DNA from: Escherichia phage UP19
Reading direction: 5' to 3' (one strand)
Length of the DNA stretch: 64,000 nucleotides
Sequence record: OX638288
Shown here: one piece after another, positions 1-64,000 of the stretch
Layout of the letters: each line of letters starts with the position of its first letter
How positions within the stretch are numbered: the first letter of the stretch is position 1
Notes under the pieces: model-generated
What the model was told of the DNA's origin: nothing
Databases searched by the model: none
The model's input: only the letters and a program-made list of their open reading frames with translations
Translations under genes and position numbers: made by a program

Positions 1-195
1 AGTAAGATTGGTGAAGTATCTAAAAAGGATTTTGGAAAGGTAATGGGACTGACAGTCCAAGATATTTTGGAAGAAGCAGCCCGTGAAGAATTAGAATTAA
101 CCGATGCAGAAAATCCTGTTGAAGTTAAAAAGCAGCTCGTTGAGTGTGTAAAAGATACCTTAAGAGCCGTATGGATTGAACTAGTATCCAAATAA
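1..195 (+). CDS. 3' end of a gene running in from the window edge (partial), product unknown
   Basis: Frame-1 open from position 1 to TAA at 193-195; convergent with the gene 24 paralog; followed by a hairpin terminator. Confidence 0.4.
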   Translation, partial: SKIGEVSKKDFGKVMGLTVQDILEEAAREELELTDAENPVEVKKQLVECVKDTLRAVWIELVSK

Positions 196-200
196 ACAAT

Positions 201-229
201 AAAGGGACCTTACGGTCCCTTTTATTTTT
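201..229. terminator. Bidirectional intrinsic terminator between convergent genes
   Basis: Stem GGGACC(204-209)/GGTCCC(214-219), loop TTAC, A-run upstream and T-run downstream. Confidence 0.6.
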
Positions 230-1502
230 CTAGTGGTGGAAGTTTAACACCAAGATAAGAACTCAACTGGCTTTGGTTAGCCATTTTGTCCATATCAGAG
301 CCATCAATAATGCGGGCTTCTTTATAGTCCTTAGCGACGGTATAAGGGTTTGCAGTCAATGCATAACGAGCAAGCAATGCTACTGTAGGTTGTAAGCTTT
401 CCGGGTCAACAATAACCTTAAATTCACCTACTGAAGTATCCCCTTCCTCATCAACCTCATTCAAACCTTCCGTATAAGGCGCATAATATAAAGATGCGAC
501 TGTCTGTCCTTCACCCATCTGAGCATTTACACCAACAATAACATAATCACATGGACTATTCATATCAGCATAAAGAGGCAGACCATTCTTTAATACACCA
601 TAAGCCAGTTCGTCCTGGTCTTCCTTTTTCTCAACCCAACCAGAAGCGGCGAGAATAGCAGCACAACGAGAACTAGCTACTGCATAAGTCCCGGCGAAAG
701 AAGTTTGACGTTGGACGGCAGAGTTCATCTCACACATGTAATAATATAATGTACGAGCACGGTCCTGGGCATTATCGTAACGTGGGTTGGTAAGGTCTAA
801 TACACCCTTTTCAGAAACACCCTGGACTTTAAAACGAGAACTCACCGTAATTAATGACTGCAATACGTCCTTATTAATTTCTTCTGCCATTTGAATGCCT
901 AGCAGATTTTCAACGAAATTAGGAGCATTAAACCCATTTGATTCTAGGTCTTGGGCCAATTCGACTGTCAAAGAAGTTTTCAGTTTACGTGATTTAACCT
1001 CAGATTGCCATTTATCAATACGGAAGCCTGCTTCAGCAATTTCAGGGTGACCTTGTTCAAATTTAGAAGTAATAGCAGCATCTGATACCATACGAATATG
1101 CCCAGCGGCCACTGCTTCAGAAATAACTTCACCGAGGTCGGTTTCTGTGGTTCCGGCGAAAGGAGATGCTTCTAGAACTTTAAACACTACACTTTCAAAT
1201 TGGAACATATCGCCGGCTGCATAAGCTGTAGACGAATCGGTAAATTCAGGAATATTTTCACGTTCCGACATACCAATCTGGCCTGCAAATGTAGCGCCAC
1301 CAAGATAAGTCATTTTGTCGTCGGGATTAAGTACACGAATCCCGTACAGAGCGGCAACAGGTTGGCTTGTTTTTTGTTCAGCAACTAGGGCTTTAAAGAT
1401 TCGTTTATTAGTTGCTTGGGTGTATGAAAGAAGAGCAGGACGGCCAACCGAGTTGGCAGCCGTCAATGTGGATTCTTTAATTAGGTCTATAATCTTAGAC
1501 AT
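222..1502 (-). CDS. Second gene-24-family head vertex protein paralog (gp23/gp24 fold)
   Basis: 426 aa; roughly half identical by eye to the adjacent gp24; shared blocks SRKLKT..LTVELAQD.ESNGF and PYTVAKD.KEARIIDG; ATG overlaps the upstream stop (TAATG). Confidence 0.75.
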   Translation of the reverse strand: MSKIIDLIKESTLTAANSVGRPALLSYTQATNKRIFKALVAEQKTSQPVAALYGIRVLNPDDKMTYLGGATFAGQIGMSERENIPEFTDSSTAYAAGDMFQFESVVFKVLEASPFAGTTETDLGEVISEAVAAGHIRMVSDAAITSKFEQGHPEIAEAGFRIDKWQSEVKSRKLKTSLTVELAQDLESNGFNAPNFVENLLGIQMAEEINKDVLQSLITVSSRFKVQGVSEKGVLDLTNPRYDNAQDRARTLYYYMCEMNSAVQRQTSFAGTYAVASSRCAAILAASGWVEKKEDQDELAYGVLKNGLPLYADMNSPCDYVIVGVNAQMGEGQTVASLYYAPYTEGLNEVDEEGDTSVGEFKVIVDPESLQPTVALLARYALTANPYTVAKDYKEARIIDGSDMDKMANQSQLSSYLGVKLPPLEK

Positions 1503-2785
1503 TAATCAGCCTCGTAAATAATTGCTGGAAGTTTAACACCAAGCAGATAAGACATATTGCTCTGACCAGCCATTAAATCCATATTGGTTGCATCGATAAC
1601 ACGAGCTTCTTTATCGTCTTTAGCTACGGTGTACGGGTTAGCGGACAGTGCATAACGAACCATCAGAGAAATAGAAGGCTGTAATGAATCAGGGTCGACA
1701 ATAACCTTATAAGCACCAACGTGTTCTTGGTCATCTAAATCCAGGCCTTCTGTGTATGGGGCATAGAAAATAGAACCGACAACTTCATTACCTCCATAGT
1801 TCTCTTTAACACCTACGATAACATAATCCAATGGGCTGTTAACGTCACAGAACAGAGGTAATCCATTCAACAAATAACCATAGGCAGTTTCTGGGAGCCA
1901 ATTATTATCTTCAGGTTTATGTTTTAACCAGCCAGAACCTGCAAGCATTGCAGCCACACGACTTGAAGCCACAACAAACGTGCCGGAATAAGAAGTAGTT
2001 TTCTGGATTTCAGAATTCATCTCACAAACAATTTCATAAAGTTTACGTGCGGATTCCGGAGCACTGGCATAAGTCAAATCGATGATGCCATTATCAGATA
2101 CACCAGTAACTTTATAGCGTTTAGATACGGTTATTAGAGATTGCAGAACGTCTTTATTAATTTCATCTGCCATTACTGTAGCCAGGAGGTCTTCTAAGAA
2201 TGCAGGGGCGTCGAAGCCATTTGATTCCATATCCTGTGCCAATTCTACGGTCAAAGCAGTCTTCAATTTACGGGTCTTAACAGGAGCATTCCATTTATTA
2301 ACCTGGAATACGGCGTCAGAGATTTCTACATCACTCGCTTCGAATTTAGTGGTATGAGCAGCGTCCGGAACCAGACGACATGTTAATGACACCAAACCTT
2401 CTTGAAGAGCATCAGCCAATCCTGTAGCGCTAGTAGATGCGAGTGGGCTTGCTTGAAGAGCCTTATAAACCACATTCTGATACTTAAAGTAGTCACCCTT
2501 GGCAATAGCCTGGGCTTTATCTGTGAGTTCCTGGATAGTTTCACGGTCTTTAGAACCAACTTCACCACCATAAACAGCACCAGTTTGGAAACTGAATTCA
2601 TTATCAGGGGTAAGATATTTGACACCATACAATGCAGCAATAGGCTGACTAGTACGTTGTTCAGCGATGATATCGCGATAAATTAGTTTAGTGGTAGCAC
2701 GGGTCAAAGCAACAAGATTAGGGCGACCCAATGAGTTGCTGGTAGTAGTTGTTGACTCGCGCAGTAATTCGTTAATCTTTGCCAT
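1502..2785 (-). CDS. 24: gp24 head vertex protein
   Basis: 427 aa, same length as T4 gp24; N-terminus MAKINELLREST and most of the length match T4 gp24 as remembered. Confidence 0.9.
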   Translation of the reverse strand: MAKINELLRESTTTTSNSLGRPNLVALTRATTKLIYRDIIAEQRTSQPIAALYGVKYLTPDNEFSFQTGAVYGGEVGSKDRETIQELTDKAQAIAKGDYFKYQNVVYKALQASPLASTSATGLADALQEGLVSLTCRLVPDAAHTTKFEASDVEISDAVFQVNKWNAPVKTRKLKTALTVELAQDMESNGFDAPAFLEDLLATVMADEINKDVLQSLITVSKRYKVTGVSDNGIIDLTYASAPESARKLYEIVCEMNSEIQKTTSYSGTFVVASSRVAAMLAGSGWLKHKPEDNNWLPETAYGYLLNGLPLFCDVNSPLDYVIVGVKENYGGNEVVGSIFYAPYTEGLDLDDQEHVGAYKVIVDPDSLQPSISLMVRYALSANPYTVAKDDKEARVIDATNMDLMAGQSNMSYLLGVKLPAIIYEAD

Positions 2786-2813
2786 TGCGCTTTCCTTATT
2801 GAGGGTATATGTT

Positions 2814-2821
2814 TATTTATA
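2814..2821 (-). promoter_or_regulatory. T4-type late promoter (TATAAATA) for gene 24
   Basis: Plus-strand TATTTATA is TATAAATA on the minus strand, about 30 bp upstream of the gene 24 ATG. Confidence 0.6.
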
Positions 2822-2827
2822 AAAGTT

Positions 2828-2857
2828 GTTTACAGCAAGGTTCCCACGTGTTACTAT
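2828..2857 (+). promoter_or_regulatory. Early sigma70-type promoter (GTTTAC, 18 bp, TACTAT) of the conserved module family
   Basis: GTTTAC at 2828-2833 and TACTATAGTCCTATCAA box; drives the opposite-strand seg cassette. Confidence 0.55.
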
Positions 2858-2886
2858 AGTCCTATCAAAACATGAGGAGATTAAAA

Positions 2887-3156
2887 ATGGACAAGTTAAA
2901 CTTTATTCGTACTACTCTTTCAGCTCTTGATAAAGACATCAAAGCCTTGGTAGAAAAATATGGTTCCAATCCTAATGGTAATGCAGTGAACGCGTTAGTT
3001 AAGAAATACGAAACCATGGCTTATGCTACTGACTTCTGGTGGAATGGTGAATACTCTACCCATACCAAAGACAAATCCGGTAACTGGCTGAAAATCCAAG
3101 AAAATCGTATTGACTTCCGTGATATCATCAACCGCCGGGTCAAAGTAGAGGCCTAA
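2887..3156 (+). CDS. Hypothetical small protein, first gene of the seg cassette
   Basis: ATG at 2887 with GAGGAG SD at 2864-2869; the ORF-track start at 2872 lies inside the SD. Confidence 0.45.
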   Translation: MDKLNFIRTTLSALDKDIKALVEKYGSNPNGNAVNALVKKYETMAYATDFWWNGEYSTHTKDKSGNWLKIQENRIDFRDIINRRVKVEA

Positions 3157-3159
3157 AAT

Positions 3160-3819
3160 ATGAATTATTTAATTTATAAAATAACTAATCTCATTAATAA
3201 CAAGATTTATGTTGGAGCCCATGCAACCGTAGATATCAACGATTCTTATATGGGCTCCGGGGTTAACGTAGTAAAATCCATAAAGAAATACGGATTGGAG
3301 AATTTTAAAAAGGAAATCCTTTTCAATTTCGAAACATCTGAAGAGATGTATGCTAAAGAAGCCGAACTAGTTGATGAGGCTTTTGTCATGAGAACAGATA
3401 CCTATAATGCGGCCATAGGCGGTAAGGGTAATCCTGTTATAGTAGCTTTACAGGAACCTGGGTATCGTGAGATGTTATCCAAAAAGACTAAGGCCGGTAT
3501 GACTGAAGAAGTTCGGGCCAAAATATCTAAAAAGAAATTAGGTTCTAAAGAATCTAAAGAACATCGAGAAAACAAATCTATAGCAAATAAAAAGTTTTAT
3601 AAAAATAGAGATTCTCATCTTAAAGGTAGAAAACTATCAGAAGAGCATAAAGCAAAAATTAGAAAGAATTCTAATAAAGGTAAGAAATTTGTATTTGTGG
3701 ATATTTCTATTAAAGGTCATGAATTTAACCACTACGATTACGCTGCCGAATTCTTTAACGTATCCGCAAAAACTATAAGAAATTGGATTAATGAACGCGA
3801 TGATTGTTTTAAGCTATAG
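3160..3819 (+). CDS. GIY-YIG homing endonuclease (seg-like; same position as T4 segD)
   Basis: N-terminal YLIYKITN..KIYVGAH and YMGSG..NAAIGG match the GIY-YIG fold; basic C-terminal tail; 219 aa; opposite strand to 23 and 24. Confidence 0.7.
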   Translation: MNYLIYKITNLINNKIYVGAHATVDINDSYMGSGVNVVKSIKKYGLENFKKEILFNFETSEEMYAKEAELVDEAFVMRTDTYNAAIGGKGNPVIVALQEPGYREMLSKKTKAGMTEEVRAKISKKKLGSKESKEHRENKSIANKKFYKNRDSHLKGRKLSEEHKAKIRKNSNKGKKFVFVDISIKGHEFNHYDYAAEFFNVSAKTIRNWINERDDCFKL

Positions 3820-3829
3820 AAACAAGAAT

Positions 3830-3847
3830 GGGAGACCGGAGTCTCCC
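3830..3847. terminator. Hairpin terminator between the convergent seg-like gene and gene 23
   Basis: GGGAGAC-CGGA-GTCTCCC; near-identical hairpins recur at 41800 and 42859. Confidence 0.5.
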
Positions 3848-3876
3848 ATAAGGTTATGTATTTTAACGTTAAAGCA

Positions 3877-5436
3877 TTAAATTCCTTTAACGTAGACGCG
3901 TCTAAAGTAACCATTCAGACCAAGGCTATTAACAATGTCCGGCATGCCGTTCTGAATGCGCTTGGTCGGAGCCTGAGCAGCAGGGTCAGCAAACGGGTTA
4001 ATACCGATACCGTAACGAGTTTTGAAGCCCATTACCGGCTGGAAGTTCTTCGGATCGGAACCGCGCAGTGGGGTCAGTGCAACGTAAGGAGCGTAGTAGA
4101 TACCTGCGTCCATTTCGTTGGAACCTTTATAACCGATAGTGAAGTAATCAGCACGGGCATACTGGTCGATGTAAACGCGATATTTACCACCAAGAACACC
4201 GGCAAATACTGCTTTAGTGGTGTCAACGTTGAAACCTTGACCCAGACCCTGAGCGGCATAACTTACAGAAGTATCAACTGCAGCCAGTACGTTAACTACG
4301 TTACGGGAAGCGATGATGAAGTTACCAGCACCACGACCGGTCTGACGAGCGATTTCGGCTGCTTCTTTATCAATCTGGAACAGAAGGGCTTTAAAGCTCT
4401 CACCGGCCCAACGAGCACCACGGATATCAATCGGGTCCTGGAAGTCAAACACACCAGCTTTAGCGCCAACGGTGTTGGTCATACCGGATTTACCAACCTG
4501 TGCAGAGTAGTTAATCCAATCGATAACTTCACGGTTGATTTCCAGCATAATTTCGGTAGCCAGAATACCACTCAATTCAGCATCTGCATCCATACCGTGT
4601 ACTGCACGAAGGTCCTGTGCCAGTTCGATGGAGTAGCTTGCTTTCAGCTGACGGGATTTAGCTTCGATAACTTGTTTATCGATACGGAAGCCCATTTCGT
4701 TCCACGGGTTATCAGTAGAACCGTTGAAGCCTTCCTGAAGTTCAGCGATAGAAGTAGCCATACCTTCAGCCAATTCAGCCAGCTGACCAGCTTCTAACAG
4801 AGCGGTTACGGCAACATCCAGTTTAGCGGCATCGGTAGCAGCGGCATCAACGGTTACGGCTTCAACAGCCTGGAAGTGTGCAGAACCGGTAGCTTCGAAG
4901 AAGTGAGAATAAATTTTACCAACTTCCAGAACTTTACCTGCAGCCAGTGCTTCAAAAGTCTGAGCAGCACCCTGACCAGAGAACATAGCATTCGGAGCAT
5001 ACATCGGGTGGAAAGCTTCTTTAGCACCAGCAGCGATAGGGTCTTTACCGTATACTGCACGCAGTGCAAATACCTGGCCGGTAGGGTTATTCAGAGGCTG
5101 AACACCACAAATATCAAAAGCAATCAGATGAGGAATAGCACGACGAACCATACCCATTACTGCCGGCCCAATCTGAGTTACAGCACCAGAGGTCTGGCCA
5201 GCTGCGATATTGGTAGCATCATAACCGTGGTCACCACCGATTTCAGCTTCAGTCAGGAAAGAACCAAATGCTTCGGAGATTTTTTCGTCACGATATTCAG
5301 GAGCGGTCAGAATATCTTGTTCCTGGTTTTCAAAGATTTTAGCGATGATAGCTTGTTTAGAAGCACCAACGATTTCAGGAAGAGCTTCGTTTTCCAGCAG
5401 AGCGGACCATTTTTGAACTAATGCATTCTTTTTCAT
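3877..5436 (-). CDS. 23: gp23 major capsid protein
   Basis: 519 aa; ..LPEIVGASKQAIIAKIFENQE.. and gp23/gp24-family blocks; position after 22. Confidence 0.92.
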   Translation of the reverse strand: MKKNALVQKWSALLENEALPEIVGASKQAIIAKIFENQEQDILTAPEYRDEKISEAFGSFLTEAEIGGDHGYDATNIAAGQTSGAVTQIGPAVMGMVRRAIPHLIAFDICGVQPLNNPTGQVFALRAVYGKDPIAAGAKEAFHPMYAPNAMFSGQGAAQTFEALAAGKVLEVGKIYSHFFEATGSAHFQAVEAVTVDAAATDAAKLDVAVTALLEAGQLAELAEGMATSIAELQEGFNGSTDNPWNEMGFRIDKQVIEAKSRQLKASYSIELAQDLRAVHGMDADAELSGILATEIMLEINREVIDWINYSAQVGKSGMTNTVGAKAGVFDFQDPIDIRGARWAGESFKALLFQIDKEAAEIARQTGRGAGNFIIASRNVVNVLAAVDTSVSYAAQGLGQGFNVDTTKAVFAGVLGGKYRVYIDQYARADYFTIGYKGSNEMDAGIYYAPYVALTPLRGSDPKNFQPVMGFKTRYGIGINPFADPAAQAPTKRIQNGMPDIVNSLGLNGYFRRVYVKGI

Positions 5437-5457
5437 GTGTTGTATAACCTTATTAAA

Positions 5458-6273
5458 TTAAGAAATTCGTGATGCTGCGATTGCAGACAGGTCCGCGAAG
5501 GACAGGGTAGGCTTAGCGCCTTTTTCTTCAACTGCTTCCGAAATATAATTCAGTGCTGCAGCATCGTCTTCAGTTTTATTTATAGCGGCTTCGGTGATTG
5601 GTTTTTCAACGTCAGTCTGGCCTTTAACCATTTCAACGATAGCGCCAATTTTTTTACCAAATGCATCGGAATAATCCATGCCTTCTACCAGAGAACTAAC
5701 TTTTTCTTTCTGAGATTCAGTCAGGTCTTTAGTTGCTTCCATAACAGCTTGTTCACGCTGTACGTAATTAATATATGCGTCACGCTTGCCAACTTCTTCG
5801 AACAAACGAGCGGTTTCGGCTTTCTGTTCAGCCAATTCTTCTTCCATTTCAGAAACAACGTCTACTGCTTCTTCTGGAACAACCACGTTATGTTCAACAA
5901 ACAGTTCTTTCATACCCATCAACATGGATTCGAACAGTTCGGCTTTAATACCTTTATCAACAGCCAGCTGGTTTTCAGCCATCCATTCTTTAGCGACGTG
6001 GTCAAGGAAACGACCAGCAGCTTCTTGGATTTTCTTATCAGCTTTTTCTTCAGCTTCTTCTTTATTTTTCTCAACTTCTTCTTCCGCTTTTTCAGCGATT
6101 TTAGCGATGTGAGATTCCGCCAGTTTAACGGCGTGTTGCTTGACGGTAGCTTCGAATACAGTGCCGAAAGTTTCTTTTGCTTCCGGAGAAATATTAACTG
6201 ATTCGAAAATACTGTCAAGAGCAACGGAAGCATCAATATTCTGTGCTTCGGCGATCAGTTGTTCTTTAAGCAT
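5458..6273 (-). CDS. 22: gp22 prohead core scaffold protein
   Basis: 271 aa, highly acidic and helical; synteny 21-22-23. Confidence 0.85.
   Translation of the reverse strand: MLKEQLIAEAQNIDASVALDSIFESVNISPEAKETFGTVFEATVKQHAVKLAESHIAKIAEKAEEEVEKNKEEAEEKADKKIQEAAGRFLDHVAKEWMAENQLAVDKGIKAELFESMLMGMKELFVEHNVVVPEEAVDVVSEMEEELAEQKAETARLFEEVGKRDAYINYVQREQAVMEATKDLTESQKEKVSSLVEGMDYSDAFGKKIGAIVEMVKGQTDVEKPITEAAINKTEDDAAALNYISEAVEEKGAKPTLSFADLSAIAASRIS
5577..5584 (-). promoter_or_regulatory. Late promoter TATAAATA upstream of gene 23, inside the 3' end of gene 22
   Basis: Plus-strand TATTTATA at 5577-5584. Confidence 0.5.
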
Positions 6274-6300
6274 TTTGTAGTCCTGTTGTTTAGATAATAA

Positions 6301-6308
6301 TATTTATA
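6301..6308 (-). promoter_or_regulatory. Late promoter TATAAATA upstream of gene 22
   Basis: Plus-strand TATTTATA at 6301-6308, 28 bp upstream of the gene 22 ATG. Confidence 0.55.
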
Positions 6309-6939
6309 ACGCTTTTTTCATGGCCTCTGCGAGAGCCATAAAGGCGTCATCGGCACTGGTATCGGTATCTACCGTTTGTGATTCTGTAATTTGTTTAGGA
6401 GTTACATAAGCATCAGGAGCAGATGGACCCCATACTGCATCAACACCGACGGTTAATTTATAACCTTCGTTTACACGCTTATATCCTTTATTGGTTTCGG
6501 TTAAAGAACCTAGACCACGAGAACTAACACCAGGCACCCAACCGGCTCTAATATTAGCAGCTAGTTTATCACCAGGACCATGGTCGCCTTCAATAATACG
6601 AGCACGTCCATAAACGTCATTACCTTTCCACCACATATCTTCAATAATAATAGCGGCTTGCATAGGGTCGACGTTAGCGCGAGGCGGATGATTTAATTCT
6701 CCTAAAGCTTGTTTAGTAGCAACCTGTTCTGCCATATAATCAGCAACAGCTTTTTCCAAAATAGGTTTTGGATAAAGGCGTTTATTACGGTTAACCACTT
6801 CGGCTTGCATGAATATGCCTTCTATATAAAGGCCCGGGGCAAGTCCAGAATCTTTTCCATCATGAGATTCCAACATCGGAACCCCATCGATAATTTCACC
6901 TGGTTGTCCCCAATGTTCGATGAGCAATTCAGGTTTCAT
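6304..6939 (-). CDS. 21: gp21 prohead protease
   Basis: 211 aa; synteny 68-21-22; length matches T4 gp21. Confidence 0.85.
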   Translation of the reverse strand: MKPELLIEHWGQPGEIIDGVPMLESHDGKDSGLAPGLYIEGIFMQAEVVNRNKRLYPKPILEKAVADYMAEQVATKQALGELNHPPRANVDPMQAAIIIEDMWWKGNDVYGRARIIEGDHGPGDKLAANIRAGWVPGVSSRGLGSLTETNKGYKRVNEGYKLTVGVDAVWGPSAPDAYVTPKQITESQTVDTDTSADDAFMALAEAMKKAL

Positions 6940-7367
6940 TAGTTAAGTCCAAAGGCTTTACGTTTAGAACGAGCTTTCTTACGCTTACGTTCGGCACGTA
7001 CTTGAATAGATGGATTAGCACGTTTGGTTTTAGATGCTTTGCGAGCAATCTGACGGCGTTTTGCTTTAGACAACCCGGTCGTTTGATAAGCGTTGCGTTG
7101 ACGGGTTTTAATATCTTTAGTACGAGTAAGCTCACCTTTAGAAGAGACGTGCTTAACGATAAATTCGTTAAGAGCCATATTTTCATTCAAAGAGGCGATG
7201 GCAATAGCTGTATCGATATCGCCATCAGCAATCATGTTCTCTACAAGATTATTTATATCGCTTTTCTCGAGGGCTTCAGAAAGAGTAGCAAAACGTCCCT
7301 GTGCTTCTGGAATTTTGGCCTCTACGCTTTCTAGAGTTAATTCGTAATCATCAGGGATAAGGAACAT
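6939..7367 (-). CDS. 68: gp68 prohead core protein
   Basis: 142 aa; basic N-terminus; synteny 67-68-21. Confidence 0.7.
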
Positions 7368-7642
7368 TATTCGTCGTCCTCGTCGTCTTCATCATCGTCA
7401 TCACCTTCATCCGCATCGTCAGATTCTTTTTTGTCTTTCTTATCTGCTTTATCGGATTTTTCGTCTTTATCTTCGTCTTCGTCATCTTCGTCGGCTTCTT
7501 CGCCTTCAATCATAACGGAGCGAGCAATTTCTGCTTTACGGGCTTCAATCAAAGCGGCTACTCGAGATTCGATAAGCGGGGCTGCTGCTTTACGAACTGC
7601 TACGAGGTCGTTTGATTTAATAGCTTCGATTAAATCTTCCAT
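7367..7642 (-). CDS. 67: gp67 prohead core protein
   Basis: 91 aa with a strongly acidic C-terminal tract; synteny 20-67-68. Confidence 0.7.
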
Positions 7643-9216
7643 TAGAAATCCTCTTCTTCATCATCTGGGTTTTGGAAACGAGCCTCTTTAGACTCTTCTT
7701 CAATTTGCTTAGCTTCTTGATTAATTTCTTCGTCAGTCATCTGAAGGAAATCTTTCATAGCCGTTTGATGCGAAATATACTTACCAATAAATGGTTCAGC
7801 CATCGTTAGCATATTGATTCTGCGTTCCATGATTTCCGCATCTTTCATTTCACTGAAATAGCTATCACGGTTGAACGTAACTTTAATATTATTTATTTCT
7901 CTTTCCCACTCATCTTCTGTAATAATCTTTTTAAGAATGAGGTTTGTTTTTAATGGGTCTAAGAAAATTTCTTCAAATTTATTTTGGAGCTGTCGAATCC
8001 ATTTAGCAAATTTCAACTCATCACGAGTTATAGCCGTACCAGCATCAAACATAACACCGGAATTAGATTCACTAGGGATACGTGACTCCGGGATACGCAG
8101 CGCACGATAAAGTGCTGTGCGGAAATAAAGAACGTCATCCATATCACTCATACCTGTGGCACCAGGCATGGTATCAACTTCTGTTACCGCTTTACCGTCT
8201 CGACGTTGCAACCAATAGTCTTCAGTCATCGACATATTATGTTGCTGGTTTTTAATTTTACCGGTCGAAGCATCATATACCACACGGTTTTTCATCGTGT
8301 TCATGATATGTTGCATTTGTGCCGCAGCCTTACGAGAAGGCATATTTCCTGTATCGATATAAAATACACGACGGTCAGGAGCACGGGTAATACGATAGAT
8401 GACCATTGCATCTTCCATCAATTTAAGCTGGTTTGCAGGCTTAATAGCACGTTGCAAATAGCCAATGATGTTTTTACCACAGCAATCCAATAACCCAGAA
8501 TGTGCATAAACTACAGCAGCACGAGGAATTTTAACTTTAGTCCCAGCTGAATAAATGCGTCCATCAGCACAATAACTTTCATGACCAGTATCGTAAACGA
8601 AAAACTCGCGGTACCCATCTACAATTTTAACACCATCTTCCATACGTGTAACAATTTCACGAATGTATTGGACTTGGCGCGGGTCTAAGCGTCGAAGCTC
8701 TTGTACGCCATCTTTCATTTTTTTAGGGTTTATAATTTTATGAAAGAATATTCTCGAGTCTACATACCAACGTTGGAAATGGTCAGTGCCTTTACGTTGG
8801 AAATTTAAAAGATTCAAAACTTCACTAAATTCAGCCAAAATTTTATCTTTAATTGATTGACTGAACTCCGTCCCGTCTAAATTTAATGCAACTACTTCTT
8901 TATCATCCTCGTAGACAATAGCGTCAGACACAATTTCTTGAACTGCGTTATCGACTTCATAGTTGTTCATCAAATTACGGTAGGTATCAATGAGTTCCCT
9001 GGTGTTTTTAACTTCAGGCTCATTACTACCAAACATTTGTTGCATAAGAGCGTTATAAGGAATATTTTGCTCTTGGGTTTCAATTTCGCGAGCGCCATCA
9101 TCAAGCTTAGGTGCAGTGACAGACTCTAAATTGTTATTAATTTGTTGTTTATATTCTTTTTCGTCTTCATTAGCCCATGGCTTAAGAAAACTTAATATTG
9201 TATTAAAGTTTGCCAT
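7642..9216 (-). CDS. 20: gp20 portal vertex protein
   Basis: 524 aa, same length as T4 gp20; synteny 19-20-67. Confidence 0.9.
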
Positions 9217-9264
9217 TAGAGTCTCCGATGAATGGGATAAGGAGCCGAAGCTCCTTTATAATTC

Positions 9265-9272
9265 TATTTATA
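9265..9272 (-). promoter_or_regulatory. Late promoter TATAAATA upstream of gene 20
   Basis: Plus-strand TATTTATA in the 19-20 intergenic region. Confidence 0.5.
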
Positions 9273-9273
9273 C

Positions 9274-9777
9274 TCATTCCCACCAATCGATAGCGAACGT
9301 AGATTCGAAAGTTTCTACCTCGTTGTTTGAATCCCAATCCATCTGGACTTCACCAACGTTAGTAGGCCATAAGCCATAAATTGTAACTTCTTTAGTCACA
9401 GTCTTACCGTCACGATGGAACTGACGAACAACTGCTTGTTTCTTATATTCTGCAGGTGCTGCACCTGTAATTTCATTGGTCATACCATGGCAGAGGTTTT
9501 GCCAATCGACAATTGCCTGACGGGTGTCATGGGCATCATCGTTGTAAATGGTAATGGTCCAATCATCAAACGTACGGTCGCCAGCTACGTTAATTTTACG
9601 GTTCATGTAGCCAACCGGTACTTTTTCTACAATGCCTGCCGGCATAGGTGCTGCTTTACATTTAAAGCTAAAGTTTTTACCAAGAAATGGAATTTCCACT
9701 TCGAAAAGGTTAGGGCGTGCAAAGTCACCTGACTCAAACGCACGAGTGATATCTGTCAACTCCATGGGAGGCCTCAT
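9274..9777 (-). CDS. 19: gp19 tail tube protein
   Basis: 167 aa; position between the sheath and portal genes. Confidence 0.85.
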   Translation of the reverse strand: MRPPMELTDITRAFESGDFARPNLFEVEIPFLGKNFSFKCKAAPMPAGIVEKVPVGYMNRKINVAGDRTFDDWTITIYNDDAHDTRQAIVDWQNLCHGMTNEITGAAPAEYKKQAVVRQFHRDGKTVTKEVTIYGLWPTNVGEVQMDWDSNNEVETFESTFAIDWWE

Positions 9778-9783
9778 AAGTCA

Positions 9784-9825
9784 GTTCCTGGCCACACCAG
9801 GAACGTTCTGATTAATTTATTTATA
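9784..9825 (-). promoter_or_regulatory. Gene 19 late promoter (9818-9825) plus leader hairpin GTTCCTGG-CCACA-CCAGGAAC
   Basis: Perfect 8-bp inverted repeat at 9784-9804 whose mRNA 3' arm contains the AGGA SD 8 nt before the ATG. Confidence 0.5.
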
Positions 9826-9972
9826 ACAGTTGATAAATCATATTCCTGATAGTTAATCACTCCCAGGCGCAATTCTACGTGATATACGCTGTAACCAAAC
9901 ACATGGTATAATGGTTTTAGGTTCTTTATATTACAGCCTGGGATAATAGATTATACTAATAATATAATTTAT

Positions 9973-10614
9973 TTAGGATAGTAAGTCCCATAAGTCTATT
10001 GAACTAGACTTACTTTTAGCTCTATTAGATTCCCAAGTGATTATTTCTAAATTTGATAGTTGGGCTATCATTTCAGGAGGAAGATGATTATAAAATCCGT
10101 AAGCTATAGAAACCTTATGGTCTAATTGATACGCACCTTCAACTCCACATCGCCCTATTTTATCCGCATTTTCCCAAGTCATCCAAATCTTTTTAAGTTT
10201 AGGAGACCTAGTCAAAGCATGGACCCTTCCTGCATAAAGGTCGAATTCCTTTCTATTACCTTTCCATCTAGAATGCCCTTCTCCAATTTGCCAAGGCCTT
10301 GGCTTACCTGCTTGGGTTTTAGAATTGGTCTTATTAGCTTGTTTTCTAGAACACTCAAAACAGTGATGCTTATCGGCCCTATTTAAAAGTTGAAGACTTC
10401 TAGTAAATTTTAATCCGCACTCATCACAAGAAGCTTCTACCTCTTTATTAGAGTTTTTAGGGACCAAATGTATAGGAACCTCTATTACATCAGAATAATT
10501 TACAAGATATCCCAATATTTGACTCCATCTTTTGCAGTTGTTTCTTGGATATACTGTAACAAATTTAGAAATAATCACTTTAGAAATCCTTGCGCGTATT
10601 GTGTATACGCGCAT
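9973..10614 (-). CDS. HNH-family homing endonuclease-like protein inserted between genes 18 and 19
   Basis: CxxC..HHCxxC zinc motif and QLDHKVSIAYGF..NL..ITWESNRAK HNH motif; T4 has no gene here; hairpin GCGCGTAT/ATACGCGC overlaps the start codon. Confidence 0.6.
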   Translation of the reverse strand: MRVYTIRARISKVIISKFVTVYPRNNCKRWSQILGYLVNYSDVIEVPIHLVPKNSNKEVEASCDECGLKFTRSLQLLNRADKHHCFECSRKQANKTNSKTQAGKPRPWQIGEGHSRWKGNRKEFDLYAGRVHALTRSPKLKKIWMTWENADKIGRCGVEGAYQLDHKVSIAYGFYNHLPPEMIAQLSNLEIITWESNRAKSKSSSIDLWDLLS

Positions 10615-10642
10615 TATATTATAAAGCTTAGAGCAAGTAAAC

Positions 10643-12625
10643 TTAAACTAAAGGTCCAATCAACTCGTCAAAATCCGCACCGGTGGATGTAGCCACGAAA
10701 TTTAAAGTTATGTAATTTATCGATCTCGCAGGTTTAACATAGATATTAGCAATAAACTCATTACGGTCGATAACCGCAGGGGTGTTCACTGTAGTATCAC
10801 AAACCACACGTCCTTCATAAATCCCACCAAGTGCCTTAATACCATCTAAGTACTGAGAAACTTCCATACGGAAGCTTGAACGAGTGAAGTTATCGTTCAA
10901 TTCAAACAGTTTATATTTAGAGGCATCACCGATATTTTTCTTAAGCATGTTGAACAGACGGCGAACGTTAATGTGGTCCATCGGAGATGGAACTTTAGTT
11001 GCAGTCTTATCACCAAACAATACGAAACCATCACCACCAGCAAAACCAACAACTGGGTTAATAGCTTCCTGGTACATGCGGTCGCGTTGTGCTTGACGCG
11101 GTTCAATTGCCAATTTCAGAACGTTAAGAATCTGACCACGGTTATAACCGGCAGGAGACATCCAAGGCTGAGACACATCATCAGTACGTGCACACAAACC
11201 AGCCAAATCGGCAGCCAGTGGTACCCAACGGTTTACGTCGTTATATTTGTCGTATTGATATTTATAGTTACCATCAATAGCGGCATAAGTGGTACTGATG
11301 TTCATGTTGTTGGCATCGAAATTACCGGCACCGGTACGCCAGTCAATAAGGTTATCTACTGCACGAGTCAGTGGAACGTTAACCAACAGACCTTTAGGAG
11401 GAGAAATAAATGCTAAGCAATCCTGTCGTTCATCAGCAATACTCACAACGTGTTTCTGAACAGTAGAAGCCACTTCATCGCCTTCACCGGCAACAGCACC
11501 AGCAATAAGCAGGTTAATATGGAGTGCTTCACGGTCGGCAAACAAATCCCAACCCTGCATCAAATCGCCTGCAGTAACTTTATCGTTGGCGGAAATACCA
11601 CCAGACAGATTAATGATACCACTAAATCCTTTTGGCCAGTTTAACGAGGTAGCATAGATGTAATTAGAAGTACCTTTAGCGAAATAATCATCAAGATAAA
11701 TGTTATTACCGTAAACGTCTTTTTCACCTTCTTTGGTGGAAAGTACGACTGATTCTACGATAGCACCATCGCGACGAACGATAATGGCATATTGGTCATC
11801 TGTTTGAGGTCCGTAATTAAATACTGCCTTGACAATAGAAGCACGGGTACCGCCACCAGGATAAACATCCAACATTTTAGAAGAACCAGCTTCATAAGCT
11901 GCTTTAGAAACGATTTCTACTTCCAGAGTAGAACCAATTTCACCAGGATAAAGGGCCACTACGCCTGGCATAGCAAATTTCTTAAGGGCCGCTTGGAATT
12001 CAAGAGAAGTAATAGCTTCTTCACTATTCTCAGCTTCAGTCAAAAGAATACCGGAATCGGTAACAATTCGGCCGACGGTAATAGTACCGGAAACACCCGA
12101 AGAGGCAGAAGTAACTTCAGCAGTCCAAGCCGGGCCTAGGGTAGGATACTGGTTTAAAGAACGCGCGTAAGCAATAATTTTTGCTGACGGAATAAACACA
12201 GAGAGAATTTTACCGTCTGTATCTACAGAAGTCACACGACCTTCAGATTCGACTACAGTTTGGTTATATTTAATATTAATTTTATCGCCTACAGCGTAGT
12301 TGGAACCAGCCGTAGTAATAGTGGTTTCGATATTACCAGCGACAGGAGATGCGTTTTTAGCAAATTCGCGACTAACAACACGAACTGTACGAAGGTCATT
12401 ACCATACTGGAGGAAGTTCATACCAGACATAAAGTAATCTGCTACTTCGTTATTAGGACCTCCAAACAAATCAACCAGTTCAACTTCATTGGTAATCTGA
12501 GTTACCTGGAAAGCAGGGCCCCACTGGAATTTACCAACCAGCGCTGCACGACCCGTTGCGTTACGAACGACAGTACTCTGTACGGACGTTTCTTTGAGCT
12601 CAATGCCCGGTGATAATAAAGCCAT
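10643..12625 (-). CDS. 18: gp18 contractile tail sheath protein
   Basis: 660 aa, matching T4 gp18 length; synteny 17-18-19. Confidence 0.9.
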   Translation of the reverse strand: MALLSPGIELKETSVQSTVVRNATGRAALVGKFQWGPAFQVTQITNEVELVDLFGGPNNEVADYFMSGMNFLQYGNDLRTVRVVSREFAKNASPVAGNIETTITTAGSNYAVGDKINIKYNQTVVESEGRVTSVDTDGKILSVFIPSAKIIAYARSLNQYPTLGPAWTAEVTSASSGVSGTITVGRIVTDSGILLTEAENSEEAITSLEFQAALKKFAMPGVVALYPGEIGSTLEVEIVSKAAYEAGSSKMLDVYPGGGTRASIVKAVFNYGPQTDDQYAIIVRRDGAIVESVVLSTKEGEKDVYGNNIYLDDYFAKGTSNYIYATSLNWPKGFSGIINLSGGISANDKVTAGDLMQGWDLFADREALHINLLIAGAVAGEGDEVASTVQKHVVSIADERQDCLAFISPPKGLLVNVPLTRAVDNLIDWRTGAGNFDANNMNISTTYAAIDGNYKYQYDKYNDVNRWVPLAADLAGLCARTDDVSQPWMSPAGYNRGQILNVLKLAIEPRQAQRDRMYQEAINPVVGFAGGDGFVLFGDKTATKVPSPMDHINVRRLFNMLKKNIGDASKYKLFELNDNFTRSSFRMEVSQYLDGIKALGGIYEGRVVCDTTVNTPAVIDRNEFIANIYVKPARSINYITLNFVATSTGADFDELIGPLV

Positions 12626-12654
12626 TTTGAATCCTCTTGGTTATGCTTTATTGT

Positions 12655-14964
<2,310 letters not shown>

Positions 14965-14968
<4 letters not shown>

Positions 14969-15834
14969 GGGTTTCTCCTTGGTGCTGGAGGTTCTGGTTC
15001 AACAGGCACCGGAATATCTTGTGAATACGTTTGAATGGACTTGCCGTCCCATTCTTTTTCTTCTACACCTCTAGGAACTACTTCGCTATCAACCGATTCA
15101 AAATTACCTTCAGGAGCGAGTTCTTTAGAGTTGGCAAAGAAATCAAGATAAATGGTTTTGATTTCGCCTTCCATTTCTTTAACAGGAGGATATAGCCATC
15201 CATTAACCTCAAACATCATAGACCATTCTAAGCGACGACGTGAAGTGGTATCGCCTTCTAATTGTTCGTCCATTGCTATAGATTGGAACACAATACGAAT
15301 ATCACGGTCAAATTTAATTTCGTTTGTATAGAGTTCGGTAATTGTTGTATTAAAGTGAGGTTGGAAATACGGCATAATTTGTTCCACAATCTGGAACATA
15401 TCATCTTGAGTTCTAGTGTAAATACCCAGTTCAAAAATCATTTTTACTGGAGTAGGAGAATATTGGCTGACTCGTTTACGAGGGTCTCCATTCTCAAATT
15501 GAATTTGTGTTCTATTTTGAAGAGCTGTTTTGTATTGTGAGTTATAAAGCATGTCAACCATTTGGAGGTTCATACGTGGAAGAACAGTTTCCACCTTAGC
15601 TTTTTGTTCAGCCCTTTCTTTTGGCGTCATATTAGGATTTGGGATATTCTGTACTGCCGTCCATTTGCCTAAGTTAGCCATAAATCTTTCTTTAGAAGCA
15701 TACGTAATAGGAACCTTAATAAATTTAAGCCCTGTATCTTCTCTTTGACGTGCTACTTGAACATGGGAAAATAAATCACCCATCAAAACAATATAGCGAC
15801 GTAGCGAACTATTATACCAATGTCCAAACATCAA
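14965..15834 (-). CDS. 15: gp15 tail sheath stabilizer / tail completion protein
   Basis: 289 aa; synteny 14-15-16. Confidence 0.8.
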
Positions 15835-15845
15835 ACCTCCTAAAA

Positions 15846-15862
15846 TGGCGCGGGATGCGCCA
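15846..15862 (-). terminator. Intercistronic hairpin, possible partial terminator, between genes 14 and 15
   Basis: GGCGCA-TCCC-TGCGCC followed by a short U-run and the gene 15 SD (GGAGG). Confidence 0.35.
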
Positions 15863-15870
15863 TGTATTAT

Positions 15871-16644
15871 TTAATCATCTAAAAAAGCATCATCAAATGC
15901 TGTAGGAGGAGCATCTTCTCCTCTACCGTTAATCACTACATAAGGGTGTACGAATTCCGCCGCTTCAGCATTAATCTCATTAACCTCTTCATATTGGATA
16001 TCAGAGATATCAGCCAACCCATCAATATTCTTAACAGGCATTAAATCAAGCTCACTGAATTCAGGAATATTAATGCCTTCATTTCTCTGTAATTCAGGAC
16101 GAAGTTCTTCACCATTATAAATGAACTTGGTAGCAGTAATGCGACGCTGGACGTTTGTACCGACTTGATAGAATGGGTCATAAGGTTGCACCCAATTAAT
16201 TTCAAATAGACTGTTGTCCATTGGGAAATAAATCAAATCACCTGAAACAGGTTCAGTACCGTTGCATTGATGTTTAAAAAGGTTAGGGTTAATTGTGATT
16301 GTTACTTCATCATTAACCATCATACCGAACTTACTGAAATAAGTATTGTCACCGGAATAACCTTCAAAGGAATCCAAATAACCCGCAAACTTCCAGGCTT
16401 TAGTAAATTTGTTCTGAAGGTCTTCGCCAAATAGCTGGTCAGGATTAACGTATTCGCGTGGTATATAATAAAGCTCGATACCACGCATTTGAATAGACTC
16501 AGCAACTAAAGCATCAGCCAATGTTTGAGTGTTCTCATGGCGATAAAAGTTGACGAAAGGGTTCATTATTTCAGTTTCGTTCGTGTTAGCATAGCCGGTG
16601 TTATTTTCCAGCTTAGCAAATAAACTCGAATCGAAAGTAGCCAT
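15871..16644 (-). CDS. 14: gp14 neck protein
   Basis: 257 aa; synteny 13-14-15. Confidence 0.8.
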
Positions 16645-16646
16645 AA

Positions 16647-17582
16647 TTATCCAATTAAAATAGGTGTTGGTGGGTCGAGCAAATCTAATTCTTCGCGAAG
16701 ACGTTCTTTTTCTAAACGAGCTTCTTCAATCAATCGAATGCCATCTACAGTGGTTCCGCCGGCTAATTGCATGCCTTGGTGTTTGGCTAAAATATTACCA
16801 TTGACCTCTTTAACTAATGCCGTAGCGTAATCTTTGACCCAACGGTTATTATACGCGCCATCTTGTAGTCCAAGGTCCTCACCAGCTCTCATTCCAGAAA
16901 TTCGACGCGCAGGATTGTCCCAAATAGCCCCAGGACTCCATTCATTTTCGTCACAGCCACCAGAAGCATATCCATATCCTGCTGTATTCCCGACCATGGA
17001 ATCAACGCCATTAAATGAACGGGTATAAACTTCAATTACAATAAAGTCGCCTTTAACAAAGTTGCCCATTACCTTCAATTGTTCAGTGGCATCATTATAC
17101 CAATAATCAGGCAGCGGAACCAAAAGGTCTTGCATCATAGAACGATATTGCATTAATTGTGTAAAATAACCAAGGTCAGCGCCGAAGGCATTAGGTCCAA
17201 AACTATTACATGAAGACCCAAGACCACCATTAATACCTGCCAAACCTAGTACAAAATCTGTAAACCATGGATAAGTTGCTTGCCCGTCCATAGATGTTAA
17301 AGAGCCAACGTTAGTTCTCAAAATTTGTGTTACTGCAAATATATTACGTCCTTTAAGGTCGAATACACCATTACGGAATTTTTCTTCATCGTCATGGCCA
17401 ATATAAAAAGCCTGATAACCTTTGTTATACCCGTTATAATGGTATTCGCCGTAGAGCTCTAGAGCACGCTGGATGCAATCATATACTTGGTCTGTAGTTA
17501 CTTCAATATTTGTAATCGGTGCACCCAGGCGGCGCAGGATAGCGTCCTTGAGTTGCTTAGGGTTAAATGATTCGCTTGCCAT
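16647..17582 (-). CDS. 13: gp13 neck protein
   Basis: 311 aa; synteny wac-13-14. Confidence 0.8.
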
Positions 17583-17603
17583 ATTTTATTCCTCTAATAA
17601 CCG

Positions 17604-17611
17604 TATTTATA
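17604..17611 (-). promoter_or_regulatory. Late promoter TATAAATA upstream of gene 13
   Basis: Plus-strand TATTTATA immediately after the wac terminator. Confidence 0.55.
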
Positions 17612-17636
17612 GCAAAAAAGGGCCGAAGCCCTTTTA
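17612..17636 (-). terminator. Intrinsic terminator downstream of wac
   Basis: Minus strand AAAAGGGC-UUCG-GCCCUUUUUU, stem-loop plus T-run. Confidence 0.6.
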
Positions 17637-19841
17637 TTATGGTGCTGAGTTTAAAGTCACAAAATCAGACAATAATACCCATGCGTTATCAACCAGAACA
17701 TACGGGAGTCCGTCTGCAGCAGGAGCCACTGGTGGACGTTTAGCTAATTCTGTTTCTAAGGCCGTAATTTTACCTTCGGCAGCGGTTAAACGGATTCCTA
17801 AATCGGCAACTTTATCAGATTCAACTTTAACTGCGGCCAAACCTGTTTCAAGAGTACCAACTTTACCTTCGACCGTGCCTAAACGGGTATTGATTCCTGC
17901 TACTTTATCTGATTCGACTTTAACAGCAGCTAAACCTGTTTCAAGAGTACCAACTTCACCTTCAACAGCGGCTAAACCAGACTCAAGGGTAGTTATTTTA
18001 CCTTCAGCTGTGGTCACACGAGTTGTTAAAGGAGCTATTTTAGCGGTATCTAATTTAATATCAGTAATTTCGCCTTCATTAGCTGCTACTCGCCCGGTTA
18101 AAGTAACGATATCACCTTTATTCTTGGTTATATCGGCTTTAATAGGGGTTAATTGTGATTCTATAGAACTCACATCTAAAGCCAAAGCCGTAACATCAGA
18201 ATCGGTTGTATCCGTCTTGGTTTCCAATGCGGTTATTTTGCCATTAATAGTTACGTCACTTTCTTCCAAAGCAGTAATACGATTATCTTGCTCGGTGTCT
18301 TTGGATTTTAGCAAAACGACATCTGCTTTAATTTCTCCTACCGAAGTGTTTAAAGCACCAGTTCTAGTATCAAGAGAAGAAATGGAGGCGTCATTAGTAT
18401 CGACTCTGGAAGTTAAAGCGGTCACTTTACCATTGGTAACAACCAAATCGGCTTTAACAGTTTCTATTTCTGTGGAATTATTAACAACTTCAGCCCATGC
18501 CGCATTTCGACGTGCATAGAGTTTACCATCAGAAGGTGCATCACCCAATTTACCTTGCATCTGGGTTTCTAAAGAAGTAACCGCATTAATAAGACCACGT
18601 TCTTCTACGGTAGCTCCGTTAGGGTTCGTCCCGTCAACCTTATTTGTGAGCTTAAGCAAAGTACCTTTTATACCGGATTGGTTGTTACCAATTTCTACCT
18701 GAATATCCTGGATGGATGAGGTAGATTGGTTTGCTTGAATAATAACATCATTCAAACGCTTATTAATTGTGCCAGCAGCAGGAGACACTTCACTACCAAG
18801 GCGTCGATTAATATCGGAAACCTGGAAACGAAGCCCTTCACTAGAACTATTACCAACAACGGTTTTTAAATCATTTACATCAGTACGAAGTCCACTTAAA
18901 CGTCCATTAATAGATGCCGGTGCAGACTCAGAACCGATTTGAGTTTCTATAGAAGTTACTCTAGGTTTTAAATCATCGTTAACTGAATTTTCTAAGGTAA
19001 AGGTTTTGCTTTCTAAAGTAGTTACTCGGTCCTTTATAGGCATACCAGAGAAATCAATATTATCCTTAATTTCGTCAATAGCCGTATTAAAATTAACTGC
19101 AGCCGTTTCTAATACTGAAATTCGGGTATATGCAGGTTGTTTACCTACCGTATCAGAATGTGGTCCTAATTCGGCACGAATTTCATTTAGTTTAATACCT
19201 AATTGCCCAACATCAGAATCTTCATAGTTTCTTTCAAGGGTATCAATACGAAGACGGTGGTCCACCAATTCAGTGGTATTATCCATGATGCGGCGTTTTA
19301 TACCAGTGGCTTCGCTAGTTTCACCCGGAGGTAAAGGATTACCGTTTATATCCTGGTCCTCATAGTGACCAATTTCATTTTTAAGAAGAACAATATTTTC
19401 ACGTACAGTTAAATATGGGCCGTCTTGTAAAGGGTCATGGTATCCAACATCTTCACGCAAGAAATCAAAATTGGTTGTTAAGGTGTCCAATTTTTCTGTT
19501 GTATCTTCAGTGACTTTTTTAAGGTCTACAATATCAACACGGTTTTTCTCTATTTGTTGAATGATAGAAATATCTGTTGACATTTCTAAAGCGTCATTGA
19601 TATTATTAACGTTTTCTATAAGCTCATTAACTTTATCAGCAGTTTTTAAATCGTTGGCATCAAGAGCTTCTACGTTTTTCTGAACTCCTAAAGCAGCAGC
19701 GTTCAAATTACCTTCATTGCCGTATTTTGTTTTTGCTGCAGACATACAATCACCCTCGCGTATCCATTGGATACGCTTTTGAGGAGCATCAGGTACGCCG
19801 TCAACAAATGGTAACTCACTAAGTTCCAATTTGTTAATCAT
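17637..19841 (-). CDS. wac: Fibritin (whisker/neck fibre), extended coiled-coil form
   Basis: 734 aa against the remembered 487 aa in T4; long heptad coiled coil; C-terminal foldon-like ..DGLPYVLVDNAWVLLSDF.. Confidence 0.8.
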   Translation of the reverse strand: MINKLELSELPFVDGVPDAPQKRIQWIREGDCMSAAKTKYGNEGNLNAAALGVQKNVEALDANDLKTADKVNELIENVNNINDALEMSTDISIIQQIEKNRVDIVDLKKVTEDTTEKLDTLTTNFDFLREDVGYHDPLQDGPYLTVRENIVLLKNEIGHYEDQDINGNPLPPGETSEATGIKRRIMDNTTELVDHRLRIDTLERNYEDSDVGQLGIKLNEIRAELGPHSDTVGKQPAYTRISVLETAAVNFNTAIDEIKDNIDFSGMPIKDRVTTLESKTFTLENSVNDDLKPRVTSIETQIGSESAPASINGRLSGLRTDVNDLKTVVGNSSSEGLRFQVSDINRRLGSEVSPAAGTINKRLNDVIIQANQSTSSIQDIQVEIGNNQSGIKGTLLKLTNKVDGTNPNGATVEERGLINAVTSLETQMQGKLGDAPSDGKLYARRNAAWAEVVNNSTEIETVKADLVVTNGKVTALTSRVDTNDASISSLDTRTGALNTSVGEIKADVVLLKSKDTEQDNRITALEESDVTINGKITALETKTDTTDSDVTALALDVSSIESQLTPIKADITKNKGDIVTLTGRVAANEGEITDIKLDTAKIAPLTTRVTTAEGKITTLESGLAAVEGEVGTLETGLAAVKVESDKVAGINTRLGTVEGKVGTLETGLAAVKVESDKVADLGIRLTAAEGKITALETELAKRPPVAPAADGLPYVLVDNAWVLLSDFVTLNSAP
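17808..17956 (-). repeat. Tandem 93-bp (31-aa) duplication inside the fibritin coiled coil
   Basis: Near-identical DNA blocks encoding VGTLETGLAAVKVESDKVA twice. Confidence 0.6.
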
Positions 19842-19850
19842 TTTTTACCC

Positions 19851-21377
19851 TTATTCTACTTTAATAATAAAAAGAACGGACATTGTCCAAGGACGTGTTT
19901 CATTTGCAATAAGTCCTTCACTATTCAGTGTGGTATGGCCATCACGGTTCCAAGGTTCAGTGGTCTCAAACCCTTCGTTAGTATAATAACTACGGTTATC
20001 CCAGTCAAGTCCTTTACGAGTACCAACATACCCAGAGTTAGCGGTGTTACCAAAAGCACCATAGTTATCATGTTCACCAAAACCACCGGCGTGTTTATGA
20101 TAACGTAATGCTTGGGCTTGAACAGAAGATTGTGGGAACGAACCTACACCGTTACCTAAACGGGCTTTACCTTTACCGTCTTCTCCTCGGTTACCGGCAA
20201 TATGTGGGTTAACTTCACCTTCAGAATATCCACCAACCATGTTAGCACCGCGAGGATACAATCCACGGAAATCTGGAATAGCACCCCACCATCCCCAACG
20301 TCCGCCAACAGCATTTAAATATGCACCACCAGTATAAGTCCCACCTACACAAGCTCGCCATTTGCCCGGGATATTACCTTCATGTCCACCCCACATACAA
20401 ATAGTACCTACCGGAACGCTATCTGATAATTGGTCGTGGGTAACAACATCAACACCATTACGACGTAATGCGCCATTAACGTTTAAAGTACCCCATATTT
20501 CACCACCTGAAGTAGAAATAACGTTAGCATTATAAGCCAGGGCCGTATTACCATCGCCTTGTCCTACTGTAGTAGTTAAACGCACCAAGCCAATTCGTCC
20601 TGTATTACCTGTACGAGCTAGCAAAGATGCCGGAGTAACAGCGGCGGTATGGTCAGTACCATTAGATACCATATCCCAACCTGCGAGTTTAATAATACCA
20701 CTTCTGGCTTCGGTGGAAGTTAATGTGGCTAATCCGGCTGGAGAAATAGCAATACCTACCGAAAGACTTCCATTGCCAACTTCAGCATTAGTAGCTAAAC
20801 GAACCAAACCTTCATTTGTGGTCGTTGCCGTAGAATAAACCGGTAACGCTGCTGTGGCCGCACCAATTGCTTGAGATACTTTAAGTGGGGTCATTGCTGT
20901 GGTATCATCGGTACCAGCTAATGCAGCAGGCGTAGTTGAAATCTTGATAACGCCTGTAGTGTTCTCTGTTGATAAACGGTTCTCAAATGTATAATCCATT
21001 ACCGCTTTCAAAGAGGTTGCTACGATTGCAGCCTGGGGCTCTGTGCCTGCTATAGCTTCAGCATTAGTAGCATAACGGGTAATACCTACATAAGTTTCTG
21101 ATGCCTGAGTAGGAATATCTAAACGTGCTTTTAAAGTTGCAGGGGTCACTGCACTATAAGCATCCAACCCATCCATTACTTCTTGTGTTGTGGCAAGACG
21201 AATAATACCTTGGGATGTTTCTGTGGCTGAAGGAACATTACCTGTGACACCGATTAATGAAATAGCCGCCAATGCTTCTTGAACATTAGTAATATCAGGC
21301 GGGAAATTCGACCCAGTAGGGTCGAATGATTTGAATTCCGATTTATCACTAATGTGTTTTAGTGTGTTTGTTGACAT
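19851..21377 (-). CDS. 12: gp12 short tail fibre
   Basis: 508 aa; synteny 11-12-wac; Gly-rich C-terminal receptor-binding region. Confidence 0.8.
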   Translation of the reverse strand: MSTNTLKHISDKSEFKSFDPTGSNFPPDITNVQEALAAISLIGVTGNVPSATETSQGIIRLATTQEVMDGLDAYSAVTPATLKARLDIPTQASETYVGITRYATNAEAIAGTEPQAAIVATSLKAVMDYTFENRLSTENTTGVIKISTTPAALAGTDDTTAMTPLKVSQAIGAATAALPVYSTATTTNEGLVRLATNAEVGNGSLSVGIAISPAGLATLTSTEARSGIIKLAGWDMVSNGTDHTAAVTPASLLARTGNTGRIGLVRLTTTVGQGDGNTALAYNANVISTSGGEIWGTLNVNGALRRNGVDVVTHDQLSDSVPVGTICMWGGHEGNIPGKWRACVGGTYTGGAYLNAVGGRWGWWGAIPDFRGLYPRGANMVGGYSEGEVNPHIAGNRGEDGKGKARLGNGVGSFPQSSVQAQALRYHKHAGGFGEHDNYGAFGNTANSGYVGTRKGLDWDNRSYYTNEGFETTEPWNRDGHTTLNSEGLIANETRPWTMSVLFIIKVE

Positions 21378-22042
21378 TAATATAATCTCTTATAGTAATA
21401 TAAAGGAATCGTGCCGTTAACTGTACCACCTGCTAACGATTGGGTAGAGTTACCTAAGTATTCCCACTTACCATATCCGGCCCTTGGCTGCTGGACTATA
21501 GTATGGGAAATTGTACAACCCGATTGTTTATATGGTGAAAAAATATGATTCTGATAGTCATTGTATTTAATATTCAAGGTAGATTGGTCTAAGGCGTCAA
21601 TAGCTGTTTCGGCTAAAATATAGCTATTAGCAATGGCGTCTAAAAATACATCATTTACTTTAGATGCAACCAATACAGATGAATCACCAACTAAGACCTC
21701 TACAGGAAGTCCAAACACTTTAATAATAACCGGGTCGCCAAGTTCGCCGCCTGAAGAAATAGAACCGGTAAATGTAATTTTATCAGATTGTTGGATAAAT
21801 CCAGGTGCTCTGTTTTCTGTGGTAATAATAACAGAGTTCACAGGAAGCTCTGTTCTAAATGCAATATCATCTATTGCACTTTGGACTGTAGGAAAATAAA
21901 CACCCTTCTGGGTTTGGTTTGCAGAAGGGCCACCGATAGGTCGTTGGTCAGCGACAGCAGTAGGCTTGTCACTGGTGTAAGATAATTCCAAATAGTCAGC
22001 TAAGCGGGATTTTAACCCGCTTTTCATTTCAGTTAAAGTCAT
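21377..22042 (-). CDS. 11: gp11 baseplate wedge / short tail fibre attachment protein
   Basis: 221 aa; synteny 10-11-12. Confidence 0.8.
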   Translation of the reverse strand: MTLTEMKSGLKSRLADYLELSYTSDKPTAVADQRPIGGPSANQTQKGVYFPTVQSAIDDIAFRTELPVNSVIITTENRAPGFIQQSDKITFTGSISSGGELGDPVIIKVFGLPVEVLVGDSSVLVASKVNDVFLDAIANSYILAETAIDALDQSTLNIKYNDYQNHIFSPYKQSGCTISHTIVQQPRAGYGKWEYLGNSTQSLAGGTVNGTIPLYYYKRLY

Positions 22043-23853
22043 TATGCAATCCTCATCCAGCGATGAACAGTTAAGTATGGTGGTAGAGTATTAACCGGGA
22101 TAGGAGTGGTCCCTTGAGCCTTATTAATACTGGCTTTATCTTCACGATATTTTGTATAAGCCGGTCCTTGTGAATCAGGGTCAACTAAACATCCACCTAC
22201 AAAAATAGGGCCATCATTATCTGCAATAAGGACTTTATCATCTGTATTAAGTTCTGGGATATTCTCATATTTCAAATTAGCCACATGAGCACCACCGGTC
22301 CCGCCTGCAGTTGATTGTGGAACACCCGCTGAATCCAGGTCGTTATTATTTGCATTAAACAAAGAACTAGCGTCAGGAGACCAACCTACCAAGAACACAT
22401 CAGATAAACGCTTCCATGAACCAAAGCCCATATAAGTTTTAGGGTTATTAGGATTCACCGTGTTCTCATAGATGGTTCCTACAGGGTAAATTAAATCAAA
22501 AAATGTCGATGCCGTATCTATTGTAATATTAGATGGGGCGACAGGTTCAACGTTAGGTGCAAAAGGATTATCTACATCAGTGATACGAACCTGGCCTGAT
22601 ATATCAATAGAAGGGCCTTTAGAAATATAGATGTTGTTGGTATAATCCAAAATCTCATCAATTTCCATGGTAGTGCCGATATCGTTATTGTACCAAATTA
22701 CCGTAAGAATATCGCCATGTTCAAAGTCACGTCCAAATTCGATGGATTCAATCTTATCTTCAGGGGTCAAATTAAAAATATAGTCTGATTTAGATTGAGT
22801 CCATTGCCCACCTGCATTAAAACACTCGGTAGCAGTACGTCCGTCGGCACCTTCACAATAAAACGAAGGAAGGCCTGCAGTACCAGCTTGATGAAGTAAT
22901 GTGCTATTAAGCATGACTTGGCAAGCATTTGGGTTGATAGGACTGTTAACGGAAATATTCAAATCAGCTGCTGATATAACATGTGAAGTACTCAAATCAC
23001 CCACGAAAGAAGAACCAGGAACAGAAACGTCTTTAGTCAATTCTGAACTTTTGATTGTTATATCACGGCGGTTATAAGAACTGCGCCATTGGGCAAGTCC
23101 GTCATTATACGATTTGATAATAACAGTATCACCTGCTTCGCATGGATATTTTAAACGGATGTCCTTACCATTCAAGGCAACCAATTCACCTGGTTGAGCA
23201 CCTGGAGAACCAAACTCTGCGGTAGCAGCATCAAAAATATCATCAACACCATAGAACAAATTGTTACCACGTTGCGAAACGCTTAAACTTGCTACGTTGT
23301 AAGAAAGGCCAGGGAAAACATCTAGAAAATCTGTTTGACCTTCAGTAGCAATAAACTGCTTGGTTGCTACGGTAGCAAGGTCGTTATTTGGAATACGGTT
23401 TACTTGCTTATTTTCAACATATTCCCAACGACCAGGCGCACAATAAACCAATTCAAGGTCAGAGAAGTTGCGAGCAATTTCAACTTGAGTAGCTGAACCC
23501 TTAATGGTATCACCTGTGGCAGGGATTAAGGTTACTGGGTTAGCTTGCCATGAAGAATACACATCACGTACACGGATAACAAAGTTATATTCTTCAGGAG
23601 AGCCTTTAGGAAGCTGGACGTTAATACGCCCACCCTGGGTATTAAGGGTATAGCTATGGCCCATTACGGCATTCAACAAAGCACCGTCTTCAGTAGAATG
23701 TTGTTTCCAAGCGCCTGCGGCATGTGGGTTATTGCCGTCGCCTAATTGGTAATAAAGCTCATTGAAGTTGTTATTAATTTTAAGACCACCTGCACGCAGG
23801 TAATCACCGGACCCGTCATCAACAGCGGAACCTACTTTTAAGTCTTGTTTCAT
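22042..23853 (-). CDS. 10: gp10 baseplate wedge protein
   Basis: 603 aa; synteny 9-10-11. Confidence 0.8.
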   Translation of the reverse strand: MKQDLKVGSAVDDGSGDYLRAGGLKINNNFNELYYQLGDGNNPHAAGAWKQHSTEDGALLNAVMGHSYTLNTQGGRINVQLPKGSPEEYNFVIRVRDVYSSWQANPVTLIPATGDTIKGSATQVEIARNFSDLELVYCAPGRWEYVENKQVNRIPNNDLATVATKQFIATEGQTDFLDVFPGLSYNVASLSVSQRGNNLFYGVDDIFDAATAEFGSPGAQPGELVALNGKDIRLKYPCEAGDTVIIKSYNDGLAQWRSSYNRRDITIKSSELTKDVSVPGSSFVGDLSTSHVISAADLNISVNSPINPNACQVMLNSTLLHQAGTAGLPSFYCEGADGRTATECFNAGGQWTQSKSDYIFNLTPEDKIESIEFGRDFEHGDILTVIWYNNDIGTTMEIDEILDYTNNIYISKGPSIDISGQVRITDVDNPFAPNVEPVAPSNITIDTASTFFDLIYPVGTIYENTVNPNNPKTYMGFGSWKRLSDVFLVGWSPDASSLFNANNNDLDSAGVPQSTAGGTGGAHVANLKYENIPELNTDDKVLIADNDGPIFVGGCLVDPDSQGPAYTKYREDKASINKAQGTTPIPVNTLPPYLTVHRWMRIA

Positions 23854-24713
23854 TATACTGGAACTCCAATAGTTTGGGTTTCTACGACCTTAATTGCAAG
23901 CCTCATAGGGTTGACAGAAGAAACGGTCGCGATAATATAGTTTGATGTATCGAATTTAAAATCCATGGAATAAATTTCATCATCATCTGAAGTTTGTCCA
24001 CGTTTAATAACTGCGTATTCAGTGGAATAAATCTTTTTAGCTTGGTTGTCAATAAACACAAGATATTCTGAAGCTTTGTAAATGGTTTCGTTGGCATTCA
24101 CCGCCGTAACTAAAAGTTTGACCAATGAATACTGGCCTGAATAAACCACCGGGATATCACGAGCTACAGAAGATATATTATATGTCTTATTTAATGGAAC
24201 TCGTTTATCGCCAAACATGCTTTCAATTGAATAATCCCATACAGCCACACCGTTTGTATCCGATACACACCATAAAAGAACTCGTGTATAAGGTGTTACA
24301 ATACGCAGGGTTGAAGTAGGATGACTTGCAAAAGTATCTAATATGCGGATTTCAAGATAATTAGTAGAAGAAATACTTCCATTAGAGTTGATAATCTCTA
24401 TTCCTTCACCAACGGCACCTTTTACAGTAGTCAGTACAATAGAACCGGTAGAAGCATCAATATCCACCAAAGAGCCTAAATCAACAGAACTTGCTTGGTC
24501 GGTATCTCCGAATTTTTGATAGTATCCTGTGGCGTGTAATTTCTGGCCGGTCAATTCACCGGTTAAAGCGGTTTTACGTTGGTCGCCAAAAGTATTATAG
24601 ATGTTATTTAAGTCGGTGTTCAGTTTAACACCACCATCATAAAGGATGTCGCCGGTGCTGGCATTACCAATTTCACCGACGTCAATTAGTTCTTTACCAG
24701 TTTGCTTAATCAT
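23853..24713 (-). CDS. 9: gp9 baseplate wedge protein (long tail fibre socket)
   Basis: 286 aa; synteny 8-9-10. Confidence 0.8.
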   Translation of the reverse strand: MIKQTGKELIDVGEIGNASTGDILYDGGVKLNTDLNNIYNTFGDQRKTALTGELTGQKLHATGYYQKFGDTDQASSVDLGSLVDIDASTGSIVLTTVKGAVGEGIEIINSNGSISSTNYLEIRILDTFASHPTSTLRIVTPYTRVLLWCVSDTNGVAVWDYSIESMFGDKRVPLNKTYNISSVARDIPVVYSGQYSLVKLLVTAVNANETIYKASEYLVFIDNQAKKIYSTEYAVIKRGQTSDDDEIYSMDFKFDTSNYIIATVSSVNPMRLAIKVVETQTIGVPV

Positions 24714-24755
24714 AGGTATGCCTCATTATTGATATACTGTATTTATTAAACCCGA

Positions 24756-24773
24756 AAGGGCCTTGCGGCCCTT
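24756..24773 (-). terminator. Hairpin terminator between genes 8 and 9
   Basis: GGGCC-GCAA-GGCCC directly after the gene 8 stop, followed by a T-rich tract. Confidence 0.45.
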
Positions 24774-24774
24774 A

Positions 24775-25779
24775 TTAGAATTCGAAGACAATGTTAATTT
24801 CTTCTGTTTGGTCCATGGAACGAATAACCGGAGGACGGTTTTCCATATAAATCATTTCACCGGAATGGCGGGAGAGGTCTATAACATCATAGTACTCTTT
24901 TTCGGCTTTGATGATCGGGTCGGATGGGTGGGCTTTAGCTTCTAACGGGTTAGAAATTATCGAAAGCTGTCTAAAACCTTTGTTTCCTGGGAGACTAAAT
25001 TCAGGGAAATAAACCGAATCTAAGAATGCTTTAAAGCGAATAGTATTGGCTTTAATACGGTAAATTAACCCATAATCGTCTTGTTGCCAAGTGAGGTTAT
25101 TCTCGTATCCCCAACGTTCTGGGTCCTCAGCAATTTCTTCTGGCCATGGAACTACAATATATTCATTAGTGCATCGGTTAATACTTACATCAGGTGGAAT
25201 CTCATACAAATATTCCCAGAGATATCCGTCACCAGTATCCACCATACCTTCCGTATCACCCTGTCCTGCCGGGGCTTTAACTGATTGCACATTTGAAGTC
25301 CATTTGCCACCAAGTTTAACACACTCGGTTTTATTATCAAGGGTCAAAATAGAACATGTACCTGATTCAGGAATATCTACACAACGATAAACCATCCACC
25401 CAGCACCTACATCAGTACGGTTTTGTGGCTGGCTATTCGCTACCACAATTTCGCCGATCTGGAAAGTAAATGGGTTAGGATAAGTTGTGTCACCCCAGTC
25501 TTTGCGTGGGACAACACAATCCAGCATACTCTTATAAACCTTAACACAACCCATCATGTTGGTCCAGACGTCTTCTACGCCTTCAGAATCATCTACAGGA
25601 TAGGGTGGTGCAAAACCAGGGTCATTTTCGTTATCGGCCCACGGTCGGGCCCTTCCGAAAGATACATACATAGTGTTCTGGTCTTCACCGTCACCTATTG
25701 TTCTGTAAAAGTTGTACATTTTTTCCGTTCTAAATTTTGAAGTAACAATAGAACGATAAACTACTGTAGAATTAATCAT
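24775..25779 (-). CDS. 8: gp8 baseplate wedge protein
   Basis: 334 aa, same length as T4 gp8; synteny 7-8-9. Confidence 0.8.
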   Translation of the reverse strand: MINSTVVYRSIVTSKFRTEKMYNFYRTIGDGEDQNTMYVSFGRARPWADNENDPGFAPPYPVDDSEGVEDVWTNMMGCVKVYKSMLDCVVPRKDWGDTTYPNPFTFQIGEIVVANSQPQNRTDVGAGWMVYRCVDIPESGTCSILTLDNKTECVKLGGKWTSNVQSVKAPAGQGDTEGMVDTGDGYLWEYLYEIPPDVSINRCTNEYIVVPWPEEIAEDPERWGYENNLTWQQDDYGLIYRIKANTIRFKAFLDSVYFPEFSLPGNKGFRQLSIISNPLEAKAHPSDPIIKAEKEYYDVIDLSRHSGEMIYMENRPPVIRSMDQTEEINIVFEF

Positions 25780-28700
25780 TAATTTTTACCTGAGTTGGAA
25801 CTTTAGGGTCTCTAGGATTTCCAATATCGTCTTTAAGACGCTTATCAACCAGTGCCCGCCAATTGGCAAAAGTCACAGCACTTTGGTCAAACAATGGACT
25901 ATGCTTTTTAATACGTTCGTGTGGTAATTGACCTTGGAATACAGAGAAATCATTTTCTGCATCATAATCAGCAGGAATATCAAACGGTTCACCTGCTTTA
26001 GGTCCAACGTTGTACATCGGAGCACCTGTACGAGGGTCTCGTTCTATATTACCATCAAAACCTATTACAGCAACTCTATCATACCATTCAGATGGCAAAC
26101 CTGAGTCCCATTTATAGTTCTTAAGGATATTAATAATGGTTTCTGTATGTTTTAGTGTTAAACCAACGTTAACAAACATAGAAAGCAAAGTTATACCTAT
26201 AAAGCCGAAACCTACCGGGTGAACAAATCTCAAAACGTCGTTGCGATAACGAGAGGTTGGGAGATTAGACTTAATAGTCATCACATAGTAAGAACGGTTA
26301 CGGTTGATATAATCGATATTGTTACTCAAAAGCTCTTTGCCGCGAACACCTTGAACAATCATACCCTTAAATGAAGTACGTTCAGATTTGATTTCCTGAC
26401 CGACTATAAAACGACCTAAAAGATTATGAATGGTTAAACGCCATTGCAATTTACCATCTTTGTAATTTCGTTCTATATAAGTAACATTACTTCTTCCTGT
26501 AGGAGTATAAATCGTTTGGCCTACGATATCTTCACTGATATTGTCGGATTCTACGATGATATCATATTCGATAGAGTTCTTGGACTCGATATCAATTTCG
26601 ACATCTTCATTATAAAGCAATTTAAACAGGAATTTATATGAAGCTTCAGTACCTTTAGTTGACCAAAAATCAGACTGACGAGCTTGGAAAAATCTAACAA
26701 CTTCGTCGCGTTTTTCTTTTGACAAATAGATATTACGTTTATAAATTTCAGACCATAGGTATTCCCATGAGTCTTCTTCACGAGGATACTGATTACGAAT
26801 AAGGTTTAACAAATTATTATAATGAGTACCAGAACCATCACTAATAAACTGTAGATAATATTCGCAGAATTTTTCAAAATTGGAATCTTGGAGTAAATAA
26901 CTATCCGGAACCATTTTGACCAATAACGGTTTCAAATCAGGGTCTTGTTCGCCAGTCTCTTCTTTAGGGGCCCATGGAATTTCATGCTCTTGGTTTTGGA
27001 GCTCTGCCGTAAACATAATTTCTTTAGGCTTCCAAATAACACGAACTTCATCACGCACACGATAGTCGAATTCAAAATAACCAACTAATTCACCCGTAGA
27101 TTTGTGAATCATCATACCGGAGGAATATTTTTTAAAGCCATTAAATTCGATATTAGGGGACGTAACTTTGCAAAATCCTTTATTCCAAATCTCATGAACA
27201 ATACGTTCTGGTGATGAACCACTATTAAGGTCGATTACTTTCTGATACAAAGCATCGTTATAAACAACCATCGCATGGTCACCTGTAGTAATCCAAGAAC
27301 GGGTTCCATCACGACGTGACCAACTGAAGAATGGTTCAGCATAATAAGCCATACGGCCTGGTTTAAATTCTTTAAAATCTGATTTAGAGTTGGACCTAAA
27401 GCTCATCATCAAATAATGCTTATTATGAATCCACTGTTCGTCTTTAACGTATTTAACGGCCGAAGTAACAATTTCAGGATATTTCCAAGGAAGTTCAGAA
27501 TCAACCTCTACTTCGTATCTAAAGTTGCTTGAACTGAAAAATAATTCTTCACCATCTGTAGACATGCTAGTATATCCATGCTCTATACGACGACGTTCTT
27601 CTTCAGTATTTCCGAATACACGAGTCCAAGTATCTGTTTCTACATCCAACCAATAGACACCTTTAGATTCAGAATCAATTACGTTAGCCTCTACTGTAGG
27701 GTCCATTTTTTCTTCTTTAACTTCGCCTGTAATTAAAGCAAACGTATGCCCTTGGATAGAATCTAATTTATAGCAAACAGCTTTAGGGTTCCCTGTGATA
27801 GTTGAATATCCGCTTTCAAATATCTTCTCGCCGTAAGTTGGTGAGCTAGGGTCAGTGTCTATAGGGGCCTCGGATGTTTTTGCTTTATAAACTCTGTCTC
27901 TACCCGCAACATAAATGAAATCGTCAGAAGCACACATAGCTTCGGCAATAGTGGAAATAGGCAATGGGAGTTTTGCGTATGACCCAAATATTTCTATTTC
28001 AAACGGAAGGTCGATATCACTACCGATTTTAGCAAATGTTACATCCTGAGAACTAAAGCGAACGTCATCAGCAGACCATCTAATATCACTTGATTTACGC
28101 CCGTAAAATATTTGGTCATAACCTAGTACATATGTAGTAGTTTCTGTTTGGTAATGAGCCGTTCTAGATACCGGATTACCCACTCTATCGTTAAACAATC
28201 TAATATAGTGCCAGTTTTGTCCTTTATCATTAGAAACTTTAGCTGTGCTTTGGAATCTTTCTAAAAGATACAGAACTCCACCAAGTTCCATTAAAATAGA
28301 ACGTCTAGGGTCTTTACAAACTGCTTGAATGCTTCCTTGGATTTCATGGAATCGGTCGGCTTTTAAAACATAATTTGATATAGATGACAAATGTGAATAC
28401 GCCGGCGTAAAGTTAAAATCTTCCGTCATTAAGGAAGCCATAATGGCATCAGTATTAAAGTTCACATAATTCTGATTATTTTTTGTGAATTTTTCTTCAA
28501 TAAATTTATTAGACAATGTGAATTCACGCATATGCTCAAATGTATATGCGTTGGTAGAGAAAGTTTCAAATTCTTCAGTGTAAACCCACTCAGACTGCTC
28601 AAACCCCTGAGCAGCGACCGCAACTCGCATTTTATAAAATGAATTAGGAGAAATGAATGCCTCTTCAAACCATTCGTTATTAGGGGTGTAACCTAAATTT

Positions 28701-28867
28701 CTCCAAAATAATCTATCGTCGGGAATTTCTACACCCGCATCCTTCGTTTGGGCCAGTTCTACGAAATAATAGAAGTTGGCGCCTACGTCATCCCAAAGAA
28801 TGCTCACATGGTTAGCCGAGAGCTTATCAATTCTCAGACTAGTAACATAAGGCGCTTGTACAGACAT
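25772..28867 (-). CDS. 7: gp7 baseplate wedge protein
   Basis: 1031 aa against about 1032 in T4; synteny 6-7-8. Confidence 0.85.
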   Translation of the reverse strand: MSVQAPYVTSLRIDKLSANHVSILWDDVGANFYYFVELAQTKDAGVEIPDDRLFWRNLGYTPNNEWFEEAFISPNSFYKMRVAVAAQGFEQSEWVYTEEFETFSTNAYTFEHMREFTLSNKFIEEKFTKNNQNYVNFNTDAIMASLMTEDFNFTPAYSHLSSISNYVLKADRFHEIQGSIQAVCKDPRRSILMELGGVLYLLERFQSTAKVSNDKGQNWHYIRLFNDRVGNPVSRTAHYQTETTTYVLGYDQIFYGRKSSDIRWSADDVRFSSQDVTFAKIGSDIDLPFEIEIFGSYAKLPLPISTIAEAMCASDDFIYVAGRDRVYKAKTSEAPIDTDPSSPTYGEKIFESGYSTITGNPKAVCYKLDSIQGHTFALITGEVKEEKMDPTVEANVIDSESKGVYWLDVETDTWTRVFGNTEEERRRIEHGYTSMSTDGEELFFSSSNFRYEVEVDSELPWKYPEIVTSAVKYVKDEQWIHNKHYLMMSFRSNSKSDFKEFKPGRMAYYAEPFFSWSRRDGTRSWITTGDHAMVVYNDALYQKVIDLNSGSSPERIVHEIWNKGFCKVTSPNIEFNGFKKYSSGMMIHKSTGELVGYFEFDYRVRDEVRVIWKPKEIMFTAELQNQEHEIPWAPKEETGEQDPDLKPLLVKMVPDSYLLQDSNFEKFCEYYLQFISDGSGTHYNNLLNLIRNQYPREEDSWEYLWSEIYKRNIYLSKEKRDEVVRFFQARQSDFWSTKGTEASYKFLFKLLYNEDVEIDIESKNSIEYDIIVESDNISEDIVGQTIYTPTGRSNVTYIERNYKDGKLQWRLTIHNLLGRFIVGQEIKSERTSFKGMIVQGVRGKELLSNNIDYINRNRSYYVMTIKSNLPTSRYRNDVLRFVHPVGFGFIGITLLSMFVNVGLTLKHTETIINILKNYKWDSGLPSEWYDRVAVIGFDGNIERDPRTGAPMYNVGPKAGEPFDIPADYDAENDFSVFQGQLPHERIKKHSPLFDQSAVTFANWRALVDKRLKDDIGNPRDPKVPTQVKIND

Positions 28868-28894
28868 TAAATCTCCTTAAACCTCCGAAGAGGC

Positions 28895-30853
28895 TTATAT
28901 TGTAATTGGTTCCAACTCTATAGTTGTGTACTGAGGACGAAGGTCATCTTCAAATACGATTAAAGAGCCGTCTTTGGTAAAGATGTTGTCTTGGTCTGGT
29001 CCTGCATAAAGTTCAATAGACTGGACTTCAAAACGGTCGGAAGTAAGGCCTATTGCGGCGATATCCCAGAAAATAAAGTCTGAGTAATAATCAATTTCGC
29101 CAATAACATAGTAGACCGATTGGTCTGCAGGAGCTGCCATTTTATCGAAGTCATCTCCGGTATAAGGTTGGATGTATTGGTTTTCAATTACATCACCTGG
29201 ACGGAAAGGACCTATAACCATTTTACCATCGCCTCGTTCGTCTTTATCTGTAGCAACAATACGTACGTTATAAGATTTAATATCATCTGATACGTTTGTT
29301 GGGACGAACTCAAATTCACTAGAAGTTACAGAACGGTTGGTGTATTGATTATAGTATTTAATACCCGCTTCAGGTGTTTTGAAGAAGTTTAATACCTCGC
29401 GAACCATTGTTACCGTGGCCGAAGAGCCAAGGATACTGTGGTCTGCGTTATCAATATAAGTCAGCATTTTAGACTTGGCAAATCCATGGTTGAATATTTC
29501 AACTTCGTTAATATAATAACGGTCTATTTGGGAAAGGATTTGAGCCGTTAGCCATTGTTCGGATTCCTGTAATTTGTTCAGTGCATATGAAACCTTAATT
29601 TTATGCTTTAAGAACAAGTAGTCCGGAGAAATAACCGAAGGAGTAATAGGCGCCAAGTTAAATTCTGAAAGATAATTTTGGATATCTTCACGTTGAACCG
29701 CTGTCAAATACAATCCTGATTTTGGTTTAATAGTAACAAAGGCGTAACCTGGTTTATTTGGGTCTGTAAAGGTTTGTACTGCTTGTACAATAGAACCAAA
29801 TCGTTCTGAAACGAATGTATCATAATCTGTACCGGTTACGGCACGCATCTGGGCTTCGCGTTTAACTACAGCCAGTTCACGAATACGTTCGATATCTTCA
29901 GGGTCACCGCCACCATCAGCACCTACATAATCCGGATTCCCATCATAGTTTTCTGTAATTTTTTCAACCGTAATATATGCCAAAGAATCCGCATAACTAA
30001 AGTCCACAGCTCCGTTAGCAACTTCACCATCGGTACGAAGATATTCTATAACAATGGTAGCATCTTTAACAGGTTTTAAACCACCAATATAGTTAGCTTC
30101 TAATACACCACCCGCAACTGATTTTTCGGCAACGCCTTCACCAAAGAAGAATTCAGTATTACCATCTACGGTTTCACGCATATAGTAAATGGTTGATGTA
30201 CTACCAGCATGAACCATGGATTTATTAGTCCAGTTAGTCCATTCTGCACCATCGACATAAAGTTTAACTTCTTGTCTATCAATATCCGGGTCACGAATAA
30301 GAATAGGGGTTTTAGGGTCATACTTAAGTTCAGTACGAATAATACGACCTTGTGCTAAAGATACAATAGGGAGATATTGGTTATTAACATCACGTACGGC
30401 AATAACGTTTTCCGTGGTAACAAAAGCATACGGGTCTGCCGAAGTATCACGAGCATAGGCCAAGAATTTAGTACCACGTGGAATACGAATATTCTTTTCA
30501 TTAAGGGCCTGAGTACAGGTCAACATAATACTTGTTTTTGCCGCTGATTTAGAACTAGGAAGATATCCGTTATCTTGTGCAGCCTGGACAACCGAAGAAC
30601 GAAGGTTTGCCGTTCCTATAAAAGACTCGTATAAAGCTGTGTTAGCAAATTGCTGTATATAAAGAGTATTATAAGCAAGCATATCAATAAGGATATTCAT
30701 TCGAGAACCAACGAAATCGTAATCCTTAAATTCTTCCTGGCTGGAAAGCCAGTCTATAATATTCTTTTTAATTTCTTCAAACGTAGCTCCCACAAATACT
30801 TTTGGGATAGCGTTAACGGTTCTTGTTAATTGGTAATTCGTAGGAGTAGCCAT
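28895..30853 (-). CDS. 6: gp6 baseplate wedge protein
   Basis: 652 aa; synteny 5-6-7. Confidence 0.85.
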   Translation of the reverse strand: MATPTNYQLTRTVNAIPKVFVGATFEEIKKNIIDWLSSQEEFKDYDFVGSRMNILIDMLAYNTLYIQQFANTALYESFIGTANLRSSVVQAAQDNGYLPSSKSAAKTSIMLTCTQALNEKNIRIPRGTKFLAYARDTSADPYAFVTTENVIAVRDVNNQYLPIVSLAQGRIIRTELKYDPKTPILIRDPDIDRQEVKLYVDGAEWTNWTNKSMVHAGSTSTIYYMRETVDGNTEFFFGEGVAEKSVAGGVLEANYIGGLKPVKDATIVIEYLRTDGEVANGAVDFSYADSLAYITVEKITENYDGNPDYVGADGGGDPEDIERIRELAVVKREAQMRAVTGTDYDTFVSERFGSIVQAVQTFTDPNKPGYAFVTIKPKSGLYLTAVQREDIQNYLSEFNLAPITPSVISPDYLFLKHKIKVSYALNKLQESEQWLTAQILSQIDRYYINEVEIFNHGFAKSKMLTYIDNADHSILGSSATVTMVREVLNFFKTPEAGIKYYNQYTNRSVTSSEFEFVPTNVSDDIKSYNVRIVATDKDERGDGKMVIGPFRPGDVIENQYIQPYTGDDFDKMAAPADQSVYYVIGEIDYYSDFIFWDIAAIGLTSDRFEVQSIELYAGPDQDNIFTKDGSLIVFEDDLRPQYTTIELEPITI

Positions 30854-30861
30854 TTTAATTC

Positions 30862-31155
30862 CTATTTTATGAATACTTTAGATGAGGCTTGTGCGACTGT
30901 ATCTCCGCACGAAATAGGGTCTGCCATTTGGACAGCCTTTTTGCCTGTAACATATACCTTTGATGTTCTAGGTTGGGTTACCCCACCGTGGGTTTCATAT
31001 GGTTTTTTAATTTCTGTATGAGGAGTTATTGGGTCCCCATCGACTAATACAGGAATGCCGCCTGTAAATACTTTACCCTGGGTGGCATTTATTACTGTAG
31101 GAGGCCATGCTTCATGACCTGCCGTTACGCATTGGTTATAACTTAAGCCCGACAT
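30862..31155 (-). CDS. 5.4: gp5.4 PAAR-repeat spike-tip protein
   Basis: 97 aa, same length as T4 gp5.4; Gly/Pro/His-rich PAAR-like sequence; located between 5 and 6. Confidence 0.75.
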
Positions 31156-31676
31156 TATGGCCTCGCATATACATATTCTCTGAGTTGATTAGCCCATTTG
31201 CTCCAATTACCCACTATAACCTTGGTATAAACCTTAGTAAGAGTTTTTCTTACCGGTGCTGGAGGAGGGTCGGTTTCGTTACCGGCTCTAGAATTACTTC
31301 CTCCTGAGCTCCCTGTATCACCTCCTGATGACTCTTCCTGAAAGTCATAGATTAATGTGACGCTATAGGAAAAAGTCTTCTGAAGATTACCAGGGGCTTT
31401 CCAGAGGTATAATTGAGTGCTCTTGTCCTCTGGTAAATCTTTCCATGAACCTGCGGTTTTAAATTCATCACCTAATCGATATTTTAACGCATCTTCAGAG
31501 AATCCAAATACCGATTCATAGGTTCCGTATAAACGAGCCCCATCGACAATAATGCCTTCTGTTGGCTCATATTCTGTTATATTTATTTCAACTAATGTTT
31601 CGTTTGTTTCTAATTGAGCGGTAAACGTAACATCGATTGAGGCTCCTTCCATGGAGTCTCCTAAATCCGTGCTCAT
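31155..31676 (-). CDS. Hypothetical protein in the 5.1-5.3 position
   Basis: ORF-track frame 31155..31736; start placed at the internal ATG 31674-31676, 10 nt after the gene 5 stop; no clear SD. Confidence 0.4.
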
Positions 31677-31686
31677 AGGTAAAATA

Positions 31687-33429
31687 TTAGCCAATGTCAA
31701 TCCTCGAACCATCAATAGTATATTGACCGGACGCAATAGAACTCATAGTCGACATAGTTTCAGACCAATTACCGGCAACAGTCATATCAACGTTTCCGTT
31801 TACCGACCATTTAACGTTTCCATTTACTGTATAATCATGGTTGCCTTCGACTAATGTTTTTGCATCACCTTTAACAGTTATATCAGCATTGCCTTCAACA
31901 ATAACCGTAACATTTCCTTTAACAATAAGGGCCCCGTCGCCTTCTACCGTTTTGGTTTCATTACCACGAATATGGATGCTTTCAGAACCGTCAGTCTGAC
32001 GTCGAACGTTTGCCATATTATAATAGGTTTCATCGCCACCTATATTGACTTTATTATTACCACCAACATAAGTATTAGAATCGCCTTGGGTCATATAATA
32101 CCCGTCGGCTACTGTCTTAGAAGTTTTACGTCCGTCAGGAGCGACTTCTTCGTAACTACCTGTAGGGTGGATTAATCGGTAACGTTCTTGCCCTGGGGTG
32201 TTATCGAATTCTTGGATATGCCCACCTTCAGTTTGCATGGTTTGGACATATGGGTATTCGCCTTTATAACTAGAATCCGGCTCTTTAAAAAGAATCCTTG
32301 TATCTTCCGGAGTCCATGGGTCGGCTGGGTCGGAATTTGCAGGAGCCGCAAAGGTTTGAATCATCCTATACGAACGTCCTTTAAATTCTCTTTCTTTAGG
32401 GGCCATAATACCGTATGATTCCATATTACCTGTAAGGATAATCATTGATACCCTTGAGGCACGACCCTTAGTTTGGTTAAACCACACTGAATTACGAGCT
32501 TCCTCAAATGCCTTTTTATAATCGCCTATTAGCATTGCACTGAGCATACCACGGAATTTAGCAAGCCCACCTAAACCCATTTGGAAAGCCATGTTTTCAA
32601 GAGCCATTTGTCTTGAACGGTTTTCTTTATTGTAAACAGGACCTACAACACTATGCCTGCCTATATCGTTTTGAACTTTTTTAAGGTCTTCTTGGAATAA
32701 TTTAGAAGCCTCGTCCATTGATATTGCACCAGGGTTTCCTTTAACTTCACGACCTATTTGATTAGATAATATTTTGTTTATCTGGGTCATATCTCTAATA
32801 GGTTGTGGTGTAATAAGGTGACCTATACCAATAGTAGGATATCCTTCGGTGTCCCAATATACCTTCAGACGAAGACCCTCATCACGATGAAGCATGTTTT
32901 CTATTGTGAAATTAGGATTATCATCAGGCTTAACTTGGCTTAAATCTAATCCATCCGGATTAATACCTACATCAGTGTTTGCATCTTGTATTACGTTAGA
33001 AGCGGCATCATATCCAACTTCGCCACCTCGGTTTAGTGCAGCGGCATCATTACCTAAATAAAGCGGATACTGTCCTGTTGGGTCACTAAAACCTTCGTTT
33101 GGATTTGCCTTTTGTTTTGAAGCCGAACCGTATGTACCGAGGACAAGCCCGTTTAATTTCCACTTATCAAGAAAGTGTCCGTAAACTTGTGTACCCGGGA
33201 CCATACCGGTCATAGCGGTTTGGATACCTGAAACCGAGGCAGAAGATGTAGGCATTAATACCGACATCCATGGTAAATCTTCTGTACGAAGGCCTTTTAC
33301 AGGACCTTGTACTTTTTCATATGGATGCATACCCCAGACGCGTACGCGTACTCGGCCCTGTTTGAGTGGGTCCATTCGGTCTTCAACTACACCGACGAAC
33401 CAACTTAAATTATCAGACATGTTAATCAT
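31687..33429 (-). CDS. 5: gp5 baseplate hub / cell-puncturing device with tail lysozyme domain
   Basis: 580 aa; lysozyme motif YWDTEGYPTIGIGHLI; C-terminal VxGxxxxx beta-helix repeats. Confidence 0.9.
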   Translation of the reverse strand: MINMSDNLSWFVGVVEDRMDPLKQGRVRVRVWGMHPYEKVQGPVKGLRTEDLPWMSVLMPTSSASVSGIQTAMTGMVPGTQVYGHFLDKWKLNGLVLGTYGSASKQKANPNEGFSDPTGQYPLYLGNDAAALNRGGEVGYDAASNVIQDANTDVGINPDGLDLSQVKPDDNPNFTIENMLHRDEGLRLKVYWDTEGYPTIGIGHLITPQPIRDMTQINKILSNQIGREVKGNPGAISMDEASKLFQEDLKKVQNDIGRHSVVGPVYNKENRSRQMALENMAFQMGLGGLAKFRGMLSAMLIGDYKKAFEEARNSVWFNQTKGRASRVSMIILTGNMESYGIMAPKEREFKGRSYRMIQTFAAPANSDPADPWTPEDTRILFKEPDSSYKGEYPYVQTMQTEGGHIQEFDNTPGQERYRLIHPTGSYEEVAPDGRKTSKTVADGYYMTQGDSNTYVGGNNKVNIGGDETYYNMANVRRQTDGSESIHIRGNETKTVEGDGALIVKGNVTVIVEGNADITVKGDAKTLVEGNHDYTVNGNVKWSVNGNVDMTVAGNWSETMSTMSSIASGQYTIDGSRIDIG

Positions 33430-34031
33430 TAGAGGGCTTTCTCCATTTCACGAATAAGAGCAGAAATAAAAGACTCAATATCATTAGGGTCTATAATTTT
33501 TATTTCACGCTTATATTCATTTTTGCGAATAGCATCCTCGTAAATATCTACTGCGGCCAATGGGCCTTCGTATTGAGGATAACGTTTTTCTGTATCGCCT
33601 TTATCATACCAAGTATACGGATTTTCTGGTGTGTTGACAAGATTCCAGAATTTCTCGCCTTTTTCGTTTACATGGTAAAGGACCTGGTTTCCACCAGTGG
33701 TAGAATATCTTTGGATGGCTGCTTGGTAGGCGGCTTCTTGGCCGGTAATCCATCCATAATACGGGTCGTATATATTATTACACATCAGTAAAACCCAATA
33801 TAATTGGACATTGCCATAAAGAATATGGGCCAATTCTTCCGGGCGTGGGGCTCCATTGATATAATAAGTTTTTAGTGTATAATTTTTAGCCACTCTATCA
33901 AAATATTCTTTATAATTTCTAAATATATCAGTCATCGGCACGCTCAATACATCAGCATTTGTTAATGAGCCGGAATCTGGCTTGACTGTTTTTGATTCGT
34001 AATCGATAGGGTCGAAAAATGAGAAGAGCAT
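33429..34031 (-). CDS. 53: gp53 baseplate wedge protein
   Basis: 200 aa; ATG overlaps the gene 5 start region; divergent from gene 4 as in T4. Confidence 0.75.
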   Translation of the reverse strand: MLFSFFDPIDYESKTVKPDSGSLTNADVLSVPMTDIFRNYKEYFDRVAKNYTLKTYYINGAPRPEELAHILYGNVQLYWVLLMCNNIYDPYYGWITGQEAAYQAAIQRYSTTGGNQVLYHVNEKGEKFWNLVNTPENPYTWYDKGDTEKRYPQYEGPLAAVDIYEDAIRKNEYKREIKIIDPNDIESFISALIREMEKAL

Positions 34032-34043
34032 AGGGCCTCCGAG

Positions 34044-34051
34044 TATAAATA
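34044..34051 (+). promoter_or_regulatory. Late promoter TATAAATA for gene 4
   Basis: TATAAATA 27 bp upstream of the gene 4 ATG. Confidence 0.6.
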
Positions 34052-34058
34052 ATATTAA

Positions 34059-34066
34059 TATTTATA
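34059..34066 (-). promoter_or_regulatory. Late promoter TATAAATA for gene 53 (divergent partner)
   Basis: Plus-strand TATTTATA 28 bp upstream of the gene 53 ATG. Confidence 0.6.
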
Positions 34067-34077
34067 AGGAGGCAACT

Positions 34078-34527
34078 ATGGCTTACTCAGGGAAATTTAA
34101 ACCTACCAACTTACAAAAATATAAAGGTGACTGGAAGAAAATCCAATATCGTTCCTCATGGGAAGCATGGCTCATGCGTTGGCTTGACAATCATCCTAAC
34201 GTAGTCCAATGGAACTCTGAAGAGGTAGTTATTCCGTATTTTAGTAATGCTGATGGAAAGAAACGTCGATATTTTATGGACTTCTGGGTTAAGTTTGATA
34301 ATGGCCAACAATTCTTTTTTGAAGTCAAACCTTTTAAAGAAACCCATCCTCCAGCGGCTCCTGCTAAAATGACTACAGCCGCTAAAAAGAGATATATCAA
34401 CGAACATTATACATGGAGTGTAAATAAAGATAAATGGAAAGCTGCTAAAGCTACAGCAGATAAAATGGGAATCAATTTTAGATTGATAACTGAAAACTCA
34501 CTGAAAAAATTAGGATGGAAAGGATGA
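34078..34527 (+). CDS. 4: gp4 head completion protein
   Basis: 149 aa; N-terminus MAYSGKF..; AAGGAGG SD; synteny 4-2-3-1-57A-57B. Confidence 0.8.
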
Positions 34528-35351
34528 GTATATTTTCCTACATCAATGAGGCCACTGAAACCACAAAAGGTTCTAAGCCCACTCGTTCAGAGCAACAATG
34601 GATAGCTTTAGGTGTTGAATATGCCAAAGCTAAGGCCAAAGGTGTCTCGGCTAAGAAATTCGCTGAAGATAAAGGCATTAAGTATTCTAGCTTTACATCT
34701 GCGATGTCTCGATACTCGAGTCGAATTAAAACTGCTGTACAGGTCGAAAAACTCCAGAAGAAACCTGGCAATAAATTAACCAAAGCTGAACGTCAATTAA
34801 TTTTGGTGAATAGTTTTAGAAAGAGTATTCGTGATAAGATTGCTAACGAAGGAGCCTCTGTAAACAATAAATCAGCTAAATGGTTTACAGAAACATTAAA
34901 GAAAGGAATTCGTGGACACCAGGTATCTAAACCATCTCCCGGTAAGCTTTATGCTTATATCTATGATGCTAAACACAAGGACACATTACCCTACTGGGAC
35001 AAATATCCTTTAATCATTTATCTTGGACTTGGTAAGCATAATCTGATGTACGGGTTGAACTTACACTATATTCCGCCTAAAGCACGCCAGCAATTTCTAG
35101 AAGAATTGCTGAAGCAATACGCGAGTACGCCTACCATTACAAACTCGACTAAATTAAAAATCGATTGGAGTAAGGTAAAAGGATTCGCTGGCGCTGACGT
35201 GATGATTAAAGCTTATATCCCTGGAAATATCAAAGGACCTTTAGTAGAGATAAAACCTTCTGATTGGGCTAATGTCGTAATGATGCCTCTCCAGCAGTTC
35301 ATGTCTAAAGGTAAGCGTTACTCAGCTCAGACAGTATGGAAGAACGCATAA
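34515..35351 (+). CDS. 2: gp2 DNA end-protector protein
   Basis: 278 aa against 274 in T4; basic; synteny. Confidence 0.75.
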
Positions 35352-35436
35352 TAATCTATTATCCCAGCCAGTTATTGAATGGAACAGACCTAGGACCATT
35401 ATACACTGGCTAGGACTTAAGCAATATAGGAATCCT

Positions 35437-36027
35437 ATGAACGGTTTATTTAACCAAACTAACACTACCAACTTTATCTTAGAGGTTAGTGACTCAGGAA
35501 TGACGCAGGCATTCAAATTGAACGTACAAGATGTAACACTACCGGGCATCCATATTCCGGTCTCAGACGTCCCAGGATCGACCCAAGGTATAAACCGTGC
35601 TAAACTGCCAGGTTCTACTGTAGAATTCGACCCTTTGATTGTGAACTTTCTTGTAGACCGCGAGTTGAAATCATGGCTGGACGTTTATAAATGGATGCTA
35701 TCATTAAACAACTATGTAACACATGAATCTGAAGCCTGGCATCCTAAAGGTCAGCCTGAGGCTATCACCCTCCACATTCTTGATAACAACAAACAGAAAA
35801 TCGTAATGAGCATTCATTACTACGGTGGTTGGCCATCCGACCTTTCCGAGATTCAGTACTCTTATAAAGAAGATTCCGACCCTGCGATAATCGCTACAGC
35901 AACATTCAACTTCAAATCGTTTGCTGTAGAAATAGATGGTACAATAGTTACAGGTCGTCCACAAATTGATTCGTATGCCGAACAACGTGTGGCTCGTATG
36001 TCTATGCATCCATCTATGAGAAAATAA
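35437..36027 (+). CDS. 3: gp3 tail tube terminator / tail completion protein
   Basis: 196 aa; synteny between 2 and 1. Confidence 0.75.
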   Translation: MNGLFNQTNTTNFILEVSDSGMTQAFKLNVQDVTLPGIHIPVSDVPGSTQGINRAKLPGSTVEFDPLIVNFLVDRELKSWLDVYKWMLSLNNYVTHESEAWHPKGQPEAITLHILDNNKQKIVMSIHYYGGWPSDLSEIQYSYKEDSDPAIIATATFNFKSFAVEIDGTIVTGRPQIDSYAEQRVARMSMHPSMRK

Positions 36028-36780
36028 TGAAACTAATATCAATTGTAGGAATCAAACGTAGCGGTAAGGATACCGTTGCTAACTATGTAATTGAGAATAT
36101 GGATTCCGTAAAATTCCAACTCGCCGGTCCTATTAAAAAGTATCTGGCTGAAGCTTATGAATACATATCTGATGACCCTGTATTCGACCGTAGCTATATG
36201 CCTAAACTTGATTTTAACTGTTTTGAAGGTATCGGTTATGACCGTGAAGAAATCATTCCTTTAAAACCATATGATGTTATTGATATTTTTGAAAATGCTA
36301 TTGTTAAGCTGAATAATATCCTTCCTATTCCCGGAATTGATGTTCGTACCGCATATCATTATGGTCTTACCCCGGTCCAATATCTGTCTGAAGAAACAAA
36401 AGACCAGCTATTTGAAGTAATAAATAAAAATAACAATTGGTCAGTACGTCGTCTCATGCAGACCCTTGGGACTGATATTATTGTTAACCAATTTGATAAG
36501 ATGTATTGGGTTAAGTTGTTCGCTTTAGACTATTTTGATAAAATATACTCTGATGCGAAATACTATGTCGTACCTGATGTTCGTCAAACACATGAAATTG
36601 ATTCGCTCAGAGCGATGGGTGCTACGATTATTCATGTAGTTCGCGCTGAAACCGGTCAAGTACAAGACTCGCACATCACTGAAGCGGGTCTACCAATTTT
36701 ACCTGGTGACGTTGTTGTTGAAAATAACGGCACTCTTTCTGAACTATACACTACTATTGATAAATTATTAGGAAATAAAA

Positions 36781-36788
<8 letters not shown>
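36027..36788 (+). CDS. 1: gp1 deoxynucleoside monophosphate kinase
   Basis: 253 aa; N-terminal P-loop GIKRSGKDT resembling T4 gp1. Confidence 0.85.
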
Positions 36789-37687
<899 letters not shown>

Positions 37688-37699
37688 TTTAAAAAAGGT

Positions 37700-37728
37700 G
37701 TTTACAAGGTCTATAGACATGATACTAT
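37700..37728 (+). promoter_or_regulatory. Early promoter module (GTTTAC, 17 bp, TACTAT)
   Basis: GTTTAC 37700-37705; TACTATAGGCCTATCAA box. Confidence 0.6.
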
Positions 37729-37765
37729 AGGCCTATCAAAACAAACCAACCACATGGAAATCAAA

Positions 37766-37990
37766 ATGAAAACTTATCAAGAATTTATTACAGAAGCTAA
37801 AAAACACGAAGACCAACTGCCGGTTGTTACAAAAACCTTTGACGGTACATTGGCCGATTTTAAAAAAGTCCCTAGTGATAAGCTCGCTAAATTGGCCGGG
37901 AGTATCGGTGAAAAAGATGGCAAGGTCACGTTTTCTGCTCAAGGTACAGCCAATCTTAAAAAACTTTTGAAAGCCGCTGGCGCAGAATAA
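37766..37990 (+). CDS. Internal-protein-like gene (MKTYQEFITE|AK), Lys-rich
   Basis: Capsid-targeting leader at the ATG 37766; the ORF-track start 37754 lacks an SD. Confidence 0.6.
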   Translation: MKTYQEFITEAKKHEDQLPVVTKTFDGTLADFKKVPSDKLAKLAGSIGEKDGKVTFSAQGTANLKKLLKAAGAE

Positions 37991-37991
37991 A

Positions 37992-38264
37992 ATGAAAACT
38001 TATCAAGAATTTATCGCTGAATCTATTCTTAATGAGGAAGTAAAAATTAACAAATCTGTTAAGACTATGATTGATAATATAAATCATCTCTATAACATCG
38101 ATTTGACTAATCATGTAACTTTAGGCAATAAGCTAAACTTTTTTGTATTCGATACTTCAGAACTCGACCAAAATCAAATCAATAATATTGAACGCTTTGC
38201 TAATGACAAAGGGCTTCGTCACGAAACAGCTGGCTATAAAAAATATGCAATTTATCTAAAATAA
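37992..38264 (+). CDS. Internal-protein-like gene (MKTYQEFIAE|S)
   Basis: Capsid-targeting leader; ATG one base after the upstream stop. Confidence 0.6.
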   Translation: MKTYQEFIAESILNEEVKINKSVKTMIDNINHLYNIDLTNHVTLGNKLNFFVFDTSELDQNQINNIERFANDKGLRHETAGYKKYAIYLK

Positions 38265-38267
38265 ATT

Positions 38268-38297
38268 GTTTACAACGGGCTTTAGTGATGATACTAT
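38268..38297 (+). promoter_or_regulatory. Early promoter module
   Basis: GTTTAC 38268-38273; TACTATAGCCCTATCAA box. Confidence 0.6.
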
Positions 38298-38333
38298 AGC
38301 CCTATCAAAACAAATGAGTGATTGGAGAATAAA

Positions 38334-38519
38334 ATGAAACGTTGTGAATTAATTAGAAATGTTACTGCACTGGCCGCCGTTACTGCTTTTGGCTTTAGTA
38401 TGTTTGCAGGATTCATGTTGGATTTGCTTACAACTTCCGAGAATACAATCTCTTTAGTAGTGGCATTCTTAATTGGTTCAATCTCTTTCGTTATGGATAA
38501 AATCTCTAAAGGTGAATAA
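38334..38519 (+). CDS. Small membrane protein
   Basis: ATG 38334 after GGAGA SD; two hydrophobic helices. Confidence 0.45.
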   Translation: MKRCELIRNVTALAAVTAFGFSMFAGFMLDLLTTSENTISLVVAFLIGSISFVMDKISKGE

Positions 38520-38920
38520 TGAACGTTGAATATTATGTATATGCGGATTACGAAAATAATCCGTCTAAAGATGAAGATAACCGTTTAGGTGTAGATGCTT
38601 TTGAATCCCCTGCAGCGGCATGGCAATGGGTTGAAAGAACCGATATTCCTTACCGTTATATTGAAGTGGTCGACCACGCAGGAAACAAGTATCCTAAGGA
38701 AGCATATGTTCCTTCCGGAAAGGTAAATTTCCTTTTGTTTGCGGGTGATAATTATTATCCACGTGGCGGGTATACCGATTTAATCGCTAAGGCATTTTCT
38801 GAAGACGAACTACGTAATATCGTTAAAGATAATGAGAATAAGCCTCGTTACGGTTCTAATCGTTTTGACTGGTGGCAGATTGTTAATGCTAATACCCACA
38901 CTATTGTAGACGAGGGTTAA
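38519..38920 (+). CDS. Hypothetical protein
   Basis: 133-aa ORF with start overlapping the upstream stop; co-oriented array. Confidence 0.5.
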   Translation: MNVEYYVYADYENNPSKDEDNRLGVDAFESPAAAWQWVERTDIPYRYIEVVDHAGNKYPKEAYVPSGKVNFLLFAGDNYYPRGGYTDLIAKAFSEDELRNIVKDNENKPRYGSNRFDWWQIVNANTHTIVDEG

Positions 38921-39211
38921 ATGTTATACGTTAAGGTTACTAATCCAGGGAATGGCTATAAATCCGATCAGGTTGCAGCCGAGTTGTTGATTCGAAATTA
39001 CGGCAAAGATGCTGTGCTTGATGTTCAACAGGTTAATATTGGCCGTAGTTCAAGCGATGTTAAACTCAAAGTTAACAGCCAACGCTATAATTCTGTTAAC
39101 TTTACTTTTTATACGGCAAATGAAAATGGGTTGGTCGAATATGACATCTTTAAAAATCCTTTGAAAATTGCTTCTATTAAACTTGATTATATTAATATGT
39201 GGCCACAATGA
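38921..39211 (+). CDS. Hypothetical protein
   Basis: 96-aa ORF, tightly packed. Confidence 0.45.
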   Translation: MLYVKVTNPGNGYKSDQVAAELLIRNYGKDAVLDVQQVNIGRSSSDVKLKVNSQRYNSVNFTFYTANENGLVEYDIFKNPLKIASIKLDYINMWPQ

Positions 39212-39684
39212 ATATTAAATTCGGACAAATTATCCCTAAAGGTTATGCAATTGAAATTGAAACCTGGGAAAATGATGGCGATAACTATAAAACCCAGACT
39301 GTATTTGGCGTAGAAGAACATGAAATCCAACAGTACAAATATATCCTAGAACTTTTCCATGGTTCTCATTGCAACAACCCGGATAAATGTGGTAATTCGG
39401 AATGGGACGTAGTTAAGCATCTGGTTATTGCCCACATTGAATCGGGTGTAAAATCAGGCCAGTTGACCCCTGAATTTTTAGATAAGGCCCTCGGTATCCA
39501 AGACTTAGAAGCCTTGCTGAATGACGACGAGGAAGAATACTACTTGAATGAAGCCCTTACTGAGCTCCTTGGTATGGCTTGTGAATATGATGGTGATTTC
39601 ATCCGTGTAATTTCTTACGTTAAGCTGTATATTATTGAAGAAGAAATTAAAATCCCTGATGTGAAAGCACTTGATATGCTTTAA
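39199..39684 (+). CDS. Hypothetical acidic protein
   Basis: 161-aa ORF overlapping the upstream gene end. Confidence 0.5.
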   Translation: MATMNIKFGQIIPKGYAIEIETWENDGDNYKTQTVFGVEEHEIQQYKYILELFHGSHCNNPDKCGNSEWDVVKHLVIAHIESGVKSGQLTPEFLDKALGIQDLEALLNDDEEEYYLNEALTELLGMACEYDGDFIRVISYVKLYIIEEEIKIPDVKALDML

Positions 39685-39807
39685 GAATTATGTGATATTA
39701 TTACTCTATCATTAATACCCTCTATTACCAAAGGTTCTTCCCTCAAAGAGCCTTTCATAATAGACAAGGTCTATTAATCAAACTTACTTTACTTAATTTT
39801 ATTTGAG

Positions 39808-40080
39808 GTGTTTATGTTAGTATTAAAATTAGCTTTTTATGACCCAGAAACCAAGACAACAACTACTAAACGTTGTTCTATTTCATATGAATGCCAATTT
39901 GGCGAAGTTGAGACCGACGGCGAGCCCTTTATGGCAATTGCCGATAGCACATTCGCTAAACCAAAAATAATTCCACTAGTTAATGCTGCGGCTTATCTGG
40001 TTGCTCCTGAAGAAATGACTTATCATACAATTCAGCACATGGCTAAAGATGATAATGCTCCTGCTGGATTTGTAATTTAA
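39808..40080 (+). CDS. Hypothetical protein
   Basis: 90-aa ORF ending just before the tRNA cluster. Confidence 0.4.
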   Translation: MFMLVLKLAFYDPETKTTTTKRCSISYECQFGEVETDGEPFMAIADSTFAKPKIIPLVNAAAYLVAPEEMTYHTIQHMAKDDNAPAGFVI

Positions 40081-40085
40081 ATTAA

Positions 40086-40159
40086 GGCCCTGTAGCTGGA
40101 CGGTCAAGCGAGCGACTCATAATCGCTGGATGGTGGTTCGATTCCACCCAGGGCCACCA
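40086..40159 (+). tRNA. tRNA with CAT anticodon (Met, or Ile if the first anticodon base is modified)
   Basis: Perfect 7-bp acceptor GGCCCTG/CAGGGCC; anticodon loop CTCATAA; T-arm GGTGG-TTCGATT-CCACC; encoded CCA. Confidence 0.8.
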
Positions 40160-40163
40160 ATTT

Positions 40164-40238
40164 GGATGTGTAGCTCAGCGGTAGAGCAGTTGACTGTTAA
40201 TCAATTGGTCCATGGTTCGAATCCATGCATGTCCGCCA
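40164..40238 (+). tRNA. tRNA-Asn (GTT)
   Basis: D-stem GCTC/GAGC; anticodon loop CTGTTAA; T-loop TTCGAAT; encoded CCA. Confidence 0.8.
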
Positions 40239-40242
40239 AATA

Positions 40243-40318
40243 CGAGGCATAGCTCAGAAGGAAGAGCAACGGTCTTCTAAACCGTAGGTCGTAGGTTCGA
40301 TCCCTACTGTCTCGACCA
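40243..40318 (+). tRNA. tRNA-Arg (TCT)
   Basis: Acceptor CGAGGCA/TGTCTCG; anticodon loop CTTCTAA; T-loop TTCGATC; encoded CCA. Confidence 0.8.
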
Positions 40319-40319
40319 A

Positions 40320-40490
40320 ACAAGAAACCGGGTCGCTACCGGTAAGTCGTCGGACTGAAGCTCCCTGAATAAGACCCGACTTTAAGGCGTACATGAGTTG
40401 ACCTCTTAAAGTCCCTTATCTCACAGCTGAAACGGCGCACAGAACACTTGCCTAGCAGGTGGAACCCCGACAAGGTTACCCTAGGTTAAA
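40320..40490 (+). ncRNA. Putative small stable RNA downstream of the tRNAs (T4 has small stable RNAs in its tRNA cluster)
   Basis: About 170 nt with no ORF, between the last tRNA and a strong terminator; GC-richer and palindrome-rich. Confidence 0.3.
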
Positions 40491-40518
40491 GGCCCTTCCG
40501 AAAGGTTGGGCCTTTTTT
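40491..40518 (+). terminator. Intrinsic terminator (copy 1 of a duplicated cassette)
   Basis: GGCCCTTCC-GAAA-GGTTGGGCC followed by TTTTTT. Confidence 0.7.
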
Positions 40519-40519
40519 G

Positions 40520-40527
40520 TATAAATA
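40520..40527 (+). promoter_or_regulatory. Late promoter TATAAATA
   Basis: Immediately after the terminator, 27 bp before the ATG at 40554. Confidence 0.55.
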
Positions 40528-40553
40528 TACAGTAAACTAACTTAGGAAATAAT

Positions 40554-41108
40554 ATGAAACTTTTAAAATATTTGAGTTGGATTCTGTTGGTCCCACTAGA
40601 TTTTATCTCTATGGTTCTAGCCGTTATCCTTGCGCCTTTTGTGGTTCCTTTTCATAATAAAAAGACTGGTAAATTGCCATACGGTTTTGATTGGATGATG
40701 ACATACGATAATCCAATTGACGGCGATAAAGGTCATATTAAACGTTGGGCTAAAATCAGGAAAATGCCTGGTGGTGTTTATCTCCAGAGAGTAGCTTGGC
40801 TATGGCGAAATAAAGCTTATAACTTTGCTTATCATAAACTAGGCCGTGATTGTAGCTCGGAATTCCATTATCGTGGTAATCCTGACGTAGAATCAGGTTC
40901 TCCTGATAAAGCTCACCATGGTTGGTTGTGGATGTGGAATGATGACGCCTGGGGTGTATTTGCTTCAGTTCCTTATCTTAAGGTCGGCGGAATCACATTT
41001 TACCTTCGCGTGTACTGTGGCTGGAAGCTTAAGAGTCTTTTGTCTCGTAAAATCCCTAAAGCTATGTTGGCCTTCCACGTGAACCCGTTCCGGTTCTACA
41101 AGAACTGA
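40554..41108 (+). CDS. Membrane-anchored hypothetical protein
   Basis: 184 aa; N-terminal transmembrane helix; flanked by identical terminator and late-promoter cassettes. Confidence 0.5.
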   Translation: MKLLKYLSWILLVPLDFISMVLAVILAPFVVPFHNKKTGKLPYGFDWMMTYDNPIDGDKGHIKRWAKIRKMPGGVYLQRVAWLWRNKAYNFAYHKLGRDCSSEFHYRGNPDVESGSPDKAHHGWLWMWNDDAWGVFASVPYLKVGGITFYLRVYCGWKLKSLLSRKIPKAMLAFHVNPFRFYKN

Positions 41109-41113
41109 TTTAC

Positions 41114-41140
41114 GGCCCTTCCGAAAGGTTGGGCCTTTTT
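41114..41140 (+). terminator. Intrinsic terminator (copy 2 of the cassette)
   Basis: Same GGCCCTTCCGAAAGGTTGGGCC plus T-run as at 40491. Confidence 0.7.
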
Positions 41141-41141
41141 G

Positions 41142-41149
41142 TATAAATA
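41142..41149 (+). promoter_or_regulatory. Late promoter TATAAATA
   Basis: Follows terminator copy 2; 29 bp before the ATG at 41178. Confidence 0.55.
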
Positions 41150-41177
41150 GATAAGTTAATTAACACAGGAAACAATA

Positions 41178-41795
41178 ATGAAAACTTACAATGAATTTTT
41201 GAACGAAAGCGTTCTGAATGAAGCCGGCGTGCGCATGACTAAAGATATGTGGCAAGCTGCTTATGATAAAATTTCCGGGACTAAAACCACTACCGAGTTC
41301 TTTAAAAACGTTTATGATATGTATGGTTTTGATACTAGTAGCCAGAAAGAATATTACAAAGCTTCCAAAGCTTTTAAAGATATCGTAGCCGGTGGCTCTA
41401 CTAAGCCTGCTAAACCAGCTAAAGCTCCTGTTTCTAAACCCGCGGCTCAGACCAAAGTTGCAGCACCGAAACCTACACCTAAAGCAGAGCCTGTAAAAGA
41501 AGCTCCTAAACCTAAAATCAAGTTCGACACCAGCACTATTGTTAAAAAATATAACCAGCTGGCTTCTTTAGTGTCGGAAATCGAATCCGAAACTAAACAA
41601 CTTGTTCGAGAATTCAATGTTCTTCGTAATGGTCAACACATTAACAACCTAGATACCCCGGACCTCTATCGTCTTTACCTGACGGTTGAAGGCCTTAAGT
41701 ATACCCAGCCTATGCACGAAGAAATTGATAACAAACTTCGTCAAGCCCGCCGCCTTGCAGGTGACGCCGCTCAGTTCGAAAAGACCCGTAAATAA
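41178..41795 (+). CDS. IPIII-like internal protein (leader MKTYNEFLNE|S, Lys/Pro/Ala-rich basic linker)
   Basis: 205 aa against 194 for T4 IPIII; capsid-targeting leader; KPAKPAKAPVSKPAA..PKPTPK histone-like tract; late promoter. Confidence 0.6.
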   Translation: MKTYNEFLNESVLNEAGVRMTKDMWQAAYDKISGTKTTTEFFKNVYDMYGFDTSSQKEYYKASKAFKDIVAGGSTKPAKPAKAPVSKPAAQTKVAAPKPTPKAEPVKEAPKPKIKFDTSTIVKKYNQLASLVSEIESETKQLVREFNVLRNGQHINNLDTPDLYRLYLTVEGLKYTQPMHEEIDNKLRQARRLAGDAAQFEKTRK

Positions 41796-41799
41796 TGAA

Positions 41800-41820
41800 A
41801 GGAGACTTCGGTCTCCTTTT
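41800..41820 (+). terminator. Intrinsic terminator
   Basis: AGGAGAC-TTCG-GTCTCCT followed by TTTT. Confidence 0.65.
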
Positions 41821-41854
41821 AGGGGGTTTAATCTAAAAATAATTTCACAAAGTT

Positions 41855-41883
41855 GTTTACACCTCCTTTAAACGTGATACTAT
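41855..41883 (+). promoter_or_regulatory. Early promoter module; spacer CCTCCTT is complementary to the downstream SD AAGGAG
   Basis: GTTTAC 41855-41860; TACTATAGACCTATCAA box. Confidence 0.6.
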
Positions 41884-41918
41884 AGACCTATCAAAACAAC
41901 AGAGTGAAGGAGAGTAAA

Positions 41919-42182
41919 ATGGATAATTATGGTGAATTGTTTAATTTCTTTATGAAATGCGTTCCTGAAGAATTTGGTGCTACAGTAAACGATATTAAAG
42001 TTATAGGTGATGACCATCCTATATTTGAAACTTACGCAGTAATGGGTAATGACGATGGGCAGTGGTATACCGTAAAGGTTGTGGTTAATATGTTTGCTGC
42101 TGAAGGGTACGTTAAATTGTCGACCAAAGTTTATCACGATAATGATTTTGATGCGGAAGATTATTTCAATAATATGAAATAA
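41919..42182 (+). CDS. Hypothetical protein
   Basis: ATG 41919 preceded by AAGGAGAG; the ORF-track start at 41904 is a GTG. Confidence 0.5.
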   Translation: MDNYGELFNFFMKCVPEEFGATVNDIKVIGDDHPIFETYAVMGNDDGQWYTVKVVVNMFAAEGYVKLSTKVYHDNDFDAEDYFNNMK

Positions 42183-42184
42183 TT

Positions 42185-42214
42185 GTTTACAACCCTCAGA
42201 GGACAGGGTATAAT
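42185..42214 (+). promoter_or_regulatory. Early promoter with canonical TATAAT flanked by inverted repeat GAGGACA/TGTCCTC
   Basis: GTTTAC 42185-42190, 17-bp spacer, TATAAT 42209-42214. Confidence 0.6.
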
Positions 42215-42257
42215 GTCCTCATGGATTACAAAATACCAACCAACTGAAGGAAATACT

Positions 42258-42851
42258 ATGAATACTTTAAAGAAAATTGTTGAGTTCATCCGTTCTAAAC
42301 TGGGTACCGCAATGACTCAGAACCTGTCAATTGAAGACCAGTATACTAAAGCTGCTTCTACCCTGATTGATAAAATTACCGAACTTCAGACTGCTCATGT
42401 TAAGTCGGTGAATGAAGAAAAACGCATTCGTGCATTGGCAAATGAAAAAGACCAGCTCGCTGCTTCTAAAGAACGTGAAATTCGTAAACTGATTAAAGAA
42501 GGCGCCGATGTTCAGGTGCATGCTAAACTAGGCCTCCTTTATCGTCGTACCGCTAATCAACTTCGTAAGAAAGCAGACGATTATATCGAAATGCGTAATG
42601 AAATTAAACTGAAGGTCAAGGAACTTGATGACTCTCGTCAAGAACTGGCTGTTAAGCTCGAGTACATCCGTGAAACTCGTAATATGGCTGCCCTTGGTAT
42701 TGCTACTGCCGATGATGTGGTTGAAATCGCTGCACTGACTAAGATTGATATTGAAGATACCCTGCTGCGTGTAGAAACGTTTAAAGGCCCACAAGTTGGA
42801 ATGGATACGACTTCAGCTGATATCGAAGACTACATTAATTCACTTAAGTAA
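42258..42851 (+). CDS. Coiled-coil protein, function unknown
   Basis: ATG 42258 after AAGGAAA; about 197 aa of amphipathic helix. Confidence 0.5.
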
Positions 42852-42858
42852 TATTACC

Positions 42859-42880
42859 GGGAGACTTCGGTCTCCCTATT
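42859..42880 (+). terminator. Intrinsic terminator
   Basis: GGGAGAC-TTCG-GTCTCCC followed by TATTT. Confidence 0.6.
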
Positions 42881-42899
42881 TGGAGGAGAGGAGAATATT

Positions 42900-43442
42900 A
42901 TGAGTTTATATGATAACCTTATATCAAATATTGATTGGTTTAAAAATAGTGGTCTTTCCCATGAAACCAATTCAGTTCTTTATAGAATTCGCCAAGACCT
43001 AGGCTATTCAAACGATTTCTTAAGCAGAACATCTAGCCGTGGCGATACTACCAAATTACCTTTTATTTTTGCTTTAGCTGAAGACCTTTCTTTTGAAGAT
43101 GCTTTGGAAATTATTGACGTAAATCTGACTATTCAACGAGTGGAATTCGCTGGACTACGTTATTCAGTATATTCTTTAAATGAGAGCGATGATTGTGTGC
43201 TTCTTAATATGGCAGATGATGATTACCATTTAGTATGCTATGTGGCTTTAGAAAATGGTGATGTATTTGGAATGGTCGACCGTCGACCATCTTACACTGA
43301 TATTAAAAATTATGATAAAGCCGAGCTTGGTATCTTAACTGCTGAGTACACATTAGAAAGTCGTAAACAACAACGGAAGCTTAATCGCTTTATTGCTGAA
43401 TGCCGTGAATACGCTAAAGAGGTTCAAAATGGAACGGCCTAG
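42900..43442 (+). CDS. Hypothetical protein
   Basis: 180-aa ORF with GGAGGAGAGG SD upstream. Confidence 0.5.
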   Translation: MSLYDNLISNIDWFKNSGLSHETNSVLYRIRQDLGYSNDFLSRTSSRGDTTKLPFIFALAEDLSFEDALEIIDVNLTIQRVEFAGLRYSVYSLNESDDCVLLNMADDDYHLVCYVALENGDVFGMVDRRPSYTDIKNYDKAELGILTAEYTLESRKQQRKLNRFIAECREYAKEVQNGTA

Positions 43443-43782
43443 TCTTTCATCGCATGTTTATCAATTGGCTGAATATGATATTGCTATTTCCTTATTCACG
43501 GGAATTGTCACAGGTATGCTCGGCGGTCTGGTTGGTCTGGTAATGACCACAGTTATGGCTGCAATCGAAGGAGTCATGCCTATTGAGATGGGTTTCTATA
43601 TGATAATCGCTCCGGCTGTCGTGGCTTATTTTATCCCTCTTGTGTATGATATTTGCCATACAAATGCTTTGAATGCTCCCATCCGTAAGAGATATGCTTT
43701 AGAGATGGCTAATTATAATGAGTATGTAAAACAAACCAAACGTAATGACCTTGAAACCTTTATTAAGGAATGTAAATCATGA
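43429..43782 (+). CDS. Membrane protein with two or three transmembrane helices; paralog of 47860..48447
   Basis: Hydrophobic helices; C-terminal tail ..KRNDLETFIKECKS resembles ..KKNALNSFIEECRK of the other gene. Confidence 0.45.
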   Translation: MERPSLSSHVYQLAEYDIAISLFTGIVTGMLGGLVGLVMTTVMAAIEGVMPIEMGFYMIIAPAVVAYFIPLVYDICHTNALNAPIRKRYALEMANYNEYVKQTKRNDLETFIKECKS

Positions 43783-44069
43783 ATAAAATTGAAATTGAAA
43801 TCCCTGAATACAACGACGAGAAATCTGCAGAAAAAGCTATCTATGCTCTTCTGAATAAAGTAGATACCATCGAACATGAATGTGAAGCTATTGCTGATAA
43901 GTACGGTATTCAATTCGGAACAGGTGATTATGGCTCAGGACGTACATACTACCCTGTTGGTTATGAATGCTCCCAGTGGTTTAAAGATGAAATTGAAAAC
44001 AATGGTGGTGAAGTTGAAAATGGCGTCGTTACAGTTGGTGCCTGGATCTCCTCTTCAGCATTATGCTAA
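43779..44069 (+). CDS. Tandem small-paralog family member 1 (C-terminus ..GAWISSSALC)
   Basis: 96 aa; conserved TGCTAAGG stop/SD junction to the next gene. Confidence 0.55.
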   Translation: MNKIEIEIPEYNDEKSAEKAIYALLNKVDTIEHECEAIADKYGIQFGTGDYGSGRTYYPVGYECSQWFKDEIENNGGEVENGVVTVGAWISSSALC

Positions 44070-44078
44070 GGAAACGCT

Positions 44079-44360
44079 ATGATGAATGATAATCATAACC
44101 ACCCAGAGCTTCTGGCCGCAGTAAAAGAAATTCATGAAGCTATTCGTCGTGCCGAGGAAATTGCAGACAAATATGAGACTCATTTTAATATATACCCTGC
44201 TCGCGGTATGGGCGGTGACTATTATTCTCCTGGCGCCCTGAAAGCTGACCTAGCCCACTGGGAAGAAGATGGTCATCCTGAATGGGCTATTGTTAATACT
44301 CATGACTATACAACTGACCTGGAAAATGGTGGTTGGGTGTCCTCTTCTTCTGAATGTTAA
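44079..44360 (+). CDS. Tandem small-paralog family member 2 (..GGWVSSSSEC)
   Basis: 93 aa; shares IADKY(G/E) with member 1. Confidence 0.55.
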   Translation: MMNDNHNHPELLAAVKEIHEAIRRAEEIADKYETHFNIYPARGMGGDYYSPGALKADLAHWEEDGHPEWAIVNTHDYTTDLENGGWVSSSSEC

Positions 44361-44369
44361 GGAAATATT

Positions 44370-44567
44370 ATGTCTCGTGAATTAGATTGTGCAATCCGTA
44401 CTGCCGCCGCGGCTATTGAAAACGTTATCCAGATTTGCAAAGAAGAACGTGAAGAAGCTGATATCTATATCGATGGTGTTCGTGACCTGGAACGACATAT
44501 CACGCTTTACAATGGTTGTATTACAATTAGTGGTACCTCTTGGGTGTCCTCCTCTTACGAATGCTAA
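44370..44567 (+). CDS. Tandem small-paralog family member 3 (..TSWVSSSYEC)
   Basis: 65 aa; same C-terminal motif and junction. Confidence 0.55.
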   Translation: MSRELDCAIRTAAAAIENVIQICKEEREEADIYIDGVRDLERHITLYNGCITISGTSWVSSSYEC

Positions 44568-44576
44568 GGTAATAAA

Positions 44577-44789
44577 ATGACTATTGATGAAATTGAAAAA
44601 CAAATCCGTGAATTAGTACGTAAAGGCCAGTCCGTGGCTGATGAAACAGGTGAAGAGTTCCATGTTTCCGGTCGTGGACAATACATTTCTCCAAAGAATC
44701 CGGAATATGATGATTACGAATGGGCCCGTGATGATTACGGTATCCCAGATGGTGAAGGTTTCTGGTTTACATCCTCTATGTCTTGCTAA
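44577..44789 (+). CDS. Tandem small-paralog family member 4 (..FWFTSSMSC)
   Basis: 70 aa; same motif and junction. Confidence 0.55.
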   Translation: MTIDEIEKQIRELVRKGQSVADETGEEFHVSGRGQYISPKNPEYDDYEWARDDYGIPDGEGFWFTSSMSC

Positions 44790-44798
44790 GGTGATAAA

Positions 44799-45023
44799 AT
44801 GTCTGATATTAATGAATTAGAAAAAGCTGCTCTTGAACTGGCTGCATTGTATAAGAAAGTAAAAGATATGGCTTCTGCTCAAAGTTTTGGTGTTGAGTTA
44901 GACGATTACGATGGTGAAGTTCGTCTTGAAGATTGGTTGAATAGCTCTTGTTACGGCGAAGAAGCTGGTCGCACCTTCGTTGCTCGTTCCGATGGTAAAA
45001 TCTGGTACCCGAGCTCATGCTAA
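44799..45023 (+). CDS. Tandem small-paralog family member 5 (..KIWYPSSC)
   Basis: 74 aa; same motif. Confidence 0.55.
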   Translation: MSDINELEKAALELAALYKKVKDMASAQSFGVELDDYDGEVRLEDWLNSSCYGEEAGRTFVARSDGKIWYPSSC

Positions 45024-45244
45024 AATTAAAGAAAAGATACATTCGTAAAATAAACGGTCTTCGCGATTATGCCAAAGGTTGGCCATTAAGTATTATTATG
45101 GCTGATAGACACCCACGTTATAATACTGAGATGACCTATTATAAAAAGTATGATTCATATTGTCGGTCTAAAGCAGGTCGTTTAGATGGTTCTTATGAAG
45201 AATATTTTGGCAAAAAACCTACTCGTATTTCGTTAGGAAAATAA
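45017..45244 (+). CDS. Hypothetical basic protein
   Basis: 75-aa ORF; start uncertain because it overlaps the previous stop. Confidence 0.3.
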   Translation: MLKLKKRYIRKINGLRDYAKGWPLSIIMADRHPRYNTEMTYYKKYDSYCRSKAGRLDGSYEEYFGKKPTRISLGK

Positions 45245-45253
45245 TTTAGCCAC

Positions 45254-45604
45254 ATGGACGTGGTAGGAGGACTTATGCACAAAGATTCAGTATTCAAATA
45301 TCTTTTGAAAACAGATAAAGAATTCTATATGAATGGGCAAGCTTTCTTGTTCGTTCGTGGTAAACGTGAGATGTTTTATAAATGCGACCTCTCAATGCAC
45401 CATCACATGTATCATACTCATGGTGAGCCTATACTAGGGTTCTCTGGTGACGAGACTAGACGCATAGCTATGTATTATGACCATTTTAAGCTCAATGACT
45501 GTGGTGACAACGCTTTGGTCTGGAATCCATCTTGGCGTCGTTGGGATACGGTAGACAACGATAAATTATTTTTAGAATATTGCAGAAGTGATGTACAACT
45601 CTAA
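45254..45604 (+). CDS. Hypothetical protein
   Basis: 116-aa ORF; His-rich segment. Confidence 0.4.
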   Translation: MDVVGGLMHKDSVFKYLLKTDKEFYMNGQAFLFVRGKREMFYKCDLSMHHHMYHTHGEPILGFSGDETRRIAMYYDHFKLNDCGDNALVWNPSWRRWDTVDNDKLFLEYCRSDVQL

Positions 45605-45647
45605 AAACTTGTGTTACTATTACCTTACACAAACATGAGGAGAACAT

Positions 45648-45887
45648 ATGTGGTATTACTCTCCATTGTCTGATAAGTCTGATGAGCCGGTACGAATTAC
45701 TCGTGCCAAGTTTAAAAAGATTTATGGTTTTGCCTATAAGAAGTCTGATTATGGTGTTCGTTTTGAAGATGCTCACTGTATCAATGACCCTTATACAGAA
45801 GAAATCTCTAATGAGATAATTCCTATCATTAAGAATAATTCTGATGATATGTGGGAATTGCATAACGATTACGTTGCTGAAATTTAA
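45648..45887 (+). CDS. Hypothetical protein
   Basis: 79 aa; GAGGAG SD before the ATG. Confidence 0.45.
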   Translation: MWYYSPLSDKSDEPVRITRAKFKKIYGFAYKKSDYGVRFEDAHCINDPYTEEISNEIIPIIKNNSDDMWELHNDYVAEI

Positions 45888-45908
45888 GTTTACTCTGAGG
45901 AAAATATT

Positions 45909-46868
45909 ATGATGCTAGTTATTGGTTCTCGTGCACTGCACCATGCAGGTCTGATTGAAAGTAAGTATATAGAAAATTCTGATTGGGATTTCATTGCCGA
46001 CCAAGGCTCGTGGAATCAATTTAAAGCCCGGATGTTCGGTGCTCACGTTCCTGTGGATAATCCAGATGTCCAGGCTTTTAAATGCATGTACAATGGTAAA
46101 GAAACCTATTTTGAAGCTTATATCGTTCGTGCTCTGACTAACGTACGAGAAATTACCGGTGAGCTTCAAGACGAAGATTTCACTTCAAGCTATCGTCTCC
46201 TGAAATATGCTGAAACCCATATTCAAAAGGACCGTCTTACTGGTTTCTATTGGGCAACCCCTGATATCTGTCTGGCTATCAAAATGAGCCATCGTTATTT
46301 GAAGAACAACCCGTTCTTTTTGAAGACGATGTCCCACATCAAATATCTTCGTAATAAAGGTGTAACCTTGAATGAAGAGCTCCAAGAAATCATGTTGCAA
46401 CGTCAGAAAGAAACGTTGAGCTATTCTCATCCTAAATTGGATGTAAACAAATCATCATTCTTTAATGATACCATTTATACGCTAGACCATGACTCTATCC
46501 ACGAAGCTGTGGCATTGGCTGGACGCCCTGCATATACCTTTTATATGAAGGAAGGTTCTGAAGTCATGACCTCACGTGAGAAGTTTGAAGCTTTGCCTGA
46601 AGCTATTAAACTGGCTGGCGTATATGAAGAAACTTGTGTGTTGGCCCTAGAACGTTCACAGGTTCCTAACAACTTTAATATTTCACCGTCATTAAGTTTC
46701 TATATGGCTCTTGAGAAAGTGTGTACCTCAATCACTTCAGGCTGGTTCCGTGAGTATGCCTGGGAAAACTACCAAGCTGTAGTGAATATGTATAAGACCC
46801 TAGGTGAAAATGACTACATCAAGCGGTTCCAAGATAACCATCATTTAATTCGTCCTTTCGAAAAATAA
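45909..46868 (+). CDS. Hypothetical protein (319 aa)
   Basis: Long ORF with GAGGAAAATATT-ATG junction. Confidence 0.5.
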   Translation: MMLVIGSRALHHAGLIESKYIENSDWDFIADQGSWNQFKARMFGAHVPVDNPDVQAFKCMYNGKETYFEAYIVRALTNVREITGELQDEDFTSSYRLLKYAETHIQKDRLTGFYWATPDICLAIKMSHRYLKNNPFFLKTMSHIKYLRNKGVTLNEELQEIMLQRQKETLSYSHPKLDVNKSSFFNDTIYTLDHDSIHEAVALAGRPAYTFYMKEGSEVMTSREKFEALPEAIKLAGVYEETCVLALERSQVPNNFNISPSLSFYMALEKVCTSITSGWFREYAWENYQAVVNMYKTLGENDYIKRFQDNHHLIRPFEK

Positions 46869-46880
46869 TTGCATAAAACA

Positions 46881-46909
46881 GTATACAAGGTCTATAGGTG
46901 TGATACTAT
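46881..46909 (+). promoter_or_regulatory. Early promoter module (degenerate -35 GTATAC)
   Basis: TACTATAGACCTATCAA box; spacer GGTCTATAG pairs with the -10 region. Confidence 0.5.
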
Positions 46910-46946
46910 AGACCTATCAAAACAACAGAGTGAAATGGAGAATAAA

Positions 46947-47159
46947 ATGAAACTTTCTAACCAAGCAATCAACATGTTAAACGAAGTTCGTGCAGCTGGT
47001 GCTAAATGTCTGATGGTTAACACTCGTGACGGTGACCTTCGTCAAGCATTTGGTGAATTGAAATCTGCTGACCTGGTTAAATGTTCAGTTGGTATCGGTA
47101 ACGCACTTCGTGTATCCTTATCCCCTAAAGGTAAAATGTACTTTTTCAACAAAAAGTAA
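46947..47159 (+). CDS. Hypothetical small protein
   Basis: ATG 46947 after GGAG; the ORF-track start at 46869 precedes the promoter and is TTG. Confidence 0.45.
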   Translation: MKLSNQAINMLNEVRAAGAKCLMVNTRDGDLRQAFGELKSADLVKCSVGIGNALRVSLSPKGKMYFFNKK

Positions 47160-47173
47160 TTGAGGAAAATATT

Positions 47174-47860
47174 ATGAACAGCCCGAAAACTTTTAATTCC
47201 AAAGCTCGTGCAGTGGGTAGTTTTGCCGGTAAAATTTCTAACGATAAAATCAAAAACGAAACTATGTTCTTCAACAGCTCATTGGCTTTCGCTTTTGATA
47301 ATGGTGGCCCTATTACTCGCAGCTTCATCATGAACCTGCCGGATGATTGGAACACTGACCAGGTTGTATTTGATTCTCGAGTTCATATGCTTATGCCTGG
47401 TTGGTATCCTGCTATCCCAGGTTATCACCATGATGATGTACCACGCCCGGATATTCCGGTTGGTCAACACTTTATTACCGCAGGGCAACCTGATTATGAT
47501 AATCCTCGATACCATTCTGAACATATTCTTGGTCTTGTTAACGCTGATGTGTGTCCTACTTATTTTGCAACCGGAACTGCACAATTTAGCCAGATTCCTG
47601 AAGGCGAACTTATCTATCGCCAGTGGCATAAAGAAGTTCTGGAAAAAATTGAGTCCAATGAATTAACCAAGTGGGATGCTCCTGACCGCACATTGCTCCA
47701 GTTTGATTGGCAGACGTGGCATACTGGTTCTCGTGCAGTAAGTAATGGCTGGCGCTGGTTTGGTCGTGTGTCCCGTAATACCGACCGTGTTAAAAAGATT
47801 ACAAATGAAATCCGCGTTAATGCTCAAGTATATCTGGAATTCCCTATGGAGGGCTGGTAA
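47174..47860 (+). CDS. Hypothetical protein (228 aa)
   Basis: ORF with GAGGAAAATATT-ATG junction. Confidence 0.5.
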   Translation: MNSPKTFNSKARAVGSFAGKISNDKIKNETMFFNSSLAFAFDNGGPITRSFIMNLPDDWNTDQVVFDSRVHMLMPGWYPAIPGYHHDDVPRPDIPVGQHFITAGQPDYDNPRYHSEHILGLVNADVCPTYFATGTAQFSQIPEGELIYRQWHKEVLEKIESNELTKWDAPDRTLLQFDWQTWHTGSRAVSNGWRWFGRVSRNTDRVKKITNEIRVNAQVYLEFPMEGW

Positions 47861-48447
47861 TGGCCCTTTATGAACCTGGTTGCATGGGTGTTGATGTAAA
47901 CTTCATCCGTCGGTCAGAAAATGCCGGAATCATTATCCCAAGTGGTGAACATATGATTATTAAAAAGTCCTGGCGAAATATTGATGATGGGGATGAAGGA
48001 ATTTCAGCCAGTACAATAGATTGGTCAGGTTGTACTGCTGAAATGAAACAACTTTTAATTGAGGAATATAAAATGGGCTATATCGTAAATGGTTGGCAAC
48101 CAGAACCCCATAAAGAACAGACACCAGACCCATTGATTTGTTATAGCAAAAAATACGGCTTTCGTACATGGAGTGATGAATACGACAAATTAGTGAGTTC
48201 TAGGTTCTATGTTTGGATGGGGATATTATTTTTCCCACTCCTAGGGTTTTTCCTGACAACGGATAATGACTTACCTATTAGTGTGTTTGCTTCAGCGATG
48301 TCGGCGGCAATCTTAGGGCTTATTGCATCATTTTTATGGACTGCAGTTATTGAAGTACCTTTTCGTATTTCTAAAGTTAAAAAGGTGTATGACGATATCA
48401 CTAAGAAAAATGCATTAAACTCTTTTATTGAGGAATGCCGTAAATGA
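47860..48447 (+). CDS. Membrane protein, paralog of 43429..43782
   Basis: 195 aa; C-terminal transmembrane helices and conserved ..FIEECRK tail. Confidence 0.5.
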   Translation: MALYEPGCMGVDVNFIRRSENAGIIIPSGEHMIIKKSWRNIDDGDEGISASTIDWSGCTAEMKQLLIEEYKMGYIVNGWQPEPHKEQTPDPLICYSKKYGFRTWSDEYDKLVSSRFYVWMGILFFPLLGFFLTTDNDLPISVFASAMSAAILGLIASFLWTAVIEVPFRISKVKKVYDDITKKNALNSFIEECRK

Positions 48448-48680
48448 GTATTGCGATTTATATTAAATCCGAGTCATGCGATTCTTATCTGTATTCCTAT
48501 GACACCGGAACATCAGAAGAGAAAATCAAAGAAGATTTAGAAACCGACTTGGATATGTTCCGTCCTATTTCTGACTATATGGTCCAAGTGTCTGATAGTG
48601 AAAGCCCGTCATTAGAAAATAGACTTGAATTTTTAATGAGCGATATTTTTAACCAATCATGGAAACGTGATGATGAGTAA
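48444..48680 (+). CDS. Hypothetical acidic small protein
   Basis: 78 aa; overlaps the upstream stop. Confidence 0.4.
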   Translation: MSIAIYIKSESCDSYLYSYDTGTSEEKIKEDLETDLDMFRPISDYMVQVSDSESPSLENRLEFLMSDIFNQSWKRDDE

Positions 48681-49122
48681 GAAAGTTAAAGAACTATCAG
48701 CCGGTATTTTGTTCATGACTGTCGATAAAGAATTGGTTATGGGTCGTGTAACAGGTTCTCGTAATCCAGAGAATATGCGTCATAAATGGGACATTCCTAA
48801 AGGCCATGTCGAACCAGGTGAAGAGCCTATTCAAGCTGCTATGCGTGAAACCGAAGAAGAGATTGGATTCACTGCATATGACCCTGCGTTCCTGAAAGAC
48901 CTAGGTGAGTTCAAATATTCTAGCAATAAGAATCTACATCTGTTCTTATATACTGTGCCTGTCGAACACGAGCAGTTCAAGGATTGCAAATGTACCGCTT
49001 ATCATACGTTCCCTGACGGCCGTACGATTCCTGAATTCGATGCCTTTGCCTTGATTAAACGTCCGCAATGGGAATATGTCATGGGCCCGTCGATGTTTAA
49101 GGTTTTAGATTCGCTCTTTTGA
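48670..49122 (+). CDS. nudE: Nudix hydrolase (T4 NudE / e.1-like)
   Basis: Nudix box GHVEPGEEPIQAAMRETEEEIG; immediately upstream of e as in T4; first ATG at 48670. Confidence 0.8.
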   Translation: MMSKKVKELSAGILFMTVDKELVMGRVTGSRNPENMRHKWDIPKGHVEPGEEPIQAAMRETEEEIGFTAYDPAFLKDLGEFKYSSNKNLHLFLYTVPVEHEQFKDCKCTAYHTFPDGRTIPEFDAFALIKRPQWEYVMGPSMFKVLDSLF

Positions 49123-49130
49123 TATAAATA
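49123..49130 (+). promoter_or_regulatory. Late promoter TATAAATA for lysozyme e, inside an SD-sequestering hairpin
   Basis: TATAAATA followed by TACCTCCT..AGGAGGTA inverted repeat that pairs the e SD. Confidence 0.6.
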
Positions 49131-49152
49131 CCTCCTATAATCAGGAGGTATT

Positions 49153-49647
49153 ATGGATATTTTTGATATGTTACGTCAAGACGAAGGTCTTGATTTAAAT
49201 CTTTATAAAGACACTGAAGGTTATTGGACTATTGGTATTGGCCAGTTAGTTACCAAGAACCCATCTAAAGATGTTGCTCGTGCCGAACTTGACAAACTTA
49301 TGGGTCGGGTTTGCAATGGACGTATTACTATGGCTGAAGCTGAACAACTCTTTAACCGTTCAGTGGAAAATGCTCGTAGAGCTATAATGCGTAATCCTAA
49401 ATTGAAACCGGTTTATGATGTGCTGGACGAAGTTCGTCGTTGCGCGCTGATTAATATGGTCTTTCAAATGGGTGAAGCTGGTGTCGCTGGATTTACCAAC
49501 TCTCTGCGTATGCTCCAGCAGAAACGTTGGGATGATGCCGCAGTTAACCTGGTGCAGTCCCGTTGGTATAAGCAGACTCCGAATCGCGCTAAGCGAGTTA
49601 TCTCTACATTTAAAACAGGAACTTGGAAAGCATATGAAAACCTATAA
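49153..49647 (+). CDS. e: Endolysin (T4 lysozyme)
   Basis: 164 aa; catalytic E11, D20 and T26 conserved; roughly 70% identity by eye to T4 lysozyme as remembered. Confidence 0.93.
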
Positions 49648-49903
49648 AGAATTTTTGGCCGAATCTCAACTGAACGAAAACACTGACCTAGACCGTATGA
49701 CATTCCTGGCTAAGAAAGGCGGCTTCGAATTTAAAGCCATTAAGAAAGTAAATGGGTATTCTTTTGAAGTCGGTGAATATACCTTTGGTAACAAGGGTGA
49801 TGGCCAGTGGCAAATTGTTAAAAACGGCAAAGAAGTAGACTACCTTTTCGGTAAGAAACTTAGTGACATTGCTAAAATAATGGGCGAATATTCTAAAAAA
49901 TAG
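49634..49903 (+). CDS. Internal-protein-like gene ([10 protein letters not shown]|S)
   Basis: Capsid-targeting leader; ATG 49634 overlaps the 3' end of e. Confidence 0.6.
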
Positions 49904-49931
49904 TTTACATCTCCTGTATGCATGATATTAT
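49903..49931 (+). promoter_or_regulatory. Early promoter module; spacer CTCCTGTA pairs with the denV SD TACAGGAG
   Basis: GTTTAC 49903-49908; TATTATAGACCTATCAA. Confidence 0.6.
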
Positions 49932-49959
49932 AGACCTATCAATTACAGGAGATTACAAA

Positions 49960-50376
49960 ATGACTCGTATCAACCTTACCTTAGTATCTGAATTGGCTGA
50001 CCAACACTTAATGGCTGAATACCGTGAATTACCACGTGTTTTCGGTGCAGTTCGTAAGCATGTTGCTAACGGTAAACGTGTTCGTGATTTTAAAATCAGC
50101 CCTACTTTTATCCTTGGTACAGGCCATGTTACATTCTTTTATGATAAGCTTGAATTTTTACGTAAGCGACAAATTGAGCTTATAGCCGAATGTTTAAAAC
50201 GTGGATTCAATATCAAGGATACTACTGTCCAAGACATTTCCGATATTCCACAGGAATTCCGTGGTGATTATATTCCTCACGAAGCTTCTATCGCTATTTC
50301 ACAAGCCCGTTTGGATGAAAAAATTGCACAGCGTCCTACCTGGTACAAATATTATGGTAAGGCTATTTACGCTTAA
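49960..50376 (+). CDS. denV: Endonuclease V (pyrimidine-dimer DNA glycosylase)
   Basis: [31 protein letters not shown].. appears near-identical to T4 DenV as remembered. Confidence 0.92.
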
Positions 50377-50418
50377 TTAAATCCGTGATAGAATACTTCT
50401 ATCAACTTAAGGAATAAT

Positions 50419-50718
50419 ATGAAAACTTATCAAGAATTTATTACAGAAGCCAAAGCTCCTAAAGCATTCCAAATAGGTGTCCAAGGCACCTTAGACCAAG
50501 AATATGTTGATGCTATTGTAGCAAGCCTCGGTAAACAGGGCGTACAAGTGGATTTGGTTGATTTTACTAAAGGTAATACTTTTAATATTGTTACATCTAA
50601 AGGCTCTTTAGCTAAAGTTAAAAAGGCCTTTGGTGTAGCCCAAGCATACGAAATCGACCACTCTGAATTAGAAAATAAAGGTCGCCAGAATACAATTAAA
50701 GGTTCTGGTTCTTTCTAA
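50419..50718 (+). CDS. Internal-protein-like gene (MKTYQEFITE|AK)
   Basis: Capsid-targeting leader; 99 aa against 100 for T4 IPII. Confidence 0.6.
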   Translation: MKTYQEFITEAKAPKAFQIGVQGTLDQEYVDAIVASLGKQGVQVDLVDFTKGNTFNIVTSKGSLAKVKKAFGVAQAYEIDHSELENKGRQNTIKGSGSF

Positions 50719-50878
50719 TAAAGGCAAGCCGACCCTCTCCTCATGAACGTCGCATCCTCTGAGTGATGGACCTTTCCCTACCTGTAATAAGGTCGAGCCC
50801 AAGTGCGGTAAAGGGTTTACATACGGATACATGGATGAATTATGTGCCAAGGAACGGCCCCACAACTAAGAGACCACT

Positions 50879-51406
50879 ATGAAATTTTTAACTCCCATTT
50901 ATCTAACCTTAATGCACGCCTTCGCTGAACGCGCCATTGAACGTTTAGACTCAGACCAATATACCTGGTACGAACCCACTTCAAGAATGCAAGAGTTTGG
51001 TACTCTTCGACTTGACGGCGGGCGTCAAACAGGTAAAACAAGTGCCCTTGCCCAGTTCGCAGCTGATTGGGTTTCCAAGGGTAATGATGTGATTGTTATG
51101 TCAAGTTCTTCGCATCGCTCACGAGAAATCTGTAATATAATAAAAAGGGTTTCTAAGGCCCAACCACACCTTCAAGTAGAAGGTCCTGGGTTTGTTGTAT
51201 ATGATACCATGCGTTCATTTTTAGACGAAGATAACTTCCATAAGTATCGTGGTCTATCAGTTACTCGATTATTGATTATTATCGAAGAGCCAATGCGCCT
51301 TCCATCGATGGATAAGTTCTATGAAGCTTACCAGGTAATGATTAACAAATTTATGTGCCAGGGTTCTAAACCTCTGCCACTGTTCTTTGTGATAGGAATG
51401 CAATGA
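50879..51406 (+). CDS. Small P-loop NTPase-like protein
   Basis: Walker A-like GGRQTGKTS and Walker B-like LLIIIEE. Confidence 0.45.
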   Translation: MKFLTPIYLTLMHAFAERAIERLDSDQYTWYEPTSRMQEFGTLRLDGGRQTGKTSALAQFAADWVSKGNDVIVMSSSSHRSREICNIIKRVSKAQPHLQVEGPGFVVYDTMRSFLDEDNFHKYRGLSVTRLLIIIEEPMRLPSMDKFYEAYQVMINKFMCQGSKPLPLFFVIGMQ

Positions 51407-51699
51407 TGACTGATGAAGAGCTTTTTGAGTTCTGCTATTTCTCACGTAAGGTTCGAAGAGAGGACCTTACTGCAAATTTCGAATATGCTTATTTCTATCC
51501 ATTAGAATATGTATTCATGACAGGGCCCTTTAAGGGCTCTCGTTTTAGATGTCATGCCCCAAGCATCCGATTAATGAAACAGGTTCCTTACTTCACTCTC
51601 GAGTTCATCTCAGGCCCGTGTAAGGGTATTATTACTCGCAGTCTCTTGACGTATGACCAAGAGATTCATATGATTTCTGACTGGAAAAAATATGTCTAA
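51403..51699 (+). CDS. Hypothetical protein
   Basis: 98-aa ORF overlapping the upstream stop. Confidence 0.45.
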   Translation: MMTDEELFEFCYFSRKVRREDLTANFEYAYFYPLEYVFMTGPFKGSRFRCHAPSIRLMKQVPYFTLEFISGPCKGIITRSLLTYDQEIHMISDWKKYV

Positions 51700-51910
51700 A
51701 TTGACAATTGAAGGCTCTGATGCAGTCCTGAAAAGATTTGTTGAATGGTTTAATGGGCCGGGTGAACAAGACTTTCTGGAAGTCTGGAACGGTGGCCAGT
51801 GGAATGGTAAAGAAATAGTTTACCCGACTACTTATATCTCTGTATGTGGTGGGATCGACGGCCTTCGTTTGGTAGAATATGATATTGCAACAGGTGAGGA
51901 AGTGAAATGA
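51692..51910 (+). CDS. Hypothetical protein
   Basis: 72-aa ORF. Confidence 0.4.
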   Translation: MSKLTIEGSDAVLKRFVEWFNGPGEQDFLEVWNGGQWNGKEIVYPTTYISVCGGIDGLRLVEYDIATGEEVK

Positions 51911-52185
51911 TTGAAGATATCAAAGGTTACAAGCCACATACCGACGATAAAATCGGTAAAGTGAATGCCATTAAAGATGCTGAAGTCCGATTAGGCTTAA
52001 TCTTTAAAGCATTAGAAGAAGAATATGTTGAAGCCTTTACATGCTCAGGTGTTGATAAAATGAGTGATGAAGAATTCAACCTCACCCATGAACGCCTCGC
52101 CCAGATTCGTACGGCAATCGAACGCTTGAAAGAAGCTTCTATGTGGGCGTGTCGTTCCGTTTTCCAGCCCGAGGAAAAATACTAA
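51907..52185 (+). CDS. Hypothetical protein
   Basis: 92-aa ORF. Confidence 0.4.
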   Translation: MIEDIKGYKPHTDDKIGKVNAIKDAEVRLGLIFKALEEEYVEAFTCSGVDKMSDEEFNLTHERLAQIRTAIERLKEASMWACRSVFQPEEKY

Positions 52186-52190
52186 AAGCA

Positions 52191-52219
52191 GTTTACATCT
52201 CCTGTAGACGTGGTACTAT
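52191..52219 (+). promoter_or_regulatory. Early promoter module; spacer CTCCTGTAG pairs with the regB SD CTACAGGAG
   Basis: GTTTAC 52191-52196; TACTATAGACCTATCAA. Confidence 0.65.
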
Positions 52220-52247
52220 AGACCTATCAACTACAGGAGATTACAAA

Positions 52248-52706
52248 ATGTCAGAAATTAATTCAGAAGTATTCATCCGCCGCAACAAATTACGTCGACA
52301 GTTCGAAACCGAATTTCGTGAACTTAACGCGTCCATCAAAAAAGCCGCCATTAAGAGTGGTGTCCCAGCTTTCTTTATTAAGTACTCTAATCACTTGTTG
52401 GACCGTGCTATCCAACGTGAAATTGACGAAAAATATGTTTTCTCTTTGTTCAAGAAGCTCCACAATCATGTTAAAGAAATCCATGAATTTTTAATCCAGG
52501 AGCCTCTTCCTGACGTAGAATCTGAAATTGTCCCGGGTAAAGTGTATCGACCACTGCGTCTCGAGATTACCGATAAAACCTTATGGTTAGGTATGACCGT
52601 AGATCGTAAACATCCTGATAAAGGATATTCATTAAAATGCCGTATGGCATTTGTTAACTCTAAACGTTTAGAAGGTAAAACCAGCACTAAAGTAATCTAT
52701 CTTTAA
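52248..52706 (+). CDS. regB: RegB sequence-specific endoribonuclease
   Basis: ..EVFIRRNKLRR.FE.EFR.. and ..HLLDRAIQREIDE.YVF..LF.. resemble T4 RegB; about 152 aa. Confidence 0.85.
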   Translation: MSEINSEVFIRRNKLRRQFETEFRELNASIKKAAIKSGVPAFFIKYSNHLLDRAIQREIDEKYVFSLFKKLHNHVKEIHEFLIQEPLPDVESEIVPGKVYRPLRLEITDKTLWLGMTVDRKHPDKGYSLKCRMAFVNSKRLEGKTSTKVIYL

Positions 52707-52718
52707 TAATGAGGTCTC

Positions 52719-53258
52719 ATGAAAAAAGTATTAGCCACTTTACTATTGACAGTTAGTATGTCTGCCTATAGCGTAGAGCCTACTTTCAGTAATGAACAAC
52801 TCGATAATTTACATTATGCGTATGCTTTCGGTGAACAATACCAAAAGTCGGGAAAGTTCAAAGAAAACCCTAATCAAAAAGGATTAGGATATATAATGGC
52901 CGGATTATTATGGCAGGAATCATCTGCTGGAATTAATCAAGGTTTAAATAAAGATAAGCACCATGCTTATGGCATGTTCCAAAATTACTTGCCTACGTTA
53001 AGAAGTCGTGTTCAACAGGTAGGTTGGAAGATGTCAGACAAAGAAATAATTCGTATGGTCCAAAAACGACAGAACAGTGCCTCTTGGGCCTACATTGAAC
53101 TGTCTTATTGGATTGATGTTCACAAAGGTGACCTGAGAAAAGCGATTGCTTCTTATAATGCGGGCTGGAATGTCAAAGCAGGCAGTAAATATGCTTCCGA
53201 AGTTCTAGAAAAGGCCAATTACCTAAAATCTAAAAAGATGTTTGAGGCGGTATATTAA
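52719..53258 (+). CDS. Secreted lytic transglycosylase-like protein
   Basis: Signal peptide; SLT motifs ES (WQESSAG), GMFQ and YNAG. Confidence 0.6.
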   Translation: MKKVLATLLLTVSMSAYSVEPTFSNEQLDNLHYAYAFGEQYQKSGKFKENPNQKGLGYIMAGLLWQESSAGINQGLNKDKHHAYGMFQNYLPTLRSRVQQVGWKMSDKEIIRMVQKRQNSASWAYIELSYWIDVHKGDLRKAIASYNAGWNVKAGSKYASEVLEKANYLKSKKMFEAVY

Positions 53259-53615
53259 ATGATTAAACAGATGACTATAGCGCTTATGTTTATTGCTCCG
53301 GGAGTATTAGCATCACAGGTTGATGATACAAATAATTCAATTGTCGAGTATGCCACCCGTACAGCAAAAGATTATTGTCATCCGAGTAATACTGAATGTG
53401 TTATTGAATTCAGTTCAAAAATAACAGCTGCTTTTAAAGATGGACAGAACGACGTCGAGCATCGCCGAATGAAAGAGAAAACTCTTTCTAAAAGATACGA
53501 GCAACGTCTAAACGTTACTGAATGTGTTCCATCTGATAAAAAGTACAAAGAAATGTGCGCGTCTATGGTAGACAGACTCGTTGACTCTTACAACCGAGGG
53601 CTAAACTCTAAATGA
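53259..53615 (+). CDS. Secreted small protein
   Basis: Signal peptide MIKQMTIALMFIAPGVLASQ; 118 aa. Confidence 0.45.
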   Translation: MIKQMTIALMFIAPGVLASQVDDTNNSIVEYATRTAKDYCHPSNTECVIEFSSKITAAFKDGQNDVEHRRMKEKTLSKRYEQRLNVTECVPSDKKYKEMCASMVDRLVDSYNRGLNSK

Positions 53616-54079
53616 TTATTGATTATATTAAGGGCGATATCGTCGCCCTGTTTCTTCAAGGCAATAATGTTGCACACGGGTGTAACTGCTTTCACACAAT
53701 GGGTTCAGGTGTAGCAGGTCAATTGGCTAAGGCGTATCCACCTATTCTTGCTATCGATAAAACCACTTATTTAGGTGATATAGCAAAACTTGGAACATAT
53801 ACCCAAGCCACAGGTAATAATGGACAAATTTGCTATAATTTATACACCCAATACGAACCAGGCCCTAATCTTGATTACGGTGCTTTAGTAAACTGTATGA
53901 TAGAATTAAACCATACTTCAAAAGGTCTTTTGTTTAAACCGAGAATTTATATTCCTCGCATTGGCTGTGGTATTGCTGGTGGTGATTGGGACAAGGTTTA
54001 TCAATTGATTAATTTGTTTACTCCTGATATTAATTTAGTGGTGGTAGATTATGAAAGCTCATTATCCGCATCCGTTTGA
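53612..54079 (+). CDS. Macro-domain protein (ADP-ribose binding or processing)
   Basis: GDIV..(N/H)..HTMGSGVAGQLAKAYP and IPRIGCGIAGG match macro-domain signature positions. Confidence 0.6.
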   Translation: MIIDYIKGDIVALFLQGNNVAHGCNCFHTMGSGVAGQLAKAYPPILAIDKTTYLGDIAKLGTYTQATGNNGQICYNLYTQYEPGPNLDYGALVNCMIELNHTSKGLLFKPRIYIPRIGCGIAGGDWDKVYQLINLFTPDINLVVVDYESSLSASV

Positions 54080-54263
54080 CCCTAAAAACAAAGCGGAAAT
54101 TATTCGCCGCTGGACCGAAACCCGAGTAACTAAATGCCCTATAAAAAGTCATCACAATACTGATAAATGGTATATAGGTGAATATGTTGAATATACTTTT
54201 ATAGATAAAAATAAACGTAAACAGTATGTAGAAGAATACTGCTTAAAGGTGCAATGGTTATGA
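54051..54263 (+). CDS. Hypothetical basic protein
   Basis: 70-aa ORF; start overlaps the end of the macro gene. Confidence 0.35.
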   Translation: MKAHYPHPFDPKNKAEIIRRWTETRVTKCPIKSHHNTDKWYIGEYVEYTFIDKNKRKQYVEEYCLKVQWL

Positions 54264-54466
54264 GCCAAACCCGAATTCTTAAAACGGCTAAATGTGAAAA
54301 ATGTGAATGGCCGGTAATCGCAGCTTTATGCAACGATGAAATGGAATGTGAATTTGATTACTGGTGGTACTGTTCTAATAAAGGATGTTCTAATCATAAG
54401 GGTGAAGGTTTTCATTCCGGTTATTGCGAACATCCTAAATTTGTGCGATATGGTGAACCTAAATGA
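54254..54466 (+). CDS. Cys-rich, probable zinc-ribbon protein
   Basis: CEKCEW..C..C..C..C.. pattern. Confidence 0.45.
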   Translation: MVMSQTRILKTAKCEKCEWPVIAALCNDEMECEFDYWWYCSNKGCSNHKGEGFHSGYCEHPKFVRYGEPK

Positions 54467-54648
54467 GTTTAAGTATTAGTCAGAAAAGTAGATTGTTTGA
54501 GCTTATCCATGAGCTTTTGGATGAGCATACAGAAGCAAACGCTTTTTACGATGAATATGGCCCGCTATCTCCCGAACAGCAAGAAGAATTTGCTGATCGG
54601 TTTGATGAGAAAGAAAACGAATTAATAGCTTATGTGAATACGCTTTAA
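54463..54648 (+). CDS. Hypothetical acidic protein
   Basis: 61-aa ORF. Confidence 0.4.
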   Translation: MSLSISQKSRLFELIHELLDEHTEANAFYDEYGPLSPEQQEEFADRFDEKENELIAYVNTL

Positions 54649-54657
54649 GAAGGTAAT

Positions 54658-55230
54658 ATGGCTCAACTTTATTTTCATTATGCGGCAATGAACTCAGGTA
54701 AGACCGCTTCATTGCTAACGGCAGCTCATAACTACAAAGAACGCGGTATGAGCGTGCTCCTTTTAAAGCCTGCGATAGACAATAGAGAATCAAGCCATAC
54801 CATTTCGTCTCGTATAGGGATTAGTCAAGAGGCTAATGCGGTGACTCCGGATATGGACCTATACGAGTTCTATCGTTGGGCTGAATCTCAAAAAGATATC
54901 CACTGTGTGTTTGTGGATGAAGCACAATTCTTAGAACCTGCACAGATAAAACAACTGGCAAAGATAGTAGACAATTATAATGTTCCAGTTATGTGTTATG
55001 GGCTAAGAACTGATTTTCAGGGTAAACTGTTTCCTGGTTCTGCTGAATTACTCGCTACGGCAGATAAACTCGTTGAGTACAAAGGTGTGTGCCATTGCGG
55101 CCGTAAAGCTACTATGACTGCTAGGGTCCAAGATGGTGTCGCAATTAAGGACGGAGCCCAAGTTTCTATAGGTGGCAACGATTCTTACGTGTCATTGTGC
55201 AGGAAGCACTGGATAGAAATAACGAGTTGA
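54658..55230 (+). CDS. tk: Thymidine kinase
   Basis: P-loop AAMNSGKTASLL; CHCGRKAT..LC zinc site; 190 aa. Confidence 0.9.
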   Translation: MAQLYFHYAAMNSGKTASLLTAAHNYKERGMSVLLLKPAIDNRESSHTISSRIGISQEANAVTPDMDLYEFYRWAESQKDIHCVFVDEAQFLEPAQIKQLAKIVDNYNVPVMCYGLRTDFQGKLFPGSAELLATADKLVEYKGVCHCGRKATMTARVQDGVAIKDGAQVSIGGNDSYVSLCRKHWIEITS

Positions 55231-55237
55231 GGGTACT

Positions 55238-55516
55238 ATGGACCTAAATTCAAAGATTTTAATTCTAGCGTTCGCTGTGGCCATCTCTTATATTGTTCTT
55301 TCGCCCATCATGGATGATGCGGCTTACAAAAGAGAGATAGAAGTTGTAGCAGCGACGTATAATGCTAATAATAAAGAATGCCCTAATAAAAATGGAATGG
55401 ATTTAATTAAAGCACATTATATGCTTTCCATTACCTCGCCTATACAGAGGAATTGGGTTGAATATAATTTTAACGACGTGTTCTATTCTTATTGTCGTAA
55501 GCTTAAAAAGCTATAA
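55238..55516 (+). CDS. Small membrane protein
   Basis: N-terminal transmembrane helix; 92 aa. Confidence 0.45.
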   Translation: MDLNSKILILAFAVAISYIVLSPIMDDAAYKREIEVVAATYNANNKECPNKNGMDLIKAHYMLSITSPIQRNWVEYNFNDVFYSYCRKLKKL

Positions 55517-55519
55517 ATA
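55512..55519 (+). promoter_or_regulatory. Late promoter TATAAATA upstream of rI
   Basis: TATAAATA about 90 bp before the rI ATG. Confidence 0.4.
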
Positions 55520-55609
55520 GTAATACTAACCGTAGAGCTTTAGCTTTTGGTAATCGCTATCGGTTAAGGCCGAAAGGCAAATTCGTATAAAATAACAAAG
55601 GACTTTTGT

Positions 55610-55903
55610 ATGGGTATTTTCCGTACAGTGGCTTGTATCCTTATGATTGGATGTTTAAGCCCAACATCTTCACTAGCAAACAAATCCGACCCTAAATTGA
55701 TGGACGCCTTTGCTAGTAGTGCGATGCCAGTTTATGCGCAAATGAGTAAACCTAGTGTAAAGGCCTCCGAAGACTACTGGGCTTATGTAACTGCTTCTTG
55801 GAAAATTTCAAATTGCAATACAATAGAGTCTTGCTCGATTGAAGGTCAGGCTATCGGAGAACGATACGCTAAACTAATGAAGGTAGATGATGAAATTCAA
55901 TGA
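55610..55903 (+). CDS. rI: RI lysis-inhibition antiholin-like periplasmic protein
   Basis: 97 aa as in T4 RI; N-terminal signal/anchor; LSP..AN.DP block resembles T4 RI; adjacent to tk. Confidence 0.65.
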   Translation: MGIFRTVACILMIGCLSPTSSLANKSDPKLMDAFASSAMPVYAQMSKPSVKASEDYWAYVTASWKISNCNTIESCSIEGQAIGERYAKLMKVDDEIQ

Positions 55904-56273
55904 TTTCGTACTTAGTCGAGGGACTGAAGTAGATTCTTATATTGGTTGGCTGTTGGTTTCTTTAGCCTATTTTAAGTCAGCCCATTTGGAAACCAAAAGC
56001 TATGCAAGACACAAAGCATATGACTTCTATTATACAGAAGTTCAAGGACCACTAGACCAGTTCAGTGAACAGTATTTAGGATTTAGTGGCAAAGAATATA
56101 AAGCATCACTACCATCTGCTTCAGAACTGCCTAAAGACCCCATAGATTTTCTTGATGAACTTATTAAAGCGTCTGATAAAATCTACAAAAATCTTCCTAA
56201 GGCCATCCAATCGACTTTGGACGACATCACTGGTGTCTTTTACCAGACTAAGTATTTGTTAACGTTAGAATAA
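55887..56273 (+). CDS. Hypothetical protein
   Basis: 128-aa ORF followed by a terminator. Confidence 0.45.
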   Translation: MMKFNDFVLSRGTEVDSYIGWLLVSLAYFKSAHLETKSYARHKAYDFYYTEVQGPLDQFSEQYLGFSGKEYKASLPSASELPKDPIDFLDELIKASDKIYKNLPKAIQSTLDDITGVFYQTKYLLTLE

Positions 56274-56277
56274 TCAA

Positions 56278-56305
56278 AGGTCTCACTTCGGTGGGACCTT
56301 TTTTC
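56278..56305 (+). terminator. Intrinsic terminator
   Basis: AGGTCTCAC-TTCG-GTGGGACCT followed by TTTTTT. Confidence 0.65.
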
Positions 56306-56313
56306 GTTTTAGT

Positions 56314-56342
56314 GTTTACTTCCTCTAGGAACGTGATACTAT
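56314..56342 (+). promoter_or_regulatory. Early promoter module
   Basis: GTTTAC 56314-56319; TACTATAGACCTATCAA. Confidence 0.6.
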
Positions 56343-56370
56343 AGACCTATCAACTAATGAGGAGAACAGT

Positions 56371-56607
56371 ATGAAACTTACAAGTACTACGGTTTCATTG
56401 GAATATGAAATCAATAACCGCCTCCTTGAGATTAAGATATTCGACGACCGAAGTATCTTTGCTGACTACCGAGGGTACAGAATTCGCCTAGAAAAGGACG
56501 AGCTCAAGGAACCACGGCTCCTTAAAGACACATTAAAGGGATGTGGGTGTAAGCTGAAGACCACTCAAGCCCAAGAATTAATTTCTACTATCAACAAATA
56601 CTGGTGA
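56371..56607 (+). CDS. Hypothetical protein
   Basis: 78 aa; GAGGAG SD. Confidence 0.45.
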   Translation: MKLTSTTVSLEYEINNRLLEIKIFDDRSIFADYRGYRIRLEKDELKEPRLLKDTLKGCGCKLKTTQAQELISTINKYW

Positions 56608-56611
56608 TATT

Positions 56612-56794
56612 ATGTTAACTACTGAACAGATTGAGAAAATTATTAAACTCGCCCAGCATATTGAAAACGCATCCAATGACCTAGCTGTTGAATATTGCGA
56701 AGGTTATTCATATTCTGGAATAGAGCAGTGTAAACGAGATTTGGCTAACTCCAAAGCGGCCTTGGCTGAGTATCTTAATGAGTTGAAAGCATAA
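56612..56794 (+). CDS. Hypothetical protein
   Basis: 60-aa ORF. Confidence 0.4.
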   Translation: MLTTEQIEKIIKLAQHIENASNDLAVEYCEGYSYSGIEQCKRDLANSKAALAEYLNELKA

Positions 56795-57051
56795 TGGCTG
56801 TTGGATTTGCTAAGGACGGAGCCGAACAGCTCGAAATGGAAGCGGTCGTTCAGGCCGCTATAGTACACGCCCGTAAGCAAGTAGCAGTTGAACGTGAATC
56901 GGCTAAATATTGTTTTGATTGTGATGAAGAGATTCCTGAAGCACGACGTCAAGCTATCAAAGGTGTGATATATTGTATAGGTTGTCAGTCAATGCATGAT
57001 GAAATTTTTAAACGTGAGCCACGTAACTGTTGGCACAGGAGCATGAGATGA
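56794..57051 (+). CDS. DksA/TraR-family C4 zinc-finger protein
   Basis: CFDCDEEIPEARRQAIKGVIYCIGCQ is a CxxC-x17-CxxC finger of DksA/TraR type. Confidence 0.6.
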   Translation: MAVGFAKDGAEQLEMEAVVQAAIVHARKQVAVERESAKYCFDCDEEIPEARRQAIKGVIYCIGCQSMHDEIFKREPRNCWHRSMR

Positions 57052-57132
57052 TTTACTATCTTGAACCTTGGGCTTGGCTTACAATGCTTATTGGTCCAGT
57101 TTTAATAGGTTTATTCTTTTCATGGCTAGCGA

Positions 57133-57340
57133 GGAAACTGTAATGTTATACGACCCAAGTGGTAATTCTGAAGACGGTATTATTGTCCTTTTGGCAGATG
57201 TTGAAGAGTCTGACGATGACATTTTTGTTAAAGATTGGGAAGAAAAAGGCGGAATCACGCTCCAACAAGAAAATGATATGATTTGTCTGAATGCGAGCCA
57301 AGTCGAAGAACTGTACAGTATTTTAAAACACAACCGTTGA
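57133..57340 (+). CDS. Hypothetical acidic protein
   Basis: ATG 57133 after GAGGAAA; 68 aa. Confidence 0.4.
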
Positions 57341-57350
57341 GGAACAGAAA

Positions 57351-57911
57351 ATGATTATTGAAACAACTGAATTGTTTGGCGAACTGACCGCTGAAGTAGT
57401 TAATAATGCAATTGAGCTTTGTCAAGAAGACGATAAAATCGTACTGACTATCCAAGATATTAAACCACTTTATGATTTAAAGGTTTTGGATAAAGATGGG
57501 TATCTTGATGGACGCCATAGAGCATCGTTTGATATTAACGACGATGTATGGGCCCAGATTTATAAAAATGAAGACGGATTTAATATCGAAACTGATACTG
57601 AATGTCTAAGCATTAGGAATTCTAGTAATTTCTTTAAATGTATTTTTAAACTGTTCCAGGAAGAATGCAAGCCAGAAGTTGAATGGAAAGTTCCAGGTCA
57701 AGATGCAGTGATTCGTTCTAGTGAAACATTTGAAGGTGATGAAGAAGAACTGGATTATGATACCGAATTAACCGTGTATCAACACCAGGGTCGTGATTTG
57801 CTATCCTTGACCCAAAGACACGACGGTGAAAATGAAGTGGTATTTACTAAAGACGAGCTAAAAGTTTTAGTCTCTTATCTGAACTCTGTTATCCCAACTA
57901 TGAACCCTTAA
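57351..57911 (+). CDS. Hypothetical acidic protein
   Basis: 186-aa ORF. Confidence 0.5.
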   Translation: MIIETTELFGELTAEVVNNAIELCQEDDKIVLTIQDIKPLYDLKVLDKDGYLDGRHRASFDINDDVWAQIYKNEDGFNIETDTECLSIRNSSNFFKCIFKLFQEECKPEVEWKVPGQDAVIRSSETFEGDEEELDYDTELTVYQHQGRDLLSLTQRHDGENEVVFTKDELKVLVSYLNSVIPTMNP

Positions 57912-57921
57912 GGAAAATATT

Positions 57922-58374
57922 ATGATTATCAATTCAAACTCTTGGCACGTTAAATTACACGACCGTTTTTATGACCGTCATTCTCGACCACACTCTTTGT
58001 GTGCTTATTTCTGGAAAATGGTTTGGGCTTGTTTTGCTTGTGCTGTTGTTGCAGGTAGTACGCTTTTTGGATTAACTGTTGCAGGAGCTGGTGTATTAGA
58101 GCATTTCTTTGTATTAAGTACTCCTGTTCTGTTGAGTCTAGGGTTTGTTTTAGGGTTGATTGCAATAGCTCTTATTATTGCTCTATCCATTGGTTTGGCA
58201 TTAGGTGCGATGAATTTACACGCGTGGTATGATGCACGTAGAGAAGAAAAGGAATGGCAACGTATTCAAGCTGAGCGTGAAGGCCGAGAAACTAAAGAAA
58301 ATATCGTCGTCCAATACATTAAAGCTCGTAAATCTAAGATGTGTCCTGTAATTCACTTCGAGAACAAAGAATGA
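57922..58374 (+). CDS. Integral membrane protein
   Basis: Two or three transmembrane helices; 150 aa. Confidence 0.5.
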   Translation: MIINSNSWHVKLHDRFYDRHSRPHSLCAYFWKMVWACFACAVVAGSTLFGLTVAGAGVLEHFFVLSTPVLLSLGFVLGLIAIALIIALSIGLALGAMNLHAWYDARREEKEWQRIQAEREGRETKENIVVQYIKARKSKMCPVIHFENKE

Positions 58375-59381
58375 GAACAGTTATGAAAGGCTACTTCGGT
58401 AGCCATCTTTATGGAACAAGTACTCCGGAATCTGATGTCGATTTTAAAGAAATCTTTGTTCCACATCCGCGTGATATTCTGTTAGGTACGGCAATGAATC
58501 ATACCAACCTGAACACGAATAACACTGCTTCCAAAAACACTAAAGATGATGTTGACCATGAGCTTTACAGCCTGAAATATTTCTTTAAACTGGCTGCTGA
58601 AGGCGAAACCGTTGCTCTGGATATGCTCCACACTCCGCCTGAAATGGTGGTTAAATCCGATTTACCTGATGTATGGAAATTTATCCAAGATAACCGTTCG
58701 CGTTTCTATACAACTAACATGAAAGCCTATTTAGGGTACGTTCGTAAGCAAGCTTCTAAATATGGTGTTAAGGGTTCTCGTCTGGCTGCTCTGCGTGGTG
58801 TACTGGCTATCGTTAACCAGATTCCTGAACAGTGGGTTGATTATCAAGAAGATGGTTCTACTAAGCAACGACGTACTAAGGTAGAAGATATTAAGCACCG
58901 GCTCCCTGAAAACGAGTTCTGTGAATGGGTATTTCATAACCACGAGAAAACAGGTCCTCAAACGTTCTATACTGTCCTCGGACGTAAGTACCAAACTACT
59001 CTGTCATTGGTCGAGCTTAAGCAATCTCTGAATAAACTTGATGCAGAATATGGCGAACGTGCTCGTAAGGCTGAAGCTAATGAAGGTATTGACTGGAAAG
59101 CTCTGAGCCATGCTTATCGTGCTGGATATCAGTTGAAGGAAATCTATATGACCGGTGACCTTCAATATCCTTTACGAACAGCACCATTTATCCTTGAAAT
59201 CAAACAGGGGCTACATGCTTTTAAAGATGTACAGGCTGAGCTCGAAGCTATAGTTGATGAAGTCGAAACCAATGCCATCTGGGCAGCTAAGAACGGTATG
59301 CCTGATAAGGTAGATATGAAGTTCTGGGACAAGTTCGTTGAGCAGGTTTACCTAGAAAACCATAACTCGTATTATAAATGA
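58371..59381 (+). CDS. Pol-beta-superfamily nucleotidyltransferase-like protein
   Basis: GS-x9-SDVD motif (YFGSHLYGTSTPESDVDF) and downstream acidic residue (ALDML); 336 aa. Confidence 0.55.
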   Translation: MRTVMKGYFGSHLYGTSTPESDVDFKEIFVPHPRDILLGTAMNHTNLNTNNTASKNTKDDVDHELYSLKYFFKLAAEGETVALDMLHTPPEMVVKSDLPDVWKFIQDNRSRFYTTNMKAYLGYVRKQASKYGVKGSRLAALRGVLAIVNQIPEQWVDYQEDGSTKQRRTKVEDIKHRLPENEFCEWVFHNHEKTGPQTFYTVLGRKYQTTLSLVELKQSLNKLDAEYGERARKAEANEGIDWKALSHAYRAGYQLKEIYMTGDLQYPLRTAPFILEIKQGLHAFKDVQAELEAIVDEVETNAIWAAKNGMPDKVDMKFWDKFVEQVYLENHNSYYK

Positions 59382-59383
59382 TA

Positions 59384-59405
59384 AAAGGCCTTCGGGCCTT
59401 TTTTG
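59384..59405 (+). terminator. Intrinsic terminator
   Basis: AAAAGGCC-TTCG-GGCCTTTTTT. Confidence 0.7.
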
Positions 59406-59424
59406 GGTTTAGTGCAAAAAAGTA

Positions 59425-59453
59425 GTGTACATCTGCTTTAAACATGTTATTAT
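59425..59453 (+). promoter_or_regulatory. Early promoter module (GTGTAC / TATTAT variant)
   Basis: Near-duplicate of the 59737 promoter. Confidence 0.5.
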
Positions 59454-59503
59454 AGACCTATCAGCTAAAGAGCTGAAAACTTAAACCAAACGGAGATATA
59501 AAA

Positions 59504-59734
59504 ATGTACGCTATCAAAAATTACAAATACGGTTCTTACACTACTAACTTGATCGCTCTGGAAGATACCTTTAAAGCTGATCGTGCTGAAGAATATGAAA
59601 TTATTGAAGCTGTAACTAAAAACAAAGGTAAACAAGTTGTTATGCCTAATGGCCGTAAAGCTGCTCTTTATACAGTAAATGGTGAAACATGGGCCCGCTA
59701 TAAAGATGGCTTCTGTGAAATTATTGCAAAATAA
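59504..59734 (+). CDS. Hypothetical protein
   Basis: 76 aa; flanked by duplicated promoters. Confidence 0.45.
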   Translation: MYAIKNYKYGSYTTNLIALEDTFKADRAEEYEIIEAVTKNKGKQVVMPNGRKAALYTVNGETWARYKDGFCEIIAK

Positions 59735-59736
59735 GT

Positions 59737-59765
59737 GTGTACATCCATTTCAAACATGTTATTAT
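59737..59765 (+). promoter_or_regulatory. Early promoter module (GTGTAC / TATTAT variant)
   Basis: GTGTACATC..AAACATGTTATTATAGACCTATCA. Confidence 0.5.
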
Positions 59766-59800
59766 AGACCTATCAAATCTACTGAGTGAAGGAGAATAAA

Positions 59801-60781
59801 ATGTTAACTATCAAAATCAACAAAGGTATCTATCGCGGTAATGAAATCTCTGGTACGTTCATGAGTTCAGGTAAAACCTGGTTCCCAAATAAAATTCATG
59901 AATCTGAAGCTCACCTCGGTGATGGCAAGGTATTCGTGCAGATTGATGGTGTTGAACGTGGTGTATGGGTGTTCAAATGTGACGTTGAAATGGAAGGCGC
60001 TGAAGCTCCTGCAATGGTTACTGAATCCGCTGAAGAAATGAAACATCGTATCAACAAACGTTTTAAAGTAATGAACATGATGACTAACGGAATCATCGAT
60101 GGTAAAATTCGTTCCCTTATCATCTCTGGTGCCGCAGGTATTGGTAAAACTTATTCTTTGGATAAAGCATTACAGAATGCCCACGAAAATGAAACTATCG
60201 AATATAAATCAATCAACGGAAAGATTAGTGGAATCGGTCTTTACGAGCAGCTTTGGAATAACCGCGGCCCTAATAGTGTTCTTCTTATTGATGATGTTGA
60301 TGTATTCTCTGACATGGATATTCTGAACCTTCTGAAAGCCGCATTGGATACCGGTGAGAAACGTAAGGTGTGCTGGAGCACTTCAAGTTCTTATCTCGAT
60401 GATAAAAATATCGATAAAGAATTCGAATACGAAGGCACCATCGTGTTCATCACCAACGTTGATATTGACCGTGAATTAGAGCGTGGAACTAAACTTGCTC
60501 CGCACCTCCAGGCTTTAGTATCTCGTTCAGTTTACTTAGACCTCGGAGTTCACTCTAACGAAGAGATTATGGTTCGTGTTGAAGACGTTATCCTGTCCAC
60601 TGATATGATGCAAAATCGAGGTCTGACCGATGCTGAGACTTATCAAGCACTGGCATGGATGAAGGCTAATGTATCTCGTCTTCGTAACGTATCATTACGT
60701 ACAGCTCTTTATCTGGCGGACTTCATTGCCACCGATAAAAATGACTGGAGCGAAATCGCTGAAGTTACACTTCTGAAATAA
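59801..60781 (+). CDS. P-loop (AAA-like) ATPase
   Basis: Walker A GAAGIGKT and Walker B LLIDDVD; ATG 59801 after AAGGAGA. Confidence 0.6.
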   Translation: MLTIKINKGIYRGNEISGTFMSSGKTWFPNKIHESEAHLGDGKVFVQIDGVERGVWVFKCDVEMEGAEAPAMVTESAEEMKHRINKRFKVMNMMTNGIIDGKIRSLIISGAAGIGKTYSLDKALQNAHENETIEYKSINGKISGIGLYEQLWNNRGPNSVLLIDDVDVFSDMDILNLLKAALDTGEKRKVCWSTSSSYLDDKNIDKEFEYEGTIVFITNVDIDRELERGTKLAPHLQALVSRSVYLDLGVHSNEEIMVRVEDVILSTDMMQNRGLTDAETYQALAWMKANVSRLRNVSLRTALYLADFIATDKNDWSEIAEVTLLK

Positions 60782-60791
60782 AGGTGAAATT

Positions 60792-61133
60792 ATGTTTGAA
60801 CAATTTATTTACAATCTTTATAAAGCAGGTTTGGCCCATCGTAATGCCATGAAACAGTCCGTCGAGGACTATGATAAAGAAGTTATCGACGGATATACTA
60901 ATAGAGTTTATAAAACAGATTGTGAAGAAGGAGACTACAAGAGACTGCTCTTGGCTGCGAAGACTCAGGCCTTAATAAATCTAGACCGTAAGCAGGTAAA
61001 GTTGGCAGGCGACTTCCGAGGTGAACTCTGCGCCATCAGGAATGAATATCGCATTCGTATTGAACATCAACGGAAACCTAATACCCAATCAGCGTGGTTT
61101 AGTGGACATGCCGGTGAAAAAAGTTTCTATTAG
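60792..61133 (+). CDS. Hypothetical protein
   Basis: 113-aa ORF. Confidence 0.45.
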   Translation: MFEQFIYNLYKAGLAHRNAMKQSVEDYDKEVIDGYTNRVYKTDCEEGDYKRLLLAAKTQALINLDRKQVKLAGDFRGELCAIRNEYRIRIEHQRKPNTQSAWFSGHAGEKSFY

Positions 61134-61135
61134 TT

Positions 61136-61164
61136 GTTTACATCTCCAGTAGAAATGATACTAT
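61136..61164 (+). promoter_or_regulatory. Early promoter module; spacer CTCCAGTAG pairs with the SD CTACTGGAG
   Basis: GTTTAC 61136-61141; TACTATAGACCTATCAA. Confidence 0.65.
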
Positions 61165-61190
61165 AGACCTATCAACTACTGGAGGTTATC

Positions 61191-61715
61191 ATGAACGCTA
61201 AAGATATTTTTTCACTGATTAATTTTAACAATGGTAATTTCAAATCTGAAAAACAAAGCAAGTTCTTTAACGACGTTGCTTGTGGTAATGAGATTACCGT
61301 ATCTGGAGGAGAGATTTACAAAAGCCGTTGGAACTGGATTGCTGTCATTGATTCAGTTGGTATTGTAGAGCTCTATAAAAACACTAACAAAAAACGTACT
61401 CTTCACTGGAGTCGTGAAACCAATCAAGCTTATCAAGCTGAACGTAACAAACGTTTAATGCCTACTGAATCTGACCTGGCAAACGTTAAATCAGATATCG
61501 CTTATTTTGATAACTTGATTGCTGAACAACAAGCGGTTATTGATAAGTTTGATGAAATCAAAGCTTGTAAAGAGATTCCTGAATTCATGCGGGAATCAGT
61601 AAACGAACAATACGCCCTCACTTCAGGTCGTATCGAACAGTACAAATCGCAACGAGCTGAACGCCAAGCTCTGCTTCAGAAATTTGAAGAGCGTTTAAAG
61701 ACGGTTCTCGCATAA
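61191..61715 (+). CDS. Hypothetical protein
   Basis: 174-aa ORF. Confidence 0.5.
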   Translation: MNAKDIFSLINFNNGNFKSEKQSKFFNDVACGNEITVSGGEIYKSRWNWIAVIDSVGIVELYKNTNKKRTLHWSRETNQAYQAERNKRLMPTESDLANVKSDIAYFDNLIAEQQAVIDKFDEIKACKEIPEFMRESVNEQYALTSGRIEQYKSQRAERQALLQKFEERLKTVLA

Positions 61716-61778
61716 ACGCTTTATACCAAGGATGGTATAATGGTTCTAGGTTCTTAATTACTTACTGAGGAAATTATT

Positions 61779-62624
61779 ATGTCACAGGCAATTAATCAAA
61801 TTCGTTCTGAAGTTAAAAAAGTTATTAAATTTGGTCATATTCCGAGTTCCAAAGAAGTGGTTGAAAAGGTCCTATATATGATGTGGGACAAGTTCAATGT
61901 TTGTACTGTTAAAGATGACTTCACTAAAATCTTTGACAAGACTAAAGGTTCGTTTACCTTAGAAGACCGAGTCATGAAAACTCTTCGTAAAACAGGTATG
62001 TTGTCTCGTGCTAATGCCAAAATTATTCTTAAAAATTATAACAAAGGCTACGACCTCTATGGTCGTTTAATCCCGGCGATGTCATTTGACGAAGTGGTTA
62101 AAGACCTTAATACTAATCAACGTCGTCTACTGGCTCTTGGCGCTCGCCTTGCAAAAGGCCAAGATAAACAAATGACATTTAAGACTAATGGTTCAGGTGA
62201 TTGGATTATCTTTAATATTGTTAACCACCCTAGAAATGAAAATGAGTATACCATTTCCCATTACAGTGGTTGCCAATACGACAACTGGAAGTTCCATCTC
62301 CGATTAGCCTTGTCTGAATTAGAACAGCACGGTGTTCTTAGTTTTGGTGATGCCGAAACTGGAGTGGGTCAGCGTATTAAACTTTATAAAATTAAAGACC
62401 TGGCTGAAGAGCATCCAGAACAAGCTCCTAAAATGGAACCTGTACCAGTGCGCAGCAATGAGAAACATCAAGCCCAGATTGAGTATTTTAGCAATTTGAT
62501 TACTTGCTTGAATGTTACAATCCAACAACAAGATGATGAGATTTTCCGACTCTCTGGTCTGAATGCCAAAGCTAAGGCTGAACGCCAGAAATATATCGAT
62601 ATCCTAAATCTTCTTAAGGGTTAA
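61779..62624 (+). CDS. Hypothetical protein
   Basis: 281-aa ORF. Confidence 0.5.
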   Translation: MSQAINQIRSEVKKVIKFGHIPSSKEVVEKVLYMMWDKFNVCTVKDDFTKIFDKTKGSFTLEDRVMKTLRKTGMLSRANAKIILKNYNKGYDLYGRLIPAMSFDEVVKDLNTNQRRLLALGARLAKGQDKQMTFKTNGSGDWIIFNIVNHPRNENEYTISHYSGCQYDNWKFHLRLALSELEQHGVLSFGDAETGVGQRIKLYKIKDLAEEHPEQAPKMEPVPVRSNEKHQAQIEYFSNLITCLNVTIQQQDDEIFRLSGLNAKAKAERQKYIDILNLLKG

Positions 62625-62626
62625 TT

Positions 62627-62707
62627 ATGGAATGGCTCGCTGTTCTTGGATATGTAATCGTAGCCACGGGTGTTCTGTGGCTAATTTTCTCAAACATTGT
62701 AGGTTAA
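62627..62707 (+). CDS. Possible 26-aa single-helix membrane peptide
   Basis: ATG 62627; hydrophobic MEWLAVLGYVIVATGVLWLIFSNIVG; too short for the ORF track. Confidence 0.25.
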   Translation: MEWLAVLGYVIVATGVLWLIFSNIVG

Positions 62708-62708
62708 T

Positions 62709-62924
62709 ATGGAAATCTTAGGTTTTATTCTCCTTTACTTTGTGCTAGGATTTATGACGACCTTTATCATTCATAAATCAGGTGATTGGAATCCAATCGA
62801 AATTGAATCAAGCTATGATGCAGTATTCATTACACTAGTATGGCCCCTACTTTGGGTTGTTTTGGTCATTATGATGGTGTTTTGGCCTATTGCTAAATTC
62901 TATGAAAAATTATTTGGACTTTAA
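62709..62924 (+). CDS. Small membrane protein
   Basis: 71 aa; two transmembrane helices. Confidence 0.4.
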   Translation: MEILGFILLYFVLGFMTTFIIHKSGDWNPIEIESSYDAVFITLVWPLLWVVLVIMMVFWPIAKFYEKLFGL

Positions 62925-62925
62925 T

Positions 62926-63807
62926 ATGAACATTAAAACACGTAAAGAATACTCTATATACGACCATGACACGACTCGTCGTATCGCTATCGATCGGCTA
63001 GCCGACTTTGGCTATATTCGTAATGGTAATTATACTTATGGTGTAGGACGTAAAGGAACTTATATCGGTTCTTTGAACGATTATTGCCGTTGCCCAGCCC
63101 ACCTGTTTGGTGCAACATTGCGGGCTAATATCAAAGACCTCTTGGCTACCGCAGGACGTATTTCTACGGTTCCTGTTAATATCAAAAGTATTAATTTTAC
63201 GGCTCGTAACCTAGTCATTAATATTCTGGCTGACGGTATTCAAGTTCGTTTCCGTCCTACCTCAAAAGGTAATAAGGCCCTTCGTGAAGCATTCGAAACC
63301 TTATTCAGAGAAGCAATGACTCGTATTAAGGCCGTAGAATCATATAAAGTTACAACCGATGAATATGCTGATTGTTCTGGACGGGCTGATGCGGTGTATT
63401 TTAATGTTAAACTAACTCGTGAATATCTTTTGTCTTATGCCCCTTATCAATCCCAACAAAAGGACCCACAAATGGAACGTCGTATATCTATCGCTACCTC
63501 TACAGTATCATGTGACAGTGTAGGCCAGTATGCAGCCTATGACAAATTCAAAACCACTGCTGTGCCTAGTCCATTCAATTCCGAACCATATCATTGGAAA
63601 ATTAAACCTGATAATTCTTTGGTTGTTACTAACCCTACGATGAAACCTATTGAGACCTATTATGCAGATAGCATTCAGGAATCAATCCACCGTTTAAATG
63701 GTCAGATTGAAGATGAGAAAAAGAGCATTCAAGACGTATTGACCCGCATCAAGAATATGGAAAACCAGCGTGACAAGCTCAGCGCGGCACTATTAGCTCT
63801 AAAATAG
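62926..63807 (+). CDS. Hypothetical protein
   Basis: ATG 62926 one base after the upstream stop; 293 aa. Confidence 0.5.
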   Translation: MNIKTRKEYSIYDHDTTRRIAIDRLADFGYIRNGNYTYGVGRKGTYIGSLNDYCRCPAHLFGATLRANIKDLLATAGRISTVPVNIKSINFTARNLVINILADGIQVRFRPTSKGNKALREAFETLFREAMTRIKAVESYKVTTDEYADCSGRADAVYFNVKLTREYLLSYAPYQSQQKDPQMERRISIATSTVSCDSVGQYAAYDKFKTTAVPSPFNSEPYHWKIKPDNSLVVTNPTMKPIETYYADSIQESIHRLNGQIEDEKKSIQDVLTRIKNMENQRDKLSAALLALK

Positions 63808-63838
63808 TGTTTACATCCAAGGACGGATGGAGTATAAT
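63808..63838 (+). promoter_or_regulatory. Early promoter (GTTTAC, 19 bp, TATAAT)
   Basis: GTTTAC 63808-63813; TATAAT 63833-63838. Confidence 0.55.
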
Positions 63839-63866
63839 CCTTTTATCAACTACTGAGGAGAATATC

Positions 63867-64000
63867 ATGACCCGTACTGAATACATCAATGCCTTTACTA
63901 AGTATATCACTGACAATACCCCTCCATTAACACCGTATGAGGTGATAGTTTCTAATATCAATAAATGGGTAGACCAAATTGATAAAGCATTATCCAATTG
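63867..64000 (+). CDS. 5' end of a gene running out of the window (partial), product unknown
   Basis: ATG 63867 after GAGGAG; frame open to the window end. Confidence 0.4.
   Translation, partial: MTRTEYINAFTKYITDNTPPLTPYEVIVSNINKWVDQIDKALSN

Follow-up and report, generated by a model that had tools for sequence, protein, structure and literature searches.

A C-terminal tail common to membrane and soluble proteins encoded beside a PspA/Vipp1-like gene in T4-type phages

Two membrane proteins encoded by Escherichia phage UP19 end in similar tails, and a small acidic gene overlaps the stop codon of each. Do these genes form a repeated two-gene unit, or does the tail mean something else? The window, by which we mean the whole 64-kb stretch of DNA analysed, is from a Dhakavirus (a JS98-like T4-type phage). 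Both genes are on the plus strand, in a cluster that ends downstream at nudE (Nudix hydrolase; 48670..49122, plus strand). The first gene of the cluster is a homologue of e.6 (42258..42851, plus strand), encoding a 197-residue protein 74% identical to T4 e.6. Just 5' of this gene is an early-type sigma-70 promoter-like site (TTTACA-17-TATAAT, 11/12; 42186..42214, plus strand), and a promoter is annotated at the same position, ahead of e.6, in phage wV7. On the plus strand, no terminator-like site was found from the promoter-like site until past the lysozyme gene e, and none within the cluster.

The products of T4 e.2, e.3, e.4 and e.5 are annotated as 'conserved hypothetical, predicted membrane proteins'. 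Their families correspond to PHROGs 2203/35263, 2330, 2604 and 2607. The UP19 cluster shares its position, between e.6 and nudE, with these T4 genes. However, it is split by an insert of ~4.1 kb (43779-47860), containing a phrog_899 array, a DUF7275/DUF7277 protein and orf120. Furthermore, the e.4 family member is absent.

Three UP19 proteins with a common tail

The larger membrane protein (47860..48447, plus strand; 195 residues) is a homologue of T4 e.2. In a PHROG profile search it matched phrog_2203 (E=1.3e-70, residues 32-195) and, in precomputed annotation, PF26896 is assigned to it and to all 29 of its database homologues. The full-length profile match includes the N-domain motif W-x-x-[IL]-DDGD-x-G-I...DW-x-x-C and the two C-terminal transmembrane (TM) helices, and the protein aligns with e.2 of T4-type phages and of Mosig-, Kanagawa- and Winklervirus. 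Like other family members, the gene is among the last two before nudE, on the same strand. The predicted layout is a cytoplasmic N-domain, a 2-TM hairpin (about 114-134 and 141-166) and a 29-residue tail, ending ..KKNALNSFIEECRK, with the core LNSFIEECR at 48415-48441. Note that UP19 e.2 has a conserved 31-residue N-terminal extension compared with its T4 counterpart. It also keeps the tail, whereas T4 e.2 is a frameshifted 102-residue remnant from which the tail has been lost. In an AF2 model, TM2 and the tail form one helix (residues 140-194). Confidence is low (pLDDT 58.6), too poor for a fold search with the N-domain, and the model was read for the helical hairpin and tail only.

The smaller membrane protein (43429..43782, plus strand; 117 residues) is a homologue of T4 e.3. 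It matched phrog_2330 (E=2.7e-46, residues 1-117 against profile positions 1-122), the family to which T4 e.3 is assigned (supplement, PMC11879866). The BLASTP alignment with T4 e.3 is full-length and collinear (E=2e-10, 1-116 against 1-117). The protein is predicted to be a 2-TM hairpin with a 41-residue cytoplasmic tail, ending ..KRNDLETFIKECKS, with the core LETFIKECK at 43750-43776.

The original observation, that two ORFs encode proteins with transmembrane helices and a related cytoplasmic tail, is confirmed. Each protein has two hydrophobic helices. The tails are homologous (BLASTP for the pair, E=1e-4 over 58 residues; hhalign for the families, E=2.1e-7). By the positive-inside rule, they are also predicted to be cytoplasmic, with eight Lys or Arg residues in the segment after helix 2, none in the loop between the helices, and two acidic residues in that loop. 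Hence, both proteins are predicted to be N-in/C-in hairpins ending L-x-x-F-I-x-E-C-[RK]. The description of the tails as near-identical was too strong. Seven of 14 residues are identical, and we refer instead to a shared motif.

A third copy, previously overlooked, is on a soluble protein of 180 residues (42900..43442, plus strand; JS98 orf131, phrog_8788). Here the protein ends ..KLNRFIAECREYAKEVQNGTA, and the core, LNRFIAECR at 43380-43406, is followed by 11 further residues. The BLASTP match to T4 e.5 is confined to the tail (E=3e-4), and a multi-genus alignment of e.5-type proteins has a common body motif (YS..x.N) as well as the tail. Judged from these alignments and from gene order, ORF 42900-43442 corresponds to T4 e.5 in position and, remotely, in sequence.

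Profile comparisons link the families through the tail. The e.3-like protein matches the e.2 PHROG profile (E=0.0028). When the e.2 family and the small 2-TM family were compared by hhalign, the probability was 93.6%, and the 18 columns aligned were those of the tail only. Similarly, the e.5-like family matched the e.2 and small 2-TM families with E-values of 1.8e-4 and 8.8e-5. A hidden Markov model built from e.2 tails alone found ORF 43429 (E=4.5e-5) among 1273 six-frame ORFs, and a tail model from which a family had been left out recovered 16 other tails ahead of the first false match. In general form, the tail is a predicted short amphipathic helix, [LIM]-x-x-F-[IV]-x-x-C-R-(K/R), running on from TM2 into the cytoplasm in membrane members. 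We conclude, from these sequence comparisons, that the tail is a conserved module found on three protein classes.

The tail is not the two-copy feature that it had seemed. In the 64-kb window there are only three in-frame copies, all at the C-termini of genes between e.6 and nudE, and three to five proteins per genome, soluble ones included, carry the tail in Dhaka-, Tequatro-, Mosig-, Kanagawa-, Winkler- and Karamvirus, and in Klebsiella phage Roth66. Weaker copies are present in Aeromonas phage 65 and Citrobacter phage Miller, and a metagenomic relative has further tail-like copies. Overall, tails were found in at least eight genera of T4-like phages and, wherever nudE is present, always lay between e.6 and that gene. 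Restriction to the cluster refers to the 64-kb window and about 146 kb of related loci.

The e.6 protein as candidate partner

PspA and Vipp1 are bacterial ESCRT-III-like proteins that bind and stabilise the stressed inner membrane. The e.6 product has a predicted fold of this type. In an AF2 model, helices span residues 2-22, 25-80, 86-145, 151-161, 165-172 and 186-196, which would represent the N-terminal helix alpha0, the long alpha1/alpha2-3 hairpin (pLDDT >90), and shorter alpha4 and alpha5. In a Foldseek search of the PDB with this model, the top nine matches were all Vipp1 (probability 0.94-1.00, E 6e-3 to 7e-2), and CdvB2 and PspA were also listed. The hairpin alone gave a TM-score of 0.71 and an rmsd of 2.9 Å.

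A profile of the e.6 family (A7) matched Vipp1 PDB chains collinearly over positions 1-146 (E=3.4e-4). Note that the link is significant only with this broader family, from an exhaustive search; weak Vipp1 matches seen with profile A1 were lost with A3, a narrower profile of 32 sequences. The Pfam family PspA_IM30 (PF04012) was matched by four of 31 e.6-family members (best E=8.9e-10). One of these, P0098, matches the e.6 profile (E=7e-21) and is the only member above the PspA_IM30 gathering cut-off (35.1 bits against 33.9; 7-146 collinear with 3-143). UP19 e.6 itself did not match PspA_IM30 at E<=0.1, and hhalign of the e.6 alignment against a single E. coli PspA sequence was negative. Hence, membership rests on transitive and structural evidence. 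On this evidence, we conclude that e.6 is a divergent PspA/IM30/Vipp1 protein of the ESCRT-III superfamily.

A tail-bearing protein is encoded directly 3' of e.6 in 11 of 12 annotated phage genomes; in the twelfth, PSTCR6, the motif is degenerate only. With the tail model, no tail was detected 3' of the remotest e.6 relatives (L013-L017), and in L014 and L016 the genes following the e.6 relative have no recognisable tail. For L013 and L017, an alternative signature picked by eye, [IV][IV]xxAR, gave four matches against 1.1 expected, three of them in the expected genes. The statistics are weak and this candidate was set aside. The synteny with e.6 could merely reflect the conserved gene order of T4-like phages.

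Our preferred reading, to which we give about an even chance (roughly 0.5), is that the cluster is an early, dispensable, Psp-like membrane operon. The tail would be a shared docking helix, for which e.6 is the best partner candidate. Gene order, the promoter before e.6, the lack of an internal terminator and the predicted topology together place small inner-membrane proteins in one operon with a PspA homologue. We infer a binding role for the tail helix, with e.6 as its target, and a function of the operon in maintaining the membrane during infection. Briefly, the common tail would act as a docking or assembly module, through which otherwise different proteins, namely 2-TM hairpins, a hairpin that has an additional cytoplasmic domain, and a soluble protein, are all tied to a single partner. 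An e.6 polymer is the strongest candidate for this partner, with the hairpin proteins as putative membrane anchors or adaptors. Such an arrangement would resemble that of LiaI for LiaH, or PspB/PspC for PspA.

It is possible, but rather doubtful, that the tail is a shared binding helix with a partner other than e.6. Tail proteins might form a hetero-oligomeric complex with one another in the membrane, possibly through metal or disulfide bonding of the Cys, or bind a host factor, such as a protease or unfoldase or the Psp machinery. The evidence for a protein-level module applies equally here, and several tail proteins are co-expressed from overlapping genes. Also in favour are the Cys, which hardly varies, the heptad-like L..FI..C spacing of hydrophobic residues and the basic C-termini. 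However, some e.4-type tails (FIRNVRRK and FVKESRC) are without the Cys, which is therefore not essential, and there is no pointer to any specific host partner. Nor does this explanation, by itself, account for a tail gene following e.6 out to the Aeromonas and Citrobacter phages.

Descent, DNA constraint and gene pairing

We consider it improbable that the tail is left over from tandem duplication and slowly decaying, with a generic role, for example in membrane insertion or stability of each protein separately, and no shared partner. The genes are in tandem, the hairpin members are similar in size, and the weak alignment of the e.3-like and e.2 proteins extends through TM2. However, conservation is greatest in the tail, and the remainder of the proteins has diverged beyond recognition. 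Moreover, soluble proteins, which do not need membrane insertion, keep the tail, and it is retained across subfamilies of the Straboviridae.

Still less credible is a constraint on nucleic acid, where the tail codons would supply a Shine-Dalgarno sequence and start overlap for the next gene, or short homology boxes by which recombination shuffles genes in this plastic region. The Shine-Dalgarno sequence of the following gene is indeed within the tail codons of many hairpin genes (GAGGAA in e.2, AAGGAA in the e.3-like gene, AGGAAA in T4 e.3 and wV7 e.2), and in these the stop overlaps the next ATG. In addition, e.2 genes are mosaic: lineages have exchanged the N-domain and the part that comprises the TM helices and tail. 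However, different codons supply the Shine-Dalgarno sequence in different genes and, in e.5-type proteins, the motif is 6-25 codons upstream of the stop, with no start nearby. Outside the in-frame copies, a degenerate DNA pattern for F-[IV]-x-x-C-R was not notably enriched in the window (6 against 2.6 expected). The codons for the tail Phe (TTT/TTC), Ile (ATT/ATC/ATA) or Val, Cys (TGT/TGC) and Arg (AGA, AGG, CGT, CGA, CGC) vary synonymously. Since synonymous positions vary freely, selection acts on the protein. The tail is also unchanged across e.2 variants in which the TM region has been exchanged. The tail signal is one of reading frame and C-terminal position, not of DNA.

What, then, of the small genes? 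Each membrane gene is translationally coupled to a small acidic gene, as had been noted, by ATGA overlaps at 43779 and 48444 (pI of the products 4.26 and 4.08). The first (43779..44069, plus strand), which overlaps the e.3-like stop, heads an array of five phrog_899 paralogues in tandem (43779-45023). These encode proteins that end W-x-SS-x-C and lack the tail. The second (48444..48680, plus strand; 78 residues, phrog_2900, JS98 orf118) overlaps both the e.2 stop and the nudE start. The two are unrelated, being in different PHROGs with no BLASTP alignment between them, so the module is not a repeated one.

Neither are the small genes kept as partners. Downstream of e.2, orf118 is missing in T4, wV7, PEi20 and Entb_45, and in Tequatrovirus and Kanagawavirus, which have no orf118, e.2 runs straight into nudE. 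Where present, in some genera only, orf118 is immediately upstream of nudE, whichever tail gene comes before. No phrog_899 gene was found in the Tequatrovirus cluster. In T4 and wV7, the tail genes e.5-e.4-e.3-e.2 are consecutive; therefore, each 'overlapping downstream gene' is the next tail gene. We conclude that the small downstream genes are translationally coupled neighbours, not dedicated partners, and that the appearance of a 'two-gene module' comes from the close packing and translational coupling of T4 genes. Least likely of all, then, is a duplicated pair of membrane protein and dedicated small acidic partner, for example in superinfection exclusion, toxin/immunity or defence evasion: an e.4/e.3-type hairpin gene does precede a phrog_899 gene in Dhaka-, Kanagawa-, Mosig- and Winklervirus and in PSTCR6, but the small genes are unrelated and inconstant, soluble proteins bear the tail too, and no Imm/Sp-type or defence family was matched.

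A possible phage-encoded Psp-like system and its comparison with known systems

More tentatively, the preferred reading of the tail as a docking helix for e.6 might be extended to T4-type phages at large. These may encode their own Psp-like membrane-maintenance system, comprising an e.6 polymer and changeable adaptors that plug in via the C-terminal F-[IV]-x-x-C-R helix. The adaptors would be e.5, e.4, e.3, e.2 and their relatives, with those that are hairpins anchoring or targeting e.6 to the inner membrane. Such a system could keep the membrane energised during injection, superinfection and lysis inhibition, or under membrane-disrupting abortive-infection attack.

The T4 e.2-e.8 block has kept the label 'conserved hypothetical' from the annotation of the genome onwards. 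Genome-wide knock-down gave no laboratory phenotype, and no laboratory fitness effect for e.2-e.6 (CRISPRi-ART supplement, PMC11879866). Our full-text literature searches found no relevant paper on T4 e.2-e.6, their accession numbers, or phage-encoded PspA. There are now two new handles: one short motif, uniting e.2-e.5 proteins in at least eight genera, and a PspA/Vipp1 homologue heading the cluster. These turn an anonymous region into a hypothesis, of a phage-encoded membrane-stress module with modular adaptors, and suggest where a role might show: under membrane stress, in lysis inhibition or superinfection, or in the face of defence systems that target the membrane. Should docking onto an ESCRT-III-like polymer be real, the tail would also offer a small, transferable tag for recruitment. 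If the Psp-like reading is true, the 'phage shock protein' fold would serve the phage itself, and the tail would be a new motif for docking adaptors. Should docking prove wrong, a clean re-annotation of the region still stands.

Family searches placed the tail proteins in no known system. Pfam, NCBIfam, PADLOC and PDB sequence searches with the tail proteins and small genes gave nothing usable. The one PADLOC match, of the e.3-like ORF to PDC-M48A, was weak and well short of significance (E=0.003, 15.8 bits, with no stretch passing alone), and the other ORFs had none. Like T4 Imm and Sp, the hairpin proteins are small, early, predicted inner-membrane proteins of T4-type phages, dispensable in the laboratory. 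However, no sequence relationship was detected in Pfam or PHROG, the genomic locus is different, and Imm and Sp have no common tail.

There is also a likeness to SHOCT-like short modules. Around PSP genes, such modules recur on membrane and soluble proteins alike, and a role in assembling complexes beneath the membrane has been proposed for them (Ravi et al. 2024, PMC11237479). In both cases, a short terminal module is found on otherwise unrelated membrane or soluble proteins beside PspA homologues. However, SHOCT is bi-helical, whereas just one helix, about 15-18 residues long and continuous with TM2, is predicted for the UP19 tail, which has a distinct motif. The Pfam models for SHOCT (PF09851) and DUF1707 did not match the tail proteins.

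The remaining comparison is with the anchors of PspA-family proteins. In Yersinia and E. coli, a cytoplasmic segment of PspC binds PspA. In Bacillus subtilis, LiaI anchors LiaH, a PspA homologue, to the membrane (PMC9239133). As in those systems, a PspA/IM30-family gene (e.6) is co-transcribed with genes for small, predicted inner-membrane proteins, whose cytoplasmic parts could recruit the PspA homologue. The UP19 proteins are without sequence similarity to PspB, PspC or LiaI/LiaF; for ORFs 42900, 43429 and 47860, no PspB, PspC or LiaI-LiaF-TM family was matched in Pfam at E<=0.1, or in NCBIfam. Furthermore, the putative UP19 system is encoded by a phage and expressed early in lytic infection. 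It also differs in having one common tail on several different putative adaptors, and on a soluble protein.

A C-terminal motif shared by three genes of the e.x block

By megablast, window positions 42000-50000 match JS98, CLB_P2 and further Dhakavirus phages with ~95% identity and 96-97% query coverage. JS98 annotation assigns the locus to the 'e.x' early-gene block, with nudE (48670-49122) and then lysozyme e (49153-49647) lying downstream. The genes under study belong to T4 families that are known but uncharacterised. ORF 43429-43782 is an e.3 homologue (phrog_2330, E=2.7e-46; full-length BLASTP match to T4 e.3, E=2e-10); T4 e.3 is listed as phrog_2330 elsewhere (PMC11879866 supplement). 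ORF 47860-48447 is an e.2 homologue. As originally predicted, both ORFs have C-terminal tails and ATGA overlaps with the genes downstream, and each encodes two hydrophobic, transmembrane helices. In both proteins, the C-terminal segment has 8 K/R and the inter-helix loop has none, with two acidic residues. By the positive-inside rule, both termini are thus predicted to be cytoplasmic, in agreement with the location proposed for the tail. In a low confidence AF2 model of the e.2 homologue (pLDDT 58.6), a helical hairpin is formed by residues 105-133 and 140-194, with the tail prolonging TM2 as one helix.

The two tails had been described as near-identical. Only 7 of 14 residues are the same; what stands is a shared motif rather than near-identical sequences. 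The similarity is significant. Pairwise BLASTP gave E=1e-4 over 58 residues, spanning TM2 and the tail, and the e.2 PHROG profile matched the 43429 ORF (E=0.0028). Profile-profile comparison of multi-genus e.2 and small-hairpin alignments (A4 and A5) gave 93.6% probability and E=2.1e-7. Note that the aligned part is the 18 columns of the tail only, so common descent of the TM parts is possible, not demonstrable. We also built an HMM from six e.2 tails alone and ran it against 1273 six-frame ORFs (210 kb). The 43429 ORF ranked first behind the e.2 proteins (E=4.5e-5), and 15 further C-terminal tails were recovered after it, ahead of the first false match.

A third copy, unmentioned in the original prediction, is carried by the adjoining soluble ORF 42900-43442 (..KLNRFIAECREYAKEVQNGTA*). 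A six-frame scan of the window for F-[IVL]-x-[ED]-C-[RK] located it, among real ORFs, solely in the 42900, 43429 and 47860 genes. The shared tail is real and was under-called, with three copies in the window and a family-wide motif elsewhere. As far as we could find, it is undescribed.

The e.2 gene has other features. Its 31-codon N-terminal extension (47860-47952, + strand; MALYEPGCMG...) shows protein-level conservation throughout the Dhaka/Gapriver-type homologues, even in one that has gained 11 residues by an in-frame insertion. The start at 47860 has a TAATG overlap with orf120 and a GGAGG box ahead of it. The JS98 and JS10 annotations of e.2, starting at Met32, are probably too short. 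An alignment of e.2 homologues (A2; P0024-P0029 against window 47860-48447) shows that some phages join a Dhakavirus-type N-domain, nearly identical to residue ~81, to a T4-type TM hairpin, with the terminal tail invariant. Such mosaics indicate recombination within the gene.

Distribution of the tail and selection on the peptide

In T4, the same tail is carried by e.5 (..LLEKFVKECREYVKAITIPSK*), e.4 (..IMKFVKESRCKSQS*) and e.3 (..MKEFVIDCRKIK*). Annotated T4 e.2 (102 aa) has no tail because it is frameshifted, and tblastn aligns it in two pieces. An intact e.2 of 162 aa is present in its close relative wV7, as in most Tequatroviruses. In the T4 'gap' between nudE and e.2 (NC_000866 67491-67651), an unannotated 51-codon ORF keeps TM2 and the tail (..WRLRRQQKIFDEKKYAQNLNNFITECRKLK*, tail ..NLNNFITECRKLK*).

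We surveyed the region from eleven further phages using an HMM built from 16 tails. Each genome searched from Dhakavirus, Tequatrovirus, Mosigvirus, Kanagawavirus, Winklervirus and Karamvirus, as well as that of Klebsiella phage Roth66, had 3-5 tail-bearing ORFs; Winklervirus, Karamvirus and Roth66 were outside the HMM seed. All are on the coding strand, with the motif 0-26 residues from the stop and, in the sequences that include nudE, all map between e.6 and that gene. Aeromonas phage 65 (Ishigurovirus) and Citrobacter phage Miller (Pseudotevenvirus) have weaker copies directly behind e.6, and copies in Providencia phage PSTCR6 are degenerate. Three kinds of protein carry the tail. The e.5-like ones are soluble and, despite very low identity, can be aligned between genera; a second class consists of small 2-TM hairpins, including e.4 and e.3; and the third is e.2, in which an additional N-terminal domain precedes the hairpin. 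An e.5-like profile matches the other two classes via the tail (E=1.8e-4 and 8.8e-5).

Part of the tail does double duty at the nucleic acid level. Many hairpin genes have the next gene's Shine-Dalgarno sequence within their tail codons (GAGGAA in window e.2, AAGGAA in the e.3-like gene, AGGAAA in T4 e.3), and the stop also overlaps the next ATG. Different codons contribute this element in different genes. Furthermore, motif codons vary freely among synonyms (TTT/TTC; ATT/ATC/ATA; GTT/GTG/GTA; TGT/TGC; and AGA, AGG, CGT, CGA or CGC for arginine). In e.5-type proteins, the motif is 6-25 codons ahead of the stop with no start nearby and, in the e.2 family, the tail is invariant even where the TM region is swapped for the T4 type. 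These patterns place selection on the tail peptide.

Small downstream genes and the inserted block

The small genes after the two membrane genes are acidic, as claimed (pI 4.26 and 4.08). The repeated two-gene module built on them did not hold. They have no detectable similarity, belong to different PHROGs, and are not conserved partners: orf118 (48444-48680, + strand; phrog_2900) is absent after e.2 in T4, wV7, PEi20 and Entb_45, and is preceded by other genes in LC53, myPSH1140 and Roth66. It overlaps the e.2 stop and the nudE start and, wherever present, is directly upstream of nudE. Hence, orf118 may be linked to nudE rather than e.2.

The other small gene, 43779-44069, is one of five tandem acidic phrog_899 paralogues (with 44079-44360, 44370-44567, 44577-44789 and 44799-45023, all + strand). 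All terminate W-x-SS-x(0-2)-C, with Cys last (WISSSALC, WVSSSSEC, WVSSSYEC, WFTSSMSC and WYPSSC). In Kanagawa-, Mosig- and Winklervirus, and in PSTCR6, the array is preceded by an e.4/e.3-type hairpin gene; Tequatrovirus has no such array. There, e.5-e.4-e.3-e.2-nudE form an unbroken, overlapping series. The cluster is divided by a ~4.1 kb block (43779-47860 in the window) in Dhaka-, Mosig- and Kanagawavirus. This division is why the membrane genes seem to be separate modules here. Besides the phrog_899 array, the block contains orf120 and a DUF7275/DUF7277 protein. The DUF protein (45909-46868, + strand; 319 aa; Pfam DUF7277, E=1.9e-26, and DUF7275, E=3.8e-78) is kept in the same block in five genera. 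The block's most conserved protein is orf120 (47174-47860, + strand; 228 aa, phrog_1843; phmmer E 1e-142 to 1e-154 against Kanagawa- and Mosigvirus). It overlaps the e.2 start, contains a His/Asp-rich motif (PGYHHDDVPRPD) and has no family assignment.

The e.6 protein and a possible Psp-like operon

Every cluster is headed by e.6 (42258-42851, + strand, in the window), whose conservation is well above that of the tail proteins. It is present in 1110 phage records, reaching Aeromonas, Providencia and Citrobacter phages. Public records label it 'hypothetical' or 'host specificity protein', and window e.6 is unrecognised by Pfam and precomputed annotations. An AF2 model (pLDDT 72.6; hairpin >90) starts with a helix, continues into a long helical hairpin and closes with short helices at the C-terminus. 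The top nine Foldseek matches to this model in the PDB were Vipp1; archaeal CdvB2 and PspA were also returned. When 1.84 billion representatives were searched exhaustively with a profile, the e.6 family proved tight, with only 45 members. Pfam PspA_IM30 was matched individually by 4 of 31 full-length family members (best E=8.9e-10); one homologue, P0098, scored 35.1 bits (gathering score 33.9), collinear from the N-terminus. Narrower comparisons with PspA/Vipp1 were negative or sub-threshold. The broadened family profile matched Vipp1 chains with E=3.4e-4 (1-146 vs 1-147), and eight further Vipp1/PspA entries fell below 4e-3. From these structural and family-level matches, we assign e.6 to the PspA/IM30/Vipp1 proteins (ESCRT-III superfamily) as a divergent member. 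Our literature search found no paper making this assignment and, as far as we could find, the PspA-like identity of e.6 is undescribed.

A strong early-type promoter-like site (42186-42214) is immediately 5' of e.6, with no + strand terminator-like site between it and lysozyme e. Knock-down of T4 e.2-e.6 had no laboratory fitness effect (PMC11879866 supplement). Hence, the operon is conditionally useful at most.

In a metagenomic relative, locus L018 has LNSFVEN and LSSFVRDC tails two genes 3' of e.6. The tail HMM found no tail downstream of e.6 in L014 and L016, nor in the proteins downstream of e.6 in L017 and L013 (both metagenomic T4-like contigs, L013 having an e.6 above the Pfam threshold). 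In the latter two loci (L013 5661-7123, L017 4690-6217), three proteins, membrane-anchored or soluble, 3' of very divergent e.6/PspA-like genes share another C-terminal signature (..AIVHRARLE.., ..GIIEQARKE.., ..KIVEQAREE..). It could represent a form of the tail particular to this lineage; at 4 regex matches against 1.1 expected, the statistical signal is weak.

In bacteria, a PspA-family gene typically shares its operon with genes for small membrane proteins, by which the PspA-family protein is recruited or regulated. By analogy, we infer that the F-[IV]-x-x-C-R helix of the tail could be a common docking or assembly module. The likeliest partner of this helix would be e.6, and the hairpin proteins may be anchors or adaptors. 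We propose this because the tail is conserved at the protein level, is predicted to be cytoplasmic in every carrier class, has L..FI..C hydrophobic spacing on a predicted helix, and is restricted, in the window and about 146 kb of related loci, to the e.6-nudE cluster, where the order of e.6 then tail protein is conserved. Together, the shared tail and PspA-like e.6 suggest a phage Psp-like operon with modular adaptors. The proposed hairpin-e.6 arrangement would be analogous to LiaI-LiaH, where LiaI is the membrane anchor of the PspA-family protein LiaH (PMC9239133). A further analogy is with short SHOCT-like modules, which are found repeatedly near PSP genes on membrane proteins as well as soluble ones, and for which a role in building sub-membrane complexes has been proposed (PMC11237479).

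Follow-up and report, generated by a model that had tools for sequence, protein, structure and literature searches.

The 30 nt that separate nudE from the endolysin gene e in Escherichia phage UP19 (sequence record OX638288) very probably carry a promoter-dependent translational switch orthologous to that of phage T4 gene e; we put the probability of this reading at about 0.85. The analysis covered a stretch of 64,000 nt, here called the window, in which the nudE-e intergenic space consists of a late promoter box and a hairpin and nothing else. The data support identification of the feature as the known T4 gene e switch in a Dhakavirus-type phage, that is, as a real, conserved, and ordinary element. 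The T4 mechanism was reportedly demonstrated by experiment in 1986 by McPheeters, Christensen, Young, Stormo, and Gold (NAR 14:5813). Since conservation in close relatives was also noted in 2010, the feature is already known, and the e switch here opens no new question; its practical use is in annotation, where it pinpoints the late promoter with its likely start site and the true RBS for the endolysin of a Dhakavirus-like genome. The elements of the locus are as follows.

48667..49122, + strand: nudE (Nudix hydrolase), from a Pfam NUDIX match (E = 7.9e-15) and the nudE annotation in relatives
49123..49130, + strand: T4-type late promoter box TATAAATA (positions −13 to −6), from sequence match and the box position rule (PMC1524935)
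49127..49136, + strand: hairpin 5′ arm AATACCTCCT
49136..49137, + strand: late transcription start, predicted from the box position rule
49137..49142, + strand: hairpin loop ATAATC (ATACTC in close relatives)
49143..49152, + strand: hairpin 3′ arm AGGAGGTATT, with the SD AGGAGG (49143-49148) and the spacer to the ATG
49153..49647, + strand: gene e, soluble T4-type lysozyme (endolysin) of 164 aa, from Pfam Phage_lysozyme (PF00959, E = 8e-13)
49634..49903, + strand: 89-aa ORF, overlapping the 3′ end of e by 14 nt
ATG at 49960: denV, from Pfam Pyr_excise
52248-52706: regB, from Pfam-based gene identification

Across positions 48600 to 49700, the DNA is 94% identical to Escherichia phage dhabil and 90 to 93% identical to JS98-group phages (Dhakavirus, Tevenvirinae); judged by sequence, the phage is T4-like and of the Dhakavirus type. 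The e protein, whose start codon is the ATG at 49153-49155, shares 95 to 98% identity with Dhakavirus e and ~78% with Tequatrovirus e, and the gene order nudE-e-(small ORF)-denV matches that of T4, dhabil, and SP18. By protein identity and conserved synteny, this gene is the orthologue of T4 lysozyme e. The cistron directly 5′ of e is nudE, the stop codon of which (TGA, 49120-49122) abuts the late box. The 89-aa ORF matched no Pfam family and would be co-transcribed on the late e RNA; the corresponding position in T4 is occupied by the internal-protein genes ipIII and ipII. The longest denV ORF (49918-50376, 152 aa) starts at 49918; three features, namely the position of the early promoter (−10 at 49926-49931), that of the SD, and the Pfam match, point instead to the ATG at 49960 as the true start, for a predicted protein of 138 aa. 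Neither gp55 nor gp33 is encoded within the 64-kb window, and we assume from the Tevenvirinae affiliation that the phage has both.

The box TATAAATA directly follows the nudE stop and lies 30 nt before the ATG of e. This sequence occurs 16 times in the window versus 7.5 expected, a count reached by none of 100 shuffles. Twelve candidate gene starts have a box no more than 70 nt upstream; 9 of these 12 boxes lie 29 to 37 nt before the ATG, and the e box stands at −30. A copy at 55512-55519 (+ strand) has no SD or ATG within 47 nt downstream. In T4, the late box occupies −13 to −6, and A often replaces T at −13 in relatives (Nolan et al. 2006, PMC1524935); a box at −13 to −6 places the predicted +1 of e at ~49136. 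From this geometry, we infer that the late e RNA would keep at most 1 nt of the 5′ arm. The segment 3′ of a T4-type late box is normally AT-rich (PMC2988020). Among the 16 boxes, that of e alone is followed by a GC-rich pentamer (CCTCC, 4/5 GC, versus 0 to 3 GC for the other 15), and this CCTCC (49131-49135) is the anti-SD, filling the −5 to −1 segment between late box and +1.

The sequence-only reading had set the late box at 49123-49130 beside a hairpin with arms TACCTCCT (49129-49136) and AGGAGGTA (49143-49150), the loop ATAATC, and pairing to the e SD. All of these were found at those positions, and the stem proved 2 bp longer, with 10 perfect bp between AATACCTCCT and AGGAGGTATT and the 3′ arm immediately before the ATG. 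The computed energy was −13.1 kcal/mol for the hairpin alone and −14.1 kcal/mol for the 33-nt segment (z = −6.8; none of 1000 shuffles as stable). RNA folding, proposed as a check, also bore the hairpin out: RNAfold kept the SD-sequestering structure in both the MFE and the centroid in all upstream contexts (60, 100, and 200 nt), with a computed SD pairing probability of 0.98, wholly with upstream bases. A covariance model of the e module gave a single + strand match in the window, at 49123-49155 (53 bits, E ~1e-11). No match at gathering score was returned by an Rfam scan, which gave three chance matches (15 to 21 bits versus 45 to 57; E = 1.9 to 4.2).

Could such a hairpin be a by-product palindrome without function, formed where two AT-rich stretches, the promoter tail and the SD-to-ATG spacer, happen to be complementary? 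We consider this extremely improbable. The stem is not significant alone, as two perfect hairpins of at least 10 bp were found in 64 kb versus 0.93 expected (~0.9 per shuffled window), and the outer AATA and TATT sequences are each constrained for other reasons. The second perfect 10-bp hairpin is an early-promoter hairpin at 46888. It is the position of the arms that goes beyond chance, with a gene's SD as the 3′ arm and with the 5′ arm occupying the −5 to −1 segment of a late box. Late promoters, moreover, do not need the CCTCC core, which none of the other 15 boxes has, and experiments in T4 show function (PMC3014915). A palindrome of this sort does arise automatically between the divergent gp53/gp4 late promoters (34031-34078), a point on the side of chance. 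There, gp53 (33432-34031, − strand) and a gp4-like gene with a TnsA fold (34078-34524, + strand) flank CCTCCTTATAAATATTAATATTATTTATACTCGGAGG, a near-palindrome in which either SD doubles as the anti-SD of the opposite gene. This probably follows automatically from the symmetry of the SD-plus-box arrangement and cautions against taking SD hairpins as regulatory.

In T4, early read-through e RNA forms an inhibitory structure, with lysozyme synthesis ~100-fold lower (Uzan and Miller 2010, PMC3014915); transcripts from either of two late promoters just 5′ of the RBS lack the 5′ portion and translate well (PMC3014915). Close T4-type relatives are predicted to have comparable leaders in which the 5′ strand is encoded by late promoters (PMC3014915, Fig. 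5A). The sequence-only reading had likened the present hairpin to this classic control, and the comparison holds up well, since every sequence-level element of the published mechanism (PMC3014915) is present in an orthologous gene in the same synteny. In both phages, nudE lies upstream, the 3′ arm comprises the SD AGGAGG and a TATT spacer, the 5′ arm AATACC(T/U)xC overlaps the end of the TATAAATA box, and, here by prediction, e falls within an early read-through unit and +1 is 3′ of the anti-SD. The two differ in detail: T4 has two late boxes (−34 and −21 from the ATG), the second of which forms its 8-nt loop, whereas there is one here; the T4 stem has 11 bp with one G.U pair, versus 10 perfect bp and a 6-nt loop; and the nudE-e space is 37 nt in T4 versus 30 nt here, where the nudE stop abuts the box. 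The switch is known by experiment in T4 and is predicted from sequence in this phage.

The proposed switch would work as follows. Before replication, RNA from upstream early promoters (the nearest at ~46.9 kb) would read via nudE into e; in this read-through RNA, AAUACCUCCU would pair with AGGAGGUAUU, burying the SD in a 10-bp hairpin directly before the AUG, and the buried SD would lead to poor 30S binding and little lysozyme early. After replication, the gp55/gp33/gp45-RNA polymerase would read TATAAATA at 49123-49130 and initiate at ~49136. Because this start is 3′ of the anti-SD, the late RNA could not form the hairpin and, with a 17-nt leader and a free SD, would be translated. For this phage, we infer the transcript starts, the early read-through, and the translational effect, together with a selective rationale, the avoidance of premature lysis. 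The early promoter closest to e on its 5′ side is the following.

46881..46920, + strand: nearest upstream T4-type early promoter, with −35 GTATAC, −10 TACTAT, and the conserved start region TATAGACCTATCAA

This promoter, a conserved one at 46881-46909, is the likely origin of read-through RNA reaching e, which is the sixth cistron of the tightly packed unit that follows it; the cistrons from 46947 to 49122 are separated by gaps of 14, −1, −4, and −14 nt. A terminator scan of 44000-51521 found no + strand terminator-like site, and a regex search for MotA-box middle promoters in 44000-49200 found no convincing site. Given the upstream early promoter, the packed cistrons, and the lack of a + strand terminator, early read-through into e is plausible. 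In the computed ensemble, opening the RBS (SD through AUG+3) would cost 13 to 15 kcal/mol in RNA starting 60 to 200 nt upstream, versus ~5 kcal/mol in RNA starting at 49133-49140. The residual ~5 kcal/mol in the late RNA arises because the SD pairs weakly with codons 4 to 6 of e; in the predicted late RNA, this pairing lies within 49140-49171 (UUUUUGAU).

The hairpin might act less as a switch than as an attenuator opened by ribosomes terminating at the nudE stop, such that low early e translation would be proportional to nudE translation and the late promoter would add the main burst. We regard this as unlikely. Within the unit, cistrons abut closely or overlap, an arrangement seen in coupled operons, and just 4 nt separate the nudE stop (49120-49122) from the 5′ arm, which begins at 49127. 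The ribosome usually covers ~9 to 10 nt on the 3′ side of the A-site codon, and by this footprint a ribosome at the nudE stop would unpair 49127-49132, ~6 of the 10 paired bases of the 5′ arm. Because a terminating ribosome so close to the arm may transiently expose the SD, the early RNA may not be fully silent. However, T4 has a similar geometry (stop-to-arm distance of 7 nt) and makes ~100-fold less lysozyme from early RNA (PMC3014915). In addition, Salmonella phage S16 keeps the hairpin although its nearest annotated upstream gene ends ~500 nt before e, and coupling therefore cannot be the conserved role.

Even less do we expect the hairpin to serve mainly as an RNA processing, stability, or termination element instead of a translational block, whether as an intrinsic terminator after nudE or as a shield of the SD GGAG from RegB and other RNases; such a role seems very improbable. 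In early SDs, GGAG is cleaved by RegB when unpaired and is shielded by secondary structure (PMC3014915); regB is present in the window (52248-52706), and the e SD contains GGAG. Shielding would, however, follow from the same pairing that blocks the ribosome and is compatible with the promoter-dependent switch. Two specific candidates were rejected. As an intrinsic terminator, the stem lacks a U-tract after it (ATTATGG; ATTATGGAT), and the terminator scan did not call the hairpin. As a strong RegB site, for which the consensus is GG*AGRAYARAA (PMC3014915), the GGAG of e would lie within the stem of read-through RNA, and the bases after it, GTATTAT, depart from the GGAGRAYARAA consensus.

The comparison took in e leaders from T4, 80 IMG/VR loci, and 11 named phages. 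The module precedes e in T4 and in Dhakavirus (dhabil), Gaprivervirus (SP18), Marfavirus (Marfa), Gelderlandvirus (S16), Moonvirus (Merlin), Karamvirus (EnC15), Jiaodavirus (phiA85), and Muldoonvirus VP8. It is absent from Serratia phage WSPA (VP8's genus), phi92, and an Aeromonas Tulanevirus, the last in agreement with Aeromonas T4-type phages described as without the e leader structure (PMC3014915). Pairing is kept in 16 distinct leaders from 10 genera, with differing stem registers, and all 21 IMG/VR loci in which e is at least 63% identical carry (T/A/G)ATAAATA followed by an anti-SD hairpin. The conserved hairpins have stems of 7 to 13 bp (−9 to −17 kcal/mol; z from −3.6 to −7.6), with one G.U pair each in the T4 and S16 stems. 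Every module-bearing leader has its anti-SD core 3′ of the box and 5′ of the predicted +1, such that the late RNA would keep 0 to 4 inner arm bases. Leaders without the outer AATA/TATT pairs have inner TAT(C/A)/(G/T)ATA pairs, and vice versa, and in Gaprivervirus an SD of GGGGG is matched by an anti-SD of CCCC. At least 10 T4-type genera retain the classic T4 device, by which transcription of the lysis-enzyme gene is uncoupled from its translation. The comparison adds two points: the five bases that separate the late box from +1 always hold the anti-SD, the price being an atypically GC-rich melting segment, and stem stability is maintained through an exchange of outer for inner pairs.

A plain MAFFT alignment of 17 leaders yielded no consensus structure with RNAalifold, because MAFFT mis-registers the arms (ACCTCC against AC-TCC). 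In a second alignment, for which a covariance model was built and the leaders were fitted to the structure, 86% of cells were paired, versus 40 to 54% with partners slid. Covariation on the fixed 12-pair consensus was not above shuffles; one pair showed a double change and 6 of the 12 were invariant. This non-significance, which counts in favor of chance complementarity, is expected where most pairs are invariant and both arms are further constrained as promoter and SD sequence, and covariation is not claimed as support. The case from conservation rests instead on the maintained pairing, the register trade-off, and the atypical CCTCC. Presence of the module in 10 genera with differing stem registers and matched SD/anti-SD variants argues against a chance palindrome and for the switch.

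Leaders that depart from this pattern were also observed. In the Muldoonvirus pair, Cronobacter phage VP8 (L090, 541-603) has the full box and a 10-bp anti-SD hairpin before e, and WSPA (L089, 541-603) keeps TATAAATA without the hairpin (−4.1 kcal/mol, z = −1.2). WSPA is a case of natural loss of the hairpin and could serve to test the cost of the switch. On five IMG/VR contigs (L033-L037, ~1440-1503), distant e-like lysozymes (40 to 50% identity) are preceded by longer hairpins in which CCTC/CCTCTT pairs with a GAGG/AAGAGG SD, with an ATAAATA-like box in the 5′ arm (L035-L037) or in the loop region. Their geometry is unlike that of the e module, the anti-SD being upstream of the box, and no close relative of these contigs was found in the phage collection.

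Hairpins that combine a late promoter with RBS sequestration have been described for T4 I-TevI (td intron), I-TevII, I-TevIII, segB, soc, and gene 49, and for Aeh1 mobE (PMC2988022, PMC3014915). The I-TevI/soc/gene 49 group shares the logic of the e switch: early and middle read-through RNA folds a hairpin over the RBS, and a late promoter within or just before the structure yields RNA without the 5′ arm. Unlike e, however, these are other genes (homing endonucleases, a capsid decoration protein, and endonuclease VII) with unrelated stems.

Near e, the most interesting lead is a set of hairpins at early promoters, which may deserve a separate look. The + strand of the window carries 11 copies of the early promoter (−35 GTTTAC, −10 TA(C/T)TAT, start region TATAGACCTATCAA) versus 0.67 expected, and in 4 or 5 of these 11 the −35/−10 spacer shows complementarity to the SD of the immediately following gene.

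49903-49962: denV early-promoter hairpin, arms 49909-49918 and 49944-49953
52191-52250: regB early-promoter hairpin, arms 52199-52207 and 52231-52239
61136-61193: early-promoter hairpin of the gene at 61191, arms 61144-61152 and 61176-61184
41855-41921: early-promoter hairpin of the gene at 41919
56314-56405: weaker spacer/SD case, promoter at 56340

Examples of such anti-SD/SD pairs are CTCCTGTA with TACAGGAG and CTCCAGTAG with CTACTGGAG. The sequence-only reading had taken the lysozyme hairpin as support for these structures. That support is by analogy only; the early-promoter hairpins are real on separate grounds, as the duplex energies of spacers with their own SDs beat those of cross-pairs (permutation P = 1.5e-4), and such hairpins also occur at T4 regB, T4 denV, and Merlin denV, with stems that are different or compensated. 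The 5′ arm would be missing from transcripts that start at the gene's own promoter, and read-through RNA would sequester the SD. The e switch likewise has a 5′ arm that is embedded in the promoter and complementary to the SD further 3′; unlike in e, the promoters here are of the sigma-70 early class, the arm is in the −35/−10 spacer, and the prediction is not late activation but translation restricted to own-promoter (immediate-early) RNA. No published description of early-promoter anti-SD hairpins was found in the searchable literature, although the older T4 literature may have one. It is conceivable, if rather doubtful, that the e hairpin is one case of a genome-wide T4-type rule by which promoters of more than one class embed an SD-sequestering 5′ arm upstream of their own start. 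Were this so, the promoter of origin, and not mere transcription, would decide whether a cistron is translated.

At three other early promoters (37700-37745, 38270-38310, and 46887-46915), the spacer is complementary to the promoter's own −10/+1 region and not to an SD: GGTCTATAG or GGGCTTTAG pairs with CTATAGACC in hairpins of 9 to 10 bp (z about −4 to −5). The window as a whole holds an excess of short perfect hairpins (loops of 3 to 10 nt), with 36 stems of at least 8 bp versus 11 expected and 11 stems of at least 9 bp versus 3 expected, and the early-promoter hairpins explain part of this excess.

Follow-up and report, generated by a model that had tools for sequence, protein, structure and literature searches.

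The two small open reading frames on either side of denV in Escherichia phage UP19, ORF89 and ORF99, are by their conservation as coding sequences real genes, and they likely encode internal proteins of the T4 type, packaged into the head and processed there. The window analysed here is a stretch of 64,000 nucleotides (sequence record OX638288) from a Dhakavirus-like T4-type phage of the JS98/JS10 group; its part from 48.6 to 51.5 kb is about 94-96% identical at the nucleotide level to IME281 and JS10 across about 90% of the length. In this part nudE, e, ORF89, denV, ORF99, a 160-nt non-coding stretch and a vs.8-like gene follow one another (Table 1).

A first-pass annotation of the same DNA had proposed that a pair of genes with capsid-targeting leaders flanks denV and that the first of them starts 14 nt inside the 3' end of e in another frame. 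Both ORFs are present, and the ATG at 49634 indeed precedes the end of e at 49647. The annotation's count of leader-bearing genes in the window was also reproduced. There are six, at 37478 (beginning [13 protein letters not shown]), 37766, 37992, 41178, 49634 and 50419, about twice the T4 complement, as had been stated, since T4 has three internal proteins (PMC12373910, PMC9026906). Both genes had furthermore been placed in the region where T4 carries IPIII and IPII. With a T4 gene order of e-ipIII-ipII-denV-vs.8, this is correct for ORF89, which occupies the slot between e and denV, but not for ORF99, which is on the far side of denV, a place without an ip gene in T4.

Table 1. Features at the e-denV locus of UP19 and the assembly genes expected to act on the leaders; positions are those of the window.
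Feature	Positions	Strand	Remarks
gp22, scaffolding core protein	5458..6273	-	expected leader target; Pfam T4_CASP, E 5.5e-90
gp21, prohead protease	6304..6939	-	expected leader-removing enzyme; Pfam Peptidase_S77, E 1e-103
nudE	48667-49122		
Late-promoter motif TATAAATA	49123..49130	+	upstream of e
Lysozyme e	49153..49647	+	Pfam Phage_lysozyme
ORF89, putative internal-protein gene	49634..49903	+	89 aa; leader [10 protein letters not shown], then SQLNE
e/ORF89 dual-coding junction	49634..49647	+	14 nt
Right border of ORF89 cassette	49904..49952	+	promoter and inverted repeat
denV, pyrimidine-dimer glycosylase	49960..50376	+	Pyr_excise; between both ip slots
Signals upstream of ORF99	50366..50413	+	consensus matches only
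ORF99, putative Ip7-family internal head protein gene	50419..50718	+	99 aa; MKTYQEFITE, then AKAP
Pseudoknotted RNA-like element	50720..50858 (about)	+	right flank of ORF99 slot; conserved, non-coding
vs.8-like gene	50879-51406		

Both proteins belong to families already annotated in other phages. ORF89 matched the full length of the phrog_8765 profile ("internal virion protein") with an E value of 5e-36, and ORF99 matched phrog_2667 ("internal head protein") with an E value of 5e-43. ORF99 is 100% identical to EpJS10_0110 of JS10 and to gp163 of IME281, the latter annotated as "internal head protein". By tblastn it was found in 283 phage records, the distant ones being annotated ip7, and it shares 47.8% identity with Ip7 of CC31 (YP_004010004) over 98% of the length. 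ORF89 is rarer, with 42 phage records in the collection searched and a best identity of 76.5%; a 99%-identical protein is encoded on a metagenomic contig of 173 kb. Judged by these matches, an identical ORF99 has been annotated before, and ORF89 adds a new allele to an annotated family.

The homologues of ORF89 formed 13 clusters, every one of them leader-bearing, with 35 invariant columns. When 1.84 billion representative proteins were searched exhaustively with a profile, only a handful of relatives were added, and all full-length ones carried the leader, down to about 35% identity. Matches of the same search to Big_13 Ig-like repeats in large surface proteins were short, at motif level and not informative. 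At the codon level, pN/pS was 0.02-0.24 for ORF89 (three homologues) and 0-0.38 for ORF99, and by this measure both genes are under purifying selection. AlphaFold predicted compact domains preceded by a floppy, low-confidence leader: a helix, five strands and a helix for ORF89 (AF2, mean pLDDT 84), and a ferredoxin-like beta-alpha-beta-beta-alpha-beta arrangement with a C-terminal helix for ORF99 (mean pLDDT 76). Scans of both proteins with Pfam, NCBIfam and PADLOC gave nothing above noise, profile searches of PDB sequences gave no match, and Foldseek against BFVD found nothing beyond the family of ORF89 itself. On virion proteomics of JS98-group or Ip7-type proteins, the literature searched yielded nothing usable.

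In T4, the first 10 residues of IPIII suffice for encapsidation. Leader positions 4 and 7 (Tyr and Phe in IPIII) serve targeting, positions 8 and 10 serve processing, gp21 cleaves after L/I-x-E, and the propeptides comprise 10 to 19 residues (PMC9026906). The leaders of UP19 follow this scheme closely. Those of ORF89 (M-K-T-Y4-K-E-F7-L-A-E) and ORF99 (M-K-T-Y4-Q-E-F7-I-T-E) both have the targeting residues Tyr4 and Phe7 and a gp21 motif at residues 8-10, L-A-E and I-T-E, respectively, with Glu and not Asp at position 10. A second motif in ORF89, L-N-E at residues 13-15, is kept in at least 90% of the family and could give rise to a 15-residue propeptide. At the DNA level, pairs of leaders are identical at 21-32 of 33 nt. 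We are confident that the leader pattern is not due to chance because of this identity, the PHROG matches and the low pN/pS values.

The predicted mature domains are lysine-rich (10-13 Lys in 74-89 residues), with a mass of about 8.4-9.0 kDa and a pI of about 9.1-9.3 for ORF89 and of 9.5 kDa and about 9.0 for ORF99. Neither contains a further L/I-x-E, which is weak evidence as we estimate that about 0.8 would be expected by chance. The assembly proteins gp21, gp22, gp23 and gp20 are all encoded within the window, and the order e-ORF89-denV-ORF99-vs.8 places both genes in the e-denV region, one of two hypervariable Ip loci, the other being next to 57B/ipI. The identity of the N-termini as capsid-targeting leaders, assumed in the first-pass annotation, is supported by the leader residues, the locus, the basic mature domains, the presence of gp21 and gp22 and the annotated relatives.

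The overlap with e could be traced through the related phages. In the frame of e the junction reads GCA TAT GAA AAC CTA TAA (A-Y-E-N-L-stop), and in that of ORF89 ATG AAA ACC TAT AAA (M-K-T-Y-K). The same -14 junction, GCATATGAAAAC(C/T)TATAA, was present in 12 of the 26 related loci where e could be located, and four further loci showed a -4 overlap. The e proteins of the loci with the -14 junction are only 62-98% identical to that of UP19, and the mature domains that follow are of six or seven kinds (132/131-aa, ORF89-type, 93-aa, IpIII-like, IpII-like and 115-aa). By this survey UP19 is not peculiar in its 14-nt overlap, as the junction is widespread and conserved. In T4, e ends with ...GCG TAT AAA AAT CTA TAA, the +2 frame of which is closely similar to the start of a leader; the e terminus and the leader are therefore naturally near-homologous, and one A-to-G change in a T4-type e end would create the ATG. 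Recombination between similar e-end and leader sequences probably gave rise to the junction, and the junction would persist because it puts the cassette under the late promoter of e and couples its translation to that of e.

The transcription signals agree with such an arrangement for ORF89, for which e probably supplies both late transcription and translational coupling. The motif TATAAATA at 49123 is the only perfect late motif on the + strand from 41142 to 55512, and in the corresponding region of T4 perfect late motifs occur only upstream of e. At the other end of ORF89, an early-type promoter (TTTACA-16-TATTAT) abuts the stop codon. It is embedded in the 9-bp inverted repeat TCTCCTGTA/TACAGGAGA, where the Shine-Dalgarno sequence of denV is also found. 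Upstream of ORF99 we noted a sigma70-like consensus match with TG (TTTACG-17-TAGAAT), a hairpin (GATAGAA/TTCTATC) and the Shine-Dalgarno sequence AAGGA.

Comparison of the loci points to an exchange of whole cassettes. The slot between e and denV holds an unrelated 132-aa leader gene in IME281, ipIII together with the 132-aa gene in JS10, and a homologue of ORF89 in the Gaprivervirus UPEC07. Aligned with IME281, UP19 stays collinear up to the 3' end of e and into the leader, diverges within the leader or after it, and becomes collinear again exactly at the stop codon in the position of ORF89 and at the promoter. Counted over 27 related loci, the two slots contain between one and four leader genes, which fall into at least a dozen unrelated kinds. 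At the e/denV locus alone there are three in JS10 and four in one related phage locus, and the locus L005 shows that the ORF99 slot can also be empty. True homologues of IPIII and IPII do occur among these relatives (ipIII in JS10, IpII-like genes in the loci L021 and L018). The cassettes differ from their neighbours in sequence identity: ORF89 is 95.8% identical at the nucleotide level to its counterpart on the metagenomic contig, whose e and denV reach 80.5% and 87.3%, and ORF99 is 95% identical to that of UPEC07, whose denV reaches 70%. The ORF99 family member of CC31 follows directly upon 57B, in the other of the two Ip loci.

The slot borders, with the leader on the left and promoter and hairpin on the right, match the known shuffling of Ip cassettes at the level of sequence. 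Hypervariable IP loci with early-promoter/stem-loop elements, and a count of more than 30 Ip variants, are attributed to Repoila 1994 and Comeau 2007 as these are cited in PMC2839356, and at least 10 Ips were reported from related phages by Silas et al. (PMC12373910). With one to four leader genes per locus and more than 30 variants in circulation, six such genes in one phage are therefore unremarkable.

In the mechanism that we propose, the precursors of ORF89 and ORF99 would be made late, that of ORF89 being transcribed from the late promoter of e and its translation coupled to e via the 14-nt overlap. The leader would dock both precursors on the scaffolding core, where gp21 would cut after Glu10 and, in ORF89, possibly after Glu15 too. 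Both mature proteins, basic and about 9 kDa in mass, would then remain with the DNA and be injected into the next host. The genes themselves would behave as exchangeable cassettes, with the conserved leader as recombination anchor on the left, which for ORF89 is fused to the end of e, and the promoter/hairpin or the RNA element as anchor on the right.

Once injected, the most likely role of the proteins would be to block a specific host defence, by analogy with Ip1, Ip2 and Ip3 of T4, each of which inhibits a distinct GmrSD type IV restriction enzyme (PMC12373910). Silas et al. proposed that all genes of both Ip loci act likewise (PMC12373910). Provided that ORF89 and ORF99 are packaged, we consider such specific inhibition nearly an even call, inclining if anything to the doubtful side. 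What counts against GmrSD specifically as the target is that ip4-10 from T4-like phages, an ip7 among them, did not reproducibly inhibit a GmrSD panel (PMC12373910 supplement). No similarity of ORF89 or ORF99 to the GmrSD inhibitors Ip1-3 was found in sequence or fold, and no match to a family, fold or solved structure indicated an activity or target of either protein. The neighbourhood is consistent with a counter-defence role: a homologue of Acb1 (37026-37481) abuts the first leader gene of the window, a homologue of Acb2 (51907-52185) lies 1.2 kb downstream of ORF99, and a dNMP kinase of the kind typical for phages with modified cytosine is encoded nearby. A bolder proposal, which we make tentatively and which is unlikely to hold in full, is that the phrog_8765 family is an injected inhibitor of a host defence other than the GmrSD variants that Ip1-3 inhibit, and that the e/leader junction has been selected as a docking site, tying synthesis of the cassette to that of lysozyme and providing the left anchor for swaps between genera.

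The main rival to an anti-defence role accepts that the proteins are packaged but assigns them a mainly structural or physical task, neutralisation of DNA charge or help in core and head assembly, in place of specific inhibition. The basic, lysine-rich mature domains with a pI of about 9 would suit such a task. In T4, the IPs are present in about 300 copies each, their lysines contact DNA phosphates, and without IPIII heads assemble at half the rate (PMC9026906, PMC3012670). We nevertheless hold this reading to be improbable. Unrelated folds interchange at one and the same slot and the ORF99 slot may be empty, and such free replacement is more easily understood if the functions are dispensable and host-specific than if the structure needs the proteins; moreover, specific defence targets are now known for all three Ips of T4 (PMC12373910).

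Two further alternatives were weighed. ORF89 might not be translated from 49634, or it might be the decaying remnant of a cassette exchange whose overlap with e is a deletion accident; its weak Shine-Dalgarno sequence, the lack of a promoter of its own and a start buried in e would be understandable in that case. This is very unlikely given the pN/pS of 0.02-0.24 against three homologues, the invariant columns of a 13-cluster family and the confident predicted fold. The -14 junction, moreover, is kept across divergent e proteins and leads into intact ORFs of six or seven kinds, and the RefSeq CDS of IME281 starts at the equivalent ATG. It is scarcely credible, in turn, that the 30-nt leader is kept mainly as a DNA linker for recombination while the proteins do their work in the cytoplasm of the cell that makes them, without being encapsidated. 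Leader DNA is highly alike (up to 32/33 nt) and the leaders do coincide with cassette breakpoints, but distant members keep the amino-acid pattern (MKTFDEFITE, MKTFQEFMTE, MKTLKEMILE) where the nucleotides diverge. The conserved residues are those functionally mapped, 4, 7, 8 and 10 (PMC9026906), and 10 N-terminal residues are enough for packaging in T4. Packaged and processed internal proteins thus remain our preferred reading of ORF89 and ORF99.

Another observation concerned the 160 nt that follow ORF99, the conservation of which is far above that of the surroundings. By blastn this stretch was found in 985 phage records, nearly always unannotated; in T4 it lies at about 64,800-64,935 on the minus strand, within the annotated 5' end of vs.8. 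We considered the GC-rich stretch as a 5' part of vs.8 and rejected this, since across 28 loci the reading frame is not conserved: its length varies between 19 and 54 codons, its stops differ, and it may or may not be in frame with vs.8. The stretch is therefore non-coding, and judging from the compared loci the start of vs.8 in T4 is probably annotated wrongly. Positions 50780-50811 hold a 32-nt core, ACCUGUAAUAAGGUCGAGCNNNNGNGCGGUAA. It also occurs in Vequintavirus-like contigs of about 130-140 kb, beside tRNA clusters and, on the same strand, inside tRNA arrays. Just 5' of the core is a helix whose sequence differs wholly between these contexts and whose complementarity is always kept. The pairings, taken mostly from a computed listing and in a few cases by eye from the sequences, were GGGAA/UUCCC, GGGAG/CUCCC, GGGG/CCCC, GGAAC/GUUCC, GAAUGU/ACAUUC, GUGUAU/AUACAC, AAAGG/CCUUU, AAAGC/GCUUU and AAAGA/UCUUU. 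The pair that closes the core was never broken in 22 sequences (A-U in 9, U-A in 5, U-G in 5 and C-G in 3).

A model of 33 pairs including a pseudoknot was 99.7% paired on 18 sequences of the window type. Five of its pairs showed double changes, against none in slid controls; many of these changes are common to one clade and therefore represent few independent events. Single-sequence folding of the stretch gave no significant z-score, no family of Rfam 15 matched it even at E <= 10, and the core sequence found no mention in the literature searched. Searches of 185,579 bacterial species genomes and of complete E. coli genomes did not find the stretch. We regard the element as a good candidate for a phage RNA that has yet to be described. 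A stable small RNA seems to us more likely than a leader tied to a particular gene, given that the genes downstream vary from context to context and that some copies are part of tRNA arrays.

All in all, the two ip genes are ordinary and leave the current understanding unchanged, and the adjacent RNA element may be the more valuable lead. The practical yield is the annotation of two ip genes with their families and cassette borders, and the recognition that the overlap with e is normal. Internal proteins are cargo that T4-type phages deliver ahead of gene expression, and each new cassette is a candidate inhibitor of a defence and a possible determinant of host range for therapeutic phages.

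Among known systems, IPII and IPIII of T4 are the closest in design. Their leader MKTYQEFIAE is matched at 9/10 positions by ORF99 and at 8/10 by ORF89, and the gp21 site lies at residues 8-10. ORF89 sits at the same locus, e-[ip]-denV, and like IPII the mature parts of ORF89 and ORF99 are small and lysine-rich with a pI of about 9. The mature domains themselves, however, showed no detectable similarity. The comparison with IPII and IPIII that the first-pass annotation had suggested gave no BLASTP alignment at E <= 10 for either protein, and orthology with IPII or IPIII is ruled out by these unrelated domains; the mature domains of the six leader proteins of the window also showed no BLASTP similarity among themselves. 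Further differences lie in the junction, where T4 has an 87-nt spacer with a promoter between e and ip instead of the 14-nt overlap of ORF89, in the position of ORF99 on the far side of denV, and in the GmrSD-variant targets that are known for Ip2 and Ip3 (PMC12373910).

The Ip7 family, to which ORF99 belongs, is represented in CC31 at the other Ip locus, whereas ORF99 lies beside denV; an ip7 gave no reproducible inhibition of GmrSD. The members of phrog_8765 come from Pectobacterium PM2, Edwardsiella PEi20, Enterobacter CIP9, Gaprivervirus UPEC07 and others. UPEC07 and CIP9 share the slot and the order e-ORF89-denV with UP19, although UPEC07 has an 8-nt gap in place of the overlap.

In IPI* of T4 (Ip1, a GmrSD inhibitor of solved structure), beta sheets lie between N-terminal and C-terminal helices (PMC3012670). 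The helix, five strands and helix predicted for ORF89 are loosely like this arrangement, and the concept of an injected protein with a leader is common to both. Finally, the early-promoter/stem-loop elements of T-even phages, as described by Repoila 1994 according to the papers that cite it, are analogues and not homologues of the PeSLs of RB49 (Arbiol 2010, PMC2839356). The ORF89 cassette appears to end in the same manner, at a sigma70-type promoter within a 9-bp inverted repeat, and it is there that the similarity to its relatives resumes.

The interval between ORF99, the Ip7-family internal-protein (Ip) gene that follows denV, and vs.8 held a conserved non-coding element, which is a candidate for a new structured phage RNA. 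It was present in 985 phage records, almost always without annotation, and its 32-nt invariant core also occurred in Vequintavirus-like phages and within tRNA arrays. No Rfam family matched the element, and it was not found in bacterial genomes (185,579 species genomes and complete E. coli). A pseudoknot model with 33 pairs was 99.7% paired in 18 window-type sequences, with double changes at five pairs. The closing pair of the core varied between AU, UA, UG and CG over 22 sequences and was broken in none. These compensatory changes support a fold with a pseudoknot.

The element also bears on the annotation of T4, where it overlapped the first ~44 codons of vs.8. Across 28 related loci no reading frame was conserved through it, and vs.8 of the relatives started at a downstream Met (MKFLTP.../MRTFLTG...). 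The annotated start of T4 vs.8 is probably wrong.

Coordinates of features in the window and in related phages
Feature	Phage or locus	Position	Strand	Remark
Tandem paralogues, ~426 aa each	window	222-1502 and 1502-2785	-	Gp23 capsid family match
gp23	window	3877-5436
Acb1 homologue (anti-CBASS)	window	37026-37481	+	gene 57B
denV	window	49960-50376
ORF99	window	50419-50718	+	Ip7 family
Conserved non-coding element	window	50720-50858	+	core at 50780-50811
Intron-model match	window	51416-51498	+	inside vs.7-like ORF
Acb2/Tad1-hairpin homologue	window	51907-52185	+	vs.4
132-aa leader protein	IME281 (L001), gp161	2535-2933		replaces ORF89
132-aa leader protein	JS10 (L002), EpJS10_0112	3224-3622		replaces ORF89
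Overlap of element and vs.8	T4 (L003, NC_000866.4)	~64,796-64,939	-
Ip7-family gene	CC31 (L071)	1971-2279		57B-proximal Ip locus

The leaders are N-terminal capsid-targeting sequences, predicted here to be cut by the gp21 protease. A 93-aa ORF immediately 3' of e (L011, L027) carried the variant MKTYNEFLTVTTLNE..., which lacks Glu10 and still has L-N-E at residues 13-15. This pattern suggests that in leaders of the ES(x)LNE type, including those of ORF89 (the leader gene upstream of denV) and of the ORFs starting at 37992 and 41178, the second site is the functional gp21 cut. The 132-aa protein of IME281 and JS10 ended in ...NWMKTYK*; this leader-like MKTYK looks like a scar from an earlier leader-leader recombination.

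Both Ip loci lie amid counter-defence genes, since the Acb1 homologue ran 4 nt into the first leader gene (37478), overlapping its GTG start, and the Acb2/Tad1-hairpin homologue lay 1.2 kb 3' of ORF99. Within the vs.7-like ORF, a weak match to Rfam's model of a group II intron domain reached 23.9 bits (E 0.12), below the gathering score of 40, and is most likely due to chance. Elsewhere in the window, the tandem Gp23-family paralogues downstream of gp23 itself look like the gp24 vertex protein in duplicate.

Comparison with relatives placed the ORF99/Ip7 family at differing positions. CC31 carried it beside 57B, the window in the denV-vs.8 slot, and some Klebsiella-type loci (L015, L018, L022, L025) 3' rather than 5' of the element; cassettes thus shift from one Ip locus to the other as well as within the loci. 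Judged by identity, mosaicism acts gene by gene: denV of the window was 90.9% identical in nucleotides to that of T4 and ~70% to that of Gaprivervirus UPEC07, whereas the adjacent ORF99 was 95% identical to UPEC07.

Follow-up and report, generated by a model that had tools for sequence, protein, structure and literature searches.

Four early genes of Escherichia phage UP19, namely denV, regB and the orthologs of T4 nrdC.8 and e.8, carry within their own promoters a segment complementary to their Shine–Dalgarno (SD) sequence. This promoter-embedded anti-SD probably masks the SD on read-through RNA and leaves it open on RNA that starts at the gene's own promoter, a reading that draws on the anatomy, thermodynamics, non-randomness, covariation and gene-by-gene conservation of the cassettes. 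The 64,000-nucleotide (nt) stretch that we analysed (from record OX638288; hereafter, the window) contains all four, and every feature described here is on the + strand. Each cassette is an intergenic early promoter with an AT-rich upstream region, followed by the SD and ATG, and the promoters have the form GTTTACA-N16-TGnTAYTAT, which is sigma-70-type early and not late. A first-pass annotation had proposed inverted repeats of 8–9 bp at these genes; all four are found where it placed them, and three are longer than it stated (10–11 bp). At denV, regB and the gene at 61191, one arm directly follows the −35 hexamer and its partner lies on the SD. In all four cassettes, the 5′ arm begins at the last base of the −35 hexamer or 1–2 nt past it, 19–30 nt upstream of the start site predicted from the geometry of the −10 element.

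At denV, the −35 element GTTTACA (49903–49909) contains the T4-type early consensus GTTTAC and is followed by a 16-nt spacer, TGn and the extended −10 element TATTAT (49926–49931), whose geometry predicts a start at approximately 49938. The 5′ (anti-SD) arm ATCTCCTGTA (49909–49918) occupies the −35/−10 spacer, approximately 20–29 nt upstream of that start, and forms 10 bp with the 3′ arm TACAGGAGAT (49944–49953), which includes the SD GGAG (49948–49951) ahead of the ATG at 49960. The regB promoter has its −35 element GTTTACA at 52191–52197 and its −10 element TACTAT at 52214–52219 (predicted start approximately 52226); its 11-nt 5′ arm ATCTCCTGTAG (52197–52207) is 100% complementary to CTACAGGAGAT (52231–52241), giving 11 bp over the SD GGAG (52236–52239; ATG at 52248). 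The gene at 61191, the nrdC.8 ortholog, has −35 and −10 elements at 61136–61142 and 61159–61164, and its arms ATCTCCAGTAG (61142–61152) and CTACTGGAGGT (61176–61186, with the SD inside; ATG at 61191) form 11 bp with one G·U pair, differing from the regB arms by a compensatory change (T to A with A to T). These three cassettes are near copies, with 54/60 and 46/52 identity, and therefore do not represent three independent events within the window. The fourth, at 41919 (the e.8 ortholog), has −35 and −10 elements at 41855–41861 and 41878–41883, a weak and marginal 5′ arm CTCCTTTA (41863–41870) and a 3′ arm TGAAGGAG (41905–41912) with the SD inside, ahead of the ATG at 41919. The repeat previously annotated there, CCTCCTT..AAGGAG, is present except that its leading C is unpaired: the helix has six Watson–Crick pairs (CTCCTT/AAGGAG), or 8 bp with one G·U when taken as CTCCTTTA/TGAAGGAG.

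Folding of long and short RNAs predicts the difference in SD exposure that had been proposed between read-through and own-promoter transcripts. As a metric we used the free-energy cost of opening the SD window, with at least 8 kcal/mol defining a sequestered cassette; the folds are of isolated segments of approximately 70–110 nt, and ribosomes, S1 and co-transcriptional effects could change the outcome. Opening the denV SD costs 12.4 kcal/mol on the long RNA versus 2.3 on the short one, and the corresponding values are 12.8 versus 1.8 at regB, 17.1 versus 1.8 at 61191 (long-RNA fold z = −5.9) and 8.8 versus 0.5 at 41919. A stable helix over the SD on upstream-initiated RNA is predicted at all four genes, and both minimum free energy and centroid structures pair the SD in the long RNAs only. 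Transcripts with the start predicted from the −10 element begin between the arms and lack the 5′ arm. The lysozyme gene e provides a control of known type in the same window, with a late promoter TATAAATA (49123–49130; whole feature 49123–49152), arms ATACCTCCT (49128–49136) and AGGAGGTAT (49143–49151) and an ATG at 49153; its SD costs 11.1 kcal/mol to open on the long RNA versus 2.5 on the late-start RNA. The first-pass reading that, as with T4 lysozyme and soc, read-through RNA hides the SD and own-promoter RNA leaves it open is supported by the folds and this control as well as by the shuffles, covariation and T4 conservation described below. A summed SD–promoter pairing probability was also tried and rejected as a metric; it was too noisy (null mean approximately 4.5 of 12) because any short RNA pairs weakly.

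It is the position of such repeats, not their mere existence, that is improbable. The 64 kb hold 20 perfect inverted repeats of at least 9 bp with 10–45-nt loops, versus 10.5 ± 3 expected, and the output of a generic repeat finder for the window was uninformative on arm placement. An Rfam scan of the window returned three tRNAs only, and the 160-nt gap at 50719–50878 gave no sign of structured RNA (fold z = −0.64). At denV, regB and 61191 the observed SD-opening cost was attained in none of 150 spacer shuffles, compared with 7% of them at 41919. Sequestration at 8 kcal/mol or more is seen in 4 of 11 window cassettes, versus 0.45 expected from spacer shuffles (maximum 2), and swapping promoters among the window cassettes gives p = 0.0008; a wider scan of the window yields approximately 15 early-promoter cassettes, only denV, regB, 61191 and 41919 attaining the threshold.

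The cross-permutation background is nevertheless high (approximately 4.5 kcal/mol) because pyrimidine-rich spacers generically pair with purine-rich SDs. The repeats might accordingly be a by-product of this composition, a view favoured by the substantial generic spacer/SD pairing of chimeras (approximately 4.5–7.5 kcal/mol), or they might act on DNA, as a cruciform or as the site of a dimeric protein on the promoter; the repeat brackets the −10 element, and many other cassettes have stems that flank the −10 alone. We find either version hardly credible. Own promoter/SD pairs outperform both shuffled and swapped pairs, and the 3′ arm stays on the SD also in cassettes whose 5′ arm lies over the −10 region instead of in the spacer.

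Covariation in the region preceding denV, compared across 29 distinct T4-like sequences, favours an RNA-level function. The SD costs 7–19 kcal/mol to open on the long RNA (mean 14.3) and 1.8 on the short RNA, and at least 15 different arm pairs occur among the 29 phages with pairing kept in all, for example CTCCTGTAG/CTACAGGAG, TTCCTCCAAG/CTTGGAGGAA, CTCCGTTTG/CAAACGGAG, CTCCTGTG/CACAGGAG, GATGTCTTCC/GGAGGACATC and ATGTCCTCCTA/TAGGAGGACAT. When promoters and SDs are combined across phages, the cost falls to 7.5 kcal/mol, half the stability being gone, and none of 50,000 permutations reached the observed mean. The 5′ arm occupies one of two positions, −30 to −19 (in the spacer) or −10 to +1 (over the −10 element and discriminator), both upstream of the predicted start site, and phages with 98–99% identical DenV differ in which they use. 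Arm sequences that vary so freely between phages contain no conserved protein-binding sequence, a further point against a DNA-level role. The helices contain 18–26 G·T pairs versus 3–4 A·C mismatches under symmetric scoring, and 11 versus 1 in the less confounded orientation; selection on the SD itself confounds this excess in part, yet G·U so far above A·C argues for selection acting on the sense RNA and would not be expected from a double-stranded or strand-symmetric function. RNAalifold predicted no pairs from a MAFFT alignment of 22 cassettes, because the register of the arms differs from family to family and the aligner places a gap inside the 5′ arm. The tests used here are alignment-free, comparing own with chimeric promoter/SD pairs and finding helices sequence by sequence.

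Sequestration is not peculiar to the four genes. In T4, 11 of 32 predicted early cassettes are sequestered versus 1.26 expected (p = 5e-5), namely those of denV, regB, nrdC.8, e.8, modB, alc, motB.2, mrh.2, 30.8, alt.-3 and an ORF in the ndd region, so the class makes up about a third of T4 early cassettes; the other two thirds or so, that of motA among them, are without sequestration. The T4 orthologs of all four flagged genes belong to the class, with the same cassette as in UP19 at denV and with different arm sequences at regB, nrdC.8 and e.8. The trna.4 and e.6 cassettes are non-sequestered in both phages, and opening costs in the two correlate with r = 0.92 over 7 pairs. Retention has exceptions: e.8 ranges from 3.5 to 9.8 kcal/mol in near-identical relatives and is lost in L115, so that the fourth site, at 41919, has the annotated arms but is marginal and inconsistently kept, and nrdC.8 is non-sequestered in VR20/25/26-like phages. 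Published work on T4 identifies denV and regB as early genes (PMC3014915), detects the 5′ end from the denV promoter in vivo by primer extension, and finds the denV SD accessible, as it becomes RegB-cleavable once its 3′ context is changed (PMC1702504). We tentatively suggest a general rule for T-even-type phages, apparently unrecorded, in which about a third of early genes would have an anti-SD inside their own promoter. Under such a rule the trait would be kept gene by gene across genera as arm sequences and the position of the arm in the promoter turn over.

The repetition of the design recalls the PeSLs (promoter-early stem-loop cassettes) of T4-like genomes, which consist of an early promoter, stem-loop, SD and ATG in variable regions and are linked to gene shuffling (PMC2839356, PMC4122927). 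The papers that describe them (Arbiol 2010; Comeau 2014) read the stem as a terminator or attenuator and a recombination site (PMC2839356, PMC4122927). Applied here, mobile cassettes of this type would use the stem-loop to terminate or attenuate transcription and as a homology patch for shuffling, and overlap with the SD would be incidental. In keeping with this, the window has approximately 15 such cassettes, those of denV, regB and nrdC.8 are 88–90% identical in front of unrelated genes, T4 denV has the same cassette, the gene upstream of denV varies among close relatives, and cassette type is swapped between phages with 98–99% identical DenV. However, a U-tract is absent after the 3′ arm (GGAGAUUACAAAAUG) and, with loops of approximately 25 nt as well, the stem makes a poor intrinsic terminator; the four sites are also absent from our terminator list, their tail being AUUACAAAAUG, and we rejected them as intrinsic terminators. 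Neither a terminator nor a homology patch needs a 3′ arm on the SD or a 5′ arm upstream of the start, yet both are found in approximately 45 distinct helices, and the arms diverge yet pair, which homology-driven recombination does not require. We therefore regard incidental overlap as the less likely account. The PeSL reading explains the spread of the design and is compatible with, not opposed to, SD masking on read-through RNA; recombination of cassettes is itself only suggested, by their swapping between phages.

From these observations we infer where transcription starts, that read-through RNA exists and that translation is affected. Each cassette would be a sigma-70-type T4 early promoter with an anti-SD segment upstream of its own start site, located here in the first 9–11 nt of the −35/−10 spacer and, in some other phages, over the −10 element and discriminator. 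RNA begun upstream would carry this segment and form a 10–11 bp hairpin with the SD arm, closing a loop of approximately 25 nt and blocking 30S binding. Own-promoter RNA would start between the arms, with a leader of approximately 22–24 nt and an open SD. Translation of denV, regB and nrdC.8 would thus be tied to the firing of their own early promoters and would stop at early-promoter shut-off although transcription through the genes goes on.

Read-through could come from neighbouring early promoters, from middle promoters and, for denV, from the late lysozyme/internal-protein transcript. Its entry into the denV, regB and 61191 cassettes is plausible; no terminator-like sites were found upstream of these three, in contrast to the non-sequestered cassette at 56315, which follows a clear terminator. 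Directly ahead of denV is the internal-protein ORF, which lacks its own promoter and begins within the end of e, so late e transcripts should run into the denV cassette. Read-through RNA could be translated all the same if ribosomes finishing the upstream gene melted the 5′ arm and thereby licensed the downstream gene. Upstream stop codons do lie near the cassettes (TAG at 49901–49903, TAA at 52183–52185 and TAG at 61131–61133), but the 5′ arms start 5, 11 and 8 nt after them. Judged by the usual footprint and helicase position of the ribosome, a distance of 5–11 nt past the stop lies at the limit of what a terminating ribosome can reach or exceeds it, and no more than 0–2 bp would be opened; where the arm lies over the −10 element instead, the distance from stop to arm is approximately 30 nt or more. 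We consider coupling of this kind quite improbable.

Because all four sequestered SDs contain GGAG, the first-pass annotation had implicated RegB, a connection that proves weak. GGAG alone is insufficient as a RegB/S1 site, a good site being GGAGRAYARAA (PMC1702504). The denV and regB cassettes (GGAGATTACAA) depart from it at positions 6 and 9 (C9) and that of 61191 at positions 6, 9 and 10; only 41919 comes close, deviating at position 6. The A-rich context free of C9 that marks RegB/S1 targets is thus not what these cassettes have. None of the cleaved T4 RNAs has C9, to which the RegB resistance of T4 denV is attributed; in vivo that resistance is due to sequence and not structure (PMC1702504). 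A different use of the hairpin would be to shield intercistronic GGAG from RegB on long polycistronic RNAs, promoter-proximal early RNAs being cut. RegB does cut GGAG in early SDs, secondary structure inhibits it, and among transcripts that contain GGAG most of the middle ones and all of the late ones are resistant (PMC3014915). Against shielding, the contexts at denV, regB and 61191 are poor, and T4 denV resists by sequence, so the hairpin persists at sites that RegB would leave uncut in any case, and the better contexts at 38334 (a perfect match) and 2887 are non-sequestered. Shielding from RegB is in our view unlikely.

The early-to-middle/late switch of T4 is a textbook system, in which promoter inactivation and RegB account for only part of how early protein synthesis is shut off. 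An anti-SD built into the promoter would add a third layer that acts purely in cis. If it operates as proposed, the translatability of an mRNA would depend on where its transcription started, each such cistron would be insulated from upstream transcription, and the end of early protein synthesis after early-promoter shut-off would be aided independently of RegB; untranslated read-through RNA may in addition be exposed to Rho. This would explain how dense, terminator-poor early regions keep early genes from being translated off the plentiful read-through RNA of the middle and late periods, and part of the 'stem-loop' in PeSLs would gain a functional interpretation. Start-site-dependent translation would also be a compact design principle, usable in synthetic operons, and existing T4 genetics would allow a direct test of the idea.

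In the literature we found no genome-wide T4 start-site data set and no mention that the spacer of an early promoter pairs with the SD; work of the 1980s–90s (for example, Liebig & Rueger 1989) lay outside this coverage, and earlier notice is possible. Reviews from 2010 list SD hairpins at late genes only (PMC2988022, PMC3014915). The UP19 cassettes share with PeSLs an AT-rich upstream region, early promoter, stem-loop, SD and ATG, repeated as conserved copies with variable genes (including the variable gene upstream of denV) and with the stem-loop within or next to the promoter. In published PeSLs the promoter either contains both arms, which in RB49 and phi1 occupy the −35/−10 spacer or overlie the −10, or is directly preceded by them, as in PST and T4 (PMC2839356, PMC4122927), whereas here the 3′ arm is the SD. 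SD pairing goes unmentioned in either PeSL paper, and the words 'ribosome' and 'translation' are absent from the 2010 text. With RegB/S1 sites of T4 early mRNAs the cassettes have in common the GGAG SD motif and the presence of regB among the genes, T4 RegB cutting its own SD (PMC3014915), but the 11-nt context GGAGRAYARAA is lacking at three of the four sites, and T4 denV, with the same kind of context as here, is RegB-resistant (PMC1702504).

The closest parallels are the hairpins of T4 e, soc, 49, I-TevI/II/III and segB and of Aeh1 mobE. In these, as predicted for the UP19 early cassettes, RNA begun upstream forms a hairpin over the SD or AUG, and the transcript of an internal promoter starts inside the hairpin without the 5′ arm. 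Stabilities are similar as well (11.1 versus 2.5 kcal/mol for e and 8.8–17.1 versus 0.5–2.3 for the early cassettes), and the e hairpin has been shown experimentally to repress 100-fold (PMC3014915). The known hairpins differ in belonging to late genes with a late promoter (TATAAATA, gp55), a combination that none of the early cassettes has, and in serving to delay expression. The early cassettes instead combine a sigma-70-type early promoter with a 5′ arm in the spacer or over the −10 element, and their predicted timing is reversed, with expression expected only in the early period and only from the gene's own promoter.

Four genes in the window, denV, regB, the nrdC.8 ortholog at 61191 and the e.8 ortholog at 41919, have a promoter segment that is complementary to their own Shine–Dalgarno (SD) sequence. 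The first-pass annotation had described these inverted repeats as 8–9 bp long; all four are present, and three exceed that length, at 10–11 bp. The promoter-borne 5′ arm and the SD-containing 3′ arm, all on the + strand, are ATCTCCTGTA (49909–49918) and TACAGGAGAT (49944–49953) at denV (10 bp); ATCTCCTGTAG (52197–52207) and CTACAGGAGAT (52231–52241) at regB (11 bp); ATCTCCAGTAG (61142–61152) and CTACTGGAGGT (61176–61186) at 61191 (11 bp including one G·U pair, with a T>A/A>T double change relative to the regB arms); and CTCCTTTA (41863–41870) and TGAAGGAG (41905–41912) at 41919 (6 Watson–Crick pairs, or 8 with one G·U). Each cassette has the layout of a T4-type early promoter, with GTTTACA, a 16-nt spacer, TGn and TAYTAT, followed in order by a common AGACCTATCAA leader, the SD and the ATG. 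The 5′ arm begins on the final base of the −35 hexamer or 1–2 nt beyond it, which places it 19–30 nt ahead of the start site that the −10 predicts (about 49938 at denV, 52226 at regB and 61171 at the 61191 gene). Nearly all cassettes share the sequence AGACCTATCAA(C/A), which runs from the −10 across the predicted start (for example, 49932–49942, 52220–52230 and 61165–61175) as a conserved discriminator and initially transcribed segment of about 11 nt after each −10; its T4 counterpart is a similar ACAACTATCAACTAC.

In read-through (long) RNAs, which start upstream of the 5′ arm, the SD lies inside a stem in both the minimum free energy and centroid structures, whereas in short RNAs from the predicted start it does not. 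Expressed as the free-energy cost of forcing a 12-nt SD window open, the difference between long and short RNAs is 12.4 versus 2.3 kcal/mol for denV, 12.8 versus 1.8 for regB, 17.1 versus 1.8 for 61191 and 8.8 versus 0.5 for 41919. The classical lysozyme hairpin of gene e, located in the same window (late promoter TATAAATA, 49123–49130; arms 49128–49136 and 49143–49151), served as a control and gave 11.1 versus 2.5 kcal/mol. The proposal that read-through would close the SD and initiation at the gene's own promoter would leave it open agrees with the predicted folds at four of four genes.

Perfect 9-bp inverted repeats with loops of 10–45 nt occur often in the window (20 observed against about 10 expected), so the significance lies in their placement and not in their existence. 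When the spacer was shuffled with the hexamers kept, none of 150 shuffles was as costly to open as the real denV, regB or 61191 sequence. Costs of at least 8 kcal/mol occur in 4 of 11 cassettes against 0.45 expected, swapping promoters among the window cassettes gave p = 0.0008, and a relaxed scan, which found about 15 cassettes, reached that cost only at the same four. The cassettes of denV, regB and 61191 are almost duplicates of one another (54/60 and 46/52 identical), and independent evidence must therefore come from other genomes.

JS98/IME281-type T4-like coliphages are approximately 96% identical to the region, and denV and regB loci for a broader comparison were drawn from viral contigs. 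Across 29 distinct T4-like denV upstream regions, the mean opening cost is 14.3 kcal/mol for long and 1.8 kcal/mol for short RNAs, with at least 15 different arm pairs, all complementary. Chimeras combining the promoter of one phage with the SD region of another lower the cost to 7.5 kcal/mol; in 50,000 permutations the real denV mean was never reached. The arm sits either in the spacer (−30 to −19) or over the −10 and discriminator (−10 to +1), in both cases upstream of the predicted start, and this architecture can differ between phages with 98–99% identical DenV. At regB the trait occurs in most lineages and is absent in three compared loci (L085–087); at nrdC.8 it is found in T4 and JS98-like phages and absent in VR20/25/26-like phages; and e.8 costs range across relatives from 3.5 to 9.8 kcal/mol, with loss in one (L115). 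The denV loci of jumbo phages lack the trait. In four of these, from 346–378-kb contigs (L026, L028, L030 and L036), the −35 TTGAC is contained in a hairpin resembling a terminator, GGGTTGACTTCGGTCAGCCC and then a T-run, immediately ahead of TATAAT, about 60–30 nt upstream of the ATG at 1501; this is another type of terminator–promoter composite, in which the SD is not sequestered.

The denV cassette is virtually the same in T4, whereas that of T4 regB differs (UUCCUCUUGAC and GUUAAGAGGAG, 11 bp including two G·U pairs). Opening costs are bimodally distributed across T4 early cassettes, and 11 of 32 predicted ones (motB.2, modB, mrh.2, nrdC.8, regB, denV, e.8, alt.-3, 30.8, alc and an ndd-region ORF) reach at least 8 kcal/mol, against 1.26 expected from shuffles (promoter swapping, p = 5e-5). 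Over seven ortholog pairs, costs in the window and in T4 correlate with r = 0.92, with arms that differ except at denV. DenV is 99% identical to its T4 counterpart in amino-acid sequence, whereas its neighbours range from 59% to 85% (regB 59%, nrdC.8 68%, e.8 85%), which suggests that the denV module and its cassette were exchanged recently between genus-level lineages. In most T4 cassettes that lack the trait, a stem flanks the −10 only (dmd, e.7, trna.4, ipI–III); motA has no stem. Such −10-only repeats also occur in other early-promoter cassettes of the window (37701–37766, 38269–38334, 42186–42258 and 46882–46947), reading AGGTCTATAG/CTATAG(G/A)CCT, GGGCT/AGCCC or GAGGACA/TGTCCTC and leaving the SD untouched; in T4 the orthologs (trna.4, e.6) have retained this layout, which is also seen at dmd, e.7 and ipI–III.

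A strand-symmetric function of the DNA might also maintain inverted repeats. However, within 28–32 distinct helices under symmetric scoring, G·T pairs number 18–26 against 3–4 A·C mismatches, and in the orientation least confounded by the SD (5′-arm G opposite T) the counts are 11 and 1. This excess favours selection on the sense-strand RNA. The promoter–SD pairing is a real, non-random and evolutionarily maintained RNA-level feature. The extension of lysozyme/soc logic to early genes is supported by folding, shuffles and cross-phage pairing; it is robust at denV and regB, lineage-dependent at nrdC.8 and marginal at e.8.

The + strand gene order is nudE, e (49153–49647), an internal-protein-like ORF with the leader MKTYKEF... 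(49640–49903), denV (49960–50376, ATG at 49960), a second internal-protein gene (50419–50718), four small ORFs and regB (ATG at 52248). The MKTYKEF... leader is also found on two more internal-protein-like genes, starting at 37766 and 50419. The first ORF begins within the final codons of e and lacks its own promoter cassette, so late transcripts of lysozyme would be expected to continue directly into denV. We found no terminator-like site upstream of the denV, regB and 61191 cassettes. A strong terminator (UUCG loop and T-run, 56276–56301) directly precedes a non-sequestered early-promoter cassette at 56315, and a UUCG hairpin (41798–41819) is situated some 35 nt before the weak e.8 cassette's promoter; both are composite terminator–promoter arrangements (56276–56343 and 41798–41819). 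A 160-nt non-coding gap (50719–50878; 50% G+C, window 40%) contains no promoter cassette or Rfam match and folds no better than shuffles (z = −0.64). Three adjacent tRNA genes lie at 40086–40315.

Read-through RNA could also be subject to translational coupling, with ribosomes on the upstream gene opening the arm, and upstream stop codons do fall close by, 5–11 nt before the 5′ arms. Going by the usual footprint of a terminating ribosome, that distance would put the arms at or beyond its reach, which disfavours coupling. The most likely role of the pairing, and in our judgement a probable one, is that certain early genes would be translated only from transcripts of their own early promoters.

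A link to RegB, suggested earlier for the sequestered GGAG-containing SDs, appears weak. RegB cuts GGAG in early SDs, including that of T4 regB itself, and is inhibited by structure (PMC3014915); efficient cleavage requires GGAGRAYARAA (PMC1702504). In UP19, the denV and regB cassettes both carry GGAGATTACAA, off consensus at positions 6 (U) and 9 (C), and C9 is absent from all cleaved T4 RNAs and has been blamed for the RegB resistance of T4 denV (PMC1702504). With C9 in its SD context (52236–52246, GGAGATTACAA), unlike the good RegB/S1 site of T4 regB (GGAGAATAACA), UP19 regB is predicted to be a poor substrate, and T4-type autoregulation of regB may have been lost in this phage.

The cassettes share their working principle with the hairpins of T4 e, soc, 49 and I-TevI. 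Two 2010 reviews place such hairpins only at these genes and related homing-endonuclease cases, and one of the two states that all known examples are late genes (PMC3014915, PMC2988022). A literature search that left out older T4 work and Miller 2003 returned no earlier description of spacer–SD pairing at early promoters. The window cassettes match the description of PeSLs, the promoter-early stem-loop cassettes of T4-like phages. In published PeSLs, however, both arms lie within or upstream of the promoter, and the stem is read as a terminator and recombination site with the SD and translation never mentioned, whereas here the 3′ arm lies on the SD. The recombination view is complementary to ours, as it accounts for the spread of the cassettes.
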